A DNA stretch of 62,806 nt, taken from the NCBI GenBank assembly GCA_050015075.1, contig JBEKCB010000032.1:1-62806 (forward strand), read 5' to 3'. The notes below the pieces were generated by a model. It was not told the DNA's origin. It did not search any database and saw only the letters and a program-made list of their open reading frames with translations. This document shows positions 1 through 62,806 of this stretch, in pieces. The translations under genes and the position numbers were made by a program. Within the stretch, counting starts at the first letter, position 1. Each line of letters starts with the position of its first letter. Origin of the DNA: Candidatus Brocadiia bacterium. GTDB taxonomy: Bacteria; Planctomycetota; Brocadiia; CAIUPP01.

Positions 1-161
1 CGCTCCGATGCGAATACGTCGGATACCAGAACGGGTGCCTTAGAGCACGAATAGCAGCCGGAACTCGATTTCACAGGTTCTCCGAACGTCTCACTTGAGG
101 AATGGCCTCATAGCAGCATGACGACGGCTGGACTTATGTGCGTTGTTTCCCGGACCCTGCA

Positions 162-719
162 CTACGGCGGCCCGTACATCTCGAGGAGTTCCAGGCTCGG
201 CCCGAACCGCCTGTGCGCGTGCGAAATGGCGACGCCCATCACGACGAAAAAGAAAATGATGAGCAGCACGATGACGCCGGCGAAGATGTAATGATGGCTT
301 TTCCAGTGCCGCAGTGCGGGCGCGCAGGCGATGAGCGTGAGGAACGCCGCGACCGTGATGGTGGCATCCAGGCTTGCGCGCTGCCAGTAGCCGCCGCCCA
401 GGTTCAGCCACATGCCGTACTCGTCGAAGGTCAACCCCAGCGCGAGGGCGTACAGGACCGCTGCGATTCTCAGGGCCGCTCCCGCCGGCCGCGCGAAGAG
501 CAGGAATGCGCCGGTCATGGACAGCAGGAAAATACCGTAGTTGAGATGGTGGACGTGAGCGCCGCCGACGTGCAGGAACATGTCCGGCAGCCGCCGGGAC
601 ATGATGAGGAAAACGACAAGCCGCGCGCCCAGGAAGGTGACGAGAAAACTGACGAGCGCCAGCCGGGCCAGGTGCTCGGTCTCGACGACGCCGTTCTGAG
701 GTTTAATCGGGTCCGTCAT
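162..719 (-). CDS. Hypothetical integral membrane protein
   Basis: 185 aa ORF with several hydrophobic segments and an HVHHLNYG motif; lies downstream of and co-oriented with 773-2050. Confidence 0.75.
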   Translation of the reverse strand: MTDPIKPQNGVVETEHLARLALVSFLVTFLGARLVVFLIMSRRLPDMFLHVGGAHVHHLNYGIFLLSMTGAFLLFARPAGAALRIAAVLYALALGLTFDEYGMWLNLGGGYWQRASLDATITVAAFLTLIACAPALRHWKSHHYIFAGVIVLLIIFFFVVMGVAISHAHRRFGPSLELLEMYGPP

Positions 720-772
720 CGGGCGCTTCCTGAGCGCTTCTCGGGCCGCGAAAACGCGAAAGAGTCACGCCG

Positions 773-2050
773 CTACTTTTTCTCGCCGGTCAGGCTTTTT
801 CCCGCGACCAGCGCGTCCAGTTCGTCGGTGAGGCTCTTCTTCATTCCGGCCCTCAGGCCGCCGTGGACGGCCTGGACGAGCCCGTCTTTCCCGACGATGA
901 CCGTCAGCGGGATATACACGGCGCCATACTGATCGCCGACGGCGCCGCCCTTGTCAAGCGCCACGGTAACGTTCAATTTCTGCGCGGCCAGGAACTTCTG
1001 GATGGTCGCGGCGTCCTCATCCTGGTTTACGGCGTAGAGGACAACGCCTTTGTCCTTGTAGGCCGCGGCGATTTCCTCGATGATCGGCATGGATGTCCGG
1101 CACGGCGGGCACCACGAGGCCCAGAAGTCCAGGATGACAATCTCTTTGCCCTTGTGCTGCGAAAGCGTCATCTGGCCGCCGCCGAGCAGCGGCAGCTTGA
1201 AGTCGGGCGCCGGCGTACCGGCCGGAATCGTGTGGGCTTCATCCGGCTCGGAGAAGCTGGCCACTTTCTGCGAGCCCTCGGGCGGAACGAACTTGAAGCG
1301 TTCGTCCGGCACCTCCGGGTTCATCGCCCACTTGTCGAAGCGGATCGCCAGCATCATCTGCGCATCGGCCGGCACGGCTTCCATGTGTTTGAGCGACCTC
1401 GTCGCGTCCACCATCGCTTTGAGGATCAGCGGCTTGTCGCCTGCGGCGACCCAGGCTTCCACGTCGGAATCCTCCTGCACGAATTTCACGCGGCGGTACT
1501 GGGCGCCGGCGACCTCCTCGGTTCCGGCGTAGCTCGTGCCGAGCACCCCATCCATGATGGTTTCGTACGGGTTGCTCACCAGCAGATTGTCCAGGAAGAG
1601 CGGGACCGCGGCGACGAGAGGAATCGCGTCTTTGGAACTGAACACCGCGCCGAGATCCTCAGGAGCTTTGCCGGCCGTGTACTGCTTGAGGAGCGGAATG
1701 GACACGTACAGATTCTTTCCGTCGCACACCAGCGTGCCGCTGATCGGCACGGTCTGCGCGCCGCCCAGTTCCCACGAGACGTAAACAAAGTTGGGTCGGC
1801 GCACCGTCATGTGGACCGTGCTGGTCCTTTCGCTCTTCTTCGCACCCGCCGTTTCCGTCAGCGTGTACGAGATGTCCACGCTCAGCTCCTGGGCGACCTT
1901 GAAGTAGTCGCACATCTGCCGGATGACCTCGGTCGCCTTCGGGTCGAGCTTCGGCGCGGGCTTCTCGGGCGGGGCTTTCGGCTGGCCCAGCGCCGCCGAG
2001 CACAGCATCAGCACCGCGATGGCCGCGGACAATCCTTTGATCGCGCGCAT
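773..2050 (-). CDS. Secreted DUF2092-like domain fused to TlpA/ResA-type thioredoxin
   Basis: N-terminal signal peptide; DUF2092/LolA-like segment (RRPN..., F.FVPPEG); C-terminal APDF.L...LDFWASWCPPC redoxin motif. Confidence 0.8.
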   Translation of the reverse strand: MRAIKGLSAAIAVLMLCSAALGQPKAPPEKPAPKLDPKATEVIRQMCDYFKVAQELSVDISYTLTETAGAKKSERTSTVHMTVRRPNFVYVSWELGGAQTVPISGTLVCDGKNLYVSIPLLKQYTAGKAPEDLGAVFSSKDAIPLVAAVPLFLDNLLVSNPYETIMDGVLGTSYAGTEEVAGAQYRRVKFVQEDSDVEAWVAAGDKPLILKAMVDATRSLKHMEAVPADAQMMLAIRFDKWAMNPEVPDERFKFVPPEGSQKVASFSEPDEAHTIPAGTPAPDFKLPLLGGGQMTLSQHKGKEIVILDFWASWCPPCRTSMPIIEEIAAAYKDKGVVLYAVNQDEDAATIQKFLAAQKLNVTVALDKGGAVGDQYGAVYIPLTVIVGKDGLVQAVHGGLRAGMKKSLTDELDALVAGKSLTGEKK

Positions 2051-2162
2051 GACAGTCTTCCTTTCGAGGTTCGATGAATACCGGCCGCTGATGACCGGCG
2101 GACTGCACTATCTTATCGTTCCCGGTCGAAACTGCAAGCCCCATCGGCGCGATTCCTTGTTC

Positions 2163-2211
2163 GTAGTGGCGCCGTCAGGCGCTATTCCGTATGCCCTTAC
2201 GGGCACACTAC
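2163..2211. repeat. GTAG-type REP doublet (REPIN-like)
   Basis: GTAGTGGCGCC-GTCA-GGCGCT hairpin, then a GCCC-TTAC-GGGC hairpin ending in CACTAC (reverse complement of GTAGTG); second copy of the first unit at 30047. Confidence 0.6.
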
Positions 2212-2277
2212 AAACCGCTGTATTGGCCGCGCGAGCGCGAGGCGTGTATAATCATGGAGAATCTCAGGAGTCGGCCC

Positions 2278-2778
2278 ATGGACATCGAAAAAAAGCGCGC
2301 GCGGATCGCCAAGGTCGCAGGACGCAATGGCTGGAGCGTGGTCGTGCTGGGCGGATTGTGCCTTGCGGGTTCGCTCTTGGAGTTCAGCGTGGCGGGGATA
2401 TTGGTCTGCTTGGCGGCGCTGGCGTCAGGTTGCATGGAACTGAGCGGACGACGCCGGCTGAAGCAGAATCGGCCGGAGGCCGGGCGCTGGCTCGCGGGGA
2501 GCCAACTATTGCTTCTGGTGGCGGTCATACTCTACTCCGTGAGTCAGTTGCTGCTGCTTGATCCGAATGAAATCATGATGCATTTGTCCGATCTACGCCA
2601 GGCCATGGATCCGAACGACTTGAAGAAACTGATTGTTCGGGTCATCCACATCCTGTACCCGTTGGTGATCGCCGGCACGGTGCTCTTCCAGGGCGGCCTT
2701 TGGCTGTATTACACGCGGGCCACACGCAAGCTCGAACAAGCGGCGGCGGAAGAGTCGCAAGGGAAAATGAAAACGTGA
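2278..2778 (+). CDS. Hypothetical membrane protein
   Basis: About four hydrophobic segments; AGGAG RBS at 2266 before ATG 2278; TATAAT at 2247; stop overlaps the next start (GTGA). Confidence 0.7.
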   Translation: MDIEKKRARIAKVAGRNGWSVVVLGGLCLAGSLLEFSVAGILVCLAALASGCMELSGRRRLKQNRPEAGRWLAGSQLLLLVAVILYSVSQLLLLDPNEIMMHLSDLRQAMDPNDLKKLIVRVIHILYPLVIAGTVLFQGGLWLYYTRATRKLEQAAAEESQGKMKT

Positions 2779-3698
2779 TTCCACTCGAAGAGTTGCGCGA
2801 CTGCGTCTGCTGCCCTCGGGAATGCCATGCGCGGCGGTTGGACGGCGAGCTGGGCTACTGCCGGACCGGGGCCGGTTTCTGCATCGGCGCGATCTGCGTT
2901 CATCGCGGCGAGGAGCCGGTACTGGGCGGAGAGCGCGGCATCTGCAATATCTTCTTCACCCGCTGCAACCTGCAATGCCGCTATTGCCAGAACCGGCAGA
3001 TCAGCCGGAACCGCGGCGAAATCATCGAGCACTGCCTGCAATTCGAGGAAGTCGTCGCGCGGGTCGAGCGCCTGCTCGAAGCCGGGACAAGGCACGTCGG
3101 CTTCGTCTCGCCCTCGCACTGCATCCCGCAGATGAAAGCGCTCATCGGGGCGCTCGAGAACCGCGGGCCGCGGCCGGTCTTCGTGATGAACACGAACGCG
3201 TACGACAAGGCCGCGGTTCTCCGCTCGCTCGAAGGCCAGGTGGATGTTTACCTGCCCGACCTGAAGTACATGGACCCGCTCCTGGCGGGGCGGTTCTCCG
3301 ACGCAGCGGACTACCCCGAAGTCGCCGGCGCCGCGCTGCGCGAGATGTACCGGCAGAAGGGCTCGTATCTCATGCTGGATGCCGACGGGTGCGCGGAGTC
3401 GGGGCTGATCGTCCGCCACCTCGTGCTGCCCGGGCAGGTCGAAGACAGCAAGCGCTGCCTGCGCTTCATCGCGGAGGCGCTTTCGCCCGCTGTCCACGTA
3501 TCGCTGCTGGCGCAGTACCAGACGACGCCGGAGGTCGCCGGCGATCCGGACTTCGGACGCCGGCTTCGGCCCGAGGAGTACGCGGAGGTCGTCGCCGAAC
3601 TGGAGCGGCTGGGGTTCTGCCGCGGCTGGACGCAGGAGCTGACGAGCGCGGGCCACTACGCGCCGGATTTCGCGCAGGCGCATCCGTTCGAATCGTGA
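2775..3698 (+). CDS. pflX: Radical SAM protein, PflX-like
   Basis: N-terminal CVCCPREC...R...G.C, CNLQCRYC CxxxCxxC motif, VDVYLPDLKY and GLIVRHLVLPG; GTG start overlapping the upstream stop. Confidence 0.85.
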   Translation: MIPLEELRDCVCCPRECHARRLDGELGYCRTGAGFCIGAICVHRGEEPVLGGERGICNIFFTRCNLQCRYCQNRQISRNRGEIIEHCLQFEEVVARVERLLEAGTRHVGFVSPSHCIPQMKALIGALENRGPRPVFVMNTNAYDKAAVLRSLEGQVDVYLPDLKYMDPLLAGRFSDAADYPEVAGAALREMYRQKGSYLMLDADGCAESGLIVRHLVLPGQVEDSKRCLRFIAEALSPAVHVSLLAQYQTTPEVAGDPDFGRRLRPEEYAEVVAELERLGFCRGWTQELTSAGHYAPDFAQAHPFES

Positions 3699-3888
3699 AC
3701 ACCGCGCAGGGCGGCGGGAGCGCATCGCGCCGCAAAGCTCTGGAACTTCCACATGATCTCAGGTATGCTGTCAGGCCGATGACAAGCGCTTTCAGAGTCC
3801 GGCGCGGCGTGGGCCCGTTCTCGGGTTCCGCAATTCGCGTCCTCGCCGGCGGTGCGCGTGGTCACAGCGGCATGAAGGAAAGTTCTTC

Positions 3889-4482
3889 GTGGAGCACACC
3901 AAGGACCTGATCCAGACGTACGGCTACTGGGCGCTGCTCATCGGGACGTTTCTGGAAGGCGAAACGATCCTGATCGTCGCCGGAGCGCTCGCGGGGCAGG
4001 GACTGCTGGAGTTGCCCTACGTCATACTCAGCGCGCTCGCGGGCGGCATGGCGGGCGATCAACTCCACTTCTTCATCGGGCGATACAAGGGCCAGTGGAT
4101 CCTCTCCAAGTTCGCGAACCAGCGCGAGCGCCTGGAGAAAGTGCTGCGGCTGGTGCAGCGGCACAGGATACTGCTGGTGCTGATCTTCCGGTTCATGTAC
4201 GGGCTCCGCACGATCACGTCGTTCACGCTGGGGATGACGCGCATGCCCATCTGGCTCTACGCGCCGTTGAACGCCGTCGGAGCGGCCGTCTGGGCGGCCA
4301 CGTTCGCGTCGGCGGGGTATCTTTTCGGATACGCCGTGCTGCCGATGTTCAAGCACTACCGGCTGAAGTTCCTCGCCGTGGTGTGCCTCGTGGCGATGGT
4401 CGCCTGGCTGGTCAGGGTCTGGCGGGCGCGGTGGCTCAGCCGGCGAAAGACGGCCTCCACCGCAGAACGCCCGACGACTTGA
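3889..4482 (+). CDS. DedA family membrane protein
   Basis: YGY..L.GTFLEGE, GDQL.F.IGR and FRFMYGLR motifs. Confidence 0.88.
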   Translation: MEHTKDLIQTYGYWALLIGTFLEGETILIVAGALAGQGLLELPYVILSALAGGMAGDQLHFFIGRYKGQWILSKFANQRERLEKVLRLVQRHRILLVLIFRFMYGLRTITSFTLGMTRMPIWLYAPLNAVGAAVWAATFASAGYLFGYAVLPMFKHYRLKFLAVVCLVAMVAWLVRVWRARWLSRRKTASTAERPTT

Positions 4483-4494
4483 GGAAACGAGCGA

Positions 4495-5640
4495 ATGAAT
4501 TCCAATCAGCGCGTGCACGCGGCGCTCAAAGGCGAGATTCCCGACCGCGTCCCGATCGGGGAATTCGCGGTTGATTTCGACACCGTCGAAAAACTCCTCG
4601 GCCACGAAACGTACCTGCGCGCCAAGGCGAAGTCGCAGATCGCGTTCTGGGAGAGGCGGTACGACGAGGTCGAGCAAAGCTACATCGCCGACCACATCGC
4701 GATGCACGAGAAGCTCGACCTCGACATCCTCGTCTTCGCGATGGCCACCTGGTGGATCCCCGAACCGACGGACGATGTGCCGCCGCGGAGAATTGACGCC
4801 ACGACCTGGAAGGACAAATACGAACGCGTTTACAAGTACTCGGACGCGACCGGCGACGTCACCGTCGTCGAGGACCCGGTGACGGCAGCCAGGGTTTTCA
4901 CCGTCGAGGAGTTTCTCCGCGCGCCGGAAGAGCGGCGGATGAACGCGGCCTCGATGCGAGTCCTGCGCGCGGTGACCGACCGGTTCAAGGGGAAAAAATT
5001 CATCGCCGGGCCGAACGCCGGCGAGACGGGCGTGGTCTTGCTGGGCGACATGACCCGCGGACTGATGGAGCTGCTCACGAATCCCGACACGGTCCGCGCC
5101 GCCGCCGAAAGCGCCTACCGCGACGCCACGCTCAACGATAAGAACTTCATCCAGCCCGACCATGACGGCATCATCTGGGGCCAGGACTGGGCGTTCAAGA
5201 CCGGGCCGTTCTTCAACCCGATCATGTTCCGCGAGATTTTCATGCCCTGGATCCGCCGCCACGTCGAGTCCATCCACAAGGACTACGGCAAGCGCGTCAT
5301 CAAGCACGCGTGCGGGAACAACTGGAAACTGCTGGACATGTTCGTCGAGATCGGCTACGACTGCTACCAGTCCATCCAGCCGACGGCGGACATGGACATC
5401 GCCGAGGTCAAGAAGCAGTACGGGCGAAAAATCGCCCTGTGGGGCGGCGTGCCGGTGGAAGAAATGGTCGGCGGCACAGCGGAGCAGGTGCGCCAGTCGG
5501 TCCGCAGGGCGATGAAGTTCGCCAAACCCGGCGGCGGCTTCATCCTCGGCACGAGCCACTCCATCGCCGTCGGGTCCAAGTACGACAATTTCATGGCGAT
5601 GCTCGACGAGCACGCGAAGCTGGCGTCTTATCGGCAATAG
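4495..5640 (+). CDS. Uroporphyrinogen decarboxylase / MtaA-CmuA family protein
   Basis: MNSNQRV..AL.G..PDRVP start, KHACG Zn motif, GG..IL.TSHSI C-terminus. Confidence 0.8.
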   Translation: MNSNQRVHAALKGEIPDRVPIGEFAVDFDTVEKLLGHETYLRAKAKSQIAFWERRYDEVEQSYIADHIAMHEKLDLDILVFAMATWWIPEPTDDVPPRRIDATTWKDKYERVYKYSDATGDVTVVEDPVTAARVFTVEEFLRAPEERRMNAASMRVLRAVTDRFKGKKFIAGPNAGETGVVLLGDMTRGLMELLTNPDTVRAAAESAYRDATLNDKNFIQPDHDGIIWGQDWAFKTGPFFNPIMFREIFMPWIRRHVESIHKDYGKRVIKHACGNNWKLLDMFVEIGYDCYQSIQPTADMDIAEVKKQYGRKIALWGGVPVEEMVGGTAEQVRQSVRRAMKFAKPGGGFILGTSHSIAVGSKYDNFMAMLDEHAKLASYRQ

Positions 5641-5656
5641 CAGGGCGGAGCACAAC

Positions 5657-6760
5657 GTGATTAAACGCGTCATCTGCGTCGTCGCGCTGCTGCTCCTTTG
5701 CACCATCGGCCACTTCACGATCTCCCATACCGAGACGACCTGGCACGAGTTCCTCTTCAAGGTGACCTACGTGCCGATCATTCTCGCCGCGCTGTGGTTC
5801 GGCGTGAGAGGCGGGCTGGTGACTTCGGTGGTCACGAGTGCGCTCTATCTTGTGCACGTGCAGCGGCACTTCGGCGGGCATTTCCTTTCGATGAACCTGG
5901 GGTACACGCTCGACATCGTGCTTTACAACGGCATCGCCCTCGTCACGGGCCTGCTGTCGCAGGCGCAGGTGCGGGCGCGGAAGCGCGCGGAGCGCCTGGC
6001 CGAAGAGCAGGCCTCGCTGCGGCGCGAACTGGAGGCGTCGTATCAAACCCTTCAGCGGCAGACCGAGGAGCTTCTCGAAGTCTCGGAACAATTGCGGCGG
6101 TCGGAGCGTCTCGCGGCGCTGGGAGAGCTGACCGCAAGCATCGCCCACGAAATCCGCAATCCGCTCGGCGGTATTTCCGGCGCGGCGGAGATCGTCGGGC
6201 GCGAGGGCGTCGCGCCCGAGGTGCGCGCGGAGTTCAGCGATATCCTCCGCAAGGAGACCGCCCGCCTCAACCAGGCCGTGCAGAACATCCTCAGCTTCGC
6301 GCGCGGCCGGAAGTCGGAGGTCCGGGAAACGGACCTCGGCGAAATCGCCCATCGCGTCGTGCGGCTCGTCGCCCGCGAAGCGCAACAGCACTCCGTCTCC
6401 ATCGTGCAGGAAGTCCCGGCCGGGCTTCGGATCGAGACGGACCCGCTGCTCATCGAGCACATCCTGCTCAACCTGATCCTCAACGCGGTGCAGGCGATGC
6501 CGGCCGGCGGCGCCGTCACGCTCTCGGCGCGGAACCCGGCGCCCGGTTCCGTGGCGCTGACGGTCCGCGACACCGGCCCGGGCATCCCGGCCGAAGTCCA
6601 GGCGCAGATGTTCAAGCCGTTCTTCACCACCAAGCCCGGCGGCACCGGCCTCGGGCTGGCCATCGCGCGGCGCATCGCGCACGGCCTCGGCGGCGAAATC
6701 CGCCTGCGGTCCGAGCCCGGCCAAGGGGCCGAGTTCACTTTGGAAATCCCGGCAAAATGA
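5657..6760 (+). CDS. Membrane sensor histidine kinase (NtrB-like)
   Basis: N-terminal TM helices; AHEIRNPL H-box, NLILNA N-box, DTGPG and FFTTK..GTGLGL. Confidence 0.92.
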   Translation: MIKRVICVVALLLLCTIGHFTISHTETTWHEFLFKVTYVPIILAALWFGVRGGLVTSVVTSALYLVHVQRHFGGHFLSMNLGYTLDIVLYNGIALVTGLLSQAQVRARKRAERLAEEQASLRRELEASYQTLQRQTEELLEVSEQLRRSERLAALGELTASIAHEIRNPLGGISGAAEIVGREGVAPEVRAEFSDILRKETARLNQAVQNILSFARGRKSEVRETDLGEIAHRVVRLVAREAQQHSVSIVQEVPAGLRIETDPLLIEHILLNLILNAVQAMPAGGAVTLSARNPAPGSVALTVRDTGPGIPAEVQAQMFKPFFTTKPGGTGLGLAIARRIAHGLGGEIRLRSEPGQGAEFTLEIPAK

Positions 6761-8106
6761 AAAAGACAATCCTGCTGGTCGAAGACGATGCAAGCCTGCG
6801 GCGGGTGATGGAGTTCCAGCTCGCGGAGAAAGGCTACGCCGTCCGCGCCGCCGGCGACGGCGAGCAGGCGCTGCGGCTCTTCCGCGAGGAACCGCCGGAC
6901 CTGGTGGTGACGGACATGACGCTGCCGCGCGTCGGCGGACTCGAGCTGCTGCGCGCCGTCAAGCGTGAAGCGCCGCGCGTCCCGGTCATCGTCATCACCG
7001 CCTTCGGCACGATCGAGACCGCCGTCCAGGCGATGCGCGACGGCGCCTTCCATTACGTCACCAAGCCGATCAGCAACGAGGAACTCGCGCTCGTCGTCGC
7101 CAAGGCGCTCGACTACGGCGCGCTGACCGAGGAAAACGTCCGGCTGCGCCGCGAACTCCAGGAGCGGCACCGGCTCGGCAACATCCTCGGCGACTCGGCG
7201 GCGATGAAGCGCGTCAACGAGGTGGTCGCGCGCGTGGCCGGCCGCGACGTGACCGTGCTCCTCGAGGGCGAGTCGGGCACCGGCAAGGAGTTGGTTGCGC
7301 GGGCGATCCATTACAACAGCGCGCGCGCCGCCGGACCGTTCGTGCCCGTCAACTGCGGCGCGATCCCGAAGGACCTCGTCGAGAGCGAGCTGTTCGGCGC
7401 GCGCAAGGGCGCGTTCACCGGCGCAACGCATGACCGCGCCGGGCAGTTCGAGCAGGCCGACCAGGGCACGATCTTTCTCGACGAGATCGTCGAGCTTCCT
7501 CCGGAGGCGCAGGTCAAGCTGCTGCGCGTCCTGCAGGACCGCGTCGTGGCGCCGCTCGGCGCCGAGACGCCGGTTCCGCTGGACGTCCGCGTCATCGCCG
7601 CGACCAACCGGTCGCTGGAGACGGCCGTCGCGGAAGGGGACCTCCGCGAGGACATCTTCTATCGCCTCAACGTCGTGACGATCTCCCTGCCGCCGCTGCG
7701 CGACCGGCGCGACGACATTCCCCTGCTCGTCCGGCACTTCCTCGAGAAGTTCGGCCAGCCACAGTGCAAGGTCTCGCCCGAGGCGTCGGAGGTTCTCTCG
7801 CGCGGCCACTGGCCCGGCAACGTGCGCCAACTCGAGAACGCGATCCAGCGCGCCCTCGTCCTCCAGCGCAACCCCGGCGAGATCACCGCCGAAGACCTTC
7901 CGCCGGAACTCGCCGCGCCCTCGCCCAAGCCGGTCCTCGCGGGCAGCGAGTTCCCCGACGAGGGCATCAACCTCGAGGACAATGAGAAAGTCCTCATCCA
8001 GATGGCGCTGGCGAAGGCCGGCAACAACCAGACGCGCGCCGCGCAACTGCTCGGCATCAGCCGGCACGTGCTGCTATATCGGATGCAGAAGTATGGACTG
8101 AGGTAA
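6757..8106 (+). CDS. Sigma54-dependent response regulator (NtrC/AtoC family)
   Basis: Receiver domain (LLVEDD), GESGTGKE, GAFTGA, WPGNVRQL and C-terminal HTH; ATGA overlap with the kinase stop. Confidence 0.93.
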   Translation: MKKTILLVEDDASLRRVMEFQLAEKGYAVRAAGDGEQALRLFREEPPDLVVTDMTLPRVGGLELLRAVKREAPRVPVIVITAFGTIETAVQAMRDGAFHYVTKPISNEELALVVAKALDYGALTEENVRLRRELQERHRLGNILGDSAAMKRVNEVVARVAGRDVTVLLEGESGTGKELVARAIHYNSARAAGPFVPVNCGAIPKDLVESELFGARKGAFTGATHDRAGQFEQADQGTIFLDEIVELPPEAQVKLLRVLQDRVVAPLGAETPVPLDVRVIAATNRSLETAVAEGDLREDIFYRLNVVTISLPPLRDRRDDIPLLVRHFLEKFGQPQCKVSPEASEVLSRGHWPGNVRQLENAIQRALVLQRNPGEITAEDLPPELAAPSPKPVLAGSEFPDEGINLEDNEKVLIQMALAKAGNNQTRAAQLLGISRHVLLYRMQKYGLR

Positions 8107-8190
8107 TTGGGAGATTGGGTTATTGGGACATTGGGTGATTGGGACAATTGCGGCGTTTAATCTCCCAATTACCTAATCTCCCAATTTCCC
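8104..8190. repeat. 8-nt periodic (NNATTGGG)n / (CCAAT..)n inverted repeat element
   Basis: taattggg agattggg ttattggg acattggg tgattggg, followed by complementary taatctcc caattacc taatctcc caatttcc. Confidence 0.8.
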
Positions 8191-8208
8191 TAGGAGACAG
8201 GAGATAAA

Positions 8209-8775
8209 ATGACGACCCTAACGAAGACGGTTTGCGCGGCGGCAGTGATTATTCCACCGAATGAAATCTGGCGGCCGATCCAGGCGATGCGGGCGCGGTA
8301 CGACCGACATTTCGCGCGCTGGATGCCGCACATCACGCTGGCCTTTCCGTTCCGGCCCGTGGAGGAATTCGAGTCGCTCGCGCCACTCTTCGAGAAAGCG
8401 TGCGCCGACATCAAGCCCTTCGAGATCGAGCTGGCGGAATTCCGCTTCTTCGATCACGGCCGCGACAGCTTCACGCTGTGGCTGGAAGTGAAACCGGCGG
8501 AACCGCTGACCGCATTGCAGGCCGCGTTGGTGCTCGCCACGCCCGACTGCGACGACGTCGCGCTTTTCGCCGCCGGCTTCACACCCCACCTGAGCGTAGG
8601 CCAGGCGCGCGGCGAGCCGATCATGTCCAAGCTGCGCGAAACCCTCCAAACAAACTGGAAGCCGCTGCGTTTTCAGGTCTCCGAGTTTTGCCTCGTTTGG
8701 CGTGGCGAGAAACCGCCCGATGACACGTTCCGAGTGGGCTGCAAAGTCCGGCTCGGTCAGCGTGCAAGCCCGTAA
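8209..8775 (+). CDS. 2H phosphoesterase (2'-5' RNA ligase superfamily)
   Basis: Two Hx(T/S) motifs, PHITL and PHLSV; AGGAG RBS. Confidence 0.85.
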   Translation: MTTLTKTVCAAAVIIPPNEIWRPIQAMRARYDRHFARWMPHITLAFPFRPVEEFESLAPLFEKACADIKPFEIELAEFRFFDHGRDSFTLWLEVKPAEPLTALQAALVLATPDCDDVALFAAGFTPHLSVGQARGEPIMSKLRETLQTNWKPLRFQVSEFCLVWRGEKPPDDTFRVGCKVRLGQRASP

Positions 8776-8830
8776 TACTCGGTTGCGGATGAGCGATTGG
8801 CGAATCATATTCGCCACGGGTCTCCGCTAC

Positions 8831-8920
8831 GTCATTCCCGCGCAGGCGGGAATCCAGGCGTTCGACGTGCGGCTTGCCTGCCGAAGGAGGGTTCTGGATT
8901 CCCGCATTCGCGGGAATGAC
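8831..8920. repeat. dRS3-like palindrome pair (ATTCCC-N8-GGGAAT x2)
   Basis: GTCATTCCCGCGCAGGCGGGAATCCAG ... CTGGATTCCCGCATTCGCGGGAATGAC. Confidence 0.85.
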
Positions 8921-9004
8921 GAGCACGCTTTTTCGACAGCCCCCAGTCACCTATTGTAGCGCGCTTGAATGGCGTTCCGGGCGCAAAAGTCCACGCCGCC
9001 GCAC

Positions 9005-10423
9005 TCACTCGAAAATCTTCCCCGGGTTAAGTATGTCGTTCGGGTCAAGCGCCTTCTTCAGGCGCTTCATCAGGTCGAGCGAGACTTCGCTGACGGAGTA
9101 CCGCATATATTGCTTGCGCTTGTGGCCGATGCCGTGCTCGCCGCTGATGACGCCGCCTAAGTCTTTCGTGACCTGGTACAGGTCGGCCAGGATGCGCGGC
9201 AGCATTTCGTGCCACTGTTCCAGGCTGTGCGCCGGGTTCTTGACGGGGGTGACGTGCAGGTTCCCGTCGCCGGCGTGTCCGTAACAGGGAATCTGGATGT
9301 CGTATTTCCTGGAGAGTCGGTCCAGTTCCGGGATGATCTTCGGGATGCTCGCCACCGGCACGCAGATGTCCTCGAGGCTCTGGTGCGGGCTGATGACCAT
9401 GAACGCCTCGGCGATGTTCCGCCGGACGCTCCAGATGCGCTCCTGCGTGGTGGCGTTGTCCGCGACGTAGACCTCGATGGCGCCGTTCTGCAGGCAGAGT
9501 TCGCCGGTGGCCTCGTATTCCTCCTCGAGCTGCGCGCGGCTGTTGCCGTCGAGCTCGATGAGCAGCATCGCCTCCGCCTGCTCGTACGGGATCCGCTCGT
9601 TGAGGTACTCGCATGAGGCGCGGGCGGAGCGTTTGTCCATGAATTCGATCGCCGTCGGTACCACGCGCGCGCGGGTGATGATCGTCGGCACCATGCGGAT
9701 GGCACTCTCGGCGTCGCGGAAGAGCACGAGCAGGTCCACGACGCGCGTCGGGCGCGGGATCAGTTTGAGGATGATTCTCGTGACGATGCCGAGCGTGCCC
9801 TCGGAGCCGACCATCAGGCCGACCATGTCGTAGCCGGTGACGTTCTTGACGAGCTTGCCGCCGAATTCGGCGATCTCGCCCTCGGGCGTGACGACCTGCA
9901 GGCCCAGCACGTACCGGCCGGTGACGCCGTACTTGACCGCCTTGCCGCCGCCGGCGTTCTCGGCGACGTTGCCGCCGATGAAGCAGCTCTGCAGGCTCAT
10001 CGGATAGCCGGCGAAGAACAGCCCGTACTCCTTGACCGCGGAGTCAATGTCGTTGGTGACGACGCCCGGCTCGACGACGACGACCATGTTGGCCGTGTCA
10101 ATTTCGAGGATGCTGTTCATCCGGTCGAGCGCCAGGACGATGCCGCCGCAGACCGGCACGGCGCCGCCGGAGAGCCCCGTTCCGCCGCCGCGCGGCGTGA
10201 CCGGGATGCGCGCGCGGTTGGCGAGCTTCATGATCGCCGCGATTTCTTCGGCAGTCCGCGGCCGCACGACCGCCTCGGGCATGGCGTGATACTGCTTCTC
10301 GGCGACTTCGTCGTGAGAGAATGGCTCGAGCTGCTCGGCATCGCCGTGGATGACGAACCGCGGGCCGACGATCTCCCGAAGCTGCGCAACGATCTCCGGC
10401 GTTACTCGATTGTACTTCGACAC
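9005..10423 (-). CDS. FAD-linked oxidase GlcD/LctD-type (probable ETF-coupled D-lactate dehydrogenase)
   Basis: PRGGGTGLSGG, IGGNVAENAGG..AVKYGVT, GHAGDGNLH and GEHGIG motifs; downstream of etfBA. Confidence 0.88.
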   Translation of the reverse strand: MSKYNRVTPEIVAQLREIVGPRFVIHGDAEQLEPFSHDEVAEKQYHAMPEAVVRPRTAEEIAAIMKLANRARIPVTPRGGGTGLSGGAVPVCGGIVLALDRMNSILEIDTANMVVVVEPGVVTNDIDSAVKEYGLFFAGYPMSLQSCFIGGNVAENAGGGKAVKYGVTGRYVLGLQVVTPEGEIAEFGGKLVKNVTGYDMVGLMVGSEGTLGIVTRIILKLIPRPTRVVDLLVLFRDAESAIRMVPTIITRARVVPTAIEFMDKRSARASCEYLNERIPYEQAEAMLLIELDGNSRAQLEEEYEATGELCLQNGAIEVYVADNATTQERIWSVRRNIAEAFMVISPHQSLEDICVPVASIPKIIPELDRLSRKYDIQIPCYGHAGDGNLHVTPVKNPAHSLEQWHEMLPRILADLYQVTKDLGGVISGEHGIGHKRKQYMRYSVSEVSLDLMKRLKKALDPNDILNPGKIFE

Positions 10424-10436
10424 GTTTTTACCAAGA

Positions 10437-10525
10437 AAGGAAATTAGGTGATTAGGTGATTAGGAAATTGGGCGACGCATGCTTGCTAAGGCCCAATGAC
10501 CTAATCTCCCAATTTCCCAATCACC
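10437..10525. repeat. Second 8-nt periodic ATT(A/G)GG inverted repeat element
   Basis: aaattagg tgattagg tgattagg aaattggg ... cccaatga cctaatct cccaattt cccaatca; overlaps the last codons of etfA. Confidence 0.78.
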
Positions 10526-11574
10526 GCGCTTTTTCGTCGTCGTTCTTCAATCTTCCGAATCAGCATCGGCAGGACTTCGAAGAGGTCCGCGACGATGCCG
10601 TAATCGGCCACTTTGAGAATCTGCGCGTCCGGGTTGCTGTTGATCGCGATGATGTGCTCGGCGGTCTTGATTCCGGCGAGGTGCTGGATGGAGCCGGAGA
10701 TGCCGGCGCAGAGATACAGCTTCGGCGAAACCGTTTTGCCGCTCAGCCCGACCTGGTGCGGATAGCTGATCCAGGCGCGGTCCACCGCATCGCGCGAGGC
10801 GCCGACGCCGGCGTTCAGCAGGGCGGCGAGCTGGTAGATCAAATCGAAGTTCTCGCGCTGCTTCAGCCCGCGTCCGCCCGAGACGACGACTTCGGCCTCC
10901 TGGATATTCGCGCTGTCGGCCGCGGCCGGCTCGAAGCTCAGCCGGCGCACGCGGCTCGCCAGGAGCTCCGCCGGGACGGACTCGCGGATCACCTTGCCGC
11001 AGCGGGATTCGTCGCGCGCGGCCGCCTTCATGGAGCGCGGCCGGACCGTGGCCATCTGCGGCCGGTGCGAGGGCGACTTGATGGTCGCCATGATGTTGCC
11101 GCCGATGGCGGGGCGGACCTGGAGCAAGTTGCCGGTGTCGGTCTCGATCTCCAGGTGCGTGCAATCGGCCGTCAGTCCCGCACGGCACTTCACCGCGACG
11201 AGCGGCATCAGCGTGCGACCCGTCGTGGTCGCGCCCGCGATGAGGATCTCCGGCTTGTGCTTGCGGATGAGGTGTTCGAGCGCGCGCGCGTAAGGCTCGG
11301 GCAGGAAGTGCTCCAGCGCGGGCGATTCGACCACGATCACCTGGTCGGCGCCTCGGGCGATCAGTTCCTGCAAGCCCGCTTCGCCGGTTTTTCCGAGCAT
11401 CACCGCCGAGAGCGGGACGCCGAGGCGGTCGGCCAGCCCGCGCCCGCGCGCGAGGAGTTCATACGAGATCGGCTGGACGGCGGCAGACCTCTGCTCACCG
11501 AGGATCCAGACGCCCTTGAACTCCTTGTTGCGCTCCGGGCGGACGTCCGAGGGCTTCGCTGCGGAAGCGTTCAT
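10501..11574 (-). CDS. etfA: Electron transfer flavoprotein alpha subunit
   Basis: GLTADCT, PQMATVRP, VSGGRG, QVGLSGKTV.P.LY.CAGISG..QH.AG. Confidence 0.93.
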   Translation of the reverse strand: MNASAAKPSDVRPERNKEFKGVWILGEQRSAAVQPISYELLARGRGLADRLGVPLSAVMLGKTGEAGLQELIARGADQVIVVESPALEHFLPEPYARALEHLIRKHKPEILIAGATTTGRTLMPLVAVKCRAGLTADCTHLEIETDTGNLLQVRPAIGGNIMATIKSPSHRPQMATVRPRSMKAAARDESRCGKVIRESVPAELLASRVRRLSFEPAAADSANIQEAEVVVSGGRGLKQRENFDLIYQLAALLNAGVGASRDAVDRAWISYPHQVGLSGKTVSPKLYLCAGISGSIQHLAGIKTAEHIIAINSNPDAQILKVADYGIVADLFEVLPMLIRKIEERRRKSAVIGKLGD

Positions 11575-12413
11575 GCCGTTCCGTCCGTTTCCGTCTTTCG
11601 CGCTTTCGCGTTTTCGCGGGCGAGCAAATCCAATTTTTCGAGGTACGCGACGAGCCCGTCCACGGCCTTTTCGAGGTCGGCCGGATCTTTCGGCGCGCGG
11701 ATTTCGCCGTCGCGGGCGACGCGAGGCGACTCGATCTTCACCACGCGCGTGGGCGAGCCTTTGAGCCCGATGGACTCCGGCGCGGCGCCGATCTCATCCG
11801 GTCCCCAGACCGGGATCGCAACCTTGCGGGCGCGCTGTTTGCCGCGCAGGGTCGGCATCCGCGGGTACGCGATTTCCTTGACGACGGTGAGAAGGCAGGG
11901 CGTCTGGATTTCGAGCGTCTCGTATCCGTCTTCGACCAGGCGTTTCACCACGACGGAGCTGCCGCGCCATTCCAGGATGGCGCTGACGTACGTCGCGACG
12001 GGGATGTCGAGCCACGCGGCGATGCCCGGCCCGACCTGGCCGGTGTCGCCGTCGGTGGCGCGCTCGCCGCAGAGGATGAGGTCATACGGGCCGATTCGGG
12101 AGATCGCTTTCGAAAGCGCATACGACGTCGCCCACGTGTCGGACCCGGCGAACGCGCGATGGGAGAGCAGCACGCCGTTAGTGCAGCCCATCGCGACGGC
12201 CTCGCGCAGCGCATCCTCCGCCTTCGCGGGACCCATCGAGAGCACGGTCGTCGTGCCTCCGGACTCGGCGAGCTGGATTCCTGTCTCGATGGCGTAGAGG
12301 TCAAGCGGGTTGATGATGCTCTCGACGCCTTCGCGGATCATCGTGCCGGTCTCCGGGTCCATCTTGACCTTGCTGGTTTCCGGGACCTGCTTGATCGGGA
12401 TAATGACGTGCAT
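11571..12413 (-). CDS. etfB: Electron transfer flavoprotein beta subunit
   Basis: IKQVP, INPLD..A.E, FAGSDTWATS, DGDTGQVGP and G..GSPT.V motifs. Confidence 0.93.
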   Translation of the reverse strand: MHVIIPIKQVPETSKVKMDPETGTMIREGVESIINPLDLYAIETGIQLAESGGTTTVLSMGPAKAEDALREAVAMGCTNGVLLSHRAFAGSDTWATSYALSKAISRIGPYDLILCGERATDGDTGQVGPGIAAWLDIPVATYVSAILEWRGSSVVVKRLVEDGYETLEIQTPCLLTVVKEIAYPRMPTLRGKQRARKVAIPVWGPDEIGAAPESIGLKGSPTRVVKIESPRVARDGEIRAPKDPADLEKAVDGLVAYLEKLDLLARENAKARKTETDGTA

Positions 12414-12539
12414 TAGACCCGTCCGGTGGTTTTGTCATAAGCCGCGCTGCTACTGCATGTTACAACGCGCTGGGTTCGTTTTTTCAAATGCCCCTTGCGC
12501 GTCCTATCCTCTTACCCTTCAGCATCTTGCGACATTTAT

Positions 12540-12568
12540 CTTATAACATAATATTTCTGATCTGTCAA
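12540..12568 (-). promoter_or_regulatory. Putative sigma70 promoter for etfB-etfA-lctD
   Basis: Minus strand TTGACA-N17-TATAAG with extended TG, in an AT-rich gap. Confidence 0.6.
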
Positions 12569-12605
12569 GCGTAAACTGCCCTTGTGCGAATAAATTTTCC
12601 AATTT

Positions 12606-13907
12606 TTATTTATGCCCGTACGTCGCGCTGCCGCGGGTGCGGAGGATGAGCATCGGCCCGTCCGGGACGACAGCCCAGCGCGCGCGCTTCTCTCCGAACC
12701 GGGCGAGCAGTTCGGCGACGCCTTTTTCGACGGATTCCACGCAGCGGAAATGATAGCGCTCCAGTTTTTCCCTGGGAACGCCGTCGGTGTAAATCCAGGT
12801 CGGATTCCGGCGCATGACCTGGTACACCTCCTGCGCGCACCACTGGTCCGGGATGAAGAACTCCTTGTCCATCAGCCGCTGGAGGAACCGCGCGGGCGTG
12901 TCCACCATGTTGAAAACTTCCTCGCACTCGGGATTGCCGACGCCTTCGTAGCAGGCCGAGGCGGTGAGGACGATGCCGCCGGTCTTGAGGCCGGGTGTTG
13001 CAGCGACCATGCTCTTGACGGTCTGGTAGAGGTTGCAGTCGGCCGGCGCGCCGGCGTTCGTGGTGACGATGAAATCGAGCGGCTCGTCGAGCGTCCGGAT
13101 GCACTGCGCGGCGAGGAACTCGCAGCCGCGGCGGTGCGCCTCGACGGGATGCCCGGCGAAAATGCCGGTGATCTTCTTCGACAGGCTCAGCGTCACGTTC
13201 ACCATGAAGTCCGCGCCGGTGCGGTTCATGATCTCGAGCGCGGCCTCGTGGAACGGATTGCCTTCGAGGACGCCGTAGGCGACCTTCCCGTGCGCGACCA
13301 TTTCCGGGCCGTGCATGTACTTGACGGTCTCGATGGAGGAAATGCCCGGCAGGATCGCCTTGCGGCCGCCGGAGAAACCCGCCCACATGTGCGGCTCGAT
13401 GAACCCGGTCAGGATTTTCAGGTCGGCGTCGAGGTACTGCCGGTTGACGTACACCGGCACGCCGTCGCCGATCTTGCCGACGAAGGCCATGTCCGCCTCG
13501 CGCTTGCAGAAGTGGTTGACGACGCGGTAATCGCGAACGATTTCCTCGCCGAGCAAATGGACGGCCTCGGCGCCCTCGTTCGGGCGATGGGTGCCCGTCG
13601 CGATCAGGAGGAGGACTTTCTCCCGAGCGATGCCGGCCTCCTCGAGCACCTTCAGTATCGGCGGCAGCAGCGTGGCGTTCGGCACCGGCCGCGTGATGTC
13701 GCTGACGACGATGCAGGCGGTCTTCCTGCCGGCGGCGATCTCCGACAGCGGCAGCGAGCCGATCGGCTCGCGCAGCATTTTGCCGATGGACGCCCTGGGG
13801 TTGCGGAGCACGGGCGCCTTTTCGGGTTCCAGCACGCCGACGAAGCCGGGCGTCTCCGGCAGGTTGACGTTCAGCCCGCGAAAGCCATATTTCAATTTTA
13901 TTTTCAT
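12606..13907 (-). CDS. larA: Nickel-pincer lactate racemase family protein
   Basis: SDITRPVP, ATGTHRP, EPH..AGFSGG.K..LPGI and NLYQT.K motifs. Confidence 0.88.
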   Translation of the reverse strand: MKIKLKYGFRGLNVNLPETPGFVGVLEPEKAPVLRNPRASIGKMLREPIGSLPLSEIAAGRKTACIVVSDITRPVPNATLLPPILKVLEEAGIAREKVLLLIATGTHRPNEGAEAVHLLGEEIVRDYRVVNHFCKREADMAFVGKIGDGVPVYVNRQYLDADLKILTGFIEPHMWAGFSGGRKAILPGISSIETVKYMHGPEMVAHGKVAYGVLEGNPFHEAALEIMNRTGADFMVNVTLSLSKKITGIFAGHPVEAHRRGCEFLAAQCIRTLDEPLDFIVTTNAGAPADCNLYQTVKSMVAATPGLKTGGIVLTASACYEGVGNPECEEVFNMVDTPARFLQRLMDKEFFIPDQWCAQEVYQVMRRNPTWIYTDGVPREKLERYHFRCVESVEKGVAELLARFGEKRARWAVVPDGPMLILRTRGSATYGHK

Positions 13908-14015
13908 GCTGTAATTCTAACGCGAAGGCAACCCGAATCGCAACGTCTCGACGGGACCGGCGCGCGAAAGGCAGTCTTCAGGACGGACGGCTGCGGCAAG
14001 GGACCGCCCTTGCCC

Positions 14016-14083
14016 TGAACATGGATTCGGGCGTTCCGCGATCTCCCGGCTTGGGATTCCAGGTTCGAGTCCTAGATGCTCAG
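14016..14083 (+). pseudogene. Degenerate tRNA-like sequence (Gln-like 3' end)
   Basis: T-arm CCAGG-TTCGAGT-CCTAG; 3' strand ATGCTCA-G pairs 6/7 with TGAACAT at 14016; D and anticodon arms non-canonical. Confidence 0.35.
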
Positions 14084-14159
14084 TTTCTCATTCCGGTCAA
14101 ACCTGGCCTTTGAGATGGTCGTGGCAACCGACGCCAAGGCAGGTCATGCTTCCCGGAAC

Positions 14160-14984
14160 TCAGGGATCACAACCTCTTTTCACATTCTCGGCAAGGATCT
14201 CCCCGGCGCCAGAAAGCCAGATCCTCCAAGCCGGCTCGAAGTCCTTCTGGTCTATCCCTGCCGTCCGGAATACGTCGCCATCAGCGCATGTTGACACTAT
14301 GCGCCGGATGGTATCGCGTCCATAATAGGACCCCATGAACATCACCAGCGTCCAGCCCCAGACATATGCATCCTTTACGGCCTTGCGCGGCAACGGACCA
14401 TCGCCATCGGGCACCACATCAATTTCAACGAGCGCGGGAACGTGATTGGCGGCAACGCAACGACGAACCTCCTCCAATTCCGGCGAGTCGCGCCAATGGT
14501 CGGACAGGTACATCGCAAGCCCCTCGCTCCACCACCGGCGCACCGCCTCGCAGTTGGGAGAGAGGTACTCCTCAACGATATGGGTGGCCTCGTGGGCGAT
14601 CAGCCGGCGGTAGTCTTCCGGCGAATAGGTGTTGTAGTCCTTCTCCCACACGCGAGGCGACAGGACGACCAGATCGGTGCGCTGGGGTAGAGCTATGCGC
14701 GAGGGACGCGACGGCACCTCAATCTCTATTTGGAGCACCTCGCGCACACACCGGTCGAACTCTGGGCGGTTGGGTGTCAGGATTAACCGCACCGGAGGAA
14801 ACGCCTCCGTCAGGCCGAAGTATTCACACAGAGACTTAAGCGCCGCCCCAAGGGCATTGCAAGTTTCCTGGACGAACGGCTCGTCCTCACCCGTGTATTC
14901 CATGAGTAGCTCGGCGAGGCGTATAGTGTGGTACTCAGGGTCGCTTTGGCCTGCTCGGAACTGCGTGTATTCAGGGGACACCAT
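14160..14984 (-). CDS. Putative zinc metallopeptidase (gluzincin / peptidase MA-like)
   Basis: AHEATH HExxH followed by WWSEGLAMY; start 14984 or 14999 lies just after repeat module A. Confidence 0.65.
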   Translation of the reverse strand: MVSPEYTQFRAGQSDPEYHTIRLAELLMEYTGEDEPFVQETCNALGAALKSLCEYFGLTEAFPPVRLILTPNRPEFDRCVREVLQIEIEVPSRPSRIALPQRTDLVVLSPRVWEKDYNTYSPEDYRRLIAHEATHIVEEYLSPNCEAVRRWWSEGLAMYLSDHWRDSPELEEVRRCVAANHVPALVEIDVVPDGDGPLPRKAVKDAYVWGWTLVMFMGSYYGRDTIRRIVSTCADGDVFRTAGIDQKDFEPAWRIWLSGAGEILAENVKRGCDP

Positions 14985-15005
14985 GCTCTCACCATACATA
15001 ATTAA

Positions 15006-15212
15006 TCTGGGTTTCCCATTTGACCGTCCTTCCGAGGACAATCCGCACGCAAACATGAAATTCTACGCTTAGAGTGCCTGCAGTCAATTGCTTTTTCGGT
15101 TGTTCTGGAAAACGATACGCCCACGCGCGTCCTTTGTGCGCCAAATGGGAACAATAAGCCGGAGCGGTTTGTCAACCGACCTATTTGGCCAAGGGTTTGC
15201 TTCAGCCGAACC
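15006..15212 (-). repeat. Repeat module copy A (upstream core, promoter, hairpin, terminal motif)
   Basis: -35 TTGACT 15087-15082, N16, -10 TAGAAT 15065-15060, N16, hairpin 15043-15022, then AAATGGGAAACCCAGA. Confidence 0.8.
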
Positions 15213-15265
15213 TCGCCTCAAAGGCGTTGTCGGCCGGCCGCGTGCTATTCTTCGCCTGCCACGAT

Positions 15266-15826
15266 TCAAGCGCCGCTGGCAGCACTGTATCTTATGGCAT
15301 GCATCTGTCTGGTCATGACCATCCTGCATACGTCCGTCGCAGTGTCGTCCCGGTCGAACCCAAGCGAGCGGAGCAGGTGCTGTCCAAGCAGATTGTCGAC
15401 GGCAACATCGTCGGTCATCAGGCGCCCTCCAACTCGACCAAAGAAAAATGCGAGCAGCGCCAGAATTGCATCTTTCGCATAACCGTGACCACGCTGCGTG
15501 GCAACAACCTTGACATTCAGAACGGCAGATCGTTCCTTCGAATCCCACCGATGAAAGCTAATCTCTCCGATGGGTGTATGATCCTGAGTGAAGATGAGGC
15601 AGTAGCAGTTTGCCGGGCCGCCGGGTGCTACCATATGTGTGAACCACTCTCTTGCCTTCGGCTCAGGGAACTCCACGGGGCCGCCAACCAAGGCCATGGT
15701 CTCCAGATCGCCCCAGAGCGCGCGGATGAAGGATAGCTCATCGAGATGTGGAAGCCTGAGATAGACCTTCCGTCCATGGAGGACTTCATTCGATGCGAGA
15801 TGGTTGCTCGGTCCTGTATCGTTCAT
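15266..15826 (-). CDS. GNAT acetyltransferase (RimJ/RimL-like)
   Basis: V.LR, PIGEISF, QRGHGYAKDAI and N.....L.SLGF motifs. Confidence 0.85.
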   Translation of the reverse strand: MNDTGPSNHLASNEVLHGRKVYLRLPHLDELSFIRALWGDLETMALVGGPVEFPEPKAREWFTHMVAPGGPANCYCLIFTQDHTPIGEISFHRWDSKERSAVLNVKVVATQRGHGYAKDAILALLAFFFGRVGGRLMTDDVAVDNLLGQHLLRSLGFDRDDTATDVCRMVMTRQMHAIRYSAASGA

Positions 15827-15833
15827 GTTTCAG

Positions 15834-15985
15834 CCGGGATTTGCCATTTGACCGTTCTCGAAAGTACAGTCTGCATTCGAAAATCAGATTGTACGCTGAA
15901 GGCGCTCGGTGTCAAGCGGTTTCACGGCCTTCAGGAAAGCGGCACGCCCAGGAGTTGCCCTCGCGCGTTTGATTGGAAGAAATGT
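15834..15985 (-). repeat. Repeat module copy E
   Basis: -35 TTGACA 15915-15910, N16, -10 TACAAT 15893-15888, N16, TTCG-loop hairpin 15871-15850, then AAATGGCAAATCCCGG; GNAT ATG follows within 10 nt. Confidence 0.8.
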
Positions 15986-16029
15986 GTCGGTCAAAGACGC
16001 GGTTGCAAGGGCTGCATAATGCCTGATAC

Positions 16030-16200
16030 AAATCTTCGGGGAATTGTCCGTCAAAATATGCGTAAGCCGATATTCTGTAATAGGATACGCCCGCGCGCGT
16101 TCCTCGCGCGCCTGACTGGAACGAGAAGCCGAAGTGGTTTATCGTGGGACCTATTTGGGCACGCCCTCGCTCCCGTCGAACGTCGCCGTCCTGATGATCG
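16030..16200 (-). repeat. Repeat module copy B (promoter decayed, no gene attached)
   Basis: Core aligns without gaps to copy A over about 110 nt; TTGACG at 16054-16049 but no good -10, hairpin or terminal motif. Confidence 0.7.
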
Positions 16201-16247
16201 CCTCGAAGAGGCAAAAGAGAGAGAACTTCCGCTGTTATCTCCTGATC

Positions 16248-16487
16248 CTACCGGGTCTGGAAGACCAGAAGATACGGAACAGCCTTGTGCCCGTCGGTGT
16301 CCGTGAAGCTGGTGTATGGCGGGGAGTTGAGCCAGATAACGTACGTCTTCTTCGGCTCAAGCTTGACGTCCACCCCACAGGTCTTCTTGTCCTCCAGATA
16401 CCTGGGCTTCCCTACGATCTGGGGGAATGTGTCCTTCGATATCTGCACCCAGGCCCAATTCCCGTCCGTCATCGGCTTGCTGAATAT
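16248..16487 (-). pseudogene. 5'-truncated Ig-like (Big/SbsA-like) domain fragment
   Basis: FSKPMTDGNWAW...GKPRY..DKKTC.V.VKLEPKKTY.IWLNS...PYLLVFQT; lacks an N-terminus and begins right after the -10 of module C. Confidence 0.55.
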
Positions 16488-16620
16488 AGATTTTACGCTC
16501 AAATTCGTAGCGGTCAAGAGGTTCCCCGGCTCTCCTGGAAAACGACATGCCCACGCGCCCCTCGCGCGCCTGACGAGAATAATTGAGCTGAGGTGTTTGC
16601 CGAATGGCCGATGTGGCCGG
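16488..16620 (-). repeat. Repeat module copy C
   Basis: -35 TTGACC 16517-16512, N16, -10 TAAAAT 16495-16490; core CTCCTGGAAAACGACATGCCCACGCGC on the plus strand; hairpin and terminal motif absent. Confidence 0.75.
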
Positions 16621-16681
16621 CCGTGGTTGAAGCGGATTCCGCGCTGGGACGGCGCTGGAGAGATCGCCGACGAATCGCCGG

Positions 16682-17944
16682 TCAACGCGGCGACGCCGCC
16701 GGCTCGGCTTCGACGACGACGCGGAATTTCTGGCCGGCGTAGCCCTTCTCCGTGATGAACTCATGCGTGCCGATGGACCATTGCGGCTGGAGAATGCCCC
16801 GGCCGCTGCGCTGGACCTGGGCGGCGTCGCCGGCGGGCGGCGGGTAATACGGGTCCGTTTCGCTGTGGCGCGCGTTGTACATGCCGCGGTCGCCGGTGAT
16901 TTCCCACCAGCAACTGGGCATGTCGTACAGCCCCCAGGCATTCGGCTGCCGCGATTTTACCGTCAGCGGCGCCTTGAAACCGCCGTCGCCGCCGCTGAAC
17001 TGGTCCTTGTACTTCTCCTGGAAGCCGGGGTTTGAGGTGCCGACGCGGGCGACGTATTCCCACTCGGCGTCGGTCGGCAGGCGGACCTTCCGCGAGTTTT
17101 TCTCCGAGAGCCGCTTGCAGAATTCCTCGATGTCGGCGAAACGCGGATCCTGGACCGGAAGCTGCGGGTCCTTGACCGTGCTGGGATTGACGCCCATGAC
17201 CGCCTGGTATATTTCTTGCGTCACCGGAATTTCGGCCATGTAGAACGGGCGCGTCAGCGTCACGGCGTGCGGATACTCTTCCACGAAATACGGCCACATG
17301 TAGAACGGCGTGCCCATCAGAAATTTCCCGGGCGGGATGCACACGCACTTCAGCGTCAGCCTGTCGGTGATGCGGAGGATCAGCGGCTCGCGGCCGGGCC
17401 GGACGAAAGGAACGTCCGGCGCGAGCATTCTGTCCGGGTACTTGAGGTGGGCCGGCTCGATCCGGGCGGCGGTGAGCCACCGCTTGCCGTCCTTCAGGGC
17501 GACGACGCCGGTCACGGCGCTGGCTGTGGCGGGCATGCAGTAATGGTTCGGCGGGCGGTTCTTGTCGTCCTTCAGGGCGGGGCTGTCGCGAGGGATGTAG
17601 TACTTCAACCGAGCGGTGAACTGGTCCATCAGCTCTTGCGCGGCATCGGCGTCGAGGCCCTTGTCCGGGTAGAATTTGGCCATGATTTTCTCCACCTCGG
17701 CCCGGACTTCCGGCGTGCCGTCAATGGCATAGAGGACCAGGAGATGATCGTCGGGCTTGGGATCGGCGATGCAGGCGCCGTTGCAGACCAGGCTGCCCTT
17801 GAGCGTGACCTCAACGCCGCCCGGCAGCGCTTCCGCCGCGGGAGCGCTTCGCGCCCAAACGGCGCAGCCGAGCGCGGCGAGAACCACCGTCCAAGCACAG
17901 GCCTTCGCAAGCACGTTCGGCTCTTGCAAGCCGGAATTTCCCAT
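16682..17944 (-). CDS. Secreted FGE-sulfatase (SUMF1/EgtB/PvdO) domain protein
   Basis: IPPG.F.MG, RLPTDAEWEYVAR and PNAWGLYDM motifs; hydrophobic signal-like N-terminus; start uncertain (ATG 17944 or a nearby GTG). Confidence 0.8.
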   Translation of the reverse strand: MGNSGLQEPNVLAKACAWTVVLAALGCAVWARSAPAAEALPGGVEVTLKGSLVCNGACIADPKPDDHLLVLYAIDGTPEVRAEVEKIMAKFYPDKGLDADAAQELMDQFTARLKYYIPRDSPALKDDKNRPPNHYCMPATASAVTGVVALKDGKRWLTAARIEPAHLKYPDRMLAPDVPFVRPGREPLILRITDRLTLKCVCIPPGKFLMGTPFYMWPYFVEEYPHAVTLTRPFYMAEIPVTQEIYQAVMGVNPSTVKDPQLPVQDPRFADIEEFCKRLSEKNSRKVRLPTDAEWEYVARVGTSNPGFQEKYKDQFSGGDGGFKAPLTVKSRQPNAWGLYDMPSCWWEITGDRGMYNARHSETDPYYPPPAGDAAQVQRSGRGILQPQWSIGTHEFITEKGYAGQKFRVVVEAEPAASPR

Positions 17945-18160
17945 TGGGCTGTCCGCCAAAGGACAGTCGAGTTGCAAGCAGGAGATTGTACTCTCGAATT
18001 GTCCGGTGTCAATCAGCTTCTCGGCTGTTCTGGAAAACGACACGCCGATGCGCGGCCCGCAAGCGTCTGACTGCGGTGAGAATCCCGAGTGGTCTTGGTT
18101 TTCCCAGTGACCGATATGACCAAGTTCTCATTCCTGTCGAACCCGGTCGCCGTGATGATC
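17931..18160 (-). repeat. Repeat module copy D
   Basis: -35 TTGACA 18012-18007, N16, -10 TACAAT 17990-17985, N16, hairpin 17968-17947, then CAATGGGAAATTCCGG. Confidence 0.8.
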
Positions 18161-18403
18161 CGGCGCAGCAGGTCATGACGATGCGCATCGAATCACTGGG
18201 AAAACGAGGTCTGGCCCAATACCCCGAATCTGTCCAAGCTCGGCAACACGTGTTGACGCCGTTAAACACTCGCACGACGTTATGCCATCGTCGTCAACGA
18301 AAACCTCGAAACGGATATTCAGACGCTGGAACTAAACGCCTTCGTGGTAACAGGTTACGGACCGGCGGGACCGGATACGATTTGTGCGCGTTTTAGTTAC
18401 AAG

Positions 18404-18418
18404 TGGAATGATATTTGC
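18404..18418 (+). promoter_or_regulatory. Putative sigma54 (-24/-12) promoter of the PEP-CTERM gene
   Basis: TGGAATGATATTTGC = GG-N10-GC; GTAAC-AG-GTTAC palindrome about 50 nt upstream. Confidence 0.5.
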
Positions 18419-18485
18419 CGTGCCGTTCAACGGAGGCTCTTTATGCAGGCGCATTGGGGCGGTTTCTTTTCAGGAGGGGGGGGGC

Positions 18486-19508
18486 ATGAGTGAAATGCGG
18501 GGAATTCGCAGGTACGGGGTATGGCTGCTGGCCGTCGCGGCGCTGATTGGAGTTGTCCAGACTCGAACGGCGCTGGGTGTTCCGACGCTCTCGTCGCCTT
18601 ACAGCGCGGATTACACTCTGCTTGACCTGGGAGCAGTGCCGGGACTTTCGACGCCTTACGGGGGACTGACTCTCCTGTCCGGCGATCTCAACACGCTGTT
18701 GATTGGCGGCAGCGCCAATACAACGAGCGGCACGATTGATTCGATCAGTGTTGTGCGCGGCGCGGGAAACCATATCACCGGGTTCTCGGGCACCGCGACG
18801 CAGTATTCGACGGCGCCGGGCATCACCTCGGGCGGGATTGACGGCGGATTGGACTATGCGCCGAACGGCGACCTGTTCTACACGAGCTATTCTGACAACA
18901 GCATCGGCGAAATCAAGCCTGGCAGCACGTCGCCGGACAAGCAAGTGGCTCTGACTCCGCTCGGGATTGCGAGTTCGGTCGGCAGCTTGCTATTCGTGCC
19001 GGCCGGCCAACCGGGCGCGGGTGACCTGAAAGTGGTCTCTTACAACGGGAACGTCTGGTACAATGTTCCCTTCACTTCGGATGGGTCGGGAACGTACAAT
19101 CTCAGCGCGCCCACGACGACGGTTTCCATCACCGGCGGCCCTGAGGGCGTCCTTTACGTGCCATCAGGTTCGACCGACTTTTCAACGTCAAGCATTCTGC
19201 TGTCCGAGTACGGCGCGGGTGCTGTGCAGGCGTGGCAGGTAGATGCGAACGGCGACCCGATCGTCGGCACCAACGTGGACTTCATCACGGGACTGTCGGG
19301 CGCGGAAGGGGCCTTCCTCGATCCGGAAACGGGCGACTTCTTATTCTCGACGTTCGGCGGTGGCAACCAGGTGTACGAAGTGCAAGGATTCGTTGCTCCG
19401 GCGCCGCCTCCTTCGGGAGGAGTCCCGGAGCCGGCGACTGTGACGTTGCTCGGCATCGGCCTGGCCGGTCTGATCGGGCGACGGATGCGGAGGCGTAACG
19501 GCAATTAG
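18486..19508 (+). CDS. PEP-CTERM sorting domain surface protein
   Basis: Signal peptide, Gly/Ser/Thr-rich body, C-terminal VPEPATVTLLGIGLAGLIGRRMRRR; AGGAGG RBS. Confidence 0.9.
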   Translation: MSEMRGIRRYGVWLLAVAALIGVVQTRTALGVPTLSSPYSADYTLLDLGAVPGLSTPYGGLTLLSGDLNTLLIGGSANTTSGTIDSISVVRGAGNHITGFSGTATQYSTAPGITSGGIDGGLDYAPNGDLFYTSYSDNSIGEIKPGSTSPDKQVALTPLGIASSVGSLLFVPAGQPGAGDLKVVSYNGNVWYNVPFTSDGSGTYNLSAPTTTVSITGGPEGVLYVPSGSTDFSTSSILLSEYGAGAVQAWQVDANGDPIVGTNVDFITGLSGAEGAFLDPETGDFLFSTFGGGNQVYEVQGFVAPAPPPSGGVPEPATVTLLGIGLAGLIGRRMRRRNGN

Positions 19509-19756
19509 CCGGAGTCGGGATTCAATTGATTCGCGTTCGCGCCGCGCGGTGTCTTCCTGAGAGACAGCGCGCGGCGCGTCTGTTTTAATAATACAGTTTT
19601 GCAGGAAATCTCGCTCCGTTGCAGGTCCGGCGCCCTCGCCCGACGGCCTTTTCAACAGCCCCGGAGTTCTGGGGATACCATACCCAACTCATTCTTCTAA
19701 TCGCGTATCTCCTCGGAGTTCCCTGAGTCTCGTGTACTTTATAGCGAACCGTTGAC

Positions 19757-20947
19757 TCATTCGGCCTTGACGGCCGCGGCCACTTTGCGGCCGAGGGTTT
19801 CGCAGTTCAGGAGATCGGCGGCGGTCGGCTGCCATTTGGCGCTGACGCCTTCGGCGGCGAGCGGGATGTTGCACGCCGCCAGGTGCGCCTCGATCTGCTT
19901 GACCGATTCGCCGCTCCAGCCGTATGAGCCGAACGCCGCGCCGATCTTGTTCTGGAACTTGAGGCCCTTGAGGTCCTCCAGGATCGGCGTGATCGCCGGC
20001 AGCAGGCCGTTGTTCAGCGTCGGCGATCCGATGATGACCGCCTTGGCCTTGAAGACTTCCGTCAGCACGTCGTTGCGGTCCGAGACGGCCATGTGGAAGA
20101 GCTTGAACGGCACGCCTTCGGCGGCGAGTCCTACGCCGATCGCTTCGGCCATCCGGCGCGTCGCCTCCCACATCGTGTCGTAGAGCACCACCGCCGACGG
20201 CTCCGGTTTCTGCGCGGCCCATTCCTGGTACTTGCGGACGATCTGCACCGGGTCCTTCCGCCAGATGACGCCGTGGCTCGGTGCGATCATATCGATCCGC
20301 AGGTCCAGCTCGAGGACTTCCTCGATCTTCTTCGTCACGAGCTTGCTGAACGGCGTGAGAATGTTGGCGTAGTACTTGATCGCCTCCTGGTGGAGTTCCG
20401 CATCGTTGACCTGGTCGTTGAACCGGAACGCCGTCGCGTAATGCTGGCCGAAGGCGTCGTTCGGCATGAGGATGTTCCGCCCGGTGAGATAGGTGAACAT
20501 ACTGTCGGGCCAGTGGAGCATCGCCGCCTCGATGAAGACGAGTTCGTCGTGGCCCAGGCGGATGCTTTCGCCGGTCTGGACCGGCTTGAGCTTCCAGCGC
20601 TGGTGATAATGTCCCGGCAGGCTTTCGGCGCCGCGCTTCGAGACGACCACGGTGGCCTGCGGGCAGAGCCGCATCAAGGCCGGCAGGCTGCCGGAATGGT
20701 CCGGCTCGGAATGGTTGGCCACGATGAAATCGATCCTGGCCGGATCAATGACCGCGCGGAGGTTCTCGATGAATTCATCCTGGAACGGTCCCCAGACCGT
20801 GTCCACGAGCGCGACCTTGTCGTCCACGATCAGGTACGCATTGTACGTCGTGCCGCGATGCGTGCTCAGCTCGTAGCCGTGGAAATGGCGGATGCCCCAG
20901 TCCACGACGCCGACCCAGTGGACGCCTTTCTTCAGTTCCGTGCTCAT
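19757..20947 (-). CDS. fprA: Flavodiiron protein (FprA, metallo-beta-lactamase plus flavodoxin)
   Basis: GTTYNAYLI, NHSEPDHSG, LHWPDSM, DAFGQH, APSHG and AFGSYGWSGE motifs. Confidence 0.93.
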   Translation of the reverse strand: MSTELKKGVHWVGVVDWGIRHFHGYELSTHRGTTYNAYLIVDDKVALVDTVWGPFQDEFIENLRAVIDPARIDFIVANHSEPDHSGSLPALMRLCPQATVVVSKRGAESLPGHYHQRWKLKPVQTGESIRLGHDELVFIEAAMLHWPDSMFTYLTGRNILMPNDAFGQHYATAFRFNDQVNDAELHQEAIKYYANILTPFSKLVTKKIEEVLELDLRIDMIAPSHGVIWRKDPVQIVRKYQEWAAQKPEPSAVVLYDTMWEATRRMAEAIGVGLAAEGVPFKLFHMAVSDRNDVLTEVFKAKAVIIGSPTLNNGLLPAITPILEDLKGLKFQNKIGAAFGSYGWSGESVKQIEAHLAACNIPLAAEGVSAKWQPTAADLLNCETLGRKVAAAVKAE

Positions 20948-21085
20948 CGGGTTCCCCCACAAGAAGTTTCAATCTCCCCAACACACAACATACATGGATT
21001 TGCGCGCGACTTCAAGCGGACGGCGCGGGCTTGTTTGCGCACCGTTCCCGTGCTACGATCTTTTTCAGGGCCGGGCAGCGCCGCG

Positions 21086-21140
21086 AGGGCGGCCCTTCGG
21101 CGTTGCTCAGGGCGGCCCTTCGGCGTTGCTCAGGGCAGGC
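21086..21140 (+). repeat. 23-bp tandem duplication of a REP-like hairpin upstream of pdhA
   Basis: AGGGCGGCCCTTCGGCGTTGCTC twice, then AGGGCAGGC; each unit forms GCCCT...AGGGC. Confidence 0.75.
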
Positions 21141-21159
21141 AGGATCATCGGGATATCGC

Positions 21160-22122
21160 ATGAACAAGCGCGAATTGATGGACGCCTACTACCGGATGCA
21201 GCTCGCGCGCAGCTTCGAGACGCGCGTCGCCGAGCAATACACGAAGGGCCGCATCGGCGGGTTCTGCCATCTGTACTCGGGCGAGGAGGCGGTGGCCGTC
21301 GGCGCGCTGGTGCACCTGCGGAACGAAGATTACGTGATCGGCTCCTACCGCGACCACGCTTACTTCCTCATCCGGGGCGGCGATCCGAAGAGGGCGATGG
21401 CGGAACTCTTCGGCCACGCCGACGGCTGCTGCAAGGGCAAGGGCGGCTCGATGCACCTCTTCGACCGGGACATCAATTTCTTCGGCGGCTACGCCATCGT
21501 CGCAGGGATGTGTCCGATCGCCGTCGGCCTCGCGCTCTCCGTCAGGAACAAGCAGGAGAACCGCGTGGTGCTGTGCTTTTTCGGCGACGGCGCGACCAAC
21601 CAGGGCGTTTATCATGAGGCGCTCAACATGTCCTCGCTCTACCAGTTGCCCATCGTCTGGGTCTGCGAGAACAACGTCTACGCCATCGGCACGAGCGTCA
21701 GCCGGGCCAGCGCCGAGAAGTCGCTCGCGCAGAAGGCTCGCGCCTACAATATGCCGACCGCCGTAGTCAACGGGATGGATTTCTTCAAGATGCATTCCGT
21801 GGCCGAGCGCGCTATCGCCCACGCGCGAGCCGGCCGCGGGCCTAGTTTCATCGAGGCGAAATGCTACCGCTACCGCGGACATTCCATGTCCGACCCGGCC
21901 ACCTACCGGTCGCCCGAAGAGGTGGCGCTCTGGAAGAAGCGCGACCCGATCCCCAGGCTCAAGGAGGCCATCCGGCACGACTTCGAGGCGACCGAGGAGG
22001 AGTTCAAGGAGGTGGATGACAAGGTCCGCAAGCTGCTCGACGAGGCGGTCGCGTTCGCCGAGGCCGGCTCGGAGCTGCCGGTGGAGAAGTTGTACGACGA
22101 TCTGTACGTGGAGATGACGTAG
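21160..22122 (+). CDS. pdhA: Pyruvate dehydrogenase E1 alpha
   Basis: GFCHL..GEEA, GKGGSMH, GDGA.NQG ThDP motif and YRYRGHSMSDP. Confidence 0.93.
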   Translation: MNKRELMDAYYRMQLARSFETRVAEQYTKGRIGGFCHLYSGEEAVAVGALVHLRNEDYVIGSYRDHAYFLIRGGDPKRAMAELFGHADGCCKGKGGSMHLFDRDINFFGGYAIVAGMCPIAVGLALSVRNKQENRVVLCFFGDGATNQGVYHEALNMSSLYQLPIVWVCENNVYAIGTSVSRASAEKSLAQKARAYNMPTAVVNGMDFFKMHSVAERAIAHARAGRGPSFIEAKCYRYRGHSMSDPATYRSPEEVALWKKRDPIPRLKEAIRHDFEATEEEFKEVDDKVRKLLDEAVAFAEAGSELPVEKLYDDLYVEMT

Positions 22123-22152
22123 CGGAGAAAAAGGACGGCTTTGGGAGCGGGC

Positions 22153-23130
22153 ATGGCGATCATCAGTTACCGCGACGCGATCAACCAGGCGCTCTTCGAG
22201 GAGATGAAGCGCGATCCGTCCGTCATCGTCTTCGGCGAGGACGTGGCGCTTTACGAGGGATCGTTCAAGGTCACCCGCGGGCTGCTGAAGGAGTTCGGCG
22301 CGAAGCGCGTTTTCGACACGCCGATCTCGGAAGCGGCCATCGTCGGCATGGCGATCGGGCTGGCGATGGACGGAATGCGCCCGGTGCCCGAGCTGATGAC
22401 CGTCAATTTCGCCTACCTGGCGATGGACCAGATCCTGAATCACATGGCGCTCATGCGCTACATGTTCGGCGGACAGGTCAAGCTGCCGATCACCATCCGC
22501 ATGCCGGGCGGCGGCGGGCACCAACTCGGCAGCCAGCACTCGCACAGCCTGGAGGTCCACTTCGTCCATACGCCGGGCCTGAAAGTCGTCTATCCCGCCA
22601 CGCCCGCCGACGCGAAGGCGCTGCTCAAGGCCGCCGTCCGCGACGATAACCCGGTGATCTTCCTCGAACACGAGGGACTGTACAATCTCCAGGGCGAAGT
22701 GCCCGACGGCCTCGACGCGGCGGTGATCGGCCAGGCGGCCGTGCTGCGAGAAGGGCGGGACGTCACGCTCATCGGCTATGGCGCGATGACGCACGTCGCG
22801 CTCCAGGCGGCCGAGCAGCTCGCGCAGGAGAAGATCGAGGCGGAGGTGATTGACCTGCGGACGCTTCGGCCGTGGGACGTCAAGACGGTGACCGAGTCCG
22901 TCGCGCGGACTCACCGCGCGGTGGTGGTCGAGGAGCCGCCGCCGCATTGCGGCATCGGCGCGGAGGTGGCCGCGAACATCTGCGAGCAGGTCTTCGACGA
23001 ACTCGACGCGCCGGTGGGGCGAGTTTCAGGCGCCGACGTGCCGCTGCCGTACGCGCGCGAACTGGAGCAGGCGTGCATCCCGCACGCGGAAGACGTCATC
23101 CGCGCCGTTAAAAAGATGTTCTCTGTTTGA
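22153..23130 (+). CDS. pdhB: Pyruvate dehydrogenase E1 beta
   Basis: GEDV, DTPISE, QHSHS and EVIDLRTL motifs. Confidence 0.93.
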   Translation: MAIISYRDAINQALFEEMKRDPSVIVFGEDVALYEGSFKVTRGLLKEFGAKRVFDTPISEAAIVGMAIGLAMDGMRPVPELMTVNFAYLAMDQILNHMALMRYMFGGQVKLPITIRMPGGGGHQLGSQHSHSLEVHFVHTPGLKVVYPATPADAKALLKAAVRDDNPVIFLEHEGLYNLQGEVPDGLDAAVIGQAAVLREGRDVTLIGYGAMTHVALQAAEQLAQEKIEAEVIDLRTLRPWDVKTVTESVARTHRAVVVEEPPPHCGIGAEVAANICEQVFDELDAPVGRVSGADVPLPYARELEQACIPHAEDVIRAVKKMFSV

Positions 23131-23182
23131 ACCACTAAGTCACCAAGGCACGAAGATCTGAGAAGAGTTGAGAGAGCCGCCC

Positions 23183-24583
23183 ATGTACGAAATCACGATG
23201 CCGAAGCTTTCCGACAGCATGCAGGAGGGCAAGATCATCGCGTGGAAGGTCAAGCCCGGCGCCCGCGTCCGCGAGGGCGACGTGCTGGCCGAGGTCGAGT
23301 CGGACAAAGCGACGATGGAACTGGAGTGCTTCCACAGCGGTGTTCTGTCGAAGATCGTCCACGGCGACGGGAGCGAAGTGCCCGTCGGCGAGGTCATCGG
23401 CTATATTGACGCGGAAGCGAAGGGCGCCGAGCCGGAAAAACAGCGGGCAACCGCTGAACCGCCCGAGCAGAAGGCCGCACCGAAGGAGAAAGCCCCGCAG
23501 GCTCCGAAAGCGCCCGCGCCGCAACCTGCTCCGGTGACGGCAACCGCCGAACTGCCCCCGCAAAAGCCCGCACCGAAGGAAAAAGTCCCGGCAGCTCCGA
23601 AAGCGCCCGCGCCGCAGCCTGCTCCGGCGACGCCAGGCGCCGAGCCGCGAGCCGCCGCTTCGCCTCGCGCGCGCAAGCTGGCGCAGGAAAAAGGAATTGA
23701 CCTGGGCCAGGTCAAAGGCACCGGCCCCGGCGGACGGATCATCGCGCAGGATATCGAGGCGCTCTCGCCGGGTCGCGCGTCGCCGGCGGAGAAACCCTCC
23801 GCTGCGCCGGTGCGTCAGGCGGCTGAACCACCGCCGGCGGAAACCCGTCCTGCGATCAAGCCGTCGCCCGACGAGGAACTGCCGGCCATTGACGTGACCG
23901 AGGATGAGGCCGAAGTCGTCGAGGCCGCGTACCGGCTGAAGACGCAGGCGCGCCGCGTGACCGCCGCCAAGCACGTCATCCCGCACTTCTACATCACGCG
24001 CAGCATAGACGTCACGCGCCTCTTCGCCCGGAAAGAGGAACTCAAGCAGAAATACGGCGCGACGATCACGCATCTCGTCATGCTCGCCGCCCTGAAGGCG
24101 CTGAAATTGCATCCCGAGGCCAACCGGAGCTATGACCGCGGCAGGATCATCAAGTGGAAGGGGATCAATCTGGGCCTGGCCGTGGACACCGACGAAGGGC
24201 TCACCGTCGCGGTTATTCGGAACGCGCAGGCGCTTTCGCTCGAGCAAATCGTCGAGCGCACCCGCGCGCTGGTCGAGAAGGCGCGGTCGGGAAAGCTGTC
24301 GCCGGAGGAGCGCCGCCATCCGACCTTCACCGTCAGCAGCCTGGGCATGTTCGACGTGGAGCAATTCGAGCCGATCATCAACCCGCCGTCCGCCATCACG
24401 CTGGCCGTAGCCTCCGCGCTCGCCGCGCCGGTCGTGAAGGGGGACAAGATCGAGGTCGGCCGCGTGATGAAACTGACGCTCTCCTGCGACCACCGAATCA
24501 TTGACGGCGTCACCGCCGCGAAGTTTCTCGGCGAGTTGAAACGGCTGCTGGAGAACGACGAGGAACTGCTGGCGGAAAACTAG
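23183..24583 (+). CDS. pdhC: Dihydrolipoamide acetyltransferase E2
   Basis: Lipoyl domain (EVESDKA), Pro/Ala/Lys linker, ASPRARKLA binding domain and catalytic DHRIIDG. Confidence 0.92.
   Translation: MYEITMPKLSDSMQEGKIIAWKVKPGARVREGDVLAEVESDKATMELECFHSGVLSKIVHGDGSEVPVGEVIGYIDAEAKGAEPEKQRATAEPPEQKAAPKEKAPQAPKAPAPQPAPVTATAELPPQKPAPKEKVPAAPKAPAPQPAPATPGAEPRAAASPRARKLAQEKGIDLGQVKGTGPGGRIIAQDIEALSPGRASPAEKPSAAPVRQAAEPPPAETRPAIKPSPDEELPAIDVTEDEAEVVEAAYRLKTQARRVTAAKHVIPHFYITRSIDVTRLFARKEELKQKYGATITHLVMLAALKALKLHPEANRSYDRGRIIKWKGINLGLAVDTDEGLTVAVIRNAQALSLEQIVERTRALVEKARSGKLSPEERRHPTFTVSSLGMFDVEQFEPIINPPSAITLAVASALAAPVVKGDKIEVGRVMKLTLSCDHRIIDGVTAAKFLGELKRLLENDEELLAEN
23447..23632 (+). repeat. 93-bp imperfect tandem duplication in the E2 linker
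   Basis: ATAEPPEQKAAPKEKAPQAPKAPAPQPAPVT / ATAELPPQKPAPKEKVPAAPKAPAPQPAPAT. Confidence 0.85.
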
Positions 24584-24602
24584 ATGCTAAGCAACCCTGT
24601 TT

Positions 24603-24672
24603 GTTATTCCCGCGAATGCGGGAAGCCAGTGCCGAAGAGAAATACTTGGATTCCCGCCTGCGAGGGAATGAC
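24603..24672. repeat. dRS3-like palindrome pair
   Basis: GTTATTCCCGCGAATGCGGGAAGCCAG ... TGGATTCCCGCCTGCGAGGGAATGAC between convergent genes. Confidence 0.8.
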
Positions 24673-24747
24673 GTGCCTCAGACTTGCGCCGGTTTCACAA
24701 CCCCTCACAGGTGCGTTAATCAGGCGACTTAGGCAACCCGCGCCGTC

Positions 24748-25215
24748 TCACGCCTTGATCGGGAACTGGATCTCGGTGACGAATTCCTTCGGGTCGCCTT
24801 TGCCCTTGGGGTCGGGGCGCTTGAGGTAGACTTCGCGCGGCGGGCCGACTACGTCCCAGCCTTCGGCATCCAGCCAGGCGAGCATCTCGGTGTAATGCGC
24901 GGGGATCTGTTTGTACGGGCCTTTGACCTGCGCGGCGGCCACGGTCATGGCGGGGATTTTCTTCACGCGGACTTTCGCATCGCCCTTGGTCGCCGCGGCG
25001 ACCGGCATGCAGACCTCGAACAGCGCCGAGGACGGATCGAATTCGCTCGGCGGGCTGAGGAAGACGGTGAAGCCGGGGCCGGCGAGCTTGACCTTGTTCC
25101 GCGCCGCCCATTCGCCGAGATCGTGGTAAACCTTGCCGATCTCGTCGTGCGCGCCGGCGTGGTCCATCCAGATGGCCGTCTGCTCCTTGAGCTGCTTCTT
25201 CTCCGGTGCCTGCAT
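24748..25215 (-). CDS. GyrI-like small-molecule-binding protein
   Basis: KGPY..I...Y..M..W...G...GPPREVY...P....TEIQFPI signature; purine-rich RBS before ATG 25215. Confidence 0.82.
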   Translation of the reverse strand: MQAPEKKQLKEQTAIWMDHAGAHDEIGKVYHDLGEWAARNKVKLAGPGFTVFLSPPSEFDPSSALFEVCMPVAAATKGDAKVRVKKIPAMTVAAAQVKGPYKQIPAHYTEMLAWLDAEGWDVVGPPREVYLKRPDPKGKGDPKEFVTEIQFPIKA

Positions 25216-25242
25216 CTCTTTCTCCATAAGAAACGAAACACT

Positions 25243-25341
25243 GATTCTCACCACGGCGACACGACGAGCACGACGAACGGCCGGGAGTGTCAATCCATTT
25301 CAACTCCGCTCGTCGTGACCGTCGTGTCGTCGTGGTGAATC
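25243..25341. repeat. Long imperfect palindrome built from CACGACG units
   Basis: CACCACGGCGACACGACGAGCACGACGA ... TCGTCGTGACCGTCGTGTCGTCGTGGTG. Confidence 0.75.
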
Positions 25342-25360
25342 CTTGTATATTCAGTCCTCA

Positions 25361-25522
25361 TCAGCCCAAAACCGAGAACTGGCTCTTCGGCACGCCGCAT
25401 TCGGGGCAGGTCCAATCGTCGGGAAGCTTCTCGAACGCGGTGCCCGGCGGGATATCGTTTTCCGGGTCGCCCTTCGCCGGATCGTAGATGTAACCGCACA
25501 CGTCGCAGATGTACTTTTTCAT
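25361..25522 (-). CDS. Rubredoxin
   Basis: [18 protein letters not shown]....[16 protein letters not shown], 53 aa, GGAG RBS. Confidence 0.95.
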
Positions 25523-25590
25523 CGTCTCCTCTCCGGCCAAGAGTTTCCGGCCCGCCGGGCCGACCCCTTGAGCATACAAAGAACCGCCGG

Positions 25591-27234
25591 TTACTTCAAG
25601 ATCATCTTCAAGTCTTCCTGTGGCGTGCTGATCGGCATGATGTTGAATTTCTCCGAGAGGACCTTGAGCGCGGCGGGCGTGACGAACGCCGGCAGCGTCG
25701 GGCCGAGCCGCATGTTCTTGATCCCCAGGTGCAGCAGCGTCAGGAGGATCGCGCACGCCTTCTGCTCGTACCAGGAGAGGATCATCGAAAGCGGCAAGTC
25801 GTTGACGCCGCATTTGAACGCACCGGCGAGCGCCACGGCGATCTGCACGGCGGAGTAGGCGTCGTTGCATTGCCCGACGTCGAGCAGGCGCGGAATCCCG
25901 CCGATATCGCCGAAGTCCAGCTTGTTGAATCGGTACTTGCCGCACGCGAGCGTGAGGATGACGCAGTCCTTCGGCACGGCTTGGGCGAAGTCGGTGTAGT
26001 AGTTGCGGCCGGGCTTGGCGCCGTCGCAGCCGCCGATGAGGAAGAACCGGCGGATGGCGCCGCTCTTCACCGCCTCGATCACCTTGCCGGCCACGCTCAT
26101 GACCGCCTCGTGGCCGAAGCCGGTCAGGATGGTCTTCTCCGGCGCGTCGGCCGCGAACCCGTCCTCCGCCAGCGCCGCCTGGATGACCGGCTGGAAGTCC
26201 CGGCCGGCGATGTGCGCCACACCGGGCCAGCCGACCACGCCCGCGGTGAACAGCCGGTCCTCGTACGCCTTCTGCGGCTTCATGAGGCAGTTGGTGGTCA
26301 TGAGGATTGCGCCGGGGAATTCGGAGAATTCCTTCTGCTGCTCCTGCCACGCGCCGCCGTAATTCCCGACGAGGTGCTTGTACTTCTTCAGGCCCGGATA
26401 GCCGTGCGCCGGGAGCATCTCGCCGTGCGTGTAGACGTTGATCCCTTTTCCATCGGTCTGCTTGAGCAGCTCCTCCAGATCCTTGAGGTCGTGCCCGGAG
26501 ACGACGATCGCCTTGCCCTTGACCGGCCGGACGCGCACCGCGGTCGGGACCGGATGGCCGTACGCGCCGGTGTTCGCCGCGTCGAGCAGGCCCATGACCT
26601 TGAGGTTGATCTCGCCGACCTGCAATGCCTTGCCGAGAAGCGCGCCGATGTCCGTCGGGTTCGTGCTCAGCCAGGAGAGCGTCTCGTGGAAGAACGAGTA
26701 CACCTCGTCGCTTTCCTGCCCGAGGATCTGCGCGTGGTCCGCGTACGCCGCGACGCCTTTCAGGCCGTAAACGATGAGTTCCTGCAGGCCGGTGACGTCG
26801 TCGCCGAGCGACTGCTTGCGGCGCAGGATGGCAATCTCCTCGGCCTGACGGTCCAGGCTCTGCGGGTCGGCCGCCGGCTGCCACGTCGCCGGACCGGAGA
26901 GCGCCTCGGGCGTCTTGCCCGCGGCCTTGCAGGCGTTTTCGTATTCCGCCTTCACGCGCGCGCGTACCTTGGCGGCCTTGGCGACCATGCGGCGCAGGGC
27001 GGCCGGGTCGAAATTGACGTTGGTCAGCGTCGCGAAGACCGCCTCGATCGTGAAGACGTCCGCCTCATGGTCCTTCACGCCCAGTTTCCGCGCCCGCGCC
27101 GCGTACATGGAAAGGCCCTTGCACGCGTGCACCAGCAGATCCTGCAAGCCTGCGACCTCGGGATTCTTCCCGCACACGCCGCTCACCGTGCACCCGACCC
27201 CTTTCGCCGTCTGCTCGCACTGATAACAGAACAT
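25591..27234 (-). CDS. hcp: Hybrid cluster protein (hydroxylamine/NO reductase)
   Basis: MFCYQCEQT...GC...[32 protein letters not shown] and SWYEQKA motifs. Confidence 0.96.
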
Positions 27235-27282
27235 TGCAGTTTCTCCCTTCTGAAAAAACGGAACCCCAATTCGCTGGAATAC

Positions 27283-27642
27283 TTACCCGGCCCGCAGCAT
27301 CGTCAGGAGCATCTTGAACTTTTTCACCGCTTGGACCGCGTGCGGGACGTTCGCCGGCATGACGACCAGTTGCCCCGCGCGCGCAAGCACCGCTTTGCCG
27401 CCGATCGCCAGTTGCGCCTCGCCATCGAGGACTTGGACGAGCGCGTCATAGGGCGCGGAATGCTCGCTCAGGCCTTGCCCCGCGTCGAACGCGAAGAGCG
27501 TCACCGTGCCGGCGGCGTTCTCCGCGAGGGTGCGGCTGACGACGGACCCCGGCGCGTACAAGATCAACTCCGCCAGAGTGTGCGCTTTCGCGGCCGCCAG
27601 TTTCCTTTTCCCGGCCCCGCGCCGGGATTTTTTCTGCGCCAT
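27283..27642 (-). CDS. Cupin domain protein
   Basis: TLFAFDAGQGLSEH.AP.DA and MPANVPHAV motifs. Confidence 0.88.
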   Translation of the reverse strand: MAQKKSRRGAGKRKLAAAKAHTLAELILYAPGSVVSRTLAENAAGTVTLFAFDAGQGLSEHSAPYDALVQVLDGEAQLAIGGKAVLARAGQLVVMPANVPHAVQAVKKFKMLLTMLRAG

Positions 27643-27661
27643 GCGTTTGCCCCTTTCCAGA

Positions 27662-27946
27662 TCAGCCCTGTTTCTTCGCGGCCGGGCCGGCGCCCGACTC
27701 GGGTGCGGCCGCCGGTTTGCCCGTCCCCGGCGCGATGCCGAGGCACTTGTCCGCGTACTTGCACCATGAGGCGCAACCGAGGTCCAGCCTCGGGTTCGGC
27801 GCCATCTCTCCGCACCCCTTGCACTGGCGCCGGACGTCGTCCTTCCAGAATTCCATCCGCGCGCCGCAGTGAGGGCAGGGCGCCTCGAAGATATCCTCCG
27901 GCTTCCAGAACCTCATATCCTGCCCGGGACATTGCACTGTGCCCAT
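27662..27946 (-). CDS. Small Cys-rich (zinc-ribbon-like) protein
   Basis: CPGQD, CPHCG, CKGCG and GCASWCKYADKC; AGGAG RBS. Confidence 0.75.
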   Translation of the reverse strand: MGTVQCPGQDMRFWKPEDIFEAPCPHCGARMEFWKDDVRRQCKGCGEMAPNPRLDLGCASWCKYADKCLGIAPGTGKPAAAPESGAGPAAKKQG

Positions 27947-27961
27947 GTGATTCTCCTTGAA

Positions 27962-28774
27962 CTATCCGCGCGCCGCCCCGGCGACGCGGCTACAGTTGAA
28001 GAACTCCGCCGGGTCCGCGTCCTTTCGGATGCCGAGCCGGCTTAGCGAGAAATCGTATCGAATCGGGTCCTCGGGACAAATGAGCCGGAATGCTTTGGTG
28101 ATCTCAACCGCCGTCCGCATGTCCGCCGCGTTTCGGCGGGTGAGGCGGAGCGTCCGGCAGATGCGATGGATATGCACGTCCAGCGGGATGATCAGCCGCG
28201 CGGCGCCGACCGATTCCCATCCGCCCGGGTCCACCGCGTCGCGCCGCACCAGCCAGCGCAGGAAAAGGTTGAGGCGTTTGCACGCGCTGCCGTCCGCCGG
28301 CGAGGCCAGCAGGCTGCCGCACGCGTCGCCGGACGGCTCGGAAATCTGCGCGACGAATGCGGAAAGCGCGCCGAGGACCGTCTCGTCGGAGTCGCCGAGC
28401 CCCGCCTCGAAACAGGCGAGCAGCGATCCGTGCCGCTCGGATGCCCGCTTCGCGCCGTAGAGCAGGGCGGCCATCTCTTCACCGGTCGTGAACCGGTGCC
28501 GGAAGCCGCCGAAGGTCCTGAGCAACGTGCTTTCCGAGGAGCGTTTCAGAAAACGCGCCGGCGCGCCCATGCGGTCCAGCACGCTGTGGACGCTCTTGAG
28601 AATCTGCGCGACGCGCCCGTACGCCAGCGACGAAGCGACCAGCGCCACGACCTCGCGGTCGCGCGGATCGGGGTAATCCCACAGGAATTCCAGCGGGTCC
28701 GGATGGATCATTCCGCGCCGGTTATATTGCGCGTGGAGATCGTTGAGGCTCCTTTTCAGCGCCGCAGAAATCAT
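27962..28774 (-). CDS. TIGR02757 / DUF2400 family protein (HhH-GPD-like)
   Basis: DPL, LAYGRV..I, SACKRLNLFLRWLVR.D.VD.G.W, PLDVH and DP.RYDF.L motifs; ATG overlaps the upstream stop. Confidence 0.85.
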   Translation of the reverse strand: MISAALKRSLNDLHAQYNRRGMIHPDPLEFLWDYPDPRDREVVALVASSLAYGRVAQILKSVHSVLDRMGAPARFLKRSSESTLLRTFGGFRHRFTTGEEMAALLYGAKRASERHGSLLACFEAGLGDSDETVLGALSAFVAQISEPSGDACGSLLASPADGSACKRLNLFLRWLVRRDAVDPGGWESVGAARLIIPLDVHIHRICRTLRLTRRNAADMRTAVEITKAFRLICPEDPIRYDFSLSRLGIRKDADPAEFFNCSRVAGAARG

Positions 28775-29502
28775 GTCATCCGCTCCGACCAATGCGCTTC
28801 GACAACCTTACCTTCGATACTGACCGTGACGTCACGCATCGGATAGTGGTTGCCCGAGGCTTCCAGCGCCACCTCAGCGATCCGCTTCAGCCCGAAGCAG
28901 CAGGGGACTTCCATGTGGAGCACGGTGACGCTCCGGATGCCGGAACGCTTGAAGATCTCCGTCAATTTCTCGACGTAGATCGCCGGGTCGTCCAGCTTGG
29001 GGCAGCCGATGACCACGGACCGGCCTCGGAGGAATTTCGAATGGAAGTCCGCCATGGCGAACGGCACGCAGTCCGCCGCCAGGAGCAGGTCCGCGCCCTT
29101 CAGGAACGGCGCGCTCGCCGCGACCAGCTTGAGCTGCACCGGCCAGTGGCGCAGTTCCGACTCGCCCGCAGGCATCTCGCTTTCGGTTCCGGCGGCGCGG
29201 TGAGGCTTCAACTGGCGCATGGCGCTTCCCGGGCAGGCGTGCGGACCCGGATCGTCCGTGGCCGGCGAGCCACGCGCGGCCTCGACCGCCTTCTCGTCGA
29301 ATTCGTCCGCCTCGCGTTCCTCAATCGCGATCGCGCCCTCCGGGCACTCTCCCAGGCACGCGCCGAGGCCGTCGCAGTAGCTCTCGCTGACCAGGCGCGC
29401 TTTGCCGTCCGCAATCCTGATCGCGCCCTCGGCGCAGGCGGTCGCGCACTGGCCGCAACCGCTGCATTTCTCTTCGTCGATCTTCACAATCTTTCGCTTC
29501 AC
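28771..29502 (-). CDS. 2x[4Fe-4S] ferredoxin-domain protein (hcp-associated type)
   Basis: CSGCGQC...C and CDGLGAC...CP, then CPGS, WPVQL, AADC, GCPKLD and MEVPCC. Confidence 0.88.
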   Translation of the reverse strand: MKRKIVKIDEEKCSGCGQCATACAEGAIRIADGKARLVSESYCDGLGACLGECPEGAIAIEEREADEFDEKAVEAARGSPATDDPGPHACPGSAMRQLKPHRAAGTESEMPAGESELRHWPVQLKLVAASAPFLKGADLLLAADCVPFAMADFHSKFLRGRSVVIGCPKLDDPAIYVEKLTEIFKRSGIRSVTVLHMEVPCCFGLKRIAEVALEASGNHYPMRDVTVSIEGKVVEAHWSERMT

Positions 29503-29506
29503 AGCA

Positions 29507-29935
29507 TCACCCTCGACCTAATCCCGCGAAAGCGGCCTTGGCGTCGCTCAGTCGCGTTTTGGAAAAATGTTTCCTGACCTGCTCATTCAGGCTGCAGACC
29601 AGTTGCCCGAGAACGCACTTCTTGCCGCCGCACACCGGCACGCCGAGCAGGCAGTGGGTCGAACTCATCGGACCTTCGATCGCCTCATAGACCTGCAGCA
29701 GCGTCGTCCGCTCCGCGCCGTCGCGGAGATGGAAGCCGCCGTGAGGTCCCGGCGCGGACAGCACCAGCCCGGCCTTCGCCAGCCTCTGGAGCACCTTCGC
29801 CAGGTGCGCCTCGGAGACCTTGAACGTCGAGGCGATCTCCTTCGTCGTCAGCGGCCGCTCGCGACGGTCCGCCAGGAACACCATCGTGTGCAGCGCCAGC
29901 GACGCCGCGTCGGAAATTTTCAGGATAGTCGCCAT
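29507..29935 (-). CDS. Rrf2 family transcriptional regulator (three Cys)
   Basis: HLAKVLQRL...GLV.S..GP.GGF, YEAIEG and CLLG..VC...KC. Confidence 0.9.
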   Translation of the reverse strand: MATILKISDAASLALHTMVFLADRRERPLTTKEIASTFKVSEAHLAKVLQRLAKAGLVLSAPGPHGGFHLRDGAERTTLLQVYEAIEGPMSSTHCLLGVPVCGGKKCVLGQLVCSLNEQVRKHFSKTRLSDAKAAFAGLGRG

Positions 29936-29958
29936 GGACCTTCACCTTTCCCGAAATG

Positions 29959-30001
29959 TGGTATCGCAGTACCATGATACCATAATCAGGGCGGATGTCA
30001 A
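29959..30001 (-). promoter_or_regulatory. Sigma70 promoter with overlapping inverted repeat (candidate Rrf2 operator)
   Basis: Minus strand TTGACA-N16-TATCAT; TGGTATC-N10-GATACCA at 29959-29982 covers the -10/+1 region. Confidence 0.6.
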
Positions 30002-30046
30002 GCGGGAAATGGGGGAAAATCCGTGAAACGGGACTTGCAGTTGCTT

Positions 30047-30067
30047 GTAGTGGCGCCCTCAGGCGCT
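30047..30067 (+). repeat. GTAG-type REP unit
   Basis: GTAGTGGCGCCCTCAGGCGCT, one mismatch from the 2163 copy. Confidence 0.6.
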
Positions 30068-30090
30068 GCTTATTGATCTTCGTGCAAGAA

Positions 30091-30198
30091 TAAGGAAAGG
30101 TCTCTCGCAAAGACGCAAAGAGCGCCAGGAACAGCATAATCAGGTTGTCTTACCTTCTTTGCGTTCCTGGCGTCTTAGCGAGAGAATTCCTTTCCTTA
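30091..30198. repeat. Long imperfect palindrome of CGCAAAG-type units
   Basis: TAAGGAAAGG-TCTCTCGCAAAGACGCAAAGAGCGCCAGGA ... CTTTGCGTTCCTGGCGTCTTAGCGAGAGA-ATT-CCTTTCCTTA. Confidence 0.75.
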
Positions 30199-30257
30199 TG
30201 CGAATGTCAATAGTAAATGCCCTGACGGGCACACTGCGAGCGGCACATCACGCGCAG

Positions 30258-30848
30258 CTACTTCGCCGGCTCGGCGCGCCGGATGCTCTTGATGAGAACC
30301 ACCTTGACCGGAACGTCGCCTTGACCGGTCTGGACTTTGGCTATCTTGTCAACGACATCCATGCCGCCAATGACCTTGCCGAAGACCGCGTAGCCGAAAG
30401 TCCTCGGCGTCTCACCGGCGTGATTGAGGAACGCGTTGTCCACCGTGTTGATGAAGAACTGCGCCGTGGCGCTGTCCACGACGCCGGTTCGAGCCATGGC
30501 GATGGTGCCGCGGACATTCTTCACGTCGGCGCTGGCTTCGTTCTTGATGGACGGGTGCGTCTTTTTCTGGACCATGTCGGCCGTGAAGCCGCCGCCCTGG
30601 ATCATGAATTTCTCGATGACGCGATGGAAGATCGTGTCGTCATAGAATTTCTCGTCCACATACGACAGGAAGTTCTCGACCGTTTTCGGCGCCTGCGCGG
30701 GCCAGAGTTCAATCTTGATCGTGCCTTCGGACGTCTCCATGACGACGATGGGATTGGCCATGCTTTTCTCTTCCGCTGCTGAAGAAAGACTTCCGAATGA
30801 CAGTGCGGCGCCGATGAGCGCGACGGGCAGGATGAGTCTCGACCGCAT
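30258..30848 (-). CDS. ppiA: Periplasmic cyclophilin-type peptidyl-prolyl isomerase
   Basis: Signal peptide; [29 protein letters not shown] and GYAVFGKV; AGGAGG RBS. Confidence 0.92.
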
Positions 30849-31009
30849 AAACGCCTCCTTGCAATAAGGGAACGGACCTTTCCGGCGGGGTCCGAACGGG
30901 CTCGACTGTCGCAATCATAATCCGGCGTGCGAACGCGGTCAAGAGCGCCGGAATGAATTGCAATCGGCCGGCGCGGTATCTAGAATCTGCGGCGGTTCCG
31001 GGGTGACGA

Positions 31010-33094
31010 TTGGAGGAGCGCGGCCCGTTGTCTTCGCGAAGCGCCAAGCTTGGGAAAGCCCTTGCCGAGCCGGCCGCCTCCGGCCGGCGCGGGTGGATCG
31101 CCGCAGCGCTCGCCTCGGCGGTGCTGATGGGGGTCTCCGTCGCAAAGTGGCACGGCTTCGCCTTTGATATCTACCTGGAGGCCGTAATCTTCCAGTGCGG
31201 CGCGCTGGCCTTGTTCCTCATCTGGGCATGGCCGCGGCGGTTGCCGGTGGGTACGTGGCGCGCGCTCCGGCCCGCGGCGTGCCTGTTCTGCGCGTACGCG
31301 GCGTTCTCGGTGGCGAGCAGCGCCTGGGCGCCGCAGCCACGGCTCGCCGCCATCGGCAGCCTGCCCATGTTTTTCGGCGTGGCCTGGGCGCTGGGGCTGG
31401 GACATCTGCTCTCCGGCCGCCGGCACACTCGACTGATCCTGCGAGCGATGTTCGCCGCCGGAACGCTGGCTGCGCTGGCCGGCCTGCTGCATGTTCTGCT
31501 GTCGGGCGACAAGTGGATTGGGCAAGTTCACGGCTTCAGAAACTTCTTTTCGATTCTCTGGCAACGGGGCTCTTTGCTGGAGGCGGTGCAAGGCCACCGG
31601 GCTTTTCTCGCGACGTTTCTCCTTCCGGCGCTCGTGCTGGGGCTGGCCGATCTCCTGACGCCGCTCATCACCCGCCCGGCGAAGCGCGGCGAGGCGCTGG
31701 CGCTGCCGCCCGCGGCGCTGTGGCCGTGCCTTCTGCTGCTCCTGGGCGTATTCGCGCTCTGCCAGGAGTGGGGCGGGCTGCTCGGGCTGGTCGTCGGCCT
31801 GGCGTGCGTCATCGCCGCGCAGCTTTCGTCCCGCGCGCGATACGGCCTGTTGGCCGGGTTCGTCGGACTCGCCGTTGCGGGGTTCATCTGCCTGAGCTGG
31901 CTGCCGGGCTTGCACGTGCGACTGATGCGATCGCCGAACCAGGCCACGCGCTGGTTCATGTGGCAGGGCGCGCTGCGCATGATCGCCGATCGCCCGGTCT
32001 TCGGCTGGGGCAGCGGCATGTTCCTGCTCCATTACTCGGATTACAAGCCGATCGCGGCGATGGAGCGCGGCTTGCTGGGCAACATCACGATCTATCCCCA
32101 CAATGAACTGCTCCTGGTTGCGGTCGAAGGCGGCCTCATCGCGCTGGGGCTGTACCTGGCCGGACATTTCTTCGCCGTCCGCGGGCATCTGCGGAAAGCA
32201 CAGGCGGAGGACACGGCGCTGCGGATTGCGGCATGGGCGGTATTCGGCGGGTTCCTGGCGATGTTCACGAATGGGCTGGTCCAGATCTCGCTGCGGTACT
32301 GGGCGTCGGCGGCGGCATACTGGACGCTGCTCGGCATCATGATCGCCTCCGGACGATCCGAAGGCCCCGCGCCGGCCGGCATGCGCCTCGGCAGCCGGGT
32401 GGATACGTCGCTCCTCTTCGCCACCGCGTCGGTGATGGTCATCGCGGCGGCGGTGGGCGTCGTATACAGCGGCGCCCGGGCGGAATGGCTGCTGACCGGC
32501 CCGTCGCGCGAGCCTCGAATGGGAGCGGAGGAGGTCACGCGGAATGACATCGAGGCGGCGCGATTCTCCCGATACGGACGGGACTACCTGATCGCGTTGA
32601 CAAGTCGCGCGGATCTCGACTGGCGTTCAGGGAAGGACAGCGCCGCCATCGCCGAATACGAGGAGGTCGAGCATGTCGCTCCCGGTTACTGGCCCGTTCG
32701 CCGGATCGTCGCCACGTTGTATCTGAACCGAGCCAGGAAACTCGGGCCCGTTGACCGGCCGGCGGCGACGTCCGACCTTAAGAAAGCCGTGGACTGGATC
32801 GAGCGCTGCATCCGGCAGAACCCGTACGATGCCGACTCAAGAATGCTTTACGCGGAGTTGCTGCTCCAGGCTTCCGACCGGAACCTGCCTCGCGCCATCA
32901 GCGAACTCACCGCGGCGGTGAAGGGCGACCCGAAGCGCATGGAACCGCGCTGCAGGCTGGCCATACTCCTGGCGCGGTCGGGGCAGAAGCCGGAGGCGCT
33001 CGCGGCGCTGGACGAGGCCGCGGCGCTTTGTCCGCCAAAAGATCCCTGGTCGGCGCAGATCGTGAAATTGCGAGACCGGATCGCGGCGAAGTGA
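31010..33094 (+). CDS. O-antigen ligase (Wzy_C)-like membrane protein with C-terminal TPR-like region
   Basis: Many TM helices; R..MW.GAL.MI.DRP.FGWG.G and PHNELL; helical C-terminus. Start uncertain. Confidence 0.75.
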   Translation: MEERGPLSSRSAKLGKALAEPAASGRRGWIAAALASAVLMGVSVAKWHGFAFDIYLEAVIFQCGALALFLIWAWPRRLPVGTWRALRPAACLFCAYAAFSVASSAWAPQPRLAAIGSLPMFFGVAWALGLGHLLSGRRHTRLILRAMFAAGTLAALAGLLHVLLSGDKWIGQVHGFRNFFSILWQRGSLLEAVQGHRAFLATFLLPALVLGLADLLTPLITRPAKRGEALALPPAALWPCLLLLLGVFALCQEWGGLLGLVVGLACVIAAQLSSRARYGLLAGFVGLAVAGFICLSWLPGLHVRLMRSPNQATRWFMWQGALRMIADRPVFGWGSGMFLLHYSDYKPIAAMERGLLGNITIYPHNELLLVAVEGGLIALGLYLAGHFFAVRGHLRKAQAEDTALRIAAWAVFGGFLAMFTNGLVQISLRYWASAAAYWTLLGIMIASGRSEGPAPAGMRLGSRVDTSLLFATASVMVIAAAVGVVYSGARAEWLLTGPSREPRMGAEEVTRNDIEAARFSRYGRDYLIALTSRADLDWRSGKDSAAIAEYEEVEHVAPGYWPVRRIVATLYLNRARKLGPVDRPAATSDLKKAVDWIERCIRQNPYDADSRMLYAELLLQASDRNLPRAISELTAAVKGDPKRMEPRCRLAILLARSGQKPEALAALDEAAALCPPKDPWSAQIVKLRDRIAAK

Positions 33095-33126
33095 AGCGGC
33101 CCGCAAGGGCGCGGCATCGAGACGGC

Positions 33127-34473
33127 CTACTTGAGCAGCTTTTCGATGGCGGGGACCCAGGCCGCGCGCGCCTGGTTCAGCCAGCCGCGCTCATCGCCGA
33201 GGCGCTTGCGCGCGAGGTCCAGCCCCAGGTTTCCCGTCGCGCCGAGATGGGTCTTCTTGCGGATGTTCGCGCGCGGGTCCTCCATCGCCGTCTTCTCGAG
33301 CGAGCGCGCCACCTGCTGGTAAGCGTCGCGGAAAGGCGCGCCGCCTTTGACCATGTCCAGCACGCGGTCGGTGGAGAAGACCTCCGGCGTGAAGGCAGCG
33401 ATGCAGCGCTTCTCGTCCACCGAGAGCTTCGACAGGCCGAGCCCGCAGACCTGCAACGCAGCCTGCGTGATCTCCACTCCGGTCATCAGCGGCCGCTTCG
33501 TCTCCTGGAAGTCGCGGTGGTAGCCGCTGATCAGCGGGCGGATGATCTCCATCACCTGCAAGTGGCAGGCGATCACGACGGCGGTCTTCGCGCGGGTGAG
33601 CTCGAAGAGCGCCGGGTTGCGCTTCTGCGGCATCAGGCTGCTGCCGCCGCAGAGGTCCTGCGGCAGAACGAAGTATCCGAATTCCGGCATGGACCAGAAA
33701 ATGATGTCGTTGGCCATTTTGCTGAGGTCGAGCATGATCTGCGAGAGCGCGGAGAGCGCGATGGCTTCGACCTTGCCGCGCGAGTTGTTGGCGTAGAGGG
33801 CGTTGTTCTGCACGCGCGCGAACCCGAGCAGGTCTGAGACCATCTGGCGGTCAATGTCGAGGTTGACTCCGTAGCTCGCGGCGGAGCCGAGCGGGCACTG
33901 GTCGGCGACCTGGTACGCCGCGCGGAGGAGCGCCAGGTCGTCCAGCAGCGATTCGGCGATGGCGCCGGCCCAGAGCCCGACGGAACTGGGCATCGCGCGC
34001 TGATAGTGCGTGCGGCCGACGATCGGCACCTCCTTGTGCTTCTCGGCGAAGTCCGCGAGCAAGCCGCCCATGTCGCAGGCGAGCTCGAAGAGCGTCAGCA
34101 GCTTGTCGCGCATGTAGAGGCGCAGGTCGAGGAGGACCTGGTCGTTGCGCGAGCGCGCCGTGTGGAGCTTCTTGCCGACGTCGCCCAGGCGTTTCGTCAG
34201 GTCGCCCTCGACGGCGGTGTGGACGTCCTCCTCGGCCGGGAGAATCGTGAACTCGTCGCGCGCGTGCAGCGCCACGATCTCCACGAGGCGCTTCTGAAGG
34301 CGCTCGTACTCGTCGTGCGTCAGGATGCCGATCTTCGCGAGCATCGCCGCATGGGCGATCGAGCCGGCGCAGTCCCAGCGGACCAGCTCCAGGTCCAGCT
34401 TGTAATCATCGCCGACCGTGAAGCGCTCGACGACCTTGTTGAGCTCGTATCCTTTATCCCACAGCTTGCCCAT
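33127..34473 (-). CDS. argH: Argininosuccinate lyase
   Basis: EDVH, LHTARSRNDQV, GRTHYQRA and GSSLMPQKRNP motifs. Confidence 0.93.
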   Translation of the reverse strand: MGKLWDKGYELNKVVERFTVGDDYKLDLELVRWDCAGSIAHAAMLAKIGILTHDEYERLQKRLVEIVALHARDEFTILPAEEDVHTAVEGDLTKRLGDVGKKLHTARSRNDQVLLDLRLYMRDKLLTLFELACDMGGLLADFAEKHKEVPIVGRTHYQRAMPSSVGLWAGAIAESLLDDLALLRAAYQVADQCPLGSAASYGVNLDIDRQMVSDLLGFARVQNNALYANNSRGKVEAIALSALSQIMLDLSKMANDIIFWSMPEFGYFVLPQDLCGGSSLMPQKRNPALFELTRAKTAVVIACHLQVMEIIRPLISGYHRDFQETKRPLMTGVEITQAALQVCGLGLSKLSVDEKRCIAAFTPEVFSTDRVLDMVKGGAPFRDAYQQVARSLEKTAMEDPRANIRKKTHLGATGNLGLDLARKRLGDERGWLNQARAAWVPAIEKLLK

Positions 34474-34674
34474 GTTCTTCCTCCTCGTGCGATTGGGTGG
34501 CGGGTATTTTCCGTCAGGCGGCGGGCGATGTCAAGCGGTGATTGGTTTAACCTTTCACTCGGCGAAGCACTGTTGAGACGAGCCGGCACCCTTGTTATAA
34601 TGTCGCGAGTCGTCCGGCCGGTCGCCCGGACGCCCGTCGCTTTCACTTGCCCCATTCTGAAGGAACGAAGGCCG

Positions 34675-36078
34675 ATGAGCAAGATCAAGGAGGTTTCTGC
34701 GCCGGTACTCCTCGCGGACGTCTTCCCGCACACCATGCCGCCGCACATCGTCTTCGACGATCCGATCCACGCGGAGTTGGACGGCAAATCGTACGTCATC
34801 CATCCGGCCGACCTGAAGGCGCGCGACATTCGCATCACCGATACGACGTTCCGCGACGGCCAGCAGGCCCGGCCGCCGTACACCGTCAAGCAGATTCTGG
34901 AACTCTTCGACCTGATCTCCCGGCTGAGCGGGCCGCGGGGCGTCATCCGGCAGACCGAGTTCTTCCTCTACAGCGCCAAGGACCAGGAGGCGGTGCAGAA
35001 GTGCCTCGACCGAGGATACCGCTATCCGGAAATCACCGGCTGGATTCGCGCGGACCCGGGCGACCTGGGCCTGGTCCGGAAGATGGGCCTGAAAGAGACG
35101 GGGCTGCTCACCTCGTGCTCCGACTACCACATCTTCATGAAGCTGCGGCTCGACCGGCGCAAGGCGCTCGACCGCTATACGGGCATCGTGAAGGCCGCGC
35201 TCGACCAGGGCATCCGGCCGCGGTGCCATCTCGAAGACGTCACGCGCGCCGACATCGAAGGATTCGTGATTCCGTACGTCGAGGAGTTGATGCGCATTTC
35301 GGAGCAGGTGGAGGATTCCCTCAAGGTCAAGATCCGGCTCTGCGACACGATGGGATTCGGCGTCTCGTATCCGGGCGCGGCCCTGCCGCGGAGCGTGCCG
35401 AAACTGGTCCTCGCAATGATCCACAAGGCGGGCGTGCCGGGCGACCAGCTCGAGTGGCACGGCCACAACGATTTCCACAAGGCGCTGATCAACGGCGCGA
35501 CCGCCTGGCTCTACGGCTGCGACGCGCTCAACTGCACGCTGATCGGCATCGGCGAGCGCACCGGCAACCCGCCGCTCGAAGGCGCGCTGATGGAATACAT
35601 CGGCCTGAAGGGCGACATGTGCGGGATTGATACGACGATCATCACCGAGATCGCGCAGTTCTACCGCTCCATCGGAACGCGCATCTCCGTGCGCTATCCG
35701 TTCGTCGGCGACGACTTCCACAAGACGCGCGCCGGCATCCATGCCGACGGGCTCGCGCGCGACGAGCGCATCTACAACATCTTCGATACCGAGAAACTCC
35801 TGAAGCGCCCGCCGGAGATCGTCATCACCGACAAATCCGGCGCCGACGGCGTGTACCTGTGGGTCAACAATTTCCTCGGCCTGGTCGGCGAGGAGCGGAT
35901 CAAGAAAACCCACATCGTCAAAATCATGCGGTGGGTGGCGGACCAGTACGAGAAGGAAGGCCGCATCACGAACATCTCCGACCGCGAGATGGCCGAACAG
36001 GTCCGCGAGCATCTGCCTGCGCAGTACGAAAAGGCGCAGAAGGCCGGCCGGTTCCAATACACGCACCACGAGGAATAG
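34675..36078 (+). CDS. DRE-TIM metallolyase, Re-citrate-synthase-like
   Basis: ITDTTFRDGQQARPPY, EITGWIRA, RCHLEDVTRAD, EWHGHNDF, GERTGN and TRAGIHADG; no LeuA regulatory domain. Confidence 0.78.
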   Translation: MSKIKEVSAPVLLADVFPHTMPPHIVFDDPIHAELDGKSYVIHPADLKARDIRITDTTFRDGQQARPPYTVKQILELFDLISRLSGPRGVIRQTEFFLYSAKDQEAVQKCLDRGYRYPEITGWIRADPGDLGLVRKMGLKETGLLTSCSDYHIFMKLRLDRRKALDRYTGIVKAALDQGIRPRCHLEDVTRADIEGFVIPYVEELMRISEQVEDSLKVKIRLCDTMGFGVSYPGAALPRSVPKLVLAMIHKAGVPGDQLEWHGHNDFHKALINGATAWLYGCDALNCTLIGIGERTGNPPLEGALMEYIGLKGDMCGIDTTIITEIAQFYRSIGTRISVRYPFVGDDFHKTRAGIHADGLARDERIYNIFDTEKLLKRPPEIVITDKSGADGVYLWVNNFLGLVGEERIKKTHIVKIMRWVADQYEKEGRITNISDREMAEQVREHLPAQYEKAQKAGRFQYTHHEE

Positions 36079-36084
36079 ACCGGG

Positions 36085-37167
36085 CTAGATTTCCTTGAGC
36101 TCGTAGTCGCGCGTCCCGATGCCGAGCTTCTCGGCATATTCGAACTGGCTCGTGTAATTGGACTCGGGCCACCATTTCGCCCAGATGTCCTCGCCGTAGC
36201 GCTCCCGCGTCAGGTCTGCGGCGGCCTTGTCCGCCGCCACGATGTCCGTCGAGGCGACGATGCCGATGTTCGGCCGCTCCGCCTTCTGCTTGTTCCCCAT
36301 GCAATCGCAGTTCTTGGTGACGTGTGTGATGAAATTCAGGTAGCCGACGCGGCCGGCCTTGTTCTGGAGGAAGCCGAGCACGTGCTCGCAGACTTTCTCG
36401 ATCAGCTCCGGCCCGAGCGTTGACCAGTCGAACCCGATGGCGTCGAACGGGCAGAGCGCCAGGCACTCGCCGCAGCCGATGCACTTTTCAGGCTCGAGCG
36501 CCACGCGTTCGAGTTTTCCCCTCAGCGACAGCGCGTCGGTCGGGCACCACCGCACGCAGGTGCCGCACGACTTGCACTTCTTCTCGTCGAACTTCGGATG
36601 GCCGCCCTGGTGCTGGGCGAGCTTTCCGGCGCGCGCGGCGCAGCCCATGCCGACGTTCTTGATGCTCCCGCCGAAGCCTGTCGCCAGGTGGCCCTTCACG
36701 TGCGTCAGCACCACCGCGCTGGGGGCCTGGTGCAGGGCGGAAGCGATGCGGACTTCCTTGAAGCGCCGGCCGCCCGCGATCGGCACGGTGACCTGGTCCG
36801 CCCCGTGAAGCCCGTCGGCGATGATGACGTGCGTGCGCACCGCCTCGAACGTGAAGCCGTGCTCCTCCGCCTGCAAAAGGTGGTCCACCGCGTTGCTGCG
36901 ATGGCCCCGGTAGAGCGTGTTCGTGTCGGTCAGGAACGGCTGGCCGCCGGCGCGGCGGACCCAGTCGGCGACGGCGGCGCAGATCGGCGGCTGGATGTAG
37001 CCGATGCCCTGGCCTTCGCCGAAGTGCGTCTTGAGCGCGCAGGGACGGCCTTTCTGGATGATTTTCGCGAACTGCGCCGCTTCCGCGAGCTGCACCGCTT
37101 TTTCGGCCTGGGATTCCAGGCTCTCCGCGTCCGCCACGGGCGCGAAAAAGACCTTCGCTTTCTTCAT
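36085..37167 (-). CDS. DUF362 protein with 2x[4Fe-4S] domain
   Basis: KTHFGE, TDTNTLY.G.R, HVKGH, GGSIKN.GMG, two CxxCxxC...CP motifs and CDC. Confidence 0.88.
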   Translation of the reverse strand: MKKAKVFFAPVADAESLESQAEKAVQLAEAAQFAKIIQKGRPCALKTHFGEGQGIGYIQPPICAAVADWVRRAGGQPFLTDTNTLYRGHRSNAVDHLLQAEEHGFTFEAVRTHVIIADGLHGADQVTVPIAGGRRFKEVRIASALHQAPSAVVLTHVKGHLATGFGGSIKNVGMGCAARAGKLAQHQGGHPKFDEKKCKSCGTCVRWCPTDALSLRGKLERVALEPEKCIGCGECLALCPFDAIGFDWSTLGPELIEKVCEHVLGFLQNKAGRVGYLNFITHVTKNCDCMGNKQKAERPNIGIVASTDIVAADKAAADLTRERYGEDIWAKWWPESNYTSQFEYAEKLGIGTRDYELKEI

Positions 37168-37235
37168 CTGTATCCTCCAAGAAAGAGACGTGCCCGACCG
37201 CGTATTCTAGCCGCCCGGCCGGCGCAGTGCAAGGC

Positions 37236-37283
37236 TTGACAAAATGTTTGCCAGTCCTTACGATGTTAGGGAAGGCAAACATT
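37236..37283 (+). promoter_or_regulatory. Sigma70 promoter overlapped by an inverted repeat (candidate DtxR/MntR operator)
   Basis: TTGACA-N17-TACGAT; AATGTTTGCC...GGCAAACATT perfect 10-bp arms, with TTAGG inside. Confidence 0.65.
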
Positions 37284-37303
37284 ACCGGACCGAAGGAGGA
37301 ACC

Positions 37304-37810
37304 ATGGCCAGAGCGGCGCCGCTGAGCGAGAGCCTCGGCGACTATCTCGAGTGCATCTACCACCTCGTGAAAACGGGGCCGGTGGCGCGAGTGCGAGACA
37401 TCGCAGAGCGGATGGACGTCCAGATGTCCTCCGTCACCGGCGCGCTGAAATCGCTGACGGAGAAGGAGCTGATCAACTATGAGCCGTACGGCCTGATCAC
37501 GCTCACGCCGCGCGGCCAGAAGGCCGCCCGCGAACTGGTGCGCCGGCACGAGGCGCTGACGCAGTTCCTCGTGCGGGTCCTGTCGGTGGACCCGGCCGCC
37601 GCCGGCCGGAACGCGTGCCACATGGAGCATGCCATCGAGCCGCAGGTGCTGGAGAACCTCGTCAGGTTCCTCCGGTTCCTCGAAAGCTGTCCCGGGGCCG
37701 CCGGTTGCTGGAAGCGCGGTTTCAAAGACGAATGCGGGCACGGCGCGGATTCGGAGGAATGCCGCCGCTGCGTCCGTACCGAACCGGCTGAAGTCGCAGG
37801 CAAGGCCTGA
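37304..37810 (+). CDS. DtxR/MntR family metal-dependent regulator
   Basis: LSES..DYLE.IY, ARV.DIA, LT..G and AC.MEH motifs; Cys-rich tail; GGAGG RBS. Confidence 0.9.
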   Translation: MARAAPLSESLGDYLECIYHLVKTGPVARVRDIAERMDVQMSSVTGALKSLTEKELINYEPYGLITLTPRGQKAARELVRRHEALTQFLVRVLSVDPAAAGRNACHMEHAIEPQVLENLVRFLRFLESCPGAAGCWKRGFKDECGHGADSEECRRCVRTEPAEVAGKA

Positions 37811-37830
37811 ACCTCGCAGAAGGAGAAGCC

Positions 37831-39831
37831 GTGGAGAGCAGTACGACTCACGCGTCGGTCACGAACCGCCCTCCGAGCCCTGAACCGGCCGCTACGGCGC
37901 GCCGGCTGGTCGTCCTCGTCGGCAGCCCGAACGTCGGGAAGAGCCTGCTCTTCAACCGGCTCACCGGCGCTTATGCCGTCGTCTCGAACTACCCCGGAAC
38001 GACCGTCGAGATCACCCAAGGCAAAGCCCAGATCGGCGACCAGGAATGGGAAGTCGCCGACACGCCGGGCATGTACTCGCTGCTGCCGAATTCTGAGGAA
38101 GAGCGCGTCGGCCGAGCGATGGTCTTGTTCGCGGAGAAGCCGAACGCGGTGCTGCAGGTGGTGGACGCGAAGAACCTGGAGCGGATGCTGGCGTTCACGC
38201 TTCAGCTCCGCGAGGCCGGGCTGCCGCTGATCCTCGTCCTCAACATCATGGACGAAGCGGAGAAACGCGGGATCCAGATTGACGCGGCGCGGCTCAGCAA
38301 ATTGCTGGGAATTCCGGTCGTAGCCACGGTCTCGACGACGAGCCGCGGAATCGGCGAATTGCGGGAGGCGATCGGCCGGTGCTCGCCTGCGGGCGAGTTC
38401 CGCGTGATGAAATACAGTCGCCGGATTGAATCCGCCCTGGGAGCGATTGAGCGTCAACTGGCCGCGGAAGGGCGGCCCGGCGCGCGCGGAGAGGCGCTGT
38501 TGCTGCTGCAGGGAGACGCGGATACGCGCAGCCGGCTGAGCGCGGAGGCCGCCGCGGCGGTGGAAGCGACCGTCGCCGAGTGTCAACGCGGGTATTCGCA
38601 GCCGTTGCGATACCTGATCGCCACGGAACGCCAGCGGCAGGCGTCGCACCTGGCGGCGAGGGTCATGAAGTTCGCGCCGAAGCGCCCGCAGTCATTCGCG
38701 GAGCGGCTGAGCGCCGTTCTCATCAACCCCTGGACCGGCTTCCCGATATTGCTGCTGGTGCTCTACGTCGGGCTCTACAAGTTTGTCGGGCAATTCGGCG
38801 CCGGGGTCGCGGTGGACTTCCTGGAAAACACGGTCTTCGGACGGTACCTCAATCCGGCGGTGGAAGCGCTCTGCGGACGCTTCGTGCCGTGGAGCCCGGT
38901 CCGGGACTTGCTCGCCGGGGAATACGGCGTGATCACGCTGGGACTCCGCTACGGCGTGGCGATCATCCTGCCGATCGTCGGATTTTTCTTCCTGTTTTTC
39001 TCTGTGATGGAGGACACCGGCTATCTGCCGCGGCTGGCGATGCTGATTGACCGGGTTTTCAAGAAGATCGGGCTGAGCGGGCGCGGCGTCATCCCGATGG
39101 TGCTCGGCCTGGGCTGCGACACGATGGCGACCGTGGTGACGCGCACGCTGCCGACGGTCCGCGAGCGGATCATCGCTACGGTGCTCCTGGCGCTGGCCGT
39201 CCCGTGTTCGGCGCAGCTGGGCCTGATCTTCGCATTGCTGCACGGCAACTCGGCCGCCCTGGCGATCTGGGCCGGCGTGCTCGTGCTCGTCTTTCTGCTC
39301 ATCGGCTTCCTGTGCGCGCGGCTGCTCCCGGGCGACCCGCCGCGCTTCTACATGGAGCTGCCGCCGCTGAGGCTGCCGCGCATCGAGAACATTTTCGTGA
39401 AGACGTACACGCGCATCGTGTGGTATTTCAAGGAGGTCATCCCGCTGTTCATCCTGGCCAGCGTCCTGATCTGGCTGGGCCGGCTGACGGGCCTTTTCGA
39501 CCTGACCCAGAAGGCGCTGGAGCAGCCGGTCCGCTGGCTCGGCCTGCCGCCGGAGAGCGCGAAGATATTCATCTTCGGGTTCTTCCGCAGGGATTACGGC
39601 GCGGCCGGGCTTTACGATCTGCAGAAGCAGGGCGTGCTGACCGGCGTGCAACTGACCGTCGCGGCGGTGACGCTGACGCTGTTCCTGCCCTGCATCGCGC
39701 AGTTTGTCATCAACGTCAAAGAGCGCGGCATCAAATGGGGCGTCGGCATCTCGGCGTTTATCCTGGTCTTCTCGTTTGCGATCGGGGTGGGGTTGAATGC
39801 GCTGTTGCACGCGCTGAGGATCGTGTTATGA
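37831..39831 (+). CDS. feoB: Ferrous iron transporter B
   Basis: GSPNVGKS, NYPGTTVE, DTPG, EDTGYLPR, PCSAQ and MELPP motifs. Confidence 0.95.
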   Translation: MESSTTHASVTNRPPSPEPAATARRLVVLVGSPNVGKSLLFNRLTGAYAVVSNYPGTTVEITQGKAQIGDQEWEVADTPGMYSLLPNSEEERVGRAMVLFAEKPNAVLQVVDAKNLERMLAFTLQLREAGLPLILVLNIMDEAEKRGIQIDAARLSKLLGIPVVATVSTTSRGIGELREAIGRCSPAGEFRVMKYSRRIESALGAIERQLAAEGRPGARGEALLLLQGDADTRSRLSAEAAAAVEATVAECQRGYSQPLRYLIATERQRQASHLAARVMKFAPKRPQSFAERLSAVLINPWTGFPILLLVLYVGLYKFVGQFGAGVAVDFLENTVFGRYLNPAVEALCGRFVPWSPVRDLLAGEYGVITLGLRYGVAIILPIVGFFFLFFSVMEDTGYLPRLAMLIDRVFKKIGLSGRGVIPMVLGLGCDTMATVVTRTLPTVRERIIATVLLALAVPCSAQLGLIFALLHGNSAALAIWAGVLVLVFLLIGFLCARLLPGDPPRFYMELPPLRLPRIENIFVKTYTRIVWYFKEVIPLFILASVLIWLGRLTGLFDLTQKALEQPVRWLGLPPESAKIFIFGFFRRDYGAAGLYDLQKQGVLTGVQLTVAAVTLTLFLPCIAQFVINVKERGIKWGVGISAFILVFSFAIGVGLNALLHALRIVL

Positions 39832-40013
39832 CCCGCTGCGGATACTGCGGAATGGAATTCGACGAGGCGGCGGCCGAGAAGGCCTGCCGCAGTTGCCCGA
39901 TGAGCGGGTGCCGCATGGTCCGGTGTCCGCGCTGCGGCTTTGAATCGCTGCCGGAGCCGCGCTGGATCCGCTGGCTGAAAAACAGGAGGCGCAAAGATGT
40001 CGCTGAGCGATAG
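39828..40013 (+). CDS. Small Cys-rich protein in the feo operon
   Basis: MTRCGYCG.EF.....ACRSCP..GC....CPRCG; ATG overlaps the feoB stop. Confidence 0.75.
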   Translation: MTRCGYCGMEFDEAAAEKACRSCPMSGCRMVRCPRCGFESLPEPRWIRWLKNRRRKDVAER

Positions 40014-40635
40014 CGCGCAGGAGATTCTCGAAACGCTCTGGCTGCGGAAGGAAGAGGGCGAGTCGCCGACCTTGCTCTCGGCGCTGGAGAAGTCGCCGGC
40101 ATTCGACGAACTCTCGCAGATGGGCATCGTGAGCGTGGCGGACGGCGAGGCGCGGCTGACCGAACGCGGCCTGCGCGAGGCGGCCGGCGCGATCCGCCGC
40201 CATCGTCTGGCCGAGCGGCTCATGGCCGACGTGCTGGATGTGCGCGACACCGCGCTCGACGAGGCCAGTTGCCGGCTCGAGCACATCCTCTATGCCGGCC
40301 TGGAGGATAAGGTCTGCCAGCTCCTCGGCCATCCCTCGGCCTGCCCGCACGGCAAGCCGATTCCCGAGGGCGAATGCTGCCGCGTGCGCCGGCGCGGAGG
40401 GGAAAAACTCATCGCCTCGCTGGCCGACCTCGAGCCCGGCGAGGGCGGACGCGTGGCGTACCTGCTCACCGGCGAGGACTCGCGGATGCAGGAGCTGATG
40501 TCCATCGGCGCGGTGCCGGGCGTGTCGGTGAGCCTGATCCGCAAGTTCCCGGCGTACGTCTTCGCGCTGGGCGAAAGCGAGTTCGCCGTGGATGAAGGGA
40601 TGGCGCGGACGATCTACGTGCGGATCCACAGGTGA
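39997..40635 (+). CDS. DtxR-type regulator with C-terminal FeoA domain
   Basis: RRHRLAERL, LEH and CPHGKPIP motifs, then a FeoA-like LADL.PG...L..IG..PG segment. Confidence 0.88.
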   Translation: MSLSDSAQEILETLWLRKEEGESPTLLSALEKSPAFDELSQMGIVSVADGEARLTERGLREAAGAIRRHRLAERLMADVLDVRDTALDEASCRLEHILYAGLEDKVCQLLGHPSACPHGKPIPEGECCRVRRRGGEKLIASLADLEPGEGGRVAYLLTGEDSRMQELMSIGAVPGVSVSLIRKFPAYVFALGESEFAVDEGMARTIYVRIHR

Positions 40636-40659
40636 CATCCGGGCGTCACGCGGAGTTCC

Positions 40660-41577
40660 TCAAGGCGCCGGAGGAGGCTGCGGGGCGGCCGGAGCCGGTT
40701 TGGGGGCGCTCAGCACCCCGGGGCGGATGAGGAACGCCTGAATCTCGCGCCAGTAAGCTTCCTCGTTGCCCTCGCCGGGAAAATCGTTGTGCTCCGAATT
40801 GTATTCGACATACGTGGAGCCCCGCGCCAGTTTGTGCAGCCGCCGCCCGTTCGATACCGGCACCACCGTGTCGCGCGTGCCGTGGAAGATCAGCATCGGC
40901 ACATCCAGCCCCTCGACCACACGGTCGGTGCGGAAGGGGTGCTTGAGCAGGAAGGGCGGCGCGCCGAACTTAAGCGCCATGGCTGCGAGGCTCGAGAACG
41001 TGGATTCGAGAATCAGCGCCGCCGGCGTGCGTCGCATCGCCAGGTCCGCGGCTACGCCGCCGCCGACGGAGCGCCCGTGGAGCACGATCCGCGAAGGATC
41101 CACGTCGGGGCGCCGGATGAGCCGGTCATAGAAGCGGATCATGTCGGCCGCGATCTCCTTCTCCGAGGGCTTCCCCGCCGAGCGTCCGTAGCCGCGATAC
41201 TCCGGCAGGAAAACCGAAAGGCCGAGCTTGGCGTATCCCTCGATGATGCGGTCCTGCTGGTCAATCAGTTCCGCGTTCCCGTGGAAATACATGACCACGG
41301 GCGCCGGCTTCCCGCTTTCGTCGGGCTTCGCGGGGAAGAACCAGGCTTCCACAGCGCCGCCGCGCTCAATCGGGAGCGAGACGGCTTCCGCGTTCTTCGG
41401 CCTGGCCGACTGCGCCTGCGAGAGCTCCGCGGGCCACACCAGGCGGTCCTGCCACGAGTAAAGAAGAACGCACCAGAGGACGTAGGCGAGGATGAAGATG
41501 ATGAGATAGGCCATGATGCGCCCCCAGAAGCGTCCGTACCGAAGTTCCGCCCAAACGGATTTCAGAGTCAGTTTCAT
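40660..41577 (-). CDS. Alpha/beta hydrolase
   Basis: YFHGNAE, EYRGYG.S.G.PSE, GRSVG nucleophile, HGTRD and HND motifs. Confidence 0.88.
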   Translation of the reverse strand: MKLTLKSVWAELRYGRFWGRIMAYLIIFILAYVLWCVLLYSWQDRLVWPAELSQAQSARPKNAEAVSLPIERGGAVEAWFFPAKPDESGKPAPVVMYFHGNAELIDQQDRIIEGYAKLGLSVFLPEYRGYGRSAGKPSEKEIAADMIRFYDRLIRRPDVDPSRIVLHGRSVGGGVAADLAMRRTPAALILESTFSSLAAMALKFGAPPFLLKHPFRTDRVVEGLDVPMLIFHGTRDTVVPVSNGRRLHKLARGSTYVEYNSEHNDFPGEGNEEAYWREIQAFLIRPGVLSAPKPAPAAPQPPPAP

Positions 41578-41651
41578 CGCAGTTTATGAGTTTATCAAAT
41601 CCGGGGCCGGATTGCTCAGAATTGAAATGTGATTCTTTCCTCGATCTGAAG

Positions 41652-41680
41652 TTGACAAGGGGAGAAAGATTGGATATACT
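41652..41680 (+). promoter_or_regulatory. Sigma70 promoter of the ilv-leu operon
   Basis: TTGACA-N17-TATACT. Confidence 0.75.
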
Positions 41681-41707
41681 TCGGCCAGTGTGTTAAGAGA
41701 GAGAGCG

Positions 41708-41812
41708 ATGTCCCGAACCTGTCTGACTCCGAGTATTGTGCGGCTTACCTGCGCCGCCCCGGTTACCGGGACGGCACTGGTAGTGCTCGTACTTGCTTCG
41801 AGCGGCGGGTGA
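41708..41812 (+). CDS. ilv operon leader peptide (34 aa)
   Basis: MSRTCLTPSIVRLTCAAPVTGTALVVLVLASSGG*, with an LVVLVL run, between promoter and terminator; not in the ORF track. Confidence 0.7.
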   Translation: MSRTCLTPSIVRLTCAAPVTGTALVVLVLASSGG

Positions 41813-41844
41813 GGGTAGTTCGGCCGTACAGAACGTCGAAAACC

Positions 41845-41883
41845 AAAACCCGCTGCCGATGAAAGGCAGCGGGTTTTTTTGTT
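41845..41883 (+). terminator. Attenuator terminator upstream of ilvB
   Basis: AAAACCCGCTGCC-GATGAAA-GGCAGCGGG-T7; the left arm can alternatively pair with GCGGCGGGT at 41802-41810. Confidence 0.85.
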
Positions 41884-42019
41884 GTTCTCAGGCGTGGAAC
41901 AGGAGCGGTCGGCGGCGGCGAGGGCGTTTGAGCTTGACGCTCATCGAGTGGAGATGATAGAAATAGGCGCTCATTCCTGCGGTTCCGAGGGGCCGTGGAA
42001 TGAGCCGGAGGACATTCGG

Positions 42020-43687
42020 ATGGCAACCAAAGGTTCGCGGATTCTGGTCGAGACGCTGGTCGAGGAAGGGACGGAAGTCATTTTCGGCTATCCGGGCGGC
42101 GCGGTCCTTCCTCTGTTCGACGCGCTGTACGACGCGCCGATACGGTTCGTGCTGGTCCGCCACGAGCAGGCCGCGGCGCACGCCGCCGACGGCTATGCCC
42201 GCGCGACCGGCCGCGTGGGCGTCTGCATCGCCACCTCCGGCCCGGGTGCGACGAACCTCACGACCGGCATCGCCACGGCCAACATGGACTCGATCCCGGT
42301 CATCGCGATCACCGGCCAGGTGAAGACGCACTTGATCGGGAACGACGCGTTCCAGGAAGCGGACACGACGGGCATCACGCGCTCGATCACGAAGCACAAT
42401 TACCTGGTCAAGGACATCCGCGACCTGGCGCGCACGATCAAGGAGGCATTCTACATCGCGCGGACCGGCCGGCCGGGGCCGGTGGTCATAGATGTGCCGG
42501 TGGATATCACCATGGCCGAACTGGAGGGCGAACCGGACAAGCGCATCCGGCTGCCCGGCTATAAGCCGCGCACGGAAGGGCACCCGCGCCAGATCCGCCT
42601 CGCGGCCGCGGCGCTGAACGAGGCGCAGAAGCCGGTGCTTTTCGTCGGCGGAGGGGTTATCCTCTCGAACGCCTCCGAGGAACTGCGCCAGTTGGCCGAG
42701 ACGGCGAACGCGCCGGTGACCATGACGCTGATGGGATTGGGCGCCTTCCCGGGCGACCACGGCCTGTCGCTGGGCATGCTCGGCATGCATGGCACGCCGG
42801 CGGCGAACTACGCCGTCACCGAATCGGACCTGGTCTTCGCCGTCGGCGCGCGGTTCGACGACCGCGTCACCGGCCGGATTGACGCCTTTGCGCCCTCAGC
42901 CAAGGTCGTCCACATTGACGTGGATCCCAGTTCGATCAGCAAGACGGTCCACGTGGATATCCCCGTCGTCGGCGACGCCGCGCAGATTCTGCGCGAGTTG
43001 CTCCCGCACGTGCGTCACGGCGCACGCGAGGCGTGGCACGCGCAGATCGCCGGATGGAAGCAGAATCATCCGCTCAGCTACAACGGCGGCGATGCGATCA
43101 AGCCGCAGGCGGTCATCCAAGAACTCTGCCGGATGGTCCCCGAGGACACGATCATCACCACCGAGGTCGGCCAGAACCAGATGTGGACCGCGCTCTGGTA
43201 CACGTTCCGGAAGCCCAGGACGCTGCTGACCTCCGGCGGACTCGGGACGATGGGCTTCGGCTTCCCGGCGGCGCTCGGCGCGCAGGCCGCCTGGCCGGAC
43301 CGGCTGGTGATTGACATCGCCGGCGACGGCTCGATCCAGATGAACATCCAGGAACTGGCGACCGTCGTGCAGCACAAGCTGCCGGTGAAGGTGCTGATCC
43401 TGAACAACGGCTACCTGGGCCTGGTGCGGCAGTGGCAGGAGCTTTTCTACAATAAACGGTACAGCCACAGCCATATGGACAACCCTGATTTCGTCAAGGT
43501 GGCCGAGGCGTACGGCGCGCGCGGGCTGCGCGTGACGGACCCGAAAGACGTCCACCGCGCGCTCGAGGAGATGATTCGAACGGAAGGGCCGGTTTTCCTG
43601 GATGTCGTCGTCGCGCCGGAGGAAAACGTGTTTCCGATCGTGCCGGCCGGCGAGGCGATCAATCGCATGATGGGCGGATTGGCGTAA
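42020..43687 (+). CDS. ilvB: Acetolactate synthase large subunit
   Basis: FGYPGGA, RHEQ.A.HAADGY, TSGPGATN, GMLGMHG, SGGLGTMG and GDGS..MN. Confidence 0.95.
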   Translation: MATKGSRILVETLVEEGTEVIFGYPGGAVLPLFDALYDAPIRFVLVRHEQAAAHAADGYARATGRVGVCIATSGPGATNLTTGIATANMDSIPVIAITGQVKTHLIGNDAFQEADTTGITRSITKHNYLVKDIRDLARTIKEAFYIARTGRPGPVVIDVPVDITMAELEGEPDKRIRLPGYKPRTEGHPRQIRLAAAALNEAQKPVLFVGGGVILSNASEELRQLAETANAPVTMTLMGLGAFPGDHGLSLGMLGMHGTPAANYAVTESDLVFAVGARFDDRVTGRIDAFAPSAKVVHIDVDPSSISKTVHVDIPVVGDAAQILRELLPHVRHGAREAWHAQIAGWKQNHPLSYNGGDAIKPQAVIQELCRMVPEDTIITTEVGQNQMWTALWYTFRKPRTLLTSGGLGTMGFGFPAALGAQAAWPDRLVIDIAGDGSIQMNIQELATVVQHKLPVKVLILNNGYLGLVRQWQELFYNKRYSHSHMDNPDFVKVAEAYGARGLRVTDPKDVHRALEEMIRTEGPVFLDVVVAPEENVFPIVPAGEAINRMMGGLA

Positions 43688-43717
43688 TCGGCGCGTGGGC
43701 GGAGCTGTTGTCTATCC

Positions 43718-43743
43718 GTCATTCCCGCGGAAGCGGGAATGAC
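43718..43743. repeat. Single dRS3-like palindrome
   Basis: GTC-ATTCCC-GCGGAAGC-GGGAAT-GAC between ilvB and ilvN. Confidence 0.8.
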
Positions 43744-43767
43744 ATGGAGAGCGGTGAGGAACTGAAC

Positions 43768-44250
43768 ATGCGGCACGTCATCAGCGCGCTGGTGGAGAAC
43801 AAATCGGGCGTCCTGGCGCACGTCGCCGGCCTTTTCAGCAGCCGCGGATTCAACATTGACTCGTTGACCGTCGGCCGCACGGAGAACCCGGGCGTGTCGC
43901 GGATGACCATCGTCGTCGAAGGGGACGAGGCCGTCCTCGAACAGGTGCGCAAGCAGCTCGGCAAGGTCATTGACGTGCTGAAGGTGTCGGACTACTCCGG
44001 CCGCGACATCGTGCAACGCGACCTGGCGCTCGTGAAGGTGTTCGCGCCGCCGGCGAAGCGCTCGGAGATCGTTTCGCTCATCGAGATTTTCCGCGGCAAT
44101 GTCGTGGACATCTCCTCGACGGACATGGTCGTCGAGCTTTCGGGCCCGGAGGCCAAGGTGGACGCGTTCGTGGAGGTGGTGCGCCCTTACGGCATCCGCG
44201 AACTGGTCCGCACCGGACTCGTCGCCCTGGCGCGCGGCGAGCAGAAGTGA
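43768..44250 (+). CDS. ilvN: Acetolactate synthase small subunit
   Basis: LVEN..GVL..VAGLFS.RGFNIDSL ACT domain and ELVRTG. Confidence 0.95.
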   Translation: MRHVISALVENKSGVLAHVAGLFSSRGFNIDSLTVGRTENPGVSRMTIVVEGDEAVLEQVRKQLGKVIDVLKVSDYSGRDIVQRDLALVKVFAPPAKRSEIVSLIEIFRGNVVDISSTDMVVELSGPEAKVDAFVEVVRPYGIRELVRTGLVALARGEQK

Positions 44251-44348
44251 ACCGGCGAGCCAGGCGCGGCAACGGCTTTTGCAGTGCAAAACTGCTTTTT
44301 GAATCGGGAGGCGTTCCCGAGGCTTTCAAGGTTTAGGAGGTTGCGCTC

Positions 44349-45437
44349 ATGGCGAGGATGAATTTCGGCGGCGTGGAGGAAACGGTCGTCACGCGGGAAG
44401 AGTTCCCGCTGGCGAAGGCGCGGAAAGTGCTCAAGGACGAAGTGATCGCCGTGCTCGGCTATGGCGTGCAGGGGCCGGCGCAGTCGCTGAATATGCGCGA
44501 TAACGGCATCCCGGTCATCATCGGCCAGCGCAAGACCGACAAGTTCTATTGGGACAAGGCCCTGAAGGACGGCTGGAAACCGGGCAAGACGCTCTTCGAC
44601 ATCGAGGCGGCCGCCGAGCGCGGGACCATCGTCCAGTACCTGGTCTCCGACGCCGCGCAGATGATGCTGTGGCCGAACATCAAGCCCTTCATGACCGCCG
44701 GCAAGGCGCTCTATTTCTCGCACGGGTTCTCCATCGTCTATAAGAAGCAGACGAAGGTGATCCCGCCGAAGGACATTGACGTGATCCTGGTCGCGCCGAA
44801 GGGTTCCGGCACCAGCGTGCGGCGGAACTTCCTCGACGGGAGCGGCATCAACAGCTCCTTCGCCGTCCACCAGGATGCCACCGGCCGCGCTCTCGACCGG
44901 ACCCTGGCACTGGGCATCGCGATCGGGTCGGGCTTCCTGTTCCCGACGAGCTTCGAGAAGGAAGTATACAGCGACCTCACCGGCGAGCGCGGCGTGCTCA
45001 TGGGCTGCCTTGCGGGAGTGATGGAAGCGCAGTACAACGAGCTGCGCAAGCACGGCCACGAGCCGAGCGAGGCATTCAACGAGACGGTCGAGGAGCTGAC
45101 GCAGAGCCTCATCCGGCTGGTCGGCGAGAACGGGATGGACTGGATGTTCGCTAATACCAGCGCCACGGCGCAGCGCGGCGCGCTCGACTGGGCGCCGAAG
45201 TTCCGCAAGGCCGTCGAGCCGGTTTTCCGCGACCTCTACAACCGCGTCAAGAGCGGCAAAGAGACCGCCATCGTGCTCGACAAGAACAGCCGGGCGGATT
45301 ATCGCCAGGAGCTGGGGAAGGAGTTGAAGGTCATCCACGACTCCGAGATGTGGCGCGCCGGCGCAGCGGTCCGCTCGCTGCGGCCGGAGAATTGGAAGAA
45401 GGCGCCGGGCCGCAAAGCCGCGAAACGCGGGAAATGA
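44349..45437 (+). CDS. ilvC: Ketol-acid reductoisomerase
   Basis: GYGVQG.AQ.LN.RD, FSHGF, VAPKG.G, SDL.GERG.L and AFNETVEE motifs. Confidence 0.93.
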   Translation: MARMNFGGVEETVVTREEFPLAKARKVLKDEVIAVLGYGVQGPAQSLNMRDNGIPVIIGQRKTDKFYWDKALKDGWKPGKTLFDIEAAAERGTIVQYLVSDAAQMMLWPNIKPFMTAGKALYFSHGFSIVYKKQTKVIPPKDIDVILVAPKGSGTSVRRNFLDGSGINSSFAVHQDATGRALDRTLALGIAIGSGFLFPTSFEKEVYSDLTGERGVLMGCLAGVMEAQYNELRKHGHEPSEAFNETVEELTQSLIRLVGENGMDWMFANTSATAQRGALDWAPKFRKAVEPVFRDLYNRVKSGKETAIVLDKNSRADYRQELGKELKVIHDSEMWRAGAAVRSLRPENWKKAPGRKAAKRGK

Positions 45438-45530
45438 AAACGACCCCCGAAAGGGTTTGACAGGCATGGACGAGCGGAACGCCGGAGCCGGAACTCCGGC
45501 GTTCCTGTCTGAGGGCAAGGAGGGAAAACC

Positions 45531-47072
45531 ATGCGGCGCATCATGATCTTCGATACGACCCTGAGAGACGGCGAGCAGTCCCCGGGCGCGAGCTTGAACC
45601 TGAAAGAGAAACTGCAGATCGCCCGGCAGCTCGAGCTGCTCAAGGTGGACGTGATCGAAGCCGGTTTTCCCATCACGTCGGCCGGCGATTTCGAGGCGGT
45701 GCAGGCGGTCTCCGAATCGGTGCGCGGCCCGGTCATTTGCGGGCTGGCCCGGACCGTGGAGGCGGACATCGAGCGCGCCTGGCAGGCGCTGCGCAAGGCG
45801 GCGCACCCGCGCATCCACCTCTTCTGCGCCACCAGCGAAATCCATCGCAAGTACAAGCTGCACAAGGCCAAGCCGGAGATTCAGCGCATCGCCGCCGCCA
45901 GCGTCCGGCAGGCCAAGCGGCATTGCCCGGACGTGGAGTTCTCGCCGGAGGACGCTTCGCGCACGGAGCCGCAGTTCCTGGCCGAGGTCGTGACGGCGGT
46001 GATCGAGGCCGGCGCGACGACGGTGAACATTCCCGACACCGTCGGCTACGCGATGCCGGAGCATTTCTCGGAGTTGATCCGGCACCTGCGCAAGCACGTG
46101 CCGAACATCCACGCCGCGACGATCAGCGTGCATTGCCACAACGACCTGGGGCTGGCGGTAGCGAACTCGCTGGCCGCCGTGCAGGCCGGAGCGGACCAGG
46201 TTGAGTGCACGGTCAACGGCCTGGGAGAACGCGCGGGCAATGCCGCGCTCGAGGAGATCGTGATGGCCATCAAGACGCGCCGCGACCTCTTCCAGGCCGT
46301 GACGGGAATCGCCACCCGCCGCCTGCTGGCCACGAGCCGCATGGTGAGCACGCTCACCGGCATGCAGGTGCAGCGCAACAAGGCGATCGTCGGCGAAAAC
46401 GCGTTCGCGCACGAAGCCGGTATCCACCAGGACGGCGTCTTGAAGGAGCGCACGACCTACGAGATCATGCGGCCCGAGGACATCGGCTTGTCGCGCAGCC
46501 ACCTGGTGCTGGGCAAACACTCCGGCCGGCACGCGCTGCGCGTCCGCGCCCGCGAACTCGGGTTCAAGCTGACGGATCAGCAGTTGCAGCTCATGTTCGA
46601 GCGGTTCAAGACGCTGGCCGACAAGAAGAAGGTGGTCTACGACGAGGACATCGAGGCGATCCTGGAGGACGAGTTCGCGCAGGTGACGGAGGTCTATCGG
46701 ATCGAGTCGCTGCACGTGAGCGCCGGGACGCATGCGATCCCCACGGCGACGCTGCGGTTGCGAGGGCCGAAGGACAAACTGCTCGAGGACGCCGCCACCG
46801 GCGACGGGCCGGTGGATGCGGTATATCGCGCCATCGAGCGGCTGACGGGCGTGGCCGCGCGGCTGAAGGACTACCGCATCCGGGCGGTGACGATGGGCAT
46901 GGACGCGCAGGGCGAAGTGTCGGTCGAGGTAGAATGCCAGGGCCAGCGCGTGACGGCGCGCGCCATCAGCACCGATATCATCCAGGCGTCCGCGCTTGCA
47001 TACCTGAAGGCCATCAACGCCGCTCTGGCGCGCCGGCAGCGAAAAGGAAAGCGTCGGCTGCTCAAGCTGTAA
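45531..47072 (+). CDS. leuA: 2-isopropylmalate synthase
   Basis: DTTLRDGEQSPG, HCHNDLG, GERAGN and HEAGIHQDG, with a C-terminal GDGPVDA regulatory domain. Confidence 0.95.
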   Translation: MRRIMIFDTTLRDGEQSPGASLNLKEKLQIARQLELLKVDVIEAGFPITSAGDFEAVQAVSESVRGPVICGLARTVEADIERAWQALRKAAHPRIHLFCATSEIHRKYKLHKAKPEIQRIAAASVRQAKRHCPDVEFSPEDASRTEPQFLAEVVTAVIEAGATTVNIPDTVGYAMPEHFSELIRHLRKHVPNIHAATISVHCHNDLGLAVANSLAAVQAGADQVECTVNGLGERAGNAALEEIVMAIKTRRDLFQAVTGIATRRLLATSRMVSTLTGMQVQRNKAIVGENAFAHEAGIHQDGVLKERTTYEIMRPEDIGLSRSHLVLGKHSGRHALRVRARELGFKLTDQQLQLMFERFKTLADKKKVVYDEDIEAILEDEFAQVTEVYRIESLHVSAGTHAIPTATLRLRGPKDKLLEDAATGDGPVDAVYRAIERLTGVAARLKDYRIRAVTMGMDAQGEVSVEVECQGQRVTARAISTDIIQASALAYLKAINAALARRQRKGKRRLLKL

Positions 47073-47108
47073 TCCCATCTAACTTCATACAAGATAAATA
47101 GATAGGCT

Positions 47109-47143
47109 AGATGGCCGCGCTTCGGGCGCGGCCATCTGTCTTT
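47109..47143 (+). terminator. Hairpin terminator after leuA
   Basis: AGATGGCCGCGC-TTCGG-GCGCGGCCATCT followed by GTCTTT. Confidence 0.65.
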
Positions 47144-47216
47144 CCCGGTTCGCCAGGCAGGGCACCTCTTCAGCTCGCGGCGAAACCGATCATCCGGTCC
47201 TGATTGCTTGATTACC

Positions 47217-47268
47217 TTGACAAAAGTAGTAGACCGGTGTATCATCTCATTAGTTAGCGAACGAACTA
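47217..47268 (+). promoter_or_regulatory. Sigma70 promoter plus candidate repressor operator for the efflux operon
   Basis: TTGACA-N17-TATCAT, then TAGTT-N8-AACTA at 47251-47268. Confidence 0.6.
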
Positions 47269-47390
47269 TTTTCCCGCATATTGAAATGTGAGCAGGGAAA
47301 GCTCGTATTCCGGCGGGACGCCTGAAGGAGCGCCGTGCCGCAGCCTGCGGCGGTCGCCGTCCTTTCAGCCTTTTGACGGAGAAGGACCCA

Positions 47391-48641
47391 ATGCCCGAGG
47401 ACAAGCCGAATGAGGAAGCTCGCCTTATCTTTCCCGTCGCGCCTGATGATCAACCGCCCGAAAGGACAGGCCGGAGCTGGCCGTGGGTTGTGATCGTGCT
47501 CGCCGTCGTTCTGGGAATCGGTTTGCTCGTGTACTTGCGCCTTCGGACGCCTCCCGTCATACCGCACGCGCCTGCGCCGGTCGAGATCGCGCTGGCCAAG
47601 GCGCAGAAGGGCGCGATCCCGGTCTATGTCAACGGGCTGGGCACCGTGACGCCGTTGGCGACGGTGACCATCCTCAGCCGCGTGGACGGGCAGATCACGA
47701 AGGTGAATTACACGGAAGGGCAGATCGTCCCCCAAGGCTTTGTGCTGCTGCAAATTGACTCCAGGCCGTACGATGCTCAACTGACGACGGCGCAAGGGCA
47801 GCTCCAGCATGATCGGGAGACGCTGGCGGAAGCGAAGATCAACCAGGCGCGATACGAGGAGGCGTACACACAGAAGGCGATTCCCAAACAGCAATTCGAC
47901 GATCAGGCGTCGCTCGTCCGCCAGTTGGAAGGCACGGTCAAGTTCGACGAAGGCCAGGTGGCCAGCGCGCAGACACAGGTGGATTATTGCAGCATCCAGG
48001 CGCCCGTGGCCGGGCTGGTCGGGCTTCGGCTGGTTGACGTCGGAAACATTGTCCATGCGGCCGGTACCACCGGCATGGTCGTGATCACGCAGCTTCAGCC
48101 GATCACCGTCATTTTCAGCGTCGCCGAGGATTACCTGCCGGCGATCCAGGAGCAGTTGCGGCAGGGACATGTGCTGACGGTCGAGGCGTGGGACCGCGCC
48201 CAGAAGAAGAAGATCGCGACGGGGACGCTCCTGGCGCTGGACAGCCAGATTGACACCACTACCGGCACGATCCGACTGAAAGCGCAGTTCGACAACAAGG
48301 ACGATATGCTCTTTCCCAACCAGTTCGTGAATGCGCGGCTGCTGGTCAATACGCTGAGCGACGTCACGCTCGTCCCGGACGGGACGATCCAGCGCGGCGG
48401 CAACGGCGCGTTCGTTTATGTGGTGAAACCGGACAACACCCTCGAGATGCGGCCGGTGAAAGTTGGAATCACCGAAGGCGGCACGGCGTCGGTGACGGGA
48501 GTGGAGCCGGACGAGACCATCGCGGCGGATAACTTCAACCGGCTCCAGGAAGGCATGGCGGTCACCGAGCGCAAGGCGTCCAACGGAGCGGACGAGGGAA
48601 CTCCCCACGACACGAAATCTTCCAAGGGCCAGAAACCATGA
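47391..48641 (+). CDS. mdtA: RND periplasmic adaptor, MdtA-like
   Basis: GLGTV.P..TV...SRVDG, I.AP..G.VGLR.VD.GN, ID.TTGT and LFPNQFVN motifs. Confidence 0.88.
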
Positions 48642-51600
48642 GCCCGTCGCGCCCATTCATTCTGCGGCCGGTCGCCACGTCGTTGCTGATGGCCGCAATC
48701 CTCCTCGCCGGGCTGGTGGCCTACAACCAATTGCCTGTCTCGGCGCTGCCGGAAGTGGATTACCCGACGATCCAGGTGGTGACGTTCTATCCTGGGGCAA
48801 GCCCGGACGTGATGGCCTCCGCCGTCACCGCGCCGCTGGAGCGGCAGTTCGGGCAGGTGCCGGGGCTGAACCAGATGACCTCGACCAGCTCCACCGGCAG
48901 CTCGGTCATCATCATGCAGTTCTCGCTCTTCATGGACATTGACGTCGCGGAGCAGCAGGTCCAGGCGGCGATCAACGCGGCTACGACGTACCTGCCCTCG
49001 AACCTTCCGTCGCCGCCGATCTACAGCAAATCGAACCCTGCCGATGCGCCGGTGCTGACGCTGGCGCTGACGTCGGACGCGATTCCACTCTCGCAGGTGG
49101 AGGACCTGGCCGACACGCGGCTGGTGCAGAAGATCGCGCAGTTGCCGGGCATCGGCCTGGTGACCATCGCAGGCGGCCAGAAGCCCGCGGTGCGGATCCA
49201 GGCGAACCCCACCGCGCTGCTGGCCTACGGAGTCAGCCTCGAGGACCTGCGGGCGGCGCTCCAGGCGACGAGCCTGAACCAGGCCGTCGGCAATTTCGAC
49301 GGACCGCAGCAGTCCTACCTCATCGGCGCGAACGACCAGTTGCTGACGAGCGCGGAGTACCGCGCCATCCCGATCGCGTTCCGGAACGGCGCGCCGGTGA
49401 TGCTCTCGGACGTGGCCACGATCGTGGATGATGTCGAAAACGTCAAGCAGGCCGCGTGGATGAACCAAACGCCGGCGGTGATCGTCAACATCCAGCGCCA
49501 GCCCGGCGCGAACATCATCGAGGTCGTGAACCGCGTCCGCGCGCGCCTGCCGCAACTGCAGTTGACGCTGCCGGGTTCCGTCCACGTTTCCATTCTGACC
49601 GACCGTACCACGACCATCCGCGCCTCGGTCCGCGATGTCGAGTTCGAGCTCATGCTCACCGTGGCGCTCGTCGTGCTGGTGATTTTCCTTTTCCTGCGGA
49701 CGCTGTCGGCGACGGTCATCCCCAGCGTGGCGGTGCCGCTTTCGCTGATCGGCACCTTCGCTTTGATGTATCTGCTCGGCTACAGTCTGAACAACCTGAC
49801 GCTCATGGCGCTGACGATCTCGACCGGCTTTGTGGTGGACGATGCGATCGTGATGATCGAGAACATCGTCCGCTACATCGAGCAGGGCGATCAGCCGCTG
49901 CAGGCGGCGTTGAAAGGGGCCGAGCAGATCGGGTTCACCATCATGTCGCTGACCGTGTCGCTCATCGCGGTGCTGATCCCGGTGCTGTTCATGGGCGACA
50001 TCGTCGGGCGGCTGTTCCGCGAATTCGCGATCACCCTTTGCGTGACCATCCTGATTTCCGCCGTGGTCTCGCTGACGCTGACGCCGATGATGTGCTCGCT
50101 GCTGCTGCGCCCGAGAACCGAGTCGGCCGAGGGATGGTTCTACCGTAAATCGGAGAGCTTTTTCGAGGCCGTCATCCGGTTTTACGGCCGGACGCTCCGG
50201 GCGGTCCTGAAGCACCAGCCGACCGTCCTGATCGTGGCCGCGGCGACGCTGCTCCTGACCGTCGTGCTGTATATCATCGTGCCGAAAGGGTTCTTCCCGG
50301 TGCAGGACACGGGCGTCATTCAAGCCATCTCCGAGGCGCCTCAGACGATTTCATTCCCGGCGATGGCGCGCCGGCAGCAGGCGCTCGCCGAGGTCATCCT
50401 CAAGGATCCGGCGGTCGAGAGCCTTTCCACGTTCATCGGCGTGGACGGCGTCAACACCACGTTGAACAGCGGGCGCGTCCTCATCAATCTCAAGCCGCTC
50501 GACGAGCGCAAGATCAGCGCCACGGACGTGATGCACCGCCTCGAGCCGGAGCTGGCGAAGGTCGAGGGCATCACGCTGTACATGCAGCCGATCCAGGACC
50601 TGACCGTGGAAGACCGCGTCAGCCGGACGCAGTACCAATATACACTCGAAGGTCCCGACCTGGCGGAGCTCCACACCTGGACCATGAAGTTCATGGACAA
50701 GCTCAGGGCGTTGCCGCAGCTTCGCGACCTGGCGACCGATGAGCAGCCCGGCGGCCTGCAGGCGTCGCTGGTCGTGGACCGCCAGACGGCTTCGCGGCTG
50801 GGGATTACGCCGCAGGCGGTGGACAACACGCTCTACGATGCCTTCGGCCAGCGGCAGATCCTGACGTTGTTCACCCAACTGAACCAGTACCACCTGGTCC
50901 TGGAAACGCTGCCGGACTTCCAGAAGAACCCGTCCAAATTGCAGGACATCTACGTCCCTTCGACGACCGGCGGCGCGGTGCCGCTCAGCGCGTTCAGCCA
51001 TTTTGAAATGCAAACGGGGCCCCTGTCGGTCAACCATCAGGGCCAATTCCCGTGCGTCACCATCTCCTACAATTTGCCGGCCGGGACGTCGCTGGGCGAG
51101 GCGGCGGCAGCGATCGAGCAGACGCGGCAGCAAATCCAGATGCCGCTGTCCATTCAGGCATCGTTCCAGGGCACGGCCAAGTCTTTCCAGGCGTCGCTGA
51201 CGAACGAGCCTCTCCTGATCCTGGCCGCCATCGTGACGGTCTACCTCGTGCTCGGAGTCCTGTACGAAAGCTACATCCACCCGGTCACGATCCTCTCGAC
51301 GCTGCCGTCGGCCGGCGTCGGCGCGCTGCTGGCGCTGCTGATCTGCGGGTCGGAATTGAGCGTGGTGGCGATCATCGGCATCATCCTGCTGATCGGCATC
51401 GTGCAGAAGAACGCGATTATGATGATTGACTTCGCGCTCGACGCGCAGCGCAAGGAAAAGAAGACCTCGACGGACGCGATCTACCAGGCCTGCCTGCTTC
51501 GGTTGCGCCCGATCCTGATGACGACGATGACCGCGCTGCTGGGCGGGCTGCCGCTGGCGCTCGGCGGCGGCGTGGGCGCTGAGCTGCGGCGGCCGCTCGG

Positions 51601-51754
51601 CATCGCCATCGTGGGCGGGCTGCTCCTGAGCCAGTTGCTCACCCTGTACACGACGCCGGTGATCTACATTTTCTTCGACCGGATCGGCGGGAAGCTGACG
51701 GCGACGCACGCCATCGAAACGAACGGAGATCCGGATCCGGTGAAGCAGCCATGA
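48638..51754 (+). CDS. mdtB: RND transporter, MdtB-like
   Basis: [28 protein letters not shown] and GFVVDDAIV; 1038 aa. Confidence 0.9.
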
Positions 51755-54700
51755 GCCTTTCCTCGCCATTCATCCATCGGCCGGTGGCCACGACGCTGCT
51801 GACGGCGGCCATCGCGCTCGGCGGGGCGATCGCGTTCCTGATGCTGCCCGTGTCGCCGCTGCCGCAGGTGGATTTTCCAACCATTTCCGTCGGCGCGAGC
51901 CTGCCGGGCGCCAGCCCGGAGATCATGGCTTCGTCGGTCGCCACGCCGCTGGAACGCCAGTTCGGCCGCATCTCCAGCGTGACCGAAATGACCTCCACGA
52001 GCACGCTGGGCTCGACCGGCATCACCCTGCAGTTCGCCCTGGACCGGAACATTGACGGCGCCGCTCGCGATGTGCAGGCCGCTATCAACGCCGCCAGCGC
52101 GTATTTGCCTTCCAACCTGCCGAGCAAGCCGACGTGGCGAAAGGTGAACCCGTCCGACGCGCCGATCATGATCTTGGCGCTGACCTCCGACGTCTACGGC
52201 CGCGGGCGCCTGTACGATGCGGCGTCCACGATTCTCATGCAGAGGCTTTCGCAGATCGACGGCGTCGGCCAGGTCATCGTCGGCGGCGGCTCGCTTCCCG
52301 GAGTTCGCGTGGAAGTCAACCCGACGCAGTTGAACGGCTACGGGCTCGGCCTGCGGGACGTCGCCAACGTACTGAGCCGGCAGAACGCCAACGCGCCCAA
52401 GGGCCAGGTCTCGGACGATGCGACCACCGCGGACATCACTGTCAACGATCAGTTGCTCCAGGCGGCGGACTACCAGCCGCTGATCGTTGGCTACCAGAAC
52501 GGCAACGCCGTCAAGCTTTCGGACTTCGCCAGCGTCGTGGACTCGGTGGAAGACGTGCGGGCGGCTGGCTTCGCCAACGGCAAGCCCAGCGTGCTCCTGG
52601 TGATCTTCAAGCAGCCGCAGGCGAACGTGATTGACGCCGTGGACCGCATCACTGCCGCGCTGCCGGCGCTGAGAGCGTCCATCCCGCAGGCGATTGACCT
52701 GGCGGTCATGATGGACCGGACGACCACGATCCGGGCGTCGGTCCGCGACGTGGAGATCACGCTGGCCATCTCGGTCTCGCTGGTGATCCTGGTGGTCTTC
52801 CTCTTTCTCCGCAACGTGCGCGCGACGCTGATTCCAGGCGTGGCGGTCCCGGTCTCGCTGATCGGCACGTTCGGCGTCATGTACCTTTGTCATTACAGCC
52901 TCGACAATCTCTCGCTGATGGCGATGACGATCTCGACGGGGTTCGTCGTGGACGACGCGATCGTGGTGATCGAGAACATCACGCGCCACCTCGAACAGGG
53001 CATGGCGCCGATGGACGCAGCCTTGCGGGGCGCGCGCGAAATCGGGTTCACGGTCGTCTCCATCAGCCTGTCGCTCGTGACGGTCTTCACGCCGATCCTG
53101 CTGATGGGCGGCATCGTCGGGCGGCTGTTCCGCGAGTTCGCGGTCACGCTCTCGGTGGCCATCATCGTTTCGCTCGGCGTCTCGCTGACCACCACGCCGA
53201 TGATGTGCTCGCGGCTTCTGAGGCACCACCGCAAGGAGGACGAAGGGAAATTCTACCGCGCCACCGGCAGGGTGCTCGCCGGGATGCTGAGCGTCTATGA
53301 GCGCAGCCTGTCCTGGGTGCTGCGGCATCCTTTCCTCACGCTCAGCACGCTGATCGTGACGATCGCGTTCAATGTGTACCTGTTCATCACCATACCCAGG
53401 GGCTTTTTCCCGCAGCAGGATACGGGCGTTGTGTTCGGCCGCGTGCTGGGCACGCAGAACAGTTCGTTCCAGGCGATGCAGGCGGCGATGCTGCGCATCG
53501 TGGACATCGTCAAGGCGGACCCGGCCGTGGACAATGTCGTCGCCTTCACCGGCGGCGGTACGGGCACGGACACCGGAAGTCTGTTCATCGCATTGAAGCC
53601 GGGCAACCGGCGCAACGCAACCGCCGACCAGGTCATCGCCCGGCTGCGCCGCCCGGCTTCGAAAGTGGCTGGAGTAACGATGTACCTCCAGGCCAGCCAG
53701 GACCTGCGGATCGGCGGCCGGTCGAGCCCGGCGCAGTACCAGTACACCGTCTGGTGCGATAACCTGCAGGACCTGGTCACGTGGGGGCCGATCATACTCG
53801 CGAAGATGAAGAAACTCCACGGACTGACCGACGTGAACAGCGATCAGCGCAACGACGGACTTCAGGCGCACCTCGATTACGACCGGGCGACGGCCATGCG
53901 GATGGGAATCACGCCGCAGGTGCTGGACTCCACCCTTTACGGCGCCTTCGGGCAGGAGCAGGTCTCGACGATGTACACGGCGCTGAACCAGTACCACGTC
54001 GTCATGGAGGTCGCGCCCAAATACTGGCAGAGCCCGGAAGGGCTGAACTACGTTTATCTCCCGACCGGGACCAGCGGGCAGGTTCCTTTGAGCGCGATGA
54101 CGCATTTCGAGGCCGGCACGGCGCCCATCGCGGTGAACCACCAGGGACAGTTTCCCTCGGTGACGGTGTCGTTCAACTTGGCGCCCGGCATGGCGCTCAG
54201 CGACGCCCGCGATGAGGTCAACAAGATGAAGCAGGATGCCGGCATGCCGGCGAGCATTCGCGGCGACTTCTCGGGCACGTTCCAGGCCTTCACGGCGTCC
54301 CTGTCCACCGAACCCTGGCTGATCGCCATCGCGGTGGTGGCCGTCTACATTGTGCTGGGCGTCCTTTACGAAAGCTACATTCACCCGATCACGATTCTTT
54401 CCACGCTGCCGTCGGCGGGTCTCGGCGCGGTGCTGGCGCTGATGCTCTGTCGTACGGACCTCAGCATTATCGCGCTCATCGGGATCATCCTGCTCATCGG
54501 CATCGTCAAGAAGAATGCGATCCTGATGATTGACTTCGCGCTGGATGCGGAGCGCAATGAGGGCAAGAGTTCGAAGGACGCCACCTTCCAGGCCTGTTTA
54601 CTGCGGTTTCGGCCCATCCTGATGACCACGATGGCCGCAATGCTCGGCGCCATGCCGCTCGTCGTGGGGTTGGGCACCGGCTCGGAGTTGCGCCGGCCGC

Positions 54701-54861
54701 TTGGAATCGCCATCGTCGGCGGGCTGGCGGTGAGCCAGGTGTTGACCCTTTACACGACGCCGGTCGTCTATCTCTATCTGGACCGCGTCGCCGTCTGGTG
54801 GAAGCGGGTGCACGGAAAACCCGTGCGCGAGGTCTCACAGGAGGTTGAAGTAAACACATGA
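51751..54861 (+). CDS. mdtC: RND transporter, MdtC-like
   Basis: [24 protein letters not shown] and GFVVDDAIV; 1036 aa. Confidence 0.9.
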
Positions 54862-56339
54862 ACCCGAGATTCTCGATCATCGCCGTTTGGGCGGCGGCTC
54901 TTGCGCTGTGGATCGGCGGGTGCAATTTCGCCCCGAAATATCAGAAGCCGTCCGTGGAGACGCCGGACGCGTTCAAGGAAGCCGCCGACTGGAAGCCGGC
55001 GCAGCCGAAAGACGACGCGCGCCGCGGCAACTGGTGGGAGATCTTCGGCGACCCGCAATTGAACGCGCTCGAGGAGCAGGTGAGCGTCTCGAACCAGAAC
55101 ATCGCCGCTGCGTTCGCCAATTTCCTGGCGGCGCGCGCCGTGGTCAAGGAGGCCCGCGCGGCTTATTACCCGGTGCTCACGACGGCGCCTTCCGCAACCC
55201 GCGCGTATGAGTCCGGCACGCCGCCGCCGTCGGCCGCCAGGGCGGAACAAAACTGGAGCATCTACCTGCTGCCGTTCGACGCCTCGTGGGTGCCGGACCT
55301 GTGGGGCAATATCCGCAACAACGTGAATGCGAATACCTTCGCGGCCCAGGCGAGTGCAGCCACGCTTGAAGGGCTGCTGCTGACCTCGCAGGCGGACCTC
55401 GCCGCTGATTATTATCAACTTCGCGCGCAGGATATGCTGATTCAGGTGAACACCGATACGGTGGCCGCCGATCAGAAGAACCTGGATCTGCTCAAGGTCC
55501 AGTACGCCGCCGGCATCGCTTCGGACGAAGACGTCTCGCAGGCTGAAACTCTGTTAAGAACCGTGCAGGCGCAGACCACCGGCCTCGGGATCGCGCGCGC
55601 CCAGCTCGAGCACGCGATCGCTCTGCTGATCGGCAAACCGGCGTCGTCGTTTTCGATCGCGGTCGAGCCTTTCAAGGCAACCCCCCCGGCGATTCCTGTC
55701 GGCATTCCGTCGCAACTTCTCGAGCGGCGCCCGGACGTCGCCGCATCGGAGCGCAACGTCGCCGCCGCGAACGAGCAGATCGGCATCGCGAAAGCGGCCT
55801 TCTTTCCGACGCTGACGCTGACCGGTTCGGCGGGATTGGAAAGCGGCGACCCGATCGGGGACCTCATCAAAGATCCGATCAAACTCTGGTCCGTCGGCGC
55901 AGGGCTGACCGAGACGATCTTCGACGCCGGCCTGCGAAGCGCCGTTGTAGAACAGAGTCGGGCGCAATATTCTGCCACTGTCGCCACCTACCGCCAGACG
56001 GTGCTGACGGCCTTCCAGGAAGTCGAGGACAGCCTGGCGGCGCTGCGCATCCTCTCGAAGCAGCTGAGTCAGGAGGATGCCGCAGTCCAGTCGGCCGCGC
56101 GCACCCTGGCGCTTGCCACGCACCGGTATGAACTCGGGATAGACAGCTACCTCAACGTCATCACCGCGCAACTCGCTCTCTTGACTAACCAGCAGACTGC
56201 CGTTACCATCCGGTCCCAGCAGATGACCTCCAGCGTCCAGCTCATCGTCGCGTTGGGCGGCGGCTGGGACGTCGCGGAACTGCCGACGCCGGAGCAAATC
56301 ACCGGCAAGGCGCCGGAGAGTGCGAGTTCAACGCGGTAA
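54858..56339 (+). CDS. Outer membrane efflux lipoprotein (NodT/OprM family)
   Basis: Lipobox IGGC, WW..FGDPQL, LLERRPDVAA and ALGGGW motifs. Confidence 0.9.
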   Translation: MNPRFSIIAVWAAALALWIGGCNFAPKYQKPSVETPDAFKEAADWKPAQPKDDARRGNWWEIFGDPQLNALEEQVSVSNQNIAAAFANFLAARAVVKEARAAYYPVLTTAPSATRAYESGTPPPSAARAEQNWSIYLLPFDASWVPDLWGNIRNNVNANTFAAQASAATLEGLLLTSQADLAADYYQLRAQDMLIQVNTDTVAADQKNLDLLKVQYAAGIASDEDVSQAETLLRTVQAQTTGLGIARAQLEHAIALLIGKPASSFSIAVEPFKATPPAIPVGIPSQLLERRPDVAASERNVAAANEQIGIAKAAFFPTLTLTGSAGLESGDPIGDLIKDPIKLWSVGAGLTETIFDAGLRSAVVEQSRAQYSATVATYRQTVLTAFQEVEDSLAALRILSKQLSQEDAAVQSAARTLALATHRYELGIDSYLNVITAQLALLTNQQTAVTIRSQQMTSSVQLIVALGGGWDVAELPTPEQITGKAPESASSTR

Positions 56340-56361
56340 CACACACAGGGAGAGGGCTTCA

Positions 56362-58365
56362 ATGAAAGATCGCCTGGCCTGGGGCATTCTGGGAACCGGC
56401 GCCATCGCGCGCACCTTCGCCAAGGCAGTGGCGGAGTCCGAGAAGGGGCGCCTCGTCGGCGTCGGCAGCCGCTCGAAGGAAACGGCCGAGGCGTTCGGCG
56501 CGCAGTTCGGCATCGCGCGCCGGCATGGCAGCTACGAGGAACTGCTCGCCGACCCGCAAGTCCAGGCGGTATATATCGCGACGCCGCATCCGGTGCACGC
56601 GGAATGGACGATCAAGGCCGCGGAAGCCGGAAAGCACATCCTCTGCGAGAAACCGCTCGCGCTGAACTACCCCGAAGCGATGGCCTCCATCGAGGCCGCG
56701 CGGCGTCATGATGTCTTCCTCATGGAGGCGTTCATGTACCGCTGCCACCCGCAGACGGCGCGGCTCGTCGAGTTGATCCGCTCCAAGGCGATCGGCGATG
56801 TGTGCGTCATCCACGCTACGTTCAGCTTCGCCGGCCCATCGAATGAGGAAGCTCGCCTGCTCAAGAACTCCCTGGGCGGCGGCGGAATCCTCGACGTCGG
56901 CTGCTACTGCGTTTCGATCGCGCGGCTCGTCGCGGGCGCCGCGCTGGGGAAGGACTTCGCGGAGCCGGTCGAGCTGACCGGCTGCGGCAAACTCAACGCG
57001 GTCACCGGTGCGGATGAGTGGGCCATCGCCTCGCTGAAGTTTCCCGGCGGCATCGTCGCGGAGCTTTCGACCGGCGTGCGCGTGACGCAGGAAAACGTCG
57101 TCCGCATTGACGGATCGGAAGGGAGCATTTTCCTGCCCGATCCCTTCGTGCCTGCGCGCAACGGCGGCACGACGCGCATCCTCCTCCGGAAACGCGGCCA
57201 GGCCGAGCCGCAGGAGATCGCGGTGGAGTGCCCGCTGCCGCTCTACTCGATCGAGGCCGATACGGTCGCGGATCACATCGCCGAGCGGCAGGCGCCGTCG
57301 CCGGCGATGACCTGGGAAGACAGCCTCGGCAACATGAAATCGCTGGATCGCTGGCGGCAGGCCGTCGGCGTCGTCTACGATGCGGAGAAACCCGGGGCGA
57401 ATCGGCTGCCGGTCCATCGGCGGCCGCTGGCCGTGCGGAAGGACCACCGGATGAAATTCGGCCGGATACCGGGGATCGAAGCGCCCGTCTCGCGGCTGGT
57501 CATGGGCGCGGACAACCAGACGACTCTGCCGATGGCGCAGGTGATGTTCGACGATTTCTTCGAGTCCGGCGGGAATTGCTTCGACACCGCCTGGATCTAC
57601 GGCGCCGGAGCGTGCGAAAAAGTCCTCGGGCATTGGGTCAAGGACCGGAACATCCGCCGCCAGGTCATCCTCATTGACAAGGGCGCGCACACGCCGTCCT
57701 GCAACCCGAAGGACCTCACCGCGCAACTCATGCAGAGCCTGGAGCGCCTTCAAACGGACTACCTCGACATCTACATGATGCACCGCGACAATACGGAGAT
57801 CCCGGTCGGCGAATTCGTGGATGTCATGAACGAGCACCAGCGCGCCGGGCGGATACGTGTCTTCGGCGGGTCGAACTGGAGCCTCGAGCGCGTCGAGGCC
57901 GCGAACGAATACGCCCGCTCGCACAAACTGGCCGGCCTTGCGATGGTCAGCAACAACTTCAGTCTCGCGCGGATGATCGAGGCGCCGTGGAAGGGATGCC
58001 TCTCCTCGTCCGACGCGCGCTCGCGCGAGTGGTTCCGCCGCACGCAGATGACGCTCATGTCCTGGTCGAGCCAGGCGCGCGGCTTTTTCGCGGGCGCCGC
58101 GAGCCCGGAGAACCGCTCGGACCCGGAATTGGTCCGCTGCTGGTACAGCGAGGACAACTTCCGGCGCCTGGCGCGCGCCAAGGAAATGGCCGCGAAGCGC
58201 GGCGTTCAGCCGATCAACATCGCCCTCGCCTACGTGCTCTGCCAGCCGTTCCCGACCTTCCCGCTGATCGGCCCGCGGACGCTCAACGAAACCCGCGTCG
58301 CCTTGCAGGGGCTGGAGGTCCAACTCGCGCCGGAGGAACTGCGCCGCCTGAATCTCGAGGACTGA
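56362..58365 (+). CDS. Gfo/Idh/MocA oxidoreductase fused to aldo/keto reductase
   Basis: WGILGTG.IA, LCEKP and DVGCY, then FDTAWIYG, SL.RLQTDY.D.Y..HRD and GGSNW. Confidence 0.88.
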   Translation: MKDRLAWGILGTGAIARTFAKAVAESEKGRLVGVGSRSKETAEAFGAQFGIARRHGSYEELLADPQVQAVYIATPHPVHAEWTIKAAEAGKHILCEKPLALNYPEAMASIEAARRHDVFLMEAFMYRCHPQTARLVELIRSKAIGDVCVIHATFSFAGPSNEEARLLKNSLGGGGILDVGCYCVSIARLVAGAALGKDFAEPVELTGCGKLNAVTGADEWAIASLKFPGGIVAELSTGVRVTQENVVRIDGSEGSIFLPDPFVPARNGGTTRILLRKRGQAEPQEIAVECPLPLYSIEADTVADHIAERQAPSPAMTWEDSLGNMKSLDRWRQAVGVVYDAEKPGANRLPVHRRPLAVRKDHRMKFGRIPGIEAPVSRLVMGADNQTTLPMAQVMFDDFFESGGNCFDTAWIYGAGACEKVLGHWVKDRNIRRQVILIDKGAHTPSCNPKDLTAQLMQSLERLQTDYLDIYMMHRDNTEIPVGEFVDVMNEHQRAGRIRVFGGSNWSLERVEAANEYARSHKLAGLAMVSNNFSLARMIEAPWKGCLSSSDARSREWFRRTQMTLMSWSSQARGFFAGAASPENRSDPELVRCWYSEDNFRRLARAKEMAAKRGVQPINIALAYVLCQPFPTFPLIGPRTLNETRVALQGLEVQLAPEELRRLNLED

Positions 58366-60651
58366 TTGGAACCTTCGGAACGCGTCCGGAAACGTCTCGC
58401 GGTCGCCGGCGTGGTTCAGGGCGTCGGGTTCAGGCCGTTCGTTTACCAGCTTGCCGCGCGACACGGGCTCGCCGGATGGGTGCTGAACGACGCGGAAGGG
58501 GTCAAGATCGAAGTCGAAGGGCCGTGGGAAGCGATCAACCGTTTCGTCCATGACCTTCAGACCGAGCTGCCTCCGCTCGCCCGAATCGCCGACCTTGCGC
58601 AGAGCTTCGTCCCGTCGTCCGGCGAGACGTCGTTCATCATCCGCGAGAGCCGCGCCGGCGCCGAACGCAGCGCGCTCATTTCGCCCGACACGAACGTCTG
58701 CGCCGACTGCCTGAAGGAACTTTTCGATCCCGCCGACCGCCGGTTCCGGTATCCCTTCATCAACTGCACCAACTGCGGCCCGCGCTACACCATCGTCACG
58801 GACGTCCCGTACGACCGGCCGAATACGACGATGAAGGATTTCCCGATGTGCGCGGCGTGCAGCCGGGAATACCACGATCCGGCCGACCGCCGATTCCATG
58901 CCCAGCCGGTCGCGTGCCCGGCCTGCGGACCGGCGGTCCAACTCCAGGACCCGGCCGGACGCCCGCTGGATGCGCCCGACCTGATCCGCGAGGCGGCCGC
59001 GCGGCTGAAGCGGGGCGAAATCCTCGCGATCAAGGGACTCGGCGGATTCCATCTCGCCTGCGACGCCACGAATGAAGAGGCCGTTCGCGAACTCCGCCGG
59101 CGCAAGCGACGCGAGGAAAAACCGTTCGCGGTGATGTCGAACGACATCGAAACCGTCATGCAGTACGCCGAGGCCGGCGAAGCGGAGCGCGAACTTCTCC
59201 TCAGTTTCCGCAGGCCGATTGTCCTGCTGCGCAAGCGCGAGCCGGAACGCCTGGCGCCTTCCGTCGCGCCGCGCAACCGGAGCTACGGCGTCATGCTCCC
59301 GTGTACGCCGATTCAGCATCTGCTGCTGGCGGAGGGCTTCACGGCGCTCGTCATGACCAGCGCCAACGTCAGCGACGAGCCGCTCTGCATCTCGAACACG
59401 GAAGCGATCGAGCGGCTGCGCGGCATCGCCGATGCGTTCCTGGTGCACAACCGCGACATCTGCGCGCGGAGCGACGATTCCATCGCGCGCGTCATGGCCG
59501 GCCGCGAACGCCTCCTGCGCCGGGCGCGCGGATACGTCCCGCTGCCGATCGCCCTCAAGCGCGACGGGCCGAAAGTTCTCGCCGTCGGCGCGGAGCTCAA
59601 AGGCGCCATCTGCCTGACGAAAGGGCGCAACGCCTTCCTCGGCCAGCACCTCGGTGACCTGAAAAACGCACAGGCGCTCGACTTCTTCGAGGAGACCGTG
59701 GCGCACCTCCGCCGGATTCTGGAGATCGAGCCGGAGATCGTGGCGCACGACCTGCACCCGGACTACTTCTCGACGCGCTACGCACTGGAGCTGACGGGCC
59801 TGCCGCTGGTCGGCGTCCAGCATCACCACGCGCATATCGCCGCGGTGCTGGCGGAGCATGGCGAGGAAGGGCCGGTTCTCGGCCTTGCGCTCGACGGGAC
59901 CGGCTTCGGCACGGACGGGACCATCTGGGGCGGCGAGTTCCTCATCGCGGACCTGCGGGATTTTCGCCGCGTCGGGCACCTGGCGCCGATGCCGCTTCCC
60001 GGCGGCGACGCGGCGATCGCCGAACCGTGGCGTACCGCCGTCGCGTATCTCCACGCTGCGTTCGGACCGGAATGGGCGAATCTCGACATCCCGTTCGTAA
60101 AGCGAATGGAGATGGGCCGCGCGCGCGTGGTCATTCAGATGATCGAACGCCGTGTCAATACGCCTTTCACCACGAGCACGGGACGGCTGTTCGACGCGGT
60201 CGCCTCGCTGCTCGGCATCTGCGACCGTAACACGCACGAAGGCCAGGCGCCGATGGAGCTGGAGGCCGCGGCGGCAGAAGACGTAATGAGCGCTCTGCCG
60301 CAGGAGATCCGCCGGGAAAACGGCGTGTTCCTGCTCGACCCGCGCTCGTACATACACTCGGCTGTCGAGCGCCTGCGCGACAATGTTCCGGCTGAGACGA
60401 TCTCGGCGGAGTTCCACAACGGCCTGTGCAACGGCGTAATAGAAACGTGCGAGCGAATCCGCGAAGCGGAGAACATTTCCTCCGTCGCGCTTTCCGGCGG
60501 GGTCTTTCAGAACAAGCTGCTTTTCGAGCGGACCGTCCGCGAGCTGGAGCGCAAAGACTTCCGCGTCCTGACCTACCAACTGGTCCCCCCGAACGACGGC
60601 TGCATCGCCCTGGGCCAGGCCGCAGTGGCGCGCGCGCGGGCGAGCGGATGA
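58366..60651 (+). CDS. hypF: Carbamoyltransferase HypF
   Basis: GVVQGVGFRPF acylphosphatase, four CxxC motifs, IKGLGGFHL, QHHHAH, DGTGFG.DG.IWGGE and PPNDGCIALGQ. Confidence 0.94.
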   Translation: MEPSERVRKRLAVAGVVQGVGFRPFVYQLAARHGLAGWVLNDAEGVKIEVEGPWEAINRFVHDLQTELPPLARIADLAQSFVPSSGETSFIIRESRAGAERSALISPDTNVCADCLKELFDPADRRFRYPFINCTNCGPRYTIVTDVPYDRPNTTMKDFPMCAACSREYHDPADRRFHAQPVACPACGPAVQLQDPAGRPLDAPDLIREAAARLKRGEILAIKGLGGFHLACDATNEEAVRELRRRKRREEKPFAVMSNDIETVMQYAEAGEAERELLLSFRRPIVLLRKREPERLAPSVAPRNRSYGVMLPCTPIQHLLLAEGFTALVMTSANVSDEPLCISNTEAIERLRGIADAFLVHNRDICARSDDSIARVMAGRERLLRRARGYVPLPIALKRDGPKVLAVGAELKGAICLTKGRNAFLGQHLGDLKNAQALDFFEETVAHLRRILEIEPEIVAHDLHPDYFSTRYALELTGLPLVGVQHHHAHIAAVLAEHGEEGPVLGLALDGTGFGTDGTIWGGEFLIADLRDFRRVGHLAPMPLPGGDAAIAEPWRTAVAYLHAAFGPEWANLDIPFVKRMEMGRARVVIQMIERRVNTPFTTSTGRLFDAVASLLGICDRNTHEGQAPMELEAAAAEDVMSALPQEIRRENGVFLLDPRSYIHSAVERLRDNVPAETISAEFHNGLCNGVIETCERIREAENISSVALSGGVFQNKLLFERTVRELERKDFRVLTYQLVPPNDGCIALGQAAVARARASG

Positions 60652-60739
60652 TATTTGGCTTTGCAACTGGCTGGCCATGCCGTACCTACGACAAACCGTT
60701 CCGGCTCCTCTTTCCGATCATGCGCGCGAAGGAGACTTT

Positions 60740-61870
60740 ATGAATGGACGCGAGCGCCTTCACAGCATTCTCAACCGCAAGCCGGTTGATCGGCTCTCCT
60801 GGGCCACACTGGTTGACAGCCAGACGATGTCGCTCATGCCCGAGCCGGAACGGGCGATGACGCCCTGGGAATTCTACCGGCGAATCGGGTGCGACGTGAT
60901 GCAGTTCGGCGGGTACGGTCTGTCGGAAGAGTTCCGGGCGCCGCTGCCGGCGCGCCCCGTCTGGCCGGAAAGGACCATCGAGCGCACGGAGCAGCTCGAC
61001 GGCACGGTTGTGGTGACCAACAAGACTCCCTGGGGCACACTGGTTTCGGCCTCGCGCAACGGCCATCCGGTCAAGTCGTCGGTCGAAACGCTCGGAGATA
61101 TGCGCGTGTTGCGGAGCATGTGGGAGCACATGCGCTATGAGGAAGTCCCCGGACATGAGGAGAGTTTCCGTCGCGCCGAGGCGCTCATCGGCGACTACGG
61201 CATGTACCTGCCAACACTCGATCCTTCACCTGTCCAGCAGTTGATCGAGGTGGACATGGGTGCGGCGAACTTTTACTACCTTCTGCAAGACGCGCCGGAG
61301 GAGATGGAGGCGCTGCTCGGCGTCATGCACGAACGGCGCAAGCAGGAGTATGAAATCGTCGCGCGCCGTACCCCCGCCGAAGCGGTCATCCCGGTCGAGA
61401 ATACCAGCTCGACCCTGACCAGTCCGGCCATCTATGAGCGCCACAGCCTGCCGCAGATCCGCGATTACTGCGCCATCATGCACCGGCGCGGAAAGAAGGT
61501 GGTCCTGCACATGTGCGGCCTGCTGCGAAACCTGCTGCCGATCGTACGCCGCACCGGCTGCGACGGTTACAACGCGACCACACCGCCGACGGTGGGCGAT
61601 ACAACGTTCGACGTTGCCCTGGATACTCTCGGCGAGGAGGCGGTGCTCTTCGGCGGAATCTTCAACCCGAACGTCTTCCAGAAGCCGGGCGTCACGTGCG
61701 AGGAGATACGGGCGGAGTTGGATCGGCTTTACACGCCGCGCATCCGCCGCGCGAACCTGCTCCTCTGGCTCGGCGCGGACGGGTTGCCGACGCCTCTGGA
61801 GAGGTTCCTCTGGGTCGGGGAATGGATGGACGAGAATGCCGATTTGCGAAGTTCACGCGACGCGGGTTAA
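60740..61870 (+). CDS. URO-D / MtaA-CmuA family protein
   Basis: MNGRERL......PVDRL, SP..YE...LP and LHMCG motifs; AGGAG RBS. Confidence 0.7.
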   Translation: MNGRERLHSILNRKPVDRLSWATLVDSQTMSLMPEPERAMTPWEFYRRIGCDVMQFGGYGLSEEFRAPLPARPVWPERTIERTEQLDGTVVVTNKTPWGTLVSASRNGHPVKSSVETLGDMRVLRSMWEHMRYEEVPGHEESFRRAEALIGDYGMYLPTLDPSPVQQLIEVDMGAANFYYLLQDAPEEMEALLGVMHERRKQEYEIVARRTPAEAVIPVENTSSTLTSPAIYERHSLPQIRDYCAIMHRRGKKVVLHMCGLLRNLLPIVRRTGCDGYNATTPPTVGDTTFDVALDTLGEEAVLFGGIFNPNVFQKPGVTCEEIRAELDRLYTPRIRRANLLLWLGADGLPTPLERFLWVGEWMDENADLRSSRDAG

Positions 61871-62116
61871 AGAGAAGACCTCCGGTCACCTTGAGCAGGC
61901 GATCCCCGAAATACCGCAAGGTGGGATTCAGGGAGAACTCTGGCGTTCATTTTGCCAACACGGGGCCAGTGTTGATTTTCCAGAAGGTCATTTCGCGCTC
62001 AGTGTTTGGAGAATTCCACACTACGGACACTGTTCTGGATCCCAACAAGCCTTCTAAGATGTCCTTACGTGGCCAACCCTAAGCTGTTACATCGGCGGCT
62101 TCAAATGCGCTGCATT

Positions 62117-62132
62117 TTGGCATAATAATTGC
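62117..62132 (+). promoter_or_regulatory. Sigma54 (-24/-12) promoter
   Basis: TTGGCATAATAATTGC, a near-consensus GG-N10-GC. Confidence 0.7.
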
Positions 62133-62262
62133 GGCCTGCCTAAGCTAGCAGTACATGGGGACTGCCAAGTGGGTCAGTTGGGTGCCGGCTGTCGCTGAAC
62201 AGGGTGCAAGGCATAGGCAAACGGGAATCACTCCCGCTATTGCCCCAACGGAGGAGCCGCAG

Positions 62263-62806
62263 ATGGGGATCTTCAAATCTCGTGCAGTGTTGTGCCGCAC
62301 ATTCGCTGCCGCAGCGCTTATCCTGTCAACCGCCTCAACCGCGCACGCAGTCGGGTTCGTCCTGCGGTTTGGCGGGTTGGATGGGCCCACCGTTTTCGCC
62401 GGCCGAACCTACTACTATTACCTGACCACGGCGCCGGGCGCCAGCCCCGTCACCGCCGGCGTCAATTGGATCTCAACTTTAACTAACGCGGCGGGCGCGC
62501 CCGGGAATGACATGACCTCAGTGATAACACCACCCGGTGGCGCGCCGGTCACGTTCCAGTTCAACAACCTGGTACAGCCGGCGGCAGCTCCCGGGATCCT
62601 CGAGGGTCAGGCCGCACAGGAAACGGTCGGCGGTACAATGGCCATAGTGCGGACCACGGTCTGGGTGCCTCCCAGCGCGGTACCGGATGCCCGGCCGACG
62701 CAAGTGATCCTCTCGGGCCGGCTTGTCACCGGCAGAGTCATTGTCGCTCCAGGCCCGGATTTCAAATGGTCGCTCCTTAATCCTTTTGGAAATACCGCCA
62801 ACATAA
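62263..62806 (+). CDS. Secreted hypothetical protein, truncated by the window end
   Basis: GGAGGAG RBS; MGIFKSRAVLCRTFAAAALILSTASTAHA signal peptide; frame open to 62806, so missing from the ORF track. Confidence 0.75.
   Translation, partial: MGIFKSRAVLCRTFAAAALILSTASTAHAVGFVLRFGGLDGPTVFAGRTYYYYLTTAPGASPVTAGVNWISTLTNAAGAPGNDMTSVITPPGGAPVTFQFNNLVQPAAAPGILEGQAAQETVGGTMAIVRTTVWVPPSAVPDARPTQVILSGRLVTGRVIVAPGPDFKWSLLNPFGNTANI

What the first reader, a model, noticed from the sequence alone, without database searches (positions are those of the whole stretch)
14160..18160. Array of unrelated genes each headed by a copy of the same promoter-bearing module, with no recombinase in view
Seen: five degenerate same-orientation copies of a non-genic module share the plus-strand core (G/C)TTCTGGAAAACGA(C/T)ACGCCC.CGCGC at about 15102, 15929, 16072, 16532 and 18027. 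Reading the minus strand the order is module D > FGE-sulfatase gene > module C > truncated Ig-like gene > module B > module E > GNAT > module A > HExxH peptidase. All genes point away from the module promoter and start within about 25 nt of the module end. Much of the region looks less GC-biased than the flanks by eye. Inference: a gene-capture and expression platform, integron-like in layout but with one promoter per cassette and no attC, integrase or transposase. The ORF track hides it because spurious ORFs run through the modules.
Basis: partly seen in the sequence, partly recalled or inferred. Interest (0 to 1): 0.88.

Follow-up and report, generated by a model that had tools for sequence, protein, structure and literature searches.

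The report
Dispersed promoter-leader modules heading unrelated genes
The repeated modules are real, but they are local copies of a repeat family that puts the same promoter and leader in front of more than a hundred unrelated genes in this peat planctomycete, and promoter-plus-gene units are gained, lost and moved between two sister genomes.

Summary
Five same-orientation modules lie on the minus strand at window 14991-18160 and a sixth fragment at 14071-14160. Four carry near-consensus sigma-70 promoters aimed at the next gene.

The array is not a self-contained platform. Each module is built from two repeat families found mainly in this genus:
- R: promoter plus a leader of about 55 nt; 126 copies in the 4.64 Mb genome; 125 are followed by a same-strand ORF, median gap 15 nt.
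- L: an upstream element of about 97 nt with a hairpin supported by covariation; 38 copies, five of them in this array.

R is abundant only in this genome and its congener, a Candidatus Brocadiia MAG.

At the congener's orthologous locus there are no modules, peptidase or GNAT. The Ig-like gene is intact there. The FGE gene, with its own L+R, lies on another contig.

The peptidase and GNAT have no close relatives in 131 other genomes of the class. Of 49 R copies sampled in the congener, 22 sit at a synteny break and 9 have neither flank in this genome.

No integron integrase, attC-like core, terminal inverted repeats or nearby recombinase was found, and breakpoints vary in position.

Best reading: portable promoter-leader modules ("putative mobile promoters"), with promoter+gene units shuffled by recombination. 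Expression is untested.

The parts
12606..13907 (-). LarA-like gene (lactate racemase family). Conserved anchor gene flanking the array.
   Evidence: Pfam Lar_N 3.8e-62 and LarA_C 2e-22. It is 92% identical and syntenic in the sister genome.
14071..14160 (-). Fragment F: copy of the 5' extension that some L elements carry. It lies directly after the peptidase stop.
   Evidence: Repeat family D5 (14071-14120 / 16150-16199 / 18111-18160). Alignment A1.
14160..14999 (-). Putative MA-clan zinc peptidase (HExxH), 279 aa. Specific to this genome.
   Evidence: Pfam Peptidase_MA_2 2e-5, below the curated cut-off. Start lies 4 nt after R. Found in 2 of 132 class genomes: this one, plus a 30%-identity match in G002. 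Absent from the sister genome at the DNA level.
14992..15103 (-). Module A, R part: sigma-70 promoter (-35 starts at 15087, -10 ends at 15060) plus leader.
   Evidence: TTGACT-16-TAGAAT, 10 of 12. Covariance model, 91 bits. nhmmer 1e-17.
15097..15229 (-). Module A, L part (15097-15191) with 5' extension.
   Evidence: nhmmer L profile 9e-23. Alignment A4.
15266..15826 (-). GNAT acetyltransferase, 186 aa. Specific to this genome.
   Evidence: Pfam Acetyltransf_3 8.8e-11. Found in 1 of 132 class genomes. The nearest other relatives are 56-60% identical and lie on low-GC metagenome contigs without R or L.
15820..15931 (-). Module E, R part: promoter (-35 starts at 15915, -10 ends at 15888) plus leader.
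   Evidence: TTGACA-16-TACAAT, 11 of 12. Covariance model, 96.7 bits.
15930..15994 (-). Module E, partial L (3' half only).
   Evidence: nhmmer L profile positions 41-92, 9e-5..
16067..16197 (-). Module B: L element with 5' extension. It has no promoter or leader of the R type behind it.
   Evidence: nhmmer 5e-23. Found by a profile that did not contain it.
16248..16472 (-). 3' remnant (74 codons) of a Big_5 Ig-like gene.
   Evidence: The sister genome has the full 140-aa gene (Big_5 6.6e-8). Homology between the genomes stops at window 16484.
16473..16640 (-). Module C: L (16528-16621), promoter (-35 starts at 16517, -10 ends at 16490) and a leader cut off after about 15 nt.
   Evidence: TTGACC-16-TAAAAT, 10 of 12.. 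The R profile does not reach its threshold here (cluster string).
16682..17944 (-). FGE-sulfatase family gene. The longest frame is 420 aa and starts at an ATG inside the leader; the sister-genome copy is called at 412 aa.
   Evidence: Pfam FGE-sulfatase 1.9e-21. Window 16674-18073 is 92% identical to the sister genome's contig C14:44890-46287, with L and R upstream there too.
17917..18028 (-). Module D, R part: promoter (-35 starts at 18012, -10 ends at 17985) plus leader.
   Evidence: TTGACA-16-TACAAT, 11 of 12. Covariance model, 93.8 bits.
18022..18160 (-). Module D, L part (18022-18122) with 5' extension.
   Evidence: nhmmer 2e-15. Homology with the sister genome's FGE locus ends inside it at 18073.
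18384..19508 (+). PEP-CTERM protein gene, divergent from module D. Part of the segment (16485-19756) that has no counterpart at the sister locus.
   Evidence: Pfam PEP-CTERM 1.1e-5. Synteny.

Best explanation
The modules are copies of a modular intergenic repeat found mainly in one genus of an uncultured peat planctomycete (class Candidatus Brocadiia).

R is a portable expression unit. It combines a near-consensus sigma-70 promoter with a conserved leader of about 55 nt. The leader holds a potential hairpin and a core close to TGGGAAATCCCGG, and it ends a few to some tens of bases before the start codon of whatever gene follows.

L often sits just upstream of R. It carries a GC-rich hairpin maintained by compensatory changes, with G-U pairs only in the sense of the genes. 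I infer that L acts as a transcribed terminator or insulator for the gene before it.

Shown: the repeat families, their orientation and spacing relative to genes, their restriction to the genus, and the fact that [R + gene] blocks differ in place and presence between two sister genomes.

Inferred: R drives and tunes expression of the gene behind it. New or relocated genes acquire expression by being joined to an R. The joining happens by ordinary recombination among the many L and R copies (homologous or microhomology-mediated), not by a dedicated site-specific enzyme.

On this reading the window's array is a hotspot next to the LarA gene. Four such units have accumulated there, two of them carrying genes foreign to the class.
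For: Repeat families:
- A profile of four window copies finds 83 places in the genome at E<=1e-3.
- Iterated profiles give R 126 hits and L 38 hits at E<=1e-3.
- 125 of 126 R copies are followed by a same-strand ORF of >=60 aa. The median gap is 15 nt, with 10th-90th percentile -16 to 90.

Downstream genes are unrelated. In the window they are a peptidase, a GNAT and an FGE gene. Among 17 others sampled, 10 match a Pfam family: 3-keto-disaccharide hydrolase, NHL, MFS, FeeM, PAS, HEAT, T2SSE, a histidine kinase, GH43, and one weak match below the curated cut-offs. The other 7 match nothing.

Descent from master copies rather than convergence. Two R subfamilies differ by linked changes in the spacer and in the leader.

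L hairpin. 88% of cells are paired. 4 of 7 pairs have changes on both sides against 1.0 in shuffles (0 of 500 reach it). The covariation score is 0.241 against 0.169 +/- 0.020 (0 of 500).

Distribution:
- R: own genome >=91 and congener >=86 (both capped at 92 scored), G002 5, G003 0, others 0-2 among 40 relatives.
G002 has 5, four genomes have 1, and 125 have none.
- L: 23 and 15 BLAST hits in the two congeners, and none in 39 other genomes.

Turnover at this locus:
- The sister genome joins window 13972 directly to 16185. Its 2.3 kb between window 16484 and 19757 differs. It has no modules there.
- FGE with R and half of L lies on another contig there, at 92% identity.

Genome-wide sample: 49 R copies in 41 loci of the congener.
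- 18 are collinear with this genome.
- 12 keep R and the downstream gene but not the upstream flank.
- 4 keep only the upstream flank.
- 6 have both flanks present but in different places.
- 9 have neither flank.
- Control windows of the same span, >=300 nt from any R or L, give 394 collinear, 77 broken and 166 with neither.

Single cases read base by base:
- A 1.2 kb gene is present in the congener right behind the leader core, bounded by a 7-nt repeat, ATCCCGG.
- An R+gene block of 843 nt replaces 100 nt.
- The same promoter occurs with and without the roughly 50-nt leader.

Foreign cargo:
- The peptidase is found in 2 of 132 class genomes and the GNAT in 1 of 132.
- The nearest other GNAT relatives lie on low-GC contigs without R or L.

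Closest concept in print: 'putative mobile promoters' (PMC3575422, main text read).
Against: - No transcript data exist, so promoter activity is inferred from consensus matches only.
- The leader hairpin shows no covariation: 75.0% of cells are paired against 74.2% in shuffles, and 94 of 500 shuffles reach it. Its function as RNA is therefore unproven.
- The mini-ORF in the leader is not conserved. 74 of 126 copies have the core, 36 of those have ATG, and 9 have a five-codon frame.
- R-like elements occur at 1-5 copies in another genus of the family and in a second family of the class. R is therefore older than the expansion and could be a conserved regulatory site.
- 18 of 49 sampled copies are stable between the congeners.
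- The control is imperfect. Its windows overlap each other, lie near R hotspots and are mostly inside genes, whereas breaks naturally fall between genes. The enrichment (55% against 16% broken among informative windows) is overstated by an unknown factor.
- Both genomes are fragmented MAGs, 91-94% complete.
- Gene starts come from my own ORF heuristic, not from a gene caller.
Confidence: 0.55

Rival explanations
1. Regulon signature. R is a conserved promoter-operator-leader kept by selection because a common regulator controls more than 100 genes. The regulator could be a DNA-binding dimer or an RNA-binding protein such as CsrA. Copies arose by old duplications, and the genome differences are ordinary gene gain and loss, with no special mobility of the module.
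For: - The type-ii R subfamily has a 9-bp inverted repeat overlapping the -10 box, which looks like an operator.
- The leader has GGA motifs in and after a hairpin, and a CsrA gene is present.
- R-like elements exist at low copy in a second genus and in a second family of the class.
- 18 of 49 sampled copies are collinear between congeners.
Against: - Similarity covers about 95 nt, including spacer positions that regulators do not usually constrain, and it forms subfamilies with linked changes.
- The genes served have no common function.
- Genes absent from the rest of the class carry R.
- R edges coincide with synteny breaks.
- This rival is compatible with the best explanation as to function. 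It differs only on how copies spread.
Confidence: 0.2
2. Integron-like site-specific capture. R acts as a landing site with a promoter, the L or leader hairpins act as cassette sites, and an unrecognised recombinase moves genes in and out.
For: - The layout is one promoter per single-gene unit, with a hairpin element after each gene.
- One insertion lies exactly behind the leader core, bounded by a 7-nt repeat and followed by a degenerate partial leader (locus L117).
- The L hairpin is under selection for pairing.
- There is cassette turnover between congeners, and the cargo looks foreign.
Against: - No integron integrase was found: the best score is 85 bits against a cut-off of 265, and the family-specific middle of the model is unmatched.
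- None of the 7 tyrosine recombinase, 3 serine recombinase or 2 Y1 transposase genes lies on the window's contig or next to the arrays looked at.
- The modules are dispersed over more than 40 contigs, not arrayed at one site.
- Breakpoints fall at several different positions of L and R.
- G-U pairs in the L hairpin fit RNA of the gene strand, not a DNA site.
- No attC model was available, so attC membership was judged by reading only.
Confidence: 0.1
3. Miniature transposable elements. R and/or L are non-autonomous transposons (MITE, REP or Correia type) moved in trans by a transposase, and they happen to carry outward promoters.
For: - The copy number is high, the family is expanded mainly in one genus and it forms subfamilies.
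- The 5' edge of L is sharp.
- The leader unit is present or absent at one orthologous promoter (locus L107).
- Promoter-bearing elements of this kind are known, such as Correia, ERIC and REPIN elements, which are named in PMC3575422.
Against: - No terminal inverted repeats were found at the module ends, and no target duplications at the junctions read.
- 125 of 126 copies point at a downstream gene and end just before it, which random insertion would not give.
- There are no rve or DDE_Tnp_1 matches in the genome. It is a MAG, so insertion sequences may be unassembled.
- The two Y1 transposase genes are not flanked by L, R or leader copies at E<=1.
- REPs lie mostly downstream of genes, often as inverted dimers (PMC3733652, passages read).
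Confidence: 0.1
4. Artefact: the array or the repeat family results from MAG mis-assembly or contamination.
For: The genome is a 66-contig MAG with 3.8% estimated contamination. Logan contigs break at module A (15161-15190), where repeats confuse assemblers.
Against: - Two independent JGI contigs are 100% identical across the array, one of them over window 11911-20826.
- Contigs of three further runs bridge the junctions with 0 differences.
- The family lies on more than 40 contigs and is equally abundant in a second MAG of the genus.
Confidence: 0.02

Closest known systems
Putative mobile promoters (PMPs; Matus-Garcia, Nijveen and van Passel 2012; commentary PMC3575422 read)
   Same: Highly similar non-coding sequences lie upstream of unrelated genes within one genome. 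They are not tied to a known mobile element, and the mobilisation route is unknown.
   Different: - Per the commentary, most PMP families are pairs at about 92% identity. Here one family has 126 copies at roughly 70-82% identity.
- It includes the -10 box and a conserved leader.
- It has a separate upstream partner element (L).
- It shows block turnover between sister genomes.
- The 2012 NAR paper itself is not held, so its largest families could not be compared.
Correia elements of Neisseria and similar promoter-bearing MITEs (named in PMC3575422; the details here are recalled, not read)
   Same: Dispersed repeats of about 100-150 nt, in more than 100 copies, that supply promoters to neighbouring genes.
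   Different: Correia elements have terminal inverted repeats and a TA target duplication, and they insert in either orientation (recalled). R and L have neither feature, and R is always oriented towards the next gene.
Integrons
   Same: Single-gene units with a hairpin-forming element after each gene; turnover of units; foreign cargo.
   Different: No IntI integrase, no common Pc promoter or attI site, and no attC cores. Each unit has its own promoter, and the units are dispersed over the genome.
REP / BIME elements and their RAYT transposases (PMC3733652, passages read)
   Same: The L core is a short GC-rich extragenic palindrome lying downstream of genes, and it is probably transcribed.
   Different: L is about 97 nt with long conserved unpaired flanks. 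It occurs singly and in one orientation, always ahead of a promoter. The two Y1 transposase genes are not flanked by it.

Membership tests
Integron | Integron integrase (IntI) gene beside the array | tested here: not met
   TIGR02249: best match 85 bits against a cut-off of 265. Eight partial matches, none on contig C32. The 7 PF00589 hits are all on other contigs. The genome is 93.6% complete.
Integron | Promoterless cassettes read from one common promoter at attI | tested here: not met
   Four separate near-consensus promoters, one per gene.
Integron | attC sites (imperfect inverted repeats with R''/L''-L'/R' boxes and a GTTRRRY core) after each cassette | tested here: inconclusive
   L has a 7-bp hairpin with covariation. 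I saw no GTTRRRY / RYYYAAC cores at its ends on reading. No attC model was available to run.
Integron | Cassettes arrayed at one locus | tested here: not met
   R and L hits lie on more than 40 contigs. The window holds 3-4 of 126 R copies and 5 of 38 L copies.
Putative mobile promoters | >=80% identity over >=50 nt upstream of genes whose coding parts are unrelated (criterion as given in PMC3575422) | tested here: met
   Module D against C10:38498-38590 is 82% identical over 93 nt. Module A's L against C9:61612-61705 is 81% identical over 94 nt. The downstream proteins are unrelated. Most other pairs fall below 80%.
MITE / Correia-type element | Terminal inverted repeats and target-site duplication | tested here: not met
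   No inverted repeat pairs the two ends of any module. The junctions read show replacement or a 7-nt microhomology, not a constant duplication.
REP / RAYT system | Short palindromes flanking a Y1 (RAYT) transposase gene | tested here: not met
   Two PF01797 genes were found. No L, R or leader hit at E<=1 lies within about 1.5 kb of either.
Known structured RNA (riboswitch, leader, sRNA) in Rfam 15 | Match to a curated covariance model | tested here: not met
   No relevant match at E<=1 in window 13000-19500, nor at E<=0.01 in five other module-bearing loci.
Sigma-70 promoter | TTGACA / TATAAT hexamers at 16-18 nt spacing, with transcription starting downstream | tested here: inconclusive
   The hexamers are met (column counts). 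No RNA data were available to show transcript starts.

The most novel reading that the evidence does not exclude
R and L are the cis-sites of an undescribed gene-capture system that is dispersed over the chromosome rather than held at one locus. Incoming promoterless genes are joined directly behind the conserved leader core, and [promoter + gene] units are exchanged at the L hairpins. The agent would be an unrecognised recombinase or a templated repair route. This would give the genus an integron-like plug-in expression platform without an integron.
Probability: 0.15. Interest if true: 0.9.

Novelty: new variant of a known kind. Interest (0 to 1): 0.62.

Why it matters
How horizontally acquired genes obtain a working promoter and translation leader is an old open question. 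In this genome about 3% of genes (my estimate) share one portable promoter-leader. That set includes genes with no relatives in the rest of the class, and two sister genomes show the units in different states.

This makes promoter acquisition directly testable from metagenome time series, long-read MAGs and reporter assays.

R is also a candidate natural expression cassette for planctomycetes, which have few genetic tools.

For annotation, repeats of this kind generate spurious ORFs and contig breaks.

Tried and rejected
- Coding remnant at the 5' end of L. The extension reads like a protein C-terminus, but no long frame ends there at any of the six copies. I rejected it as a gene remnant.
- L as a small gene. 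Two frames are open in most copies, as expected at this GC content. Column entropy by phase is 0.62 / 0.85 / 0.73, which is no clear codon pattern. Rejected.
- Leader mini-ORF (MGNPG-type). It is not conserved. Rejected as a defining feature.
- Leader hairpin as conserved RNA structure. There is no covariation beyond shuffles, and RNAalifold gave no consensus. Left open.
- Known RNA families. No match.
- tRNA-derived attachment site. A T-arm-like string lies at about 14040-14085, but ARAGORN finds no tRNA in the window.
- RAYT/REP link. Not supported.
- Integron integrase, rve, DDE_Tnp_1 and serine recombinases. None lies near the array.
- Phage carriage. There were 0 exact matches of a leader-core motif and of an L-core string in viral contigs. 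Exact matching is a weak test.
- Expression. No RNA holder is listed for window 14000-18300.
- Population variants. The joints reported by read laying (14083>16044, 15859>16102 and others) have 30-letter sides, which the tool warns often come from repeats. I did not use them.
- Short leader-only and promoter-only profiles lacked power: 59 and 47 hits, and most 'leader without promoter' cases plainly have a promoter.
- Synteny of the sister genome's FGE locus with this genome. Only one neighbouring DUF6785 gene matched, so no empty site could be defined.
- Literature. Searches found nothing on such modules in planctomycetes. The 2012 NAR paper on promoter propagation is not held. Supplementary files were not requested.

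Full report
**What is in the window.**
On the minus strand the region reads: module D, an FGE-sulfatase family gene, module C, a short Ig-like ORF, module B, module E, a GNAT gene, module A, an HExxH peptidase gene, a short module fragment F, and then a LarA-like gene.
None of 100 shuffles gave a match.
- The fifth copy (B) is recovered at E 1e-16 by a profile built without it.
- The four strongest sigma-70-like sites of the region, at 10-11 of 12 consensus positions with a 16-nt spacer, all lie in modules D, C, E and A and point at the next gene. The region has 8 such sites against 1.5 +/- 1.3 in shuffles.
- GC is 0.54-0.61 over the peptidase-GNAT-Ig part and 0.62-0.70 outside it.

**The modules are composite and genome-wide.**
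BLAST of module D against the organism's own 4.64 Mb, 66-contig assembly already gave 19 matches at E<0.01 on many contigs. A four-copy profile gave 83 at E<=1e-3. The hits fall into two halves that also occur apart, and iterated profiles of each half converge as follows.
- R has 126 hits. It runs from an A-rich stretch before the -35 box, through TTGACA, a 17-nt spacer and TAnAAT, into a leader of about 55 nt. The leader has a potential 8-bp hairpin and a core close to TGGGAAATCCCGG.
- L has 38 hits. It is about 97 nt long, has a sharp 5' edge and carries a central GC-rich palindrome.
- 125 of 126 R copies are followed by a same-strand ORF of at least 60 codons, at a median distance of 15 nt.
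- About half of the L copies are followed by an R within 150 nt. Others precede promoters with a different leader.

Within the window:
- A and D are L+R.
- E is half an L plus R.
- B is L alone.
- C is L plus a promoter with the leader cut off.
- F is only the 5' extension that a few L copies carry.

The array holds 5 of the genome's 38 L copies and is its densest L cluster. R copies are moderately clustered overall, with 22 neighbouring pairs within 3 kb against a mean of 9.7 and a maximum of 19 in 1000 random placements. The array copies are not each other's nearest relatives, so the array did not arise by local tandem duplication.

**What the parts look like.**
- R falls into two subfamilies, with linked differences in the promoter spacer and in the leader. 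The second subfamily has a 9-bp inverted repeat across the -10 box.
- The leader hairpin is 81% paired, but only because the sequence is conserved. Over the whole tested structure, 75.0% of cells are paired against 74.2% in shuffles, and 94 of 500 shuffles reach that.
- An ATG with a good Shine-Dalgarno-like stretch in the leader gives a five-codon frame in some copies, but this is not conserved. 74 of 126 copies have the core, 36 of those have ATG, and 9 have a five-codon frame.
- The L hairpin, by contrast, is supported by compensatory change. 88% of cells are paired. 4 of 7 pairs changed on both sides against 1.0 expected (0 of 500 shuffles). The covariation score is 0.241 against 0.169 +/- 0.020 (0 of 500).
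- Many L hairpin pairs are G-U in the sense of the genes. That fits an RNA hairpin at the 3' end of the upstream transcript better than a DNA site.
- L shows no coding signal.
- Rfam has no match for either part.

**Who has it.**
The sister genome G001 is recorded as a 'Candidatus Brocadiia bacterium' MAG, so the organism is a planctomycete. The stretch is held by 24 peat or wetland metagenome runs.
- The covariance model of R finds at least 91 copies in this genome and at least 86 in G001, with 92 candidates scored in each. It finds 5 in a second genus of the family, 0 in a third, and 0-2 in the other genomes among 40 relatives.
One genome has 5, four have 1, and 125 have none.
- L was found by BLAST only in the two congeners (23 and 15 hits), with none in 39 other genomes.
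- The low-copy R-like elements elsewhere have both promoter and leader and precede a serpin gene and a DUF1559-type gene.

The element is therefore older than its expansion.

**Turnover at this locus.**
G001 is about 92% identical over the flanks.
- There, the LarA upstream region (window 13972) runs straight into the 3' flank of a complete 140-aa Big_5 Ig-like gene (window 16185-16484).
- It is followed by a 497-aa gene of no family and then by the flavodiiron-type gene that matches window 19757 onwards.
- No R or L is present there.

Relative to G001, this genome therefore has two extra segments.
- Window 13973-16184 holds F, the peptidase, A, the GNAT, E and B.
- Window 16485-19756 holds the rest of C, FGE, D and a PEP-CTERM gene. 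This segment replaces the 5' half of the Ig-like gene and the 497-aa gene.

The FGE gene does exist in G001, at 92% identity, but on another contig between TPR/PMT_2 genes and a DUF6785 gene. It has its own L and R upstream there. The shared block runs from the middle of L (window 18073) to 8 nt past the stop codon.

The peptidase and the GNAT were not found in G001 at the DNA level.
- As proteins they were found in 2 of 132 class genomes (the second match at 30% identity) and 1 of 132 class genomes respectively.
- The nearest other GNAT relatives in JGI metagenomes are 56-60% identical. They lie on low-GC contigs with no R or L.

So genes foreign to the lineage sit behind a module largely confined to this genus.

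**Turnover genome-wide.**
I fetched 41 G001 loci around its best-scoring R hits (plus the FGE locus) and compared them with this genome. This is not a random sample. Of 49 R copies:
- 18 are collinear.
- 12 keep R and the downstream gene but not the upstream flank.
- 4 keep only the upstream flank.
- 6 have both flanks in this genome but at different places.
- 9 have neither flank.

Among the 40 informative copies, 55% are at a break. Control windows of the same span taken from the same loci, away from R and L, give 394 collinear, 77 broken and 166 with neither, which is 16% broken. That control overstates the contrast. The windows overlap one another and lie mostly inside genes, whereas breaks naturally fall between genes.

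Edges of conserved blocks cluster at the 5' edge of R (several within -15 to +12 nt). They also fall at its 3' edge, inside L and further away.

Three cases read base by base:
- A 1.2 kb gene in G001 is inserted right behind the leader core. It is bounded by a 7-nt repeat and followed by a degenerate partial leader.
- An R-plus-gene block of 843 nt stands in place of 100 nt.
- One orthologous promoter occurs with and without the roughly 50-nt leader.

The promoter, the leader and L are therefore separable, and [R + gene] is the commonest unit of change.

**Is a recombinase involved?**
- The best match to the integron-integrase model is 85 bits against a cut-off of 265, with the family-specific middle unmatched.
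- The 7 tyrosine recombinase, 3 serine recombinase and 2 Y1 transposase genes are all on other contigs.
- The Y1 genes are not flanked by L, R or leader copies.
- There are no rve or DDE_Tnp_1 matches at all. Insertion sequences are often missing from MAGs, however.
- There are no terminal inverted repeats at the module ends and no constant target duplication.
- Together with the variable junction positions, this favours ordinary recombination among many similar copies over a site-specific mechanism. The evidence is negative and comes from two draft genomes.

**Reality of the array.**
A 34 kb JGI contig is 100% identical over window 11911-20826, and another over 10269-16813. Contigs of three other peat runs bridge LarA-F-peptidase, A-GNAT, GNAT-E-B-Ig-C-FGE and D-PEP-CTERM with no differences. 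Some of these samples may be the MAG's own source.

**Comparison with what is known.**
The nearest described concept is the 'putative mobile promoter'. This means highly similar upstream sequences before unrelated genes, mostly in pairs, with unknown means of spread (PMC3575422, main text read).
- The present family meets that definition for its closest pairs (82% identity over 93 nt).
- It differs in scale (126 copies), in carrying a conserved leader, in having a separate hairpin-bearing partner, and in the direct evidence of unit turnover and foreign cargo.
- It fails the defining tests for integrons, MITE or Correia elements, and REP/RAYT systems (see the membership table).
- My literature searches found no description of such modules in planctomycetes. 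The original 2012 paper is not held.

**Verdict.**
It is a dispersed promoter-leader repeat expanded in one genus, and this locus is a hotspot of it. The integron analogy holds for layout and turnover but not for mechanism. The function of the promoters, the leader and the L hairpin remains inferred.

Noticed in passing
window 14040-14085 (+): A string resembling a tRNA T-arm (GGTTCGAGTCC with flanking partial stem) lies between the LarA gene and the peptidase, at the left edge of the segment absent from the sister genome. ARAGORN calls no tRNA anywhere in the window.
   Followed up: partly
window 60669-60732 (+): A further partial L copy (profile positions 1-64, E 6e-13) lies far from the array, on the other strand.
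   Followed up: no
G000 C12:14212+, C44:13258-, C9:60462+ and 61747+, C25:26922+: Several L copies are followed by a promoter with a different shared leader of about 100 nt, starting TACAAT(G/A)CTGTCGG. No Rfam match was found in the two such loci scanned, L016 and L012. This may be a second leader family.
   Followed up: partly
L111:2692-2835 and L106:24-117 (G001), with more than 20 and more than 30 matching places in G000: Two other dispersed repeat families, of about 145 nt at about 90% identity and about 85 nt at 80-90% identity, turned up in the flanks of R loci. The genus seems rich in short repeats.
   Followed up: no
type-ii R copies, e.g. G000 C10:5682-, C23:28067+, C25:40868+: A 9-bp inverted repeat (GGATTCTGA, 3 nt, TCAGAATCC) spans the -10 box of one R subfamily and looks like an operator.
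   Followed up: no
window 17600-17730: Contigs of four peat runs carry a shared block of about 12 substitutions inside the FGE gene, so a second allele or strain is present in the field (table 3).
   Followed up: no
G000 C6:29418-30993 and 31852-33450: Two tandem paralogous genes of about 460 aa, about 81% identical, each carry their own R copy. This is an example of R duplicated together with its gene.
   Followed up: no
L093:4813-6306 (-) in G001; G000 C6:162378-163818: The 497-aa gene of no Pfam family that sits at the sister locus has its nearest relative in this genome (84%) on another contig. An R copy at C6:162224 lies right next to that relative.
   Followed up: no

What the first reader, a model, noticed from the sequence alone, without database searches (positions are those of the whole stretch)
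15006..18012. Strictly conserved geometry of promoter, hairpin and terminal motif; possible IS1380/ISEcp1-type right ends
Seen: copies A, E, C and D all have TTGAC(T/A/C)-exactly 16 nt-TA(G/C/A)AAT. In A, E and D a 22-nt hairpin starts exactly 16 nt after the -10 (GATTGTCCT-CGGA-AGGACGGTC; GACTGTACT-TTCG-AGAACGGTC; GACTGTCC-TTTGGC-GGACAGCC). It is followed by AATGG(G/C)AAA(T/C)(T/C)C(C/A)G(G/A), after which homology stops abruptly. Established: ISEcp1 (IS1380 family) carries an outward TTGAAA/TACAAT promoter just inside IRR and captures and expresses downstream genes by one-ended transposition. Inference from recall only: the terminal 15-mer (plus strand CCGG(A/G)ATTT(C/G)CCATT) looks like an IS1380-type IRR. 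Tandem stacking of several transposase-free right ends would be unusual. The alternative is a new cis-regulatory 5' leader RNA.
Basis: partly seen in the sequence, partly recalled or inferred. Interest (0 to 1): 0.75.

Follow-up and report, generated by a model that had tools for sequence, protein, structure and literature searches.

The report
Reused promoter-leader modules, not IS ends
The repeats are copies of a promoter plus short leader that this bacterium places in front of many unrelated genes, and the leader ends in a sequence box that also occurs in other bacterial phyla and matches no curated RNA family.

Summary
On the minus strand, four copies carry TTGAC(H)-16 nt-TA(V)AAT (4 found, 0.01 expected). 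Three of them have a 22-nt hairpin starting 16 nt after the -10, followed by the AATGG(S)AAA... box (3 found, 0.01 expected).

They are not IS1380 ends. The genome has no IS1380 transposase over cut-off. There is no inverted partner of the box. Neighbouring copies lie in direct orientation in front of ordinary genes.

The copies belong to a family of about 80 promoter-leader modules in this genome. Many have a ~100-nt upstream piece (U, 41 copies). The modules sit upstream of functionally diverse genes, and about half of those genes look exported. The one congeneric genome searched also has them. None was found, by a strict pattern, in 39 further genomes of the same family, order and class. 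Between the two congeners, modules are gained, lost or swapped in front of orthologous genes.

The terminal box (core TGGGAAATCCCGG), preceded by a covarying hairpin, also lies just downstream of -10 boxes in other Planctomycetota (22 of 151 sampled), Verrucomicrobiota and Anaerolineales. Rfam 15 has no match.

Best reading: a portable sigma-70 promoter fused to a cis-acting 5' leader RNA element. Its mechanism is not established.

The parts
15003..15245 (-). Copy A, a full module (U + promoter + hairpin + box). -35 at 15082-15087, -10 at 15060-15065, hairpin at 15022-15043, box at 15006-15020. It drives the gene at 14160-14984.
   Evidence: (E 2.3e-66)
15828..15991 (-). Copy E, promoter + hairpin + box with a short piece of U. 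Promoter at 15888-15915, hairpin at 15850-15871, box at 15834-15848. The reading frame from the box's ATG reads MANPG then stop, and the GNAT start codon follows 3 nt later.
   Evidence: (E 1.1e-41)
15999..16211 (-). Copy B, the U piece followed by a second promoter-like subtype (TTGACG). It lies in tandem upstream of copy E.
   Evidence: (E 8.2e-49)
16465..16644 (-). Copy C, U + promoter (16490-16517) without hairpin or box. It is joined 5 nt after the -10 to the inside of a gene that is longer in the sister genome.
   Evidence: (E 4.1e-42)
17927..18173 (-). Copy D, a full module. Promoter at 17985-18012, hairpin at 17947-17968, box at 17931-17945. It lies upstream of the FGE-sulfatase-domain gene.
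   Evidence: (E 3.6e-64)
14071..14120 (-). A partial 5' end of a U piece, just after the last gene of the array.
   Evidence: family D5: 70% identity to 18111-18160, the reference copy being 14071-14120
14160..14984 (-). Gene behind copy A. It has a weak Peptidase_MA_2 match (25.1 bits, below the cut-off of 32.4).
15266..15826 (-). Gene behind copy E, a GNAT acetyltransferase.
   Evidence: Acetyltransf_3, 8.8e-11
16248..16472 (-). A 74-codon frame behind copy C. It is the 3' remnant of a longer gene present in G001.
16682..17944 (-). Gene behind copy D, an FGE-sulfatase domain protein with a signal-peptide-like N-terminus. In G001 its ortholog lies on another contig, also behind a U-promoter-hairpin module.

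Best explanation
Each repeat is a portable expression module with three separable parts.

- U: an upstream piece of about 100 nt with a GC-only hairpin.
- P: a near-consensus sigma-70 promoter.
- H: a short 5' leader, made of a hairpin followed by a conserved box (core TGGGAAATCCCGG), lying 0-100 nt before the ribosome-binding site of whatever gene follows.

Shown:
- The genome holds about 80 P(+H) copies and 41 U copies, in front of unrelated genes, about half of which look exported.
- Between two species of the genus, modules are present or absent, or replaced by another promoter subtype, in front of orthologous genes.
- Homology between the genomes resumes at the box or at the foot of the hairpin.
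- The hairpin-plus-box element recurs in distant phyla, directly downstream of -10 boxes, with compensatory changes in the stem.

Inferred:
- Transcription starts about 6-7 nt after the -10, so the hairpin lies at the very 5' end of the mRNA.
- The element acts in the RNA, on the sense strand, as a cis-acting leader. The hairpin presents the single-stranded box to a trans-acting factor, a protein or possibly a small ligand, which sets mRNA stability or translation of the downstream gene.
- The modules spread by recombination between copies, together with the accessory genes they serve, and not by transposition.
For: Family size and modularity.
- An nhmmer profile built from the 5 window copies finds 77 places in the genome's own contigs at E<1e-3.
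- A promoter+leader profile finds 80 at E<=1e-3 and 45 at E<=1e-10.
- A U profile finds 41.
- At least three promoter subtypes follow U.

Lineage.
- A 24-mer with up to 3 mismatches hits 19 times in G000 and 15 times in the congener G001. It hits 0 times in 39 other genomes of the family, order and class. The reversed control hits 0 times.

Genes served.
- 75 downstream proteins match 111 Pfam families, and no family has more than 3 members.
- 38 of 79 have a signal-peptide-like N-terminus by a crude rule, against 561 of 4,296 long ORFs.
- An ORF of 200 aa or more starts within 300 nt downstream in 62 of 80 copies. The figure is 34 of 80 in the antisense direction and 58% at random places.

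Turnover between the congeners.
- Window 13973-16184 (two genes, copies A, E and B) is missing from the syntenic G001 locus.
- Window 16485-19756 is replaced there by other DNA.
- The FGE gene with its module lies on another G001 contig.
- Two orthologous genes carry different promoter subtypes in the two genomes, with homology resuming at the box or near the start codon.
- One ortholog keeps the hairpin and box but has no promoter module.
- In four 20-kb regions, 2 of 19 module sites lie wholly inside blocks of 84% identity or more. Those blocks cover 62% of the DNA.

Cross-phylum element.
- The exact 20-mer occurs in 27 public loci. I read 15 of them as non-coding and preceded by promoter-like boxes, in Verrucomicrobiae, Sedimentisphaerales, Phycisphaerae, Planctomycetaceae, Anaerolineales and Brocadiia.
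- A covariance model built from 9 seeds finds it in 22 of 151 sampled genomes of the phylum.
- On 82 distinct hits, the 6-bp stem pairs in 93.8% of cells. There are 46 double-change cells against 8.9 in shuffles (0 of 500 reach it). Slid controls pair in 37-46% of cells.
- The sense strand folds better than the antisense strand in 46 against 21 copies (G000) and 48 against 29 (cross-phylum set).

No known family.
- Rfam gives 0 matches over gathering on the window and on 20 foreign loci.

Real DNA.
- Contigs from four further peat metagenome runs cover the array with 0 mismatches. No single contig spans all of it.
Against: - No expression data exist. All 24 public runs that hold the stretch are DNA, so the transcription start and the RNA itself are inferred.
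- Folded singly, the window's hairpins are not more stable than shuffles, with z-scores of -1.49, -0.16 and +0.39.
- Within G000, the stem shows mostly conservation and few double changes, and 80-88% of cells pair.
- The cross-phylum pair counts come from an alignment fitted to the model, and about half of its rows have gaps in the stem columns.
- The box is not uniformly maintained. In the FGE ortholog of G001 it has decayed more than its surroundings. In another ortholog pair, hairpin and box differ at 1 of about 52 positions, against about 87% identity overall.
- The box is a near-palindrome (GGGA-AA-TCCC) and marks the junction of promoter swaps, which would also suit a DNA site.
- No trans-acting partner was identified.
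- The element is patchy. In the phylum of G424, 8 of 151 genomes match, and 7 of those with a single weak hit.
Confidence: 0.55

Rival explanations
1. IS1380/ISEcp1-type right ends. The box is an IRR, the promoter is the outward promoter of the element, and the array arose by one-ended transposition.
For: An outward-facing consensus promoter lies just inside an abrupt end of homology. The box is identical in distant phyla, as the ends of a widely transferred element could be. Genes behind the modules differ between the congeners.
Against: - No IS1380 transposase passes the cut-off in the genome (31.4 bits against 180).
- No inverted copy of the box lies upstream.
- Pairs within 5 kb are 10 direct, 1 outward and 0 inward, and the outward pair encloses an open frame that I read by eye as a GDSL/SGNH-type hydrolase.
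- In other phyla only the hairpin architecture and the box are shared. The promoter and hairpin sequences differ, which is unlike transfer of one element.
- One ortholog keeps the hairpin and box after an upstream gene, with no promoter module.
- The plasmid collection has no match.
Confidence: 0.03
2. The box works in DNA. It would be an operator for a dimeric DNA-binding protein sitting at about +30 to +50 (a shared repressor or roadblock), or the core site of a site-specific recombinase that exchanges promoter modules.
For: The core is a near-palindrome, GGGA-AA-TCCC, extended in many copies to TCA-N3-GGGAAATCCC-N3-TGA. In two ortholog pairs with different promoter subtypes, homology resumes at the box or just downstream of it. 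Modules lie at the edges of synteny blocks.
Against: - The neighbouring hairpin covaries and contains many G-U pairs, and the sense strand folds better than the antisense strand. This fits RNA or a single strand, not duplex DNA.
- Orientation is always the same relative to the promoter.
- No integron integrase passes the cut-off. The best match is 85 bits against 265, as for ordinary tyrosine recombinases in all 14 control genomes.
- No cognate protein was identified.
- Because the box is the only part shared between promoter subtypes, alignments would resume there wherever the crossover took place.
Confidence: 0.15
3. The box is a five-codon mini-gene (ATG GGA AAT CCC GGN stop, peptide MGNPG). 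It is preceded by the GGAGGA in the hairpin and loads ribosomes for translational coupling to the gene behind it.
For: In G000, GGAGGA lies 7 nt before the ATG of the box. Of 62 copies, 35 have ATG there, and 16 have a stop directly after the fifth codon. Of 15 foreign non-coding copies with the exact 20-mer, 9 have a stop at codon 6, as I read them by eye. The stop is often followed at once by a ribosome-binding site.
Against: - 27 of 62 G000 copies lack ATG at that place. They carry ATA, ACG, CTG, AAG and others.
- In the commonest foreign form the triplet is CTG, CCG or ATA, not ATG.
- Third codon positions (GGA, AAT, CCC) are as conserved as the first two, which points to selection on the nucleotides.
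- The distance and reading frame to the main start codon vary.
Confidence: 0.12
4. There is no function beyond the promoter. The hairpin and box would be inherited baggage of a recently amplified promoter region.
For: Within G000 the stem shows few compensatory changes. The box has decayed in the FGE ortholog of G001. Copy C works as a promoter fusion without any hairpin or box, if it is expressed at all.
Against: The same box, behind non-homologous hairpins and promoters, occurs in several phyla, far above chance (27 loci for an exact 20-mer; 22 of 151 genomes). The stem covaries. In G000, the information content in the box is as high as in the -10.
Confidence: 0.1

Closest known systems
Putative mobile promoters / promoter reuse in prokaryotes (Mob Genet Elements 2012, PMC3575422; only the search listing and the start of the abstract were seen)
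   Same: Highly similar promoter regions lie upstream of non-homologous genes within one genome. They rewire the expression of neighbouring genes, and no transposase is attached.
   Different: Here the reused unit is composite (U + promoter + structured leader). The family has about 80 diverged copies (65-90% identity), not near-identical ones. Its leader ends in a box shared with other phyla. Whether that study's data set contains this family is unknown.
ISEcp1 / IS1380-family ends with an outward promoter
   Same: A strong outward promoter close to an abrupt end of homology, with varied genes downstream.
   Different: There is no IS1380 transposase, no inverted repeat partner and no element body. 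The copies are direct and lie in ordinary intergenic regions.
Small cis-regulatory leader RNA motifs found by comparative genomics (Rfam-type motifs), including the uncurated 'Rhodopirellula-1' candidate of Weinberg et al. 2010 (PMC2864571; only its row in Table 1 was seen)
   Same: A short hairpin plus a conserved single-stranded stretch in 5' leaders, many copies per genome, and a covarying stem. 'Rhodopirellula-1' is listed as probably cis-regulatory, from Proteobacteria and Planctomycetes, and has no Rfam number.
   Different: None of 4,227 Rfam models matches. Unlike most riboswitches, the genes served have no common theme.
Integron gene-cassette arrays
   Same: There is a tandem row of small, unrelated, co-oriented genes separated by a repeated element. 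Gene content differs between close relatives.
   Different: There is no integron integrase over cut-off. The repeat carries a promoter and lies 5' of each gene. Read by eye, no canonical attC core sites are present. Modules are also scattered singly over 30 or more contigs.
REP/REPIN elements with RAYT transposases
   Same: Short, hairpin-containing intergenic repeats in tens of copies.
   Different: Y1_Tnp genes do not track the element: G000 has 2, G001 has 0, and the motif-free G002 has 6. Orientation is strictly tied to the downstream gene, and a promoter is part of the unit.

Membership tests
IS1380 / ISEcp1-type insertion sequence end | An IS1380-family DDE transposase in the element or elsewhere in the genome | tested here: not met
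   Model NF033539 on the whole genome (93.6% complete) gives 0 matches over the 180-bit cut-off and one fragment of 31.4 bits, on contig 7.
IS1380 / ISEcp1-type insertion sequence end | Terminal inverted repeats (an IRL matching the IRR) | tested here: not met
   The best reverse-complement match 45-450 nt upstream scores a mean of 7.42, against 7.27 in random DNA. At up to 5 kb there are 10 direct, 1 outward and 0 inward pairs among 62 copies. The outward pair encloses an open frame read by eye as a GDSL/SGNH-type hydrolase.
IS1380 / ISEcp1-type insertion sequence end | The terminal sequence resembles known IS1380 inverted repeats | not testable with these tools
   ISfinder is not available. 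A blastn search of copy D against 72,556 plasmid records found nothing.
IS1380 / ISEcp1-type insertion sequence end | Target-site duplication flanking the insertion | tested here: inconclusive
   The junctions of the 2.2-kb G000-specific segment (13973, 16184) and of the FGE segment were compared with G001. They show only short, ambiguous repeats, such as a 7-nt repeat at 16674.
Mobile / reused promoters | Homologous promoter sequence upstream of non-homologous genes in one genome | tested here: met
   There are 80 copies at E<=1e-3. 75 downstream proteins fall into 111 Pfam families, none with more than 3 members.
Mobile / reused promoters | Presence, absence or replacement at orthologous loci in related genomes | tested here: met
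   Orthologous genes carry different promoter subtypes, or no module, in G001. 2 of 19 module sites lie wholly inside synteny blocks.
Any curated RNA family (Rfam 15) | A score at or above the family's gathering threshold | tested here: not met
   There are 0 matches on the window and on 20 foreign loci. In E-value mode on 14900-18300 there are only two unrelated matches, far below threshold.
Structured cis-regulatory RNA (generic) | A conserved secondary structure supported by compensatory changes | tested here: met
   The 6-bp stem pairs in 93.8% of cells, 5 of 6 pairs show changes on both sides, and there are 46 double-change cells against 8.9 in shuffles. Caveat: the alignment was fitted to the model. 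A proposed pseudoknot was not supported, with 60.9% of cells paired.
Structured cis-regulatory RNA (generic) | Transcribed as part of the 5' UTR, with an effect on expression | not testable with these tools
   No RNA run is listed among the 24 holders. No reporter data exist.
Integron cassette array | An integron integrase (IntI) | tested here: not met
   Model TIGR02249 on the genome gives a best match of 85 bits against a cut-off of 265.
REP/REPIN with RAYT | Co-occurrence with a Y1 (HUH) transposase | tested here: not met
   PF01797 matches: G000 2, G001 0, G002 6, G003 3. The motif is present only in G000 and G001.
ops/JUMPstart-type antitermination site (RfaH/LoaP) | A specialised NusG paralog in the genome | tested here: not met
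   PF02357 gives one match each in G000 and G001.
Invertible promoter (inverton) | Inverted repeats flanking the promoter | tested here: not met
   There is no enrichment of the reverse-complemented box upstream of the promoter.

The most novel reading that the evidence does not exclude
The hairpin plus the TGGGAAATCCCGG box is a previously uncurated class of 5'-leader RNA element. It is shared by Planctomycetota, Verrucomicrobiota and Anaerolineales. It is read by a conserved trans-acting factor or ligand, and it places dozens of otherwise unrelated, largely secreted accessory genes under one post-transcriptional control. In this genus it has been fused to a promoter and amplified into a self-contained expression cassette that accompanies gene gain and promoter replacement.
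Probability: 0.35. Interest if true: 0.8.

Novelty: new variant of a known kind. Interest (0 to 1): 0.62.

Why it matters
If the reading holds, this peat-dwelling planctomycete shows how a genome can equip newly acquired or reshuffled genes with a ready-made promoter and leader.

- About 80 genes share one expression signal, and the signal turns over faster than the genes themselves. This is a concrete, analysable case of promoter reuse on a large scale.
- The leader's terminal box, with its covarying hairpin, recurs in three phyla that are rich in secreted hydrolases and matches no curated RNA family. It is therefore a testable candidate for a new regulatory RNA in lineages where almost no post-transcriptional regulation has been described.
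- For annotation, the module is a direct marker of transcription-unit starts in these genomes.

Tried and rejected
- Inverton (a promoter flanked by inverted repeats): no enrichment of the reverse-complemented box upstream.
- Specialised NusG/RfaH-type antitermination: only one NusG gene in G000 and G001.
- RAYT/REP link: Y1_Tnp counts do not follow the motif.
- Integron: no IntI over cut-off.
- CsrA target: CsrA is found in 4 of 5 motif-bearing genomes. This does not discriminate, and motif-free relatives were not compared.
- Pseudoknot between the 5' flank and the hairpin loop: 60.9% of cells paired and 2 double changes, so not supported.
- Outer helices in G000 (GTTTGA/TCAAAT and AGCCG/CGGCT): paired in 51-83% of cells per column pair, without covariation. 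Left open.
- -1 frameshift site (G GGA AAT): rejected by eye. Many copies carry GGC AAA, and the frame to the main gene varies.
- Coding explanation of the box: 9 of the 27 exact 20-mer loci lie inside fabG-like genes of cyanobacteria and Chloroflexi (peptide GQMGNPGQANY). These are coincidences and were left out.
- Expression data: no RNA holder is listed among 24 runs. The look-up of sequencing runs was unreachable four times before that.
- Reads laid from four runs are contigs only. They break at the repeats and show no informative joints.
- 16S rRNA for a complementarity check: not present in the assembly.
- Plasmid collection: no match.
- Literature: no paper holds the box as a string (4 strings) or the peptide MGNPG in this sense (1 unrelated hit). 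One search failed on a syntax error and was not repeated.

Full report
**1. What is in the window**

All features lie on the minus strand and precede minus-strand genes.

- Copy A (15003-15245) precedes a gene with a weak peptidase-MA match.
- Copy E (15828-15991) precedes a GNAT acetyltransferase.
- Copy B (15999-16211) has only the upstream part and lies in tandem in front of E.
- Copy C (16465-16644) precedes a 74-codon frame.
- Copy D (17927-18173) precedes an FGE-sulfatase-domain protein.

- The promoter pattern matches 4 times, against 0.01 expected.
- The terminal motif matches 3 times, against 0.01 expected.
- The four sites are the best sigma-70-like sites of the region.
- The hairpin starts 16 nt after the -10 in A, E and D.
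- A 50-nt piece resembling the 5' end of the upstream part also follows the last gene, at 14071-14120.
- Folded alone, the three hairpin regions are not unusually stable, with z-scores of -1.49, -0.16 and +0.39.

**2. The copies belong to a genome-wide family**

The window is contig 32 of a 4.64-Mb assembly of 66 contigs, 93.6% complete.

- A profile of the five copies finds 77 places at E<1e-3, on more than 30 contigs.
- The hits are modular. They comprise an upstream piece U (about 100 nt, with a GC-only hairpin; 41 copies), a promoter P, and a leader H made of hairpin plus box.
- A P+H profile finds 80 copies at E<=1e-3.
- Information content is highest at CTTGAC, at TAnnAT and in the box.
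- U is followed by at least three promoter subtypes, each with its own leader, and all end in a variant of the same box.
- Copies cluster. Within 5 kb there are 10 direct pairs, 1 outward pair and no inward pair.

**3. What lies downstream**

- The 75 downstream proteins outside the window match 111 Pfam families. None has more than 3 members. They include beta-helix and GH42 enzymes, GDSL lipases, MFS transporters, amidase, superoxide dismutase and others.
- By a crude rule, 38 of 79 have a signal-peptide-like N-terminus, against 13% of 4,296 long ORFs.
- A long ORF starts downstream in the sense direction more often (62 of 80) than in the antisense direction (34 of 80) or at random places (58%). 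In a GC-rich genome this is only moderate support.

**4. Not an IS1380 end**

- No IS1380 transposase passes the cut-off.
- There is no inverted partner of the box.
- The only outward-facing pair encloses an open frame that I read by eye as a GDSL/SGNH-type hydrolase. Its own reading frame runs through the box, ending in ...MGNPG followed by a stop.
- The plasmid collection holds nothing similar.
- Integron integrase, Y1 transposases and a second NusG were also sought. They are absent or uncorrelated with the element.

**5. Behaviour between two species of the genus**

A 24-mer spanning the hairpin arm and the box, with up to 3 mismatches, occurs 19 times in G000 and 15 times in G001. It does not occur in 39 other genomes of the same family, order and class. 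The reversed control gives 0.

At the window's locus in G001:
- The flanks are 92-93% identical.
- The G000 segment 13973-16184 (peptidase-like gene, GNAT, copies A, E and B) is missing.
- Segment 16485-19756 is replaced by other DNA.
- The 74-codon frame is the 3' part of a longer gene.
- The FGE gene lies on another contig, behind its own U-P-H module.

Other module-rich regions behave alike.
- A 6.4-kb G000 island with three U-P units is replaced in G001 by an unrelated 1.4 kb.
- A 20-kb stretch of contig 10 maps to seven G001 contigs. Module sites lie in gaps between several of the mapped blocks.
- Of 19 module sites in four 20-kb regions, 2 lie wholly inside blocks of 84% identity or more, and 2 straddle a block edge. 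The blocks cover 62% of the DNA. Two caveats apply: the regions were chosen for being module-rich, and only the returned G001 loci were compared.
- Two orthologous genes carry different promoter subtypes in the two genomes. Homology resumes at the box in one case and near the start codon in the other.
- One ortholog has P+H in G000. In G001 it has only H, directly after the stop codon of the preceding gene. H is therefore separable from P.

Conservation of H between orthologs is mixed.
- In one pair, hairpin and box differ at 1 of about 52 positions, against 87% identity overall.
- In a second pair, identity is about 90%, read by eye.
- In the FGE pair, the box is clearly decayed.

**6. The box is shared across phyla**

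- The exact 20-mer occurs in 27 loci of the species-representative genome collection.
- Nine of these are coincidental matches inside fabG-like genes.
- I read fifteen as non-coding. They lie 33-49 nt after a -10-like box and behind a hairpin of unrelated sequence. They come from records titled Verrucomicrobiae, Sedimentisphaerales, Phycisphaerae, Planctomycetaceae, Anaerolineales and Brocadiia. The Brocadiia record carries a nearly identical full module, so the window's genome is probably a relative. This is an inference from a record title.
- These genomes hold 3-8 copies each at up to 3 mismatches.
- The invariant core is TGGGAAATCCCGG. The triplet before it is ATG in some lineages and CTG, CCG or ATA in others.
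- A common foreign form has a 6-bp stem, a 7-nt loop and a short purine-rich spacer before the box. G000 itself holds several copies of that form.
- A covariance model built from nine seeds of four lineages finds the element in 22 of 151 sampled genomes of the phylum, with up to 10 copies per genome. This is a lower bound, because only 36 candidates per genome were scored.
- In the phylum of G424, 8 of 151 genomes match. Only G424 has several copies.
- A strict 20-mer search found it in 10 of 400 other genomes of the phylum. Some of those are single hits at chance level.

**7. Structure**

- On 82 distinct model hits, the stem pairs in 93.8% of cells.
- Five of its six pairs change on both sides.
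- There are 46 double-change cells against 8.9 in shuffles, and slid controls pair in 37-46% of cells.
- The alignment is fitted to the model, and about half of its rows have gaps in the stem columns, so the figures lean towards the structure.
- The sense strand folds better than the antisense strand in both sets.
- A pseudoknot with the 5' flank was not supported.
- Rfam has no match for the window or for 20 foreign loci.

**8. How it probably works**

Shown:
- a near-consensus promoter at a fixed distance from a conserved hairpin and box;
- the element always in the sense orientation, just upstream of ribosome-binding sites;
- separability of U, P and H;
- turnover faster than that of the genes.

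Inferred:
- The transcript starts a few bases before the hairpin.
- The element acts in the RNA.
- The box, which is single-stranded in most predicted folds, is the contact for a trans-acting factor that sets stability or translation.

The mini-gene reading (MGNPG) fits many G000 copies. It fails in 27 of 62 of them and in the commonest foreign form. A DNA-site reading remains possible, because the box is a near-palindrome and marks swap junctions. No experiment or RNA data set was available. All 24 runs that hold the stretch are DNA from peat or wetland metagenomes. Contigs from four of them cover the array without mismatches.

**9. Comparison with what is known**

- The nearest concept is promoter reuse, or 'putative mobile promoters' (PMC3575422; listing and start of abstract only).
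- The leader element is closest in kind to the small cis-regulatory motifs found by comparative genomics.
- Table 1 of Weinberg et al. 2010 lists an uncurated candidate, 'Rhodopirellula-1' (Proteobacteria and Planctomycetes, probably cis-regulatory, no Rfam number).
- No paper in the library holds the box as a string.

**10. Verdict**

The IS1380 reading is rejected. The leader-RNA alternative is supported in outline, but its function is not shown. The finding is one array of a large family of portable promoter-leader modules. Their leader ends in a cross-phylum element that matches no curated RNA family.

Noticed in passing
window 6718-6760 (+): A further weak match to the cross-phylum hairpin-plus-box model (21.4 bits, E 8.6e-5), with the box variant TTTGGAAATCCCGG. 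It lies on the other strand from the array.
   Followed up: no
window 60668-60742 (+): A partial U piece (U profile E 2e-13) that stops inside the GC hairpin. It is followed at once by a ribosome-binding-like GGAG and an ATG.
   Followed up: no
window 16248-16472 (-) and G001:C45:14273-14572: The 74-codon frame behind copy C is the C-terminal remnant of a longer G001 gene. In G000 the promoter of copy C is fused 5 nt after its -10 to the inside of that gene.
   Followed up: partly
L103:12846-13002 (G000 contig 25): A different repeat of about 160 nt, with two long GC-rich palindromes. It matches six G001 contigs at 84-93% identity. This is a separate REP-like family next to a promoter-leader module.
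   Followed up: no
L075:1417-1528 (Anaerolineales genome G426); G000 contig 25, about 23,548-23,696: Two hairpin-plus-box units in direct tandem behind one promoter. In G000, a unit of the genus-specific form is followed by one of the cross-phylum form.
   Followed up: no
G001:C128, the 1,386 nt between the blocks matching L105:6361 and L105:12801: Where G000 has a 6.4-kb island with three U-promoter units, G001 has an unrelated 1.4-kb insert that looks lower in GC and has two small genes and no modules. This is a variable hotspot.
   Followed up: partly
loci L020, L023, L024, L028, L034, L039, L043, L044, L045: The exact 20-mer also occurs inside fabG-like reductase genes of cyanobacteria and Chloroflexi, coding for GQMGNPGQANY. 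This is a coincidence that any pattern search for the box must filter out.
   Followed up: yes
window 18041-18054 (-), within the U piece of copy D: A short GC hairpin followed by TCGTTTTCC is flagged as terminator-like. U may end transcription from the upstream gene. Only 1 of the 5 window copies is flagged, and the count of terminator-like sites is not above shuffles (3 against 3.9).
   Followed up: partly
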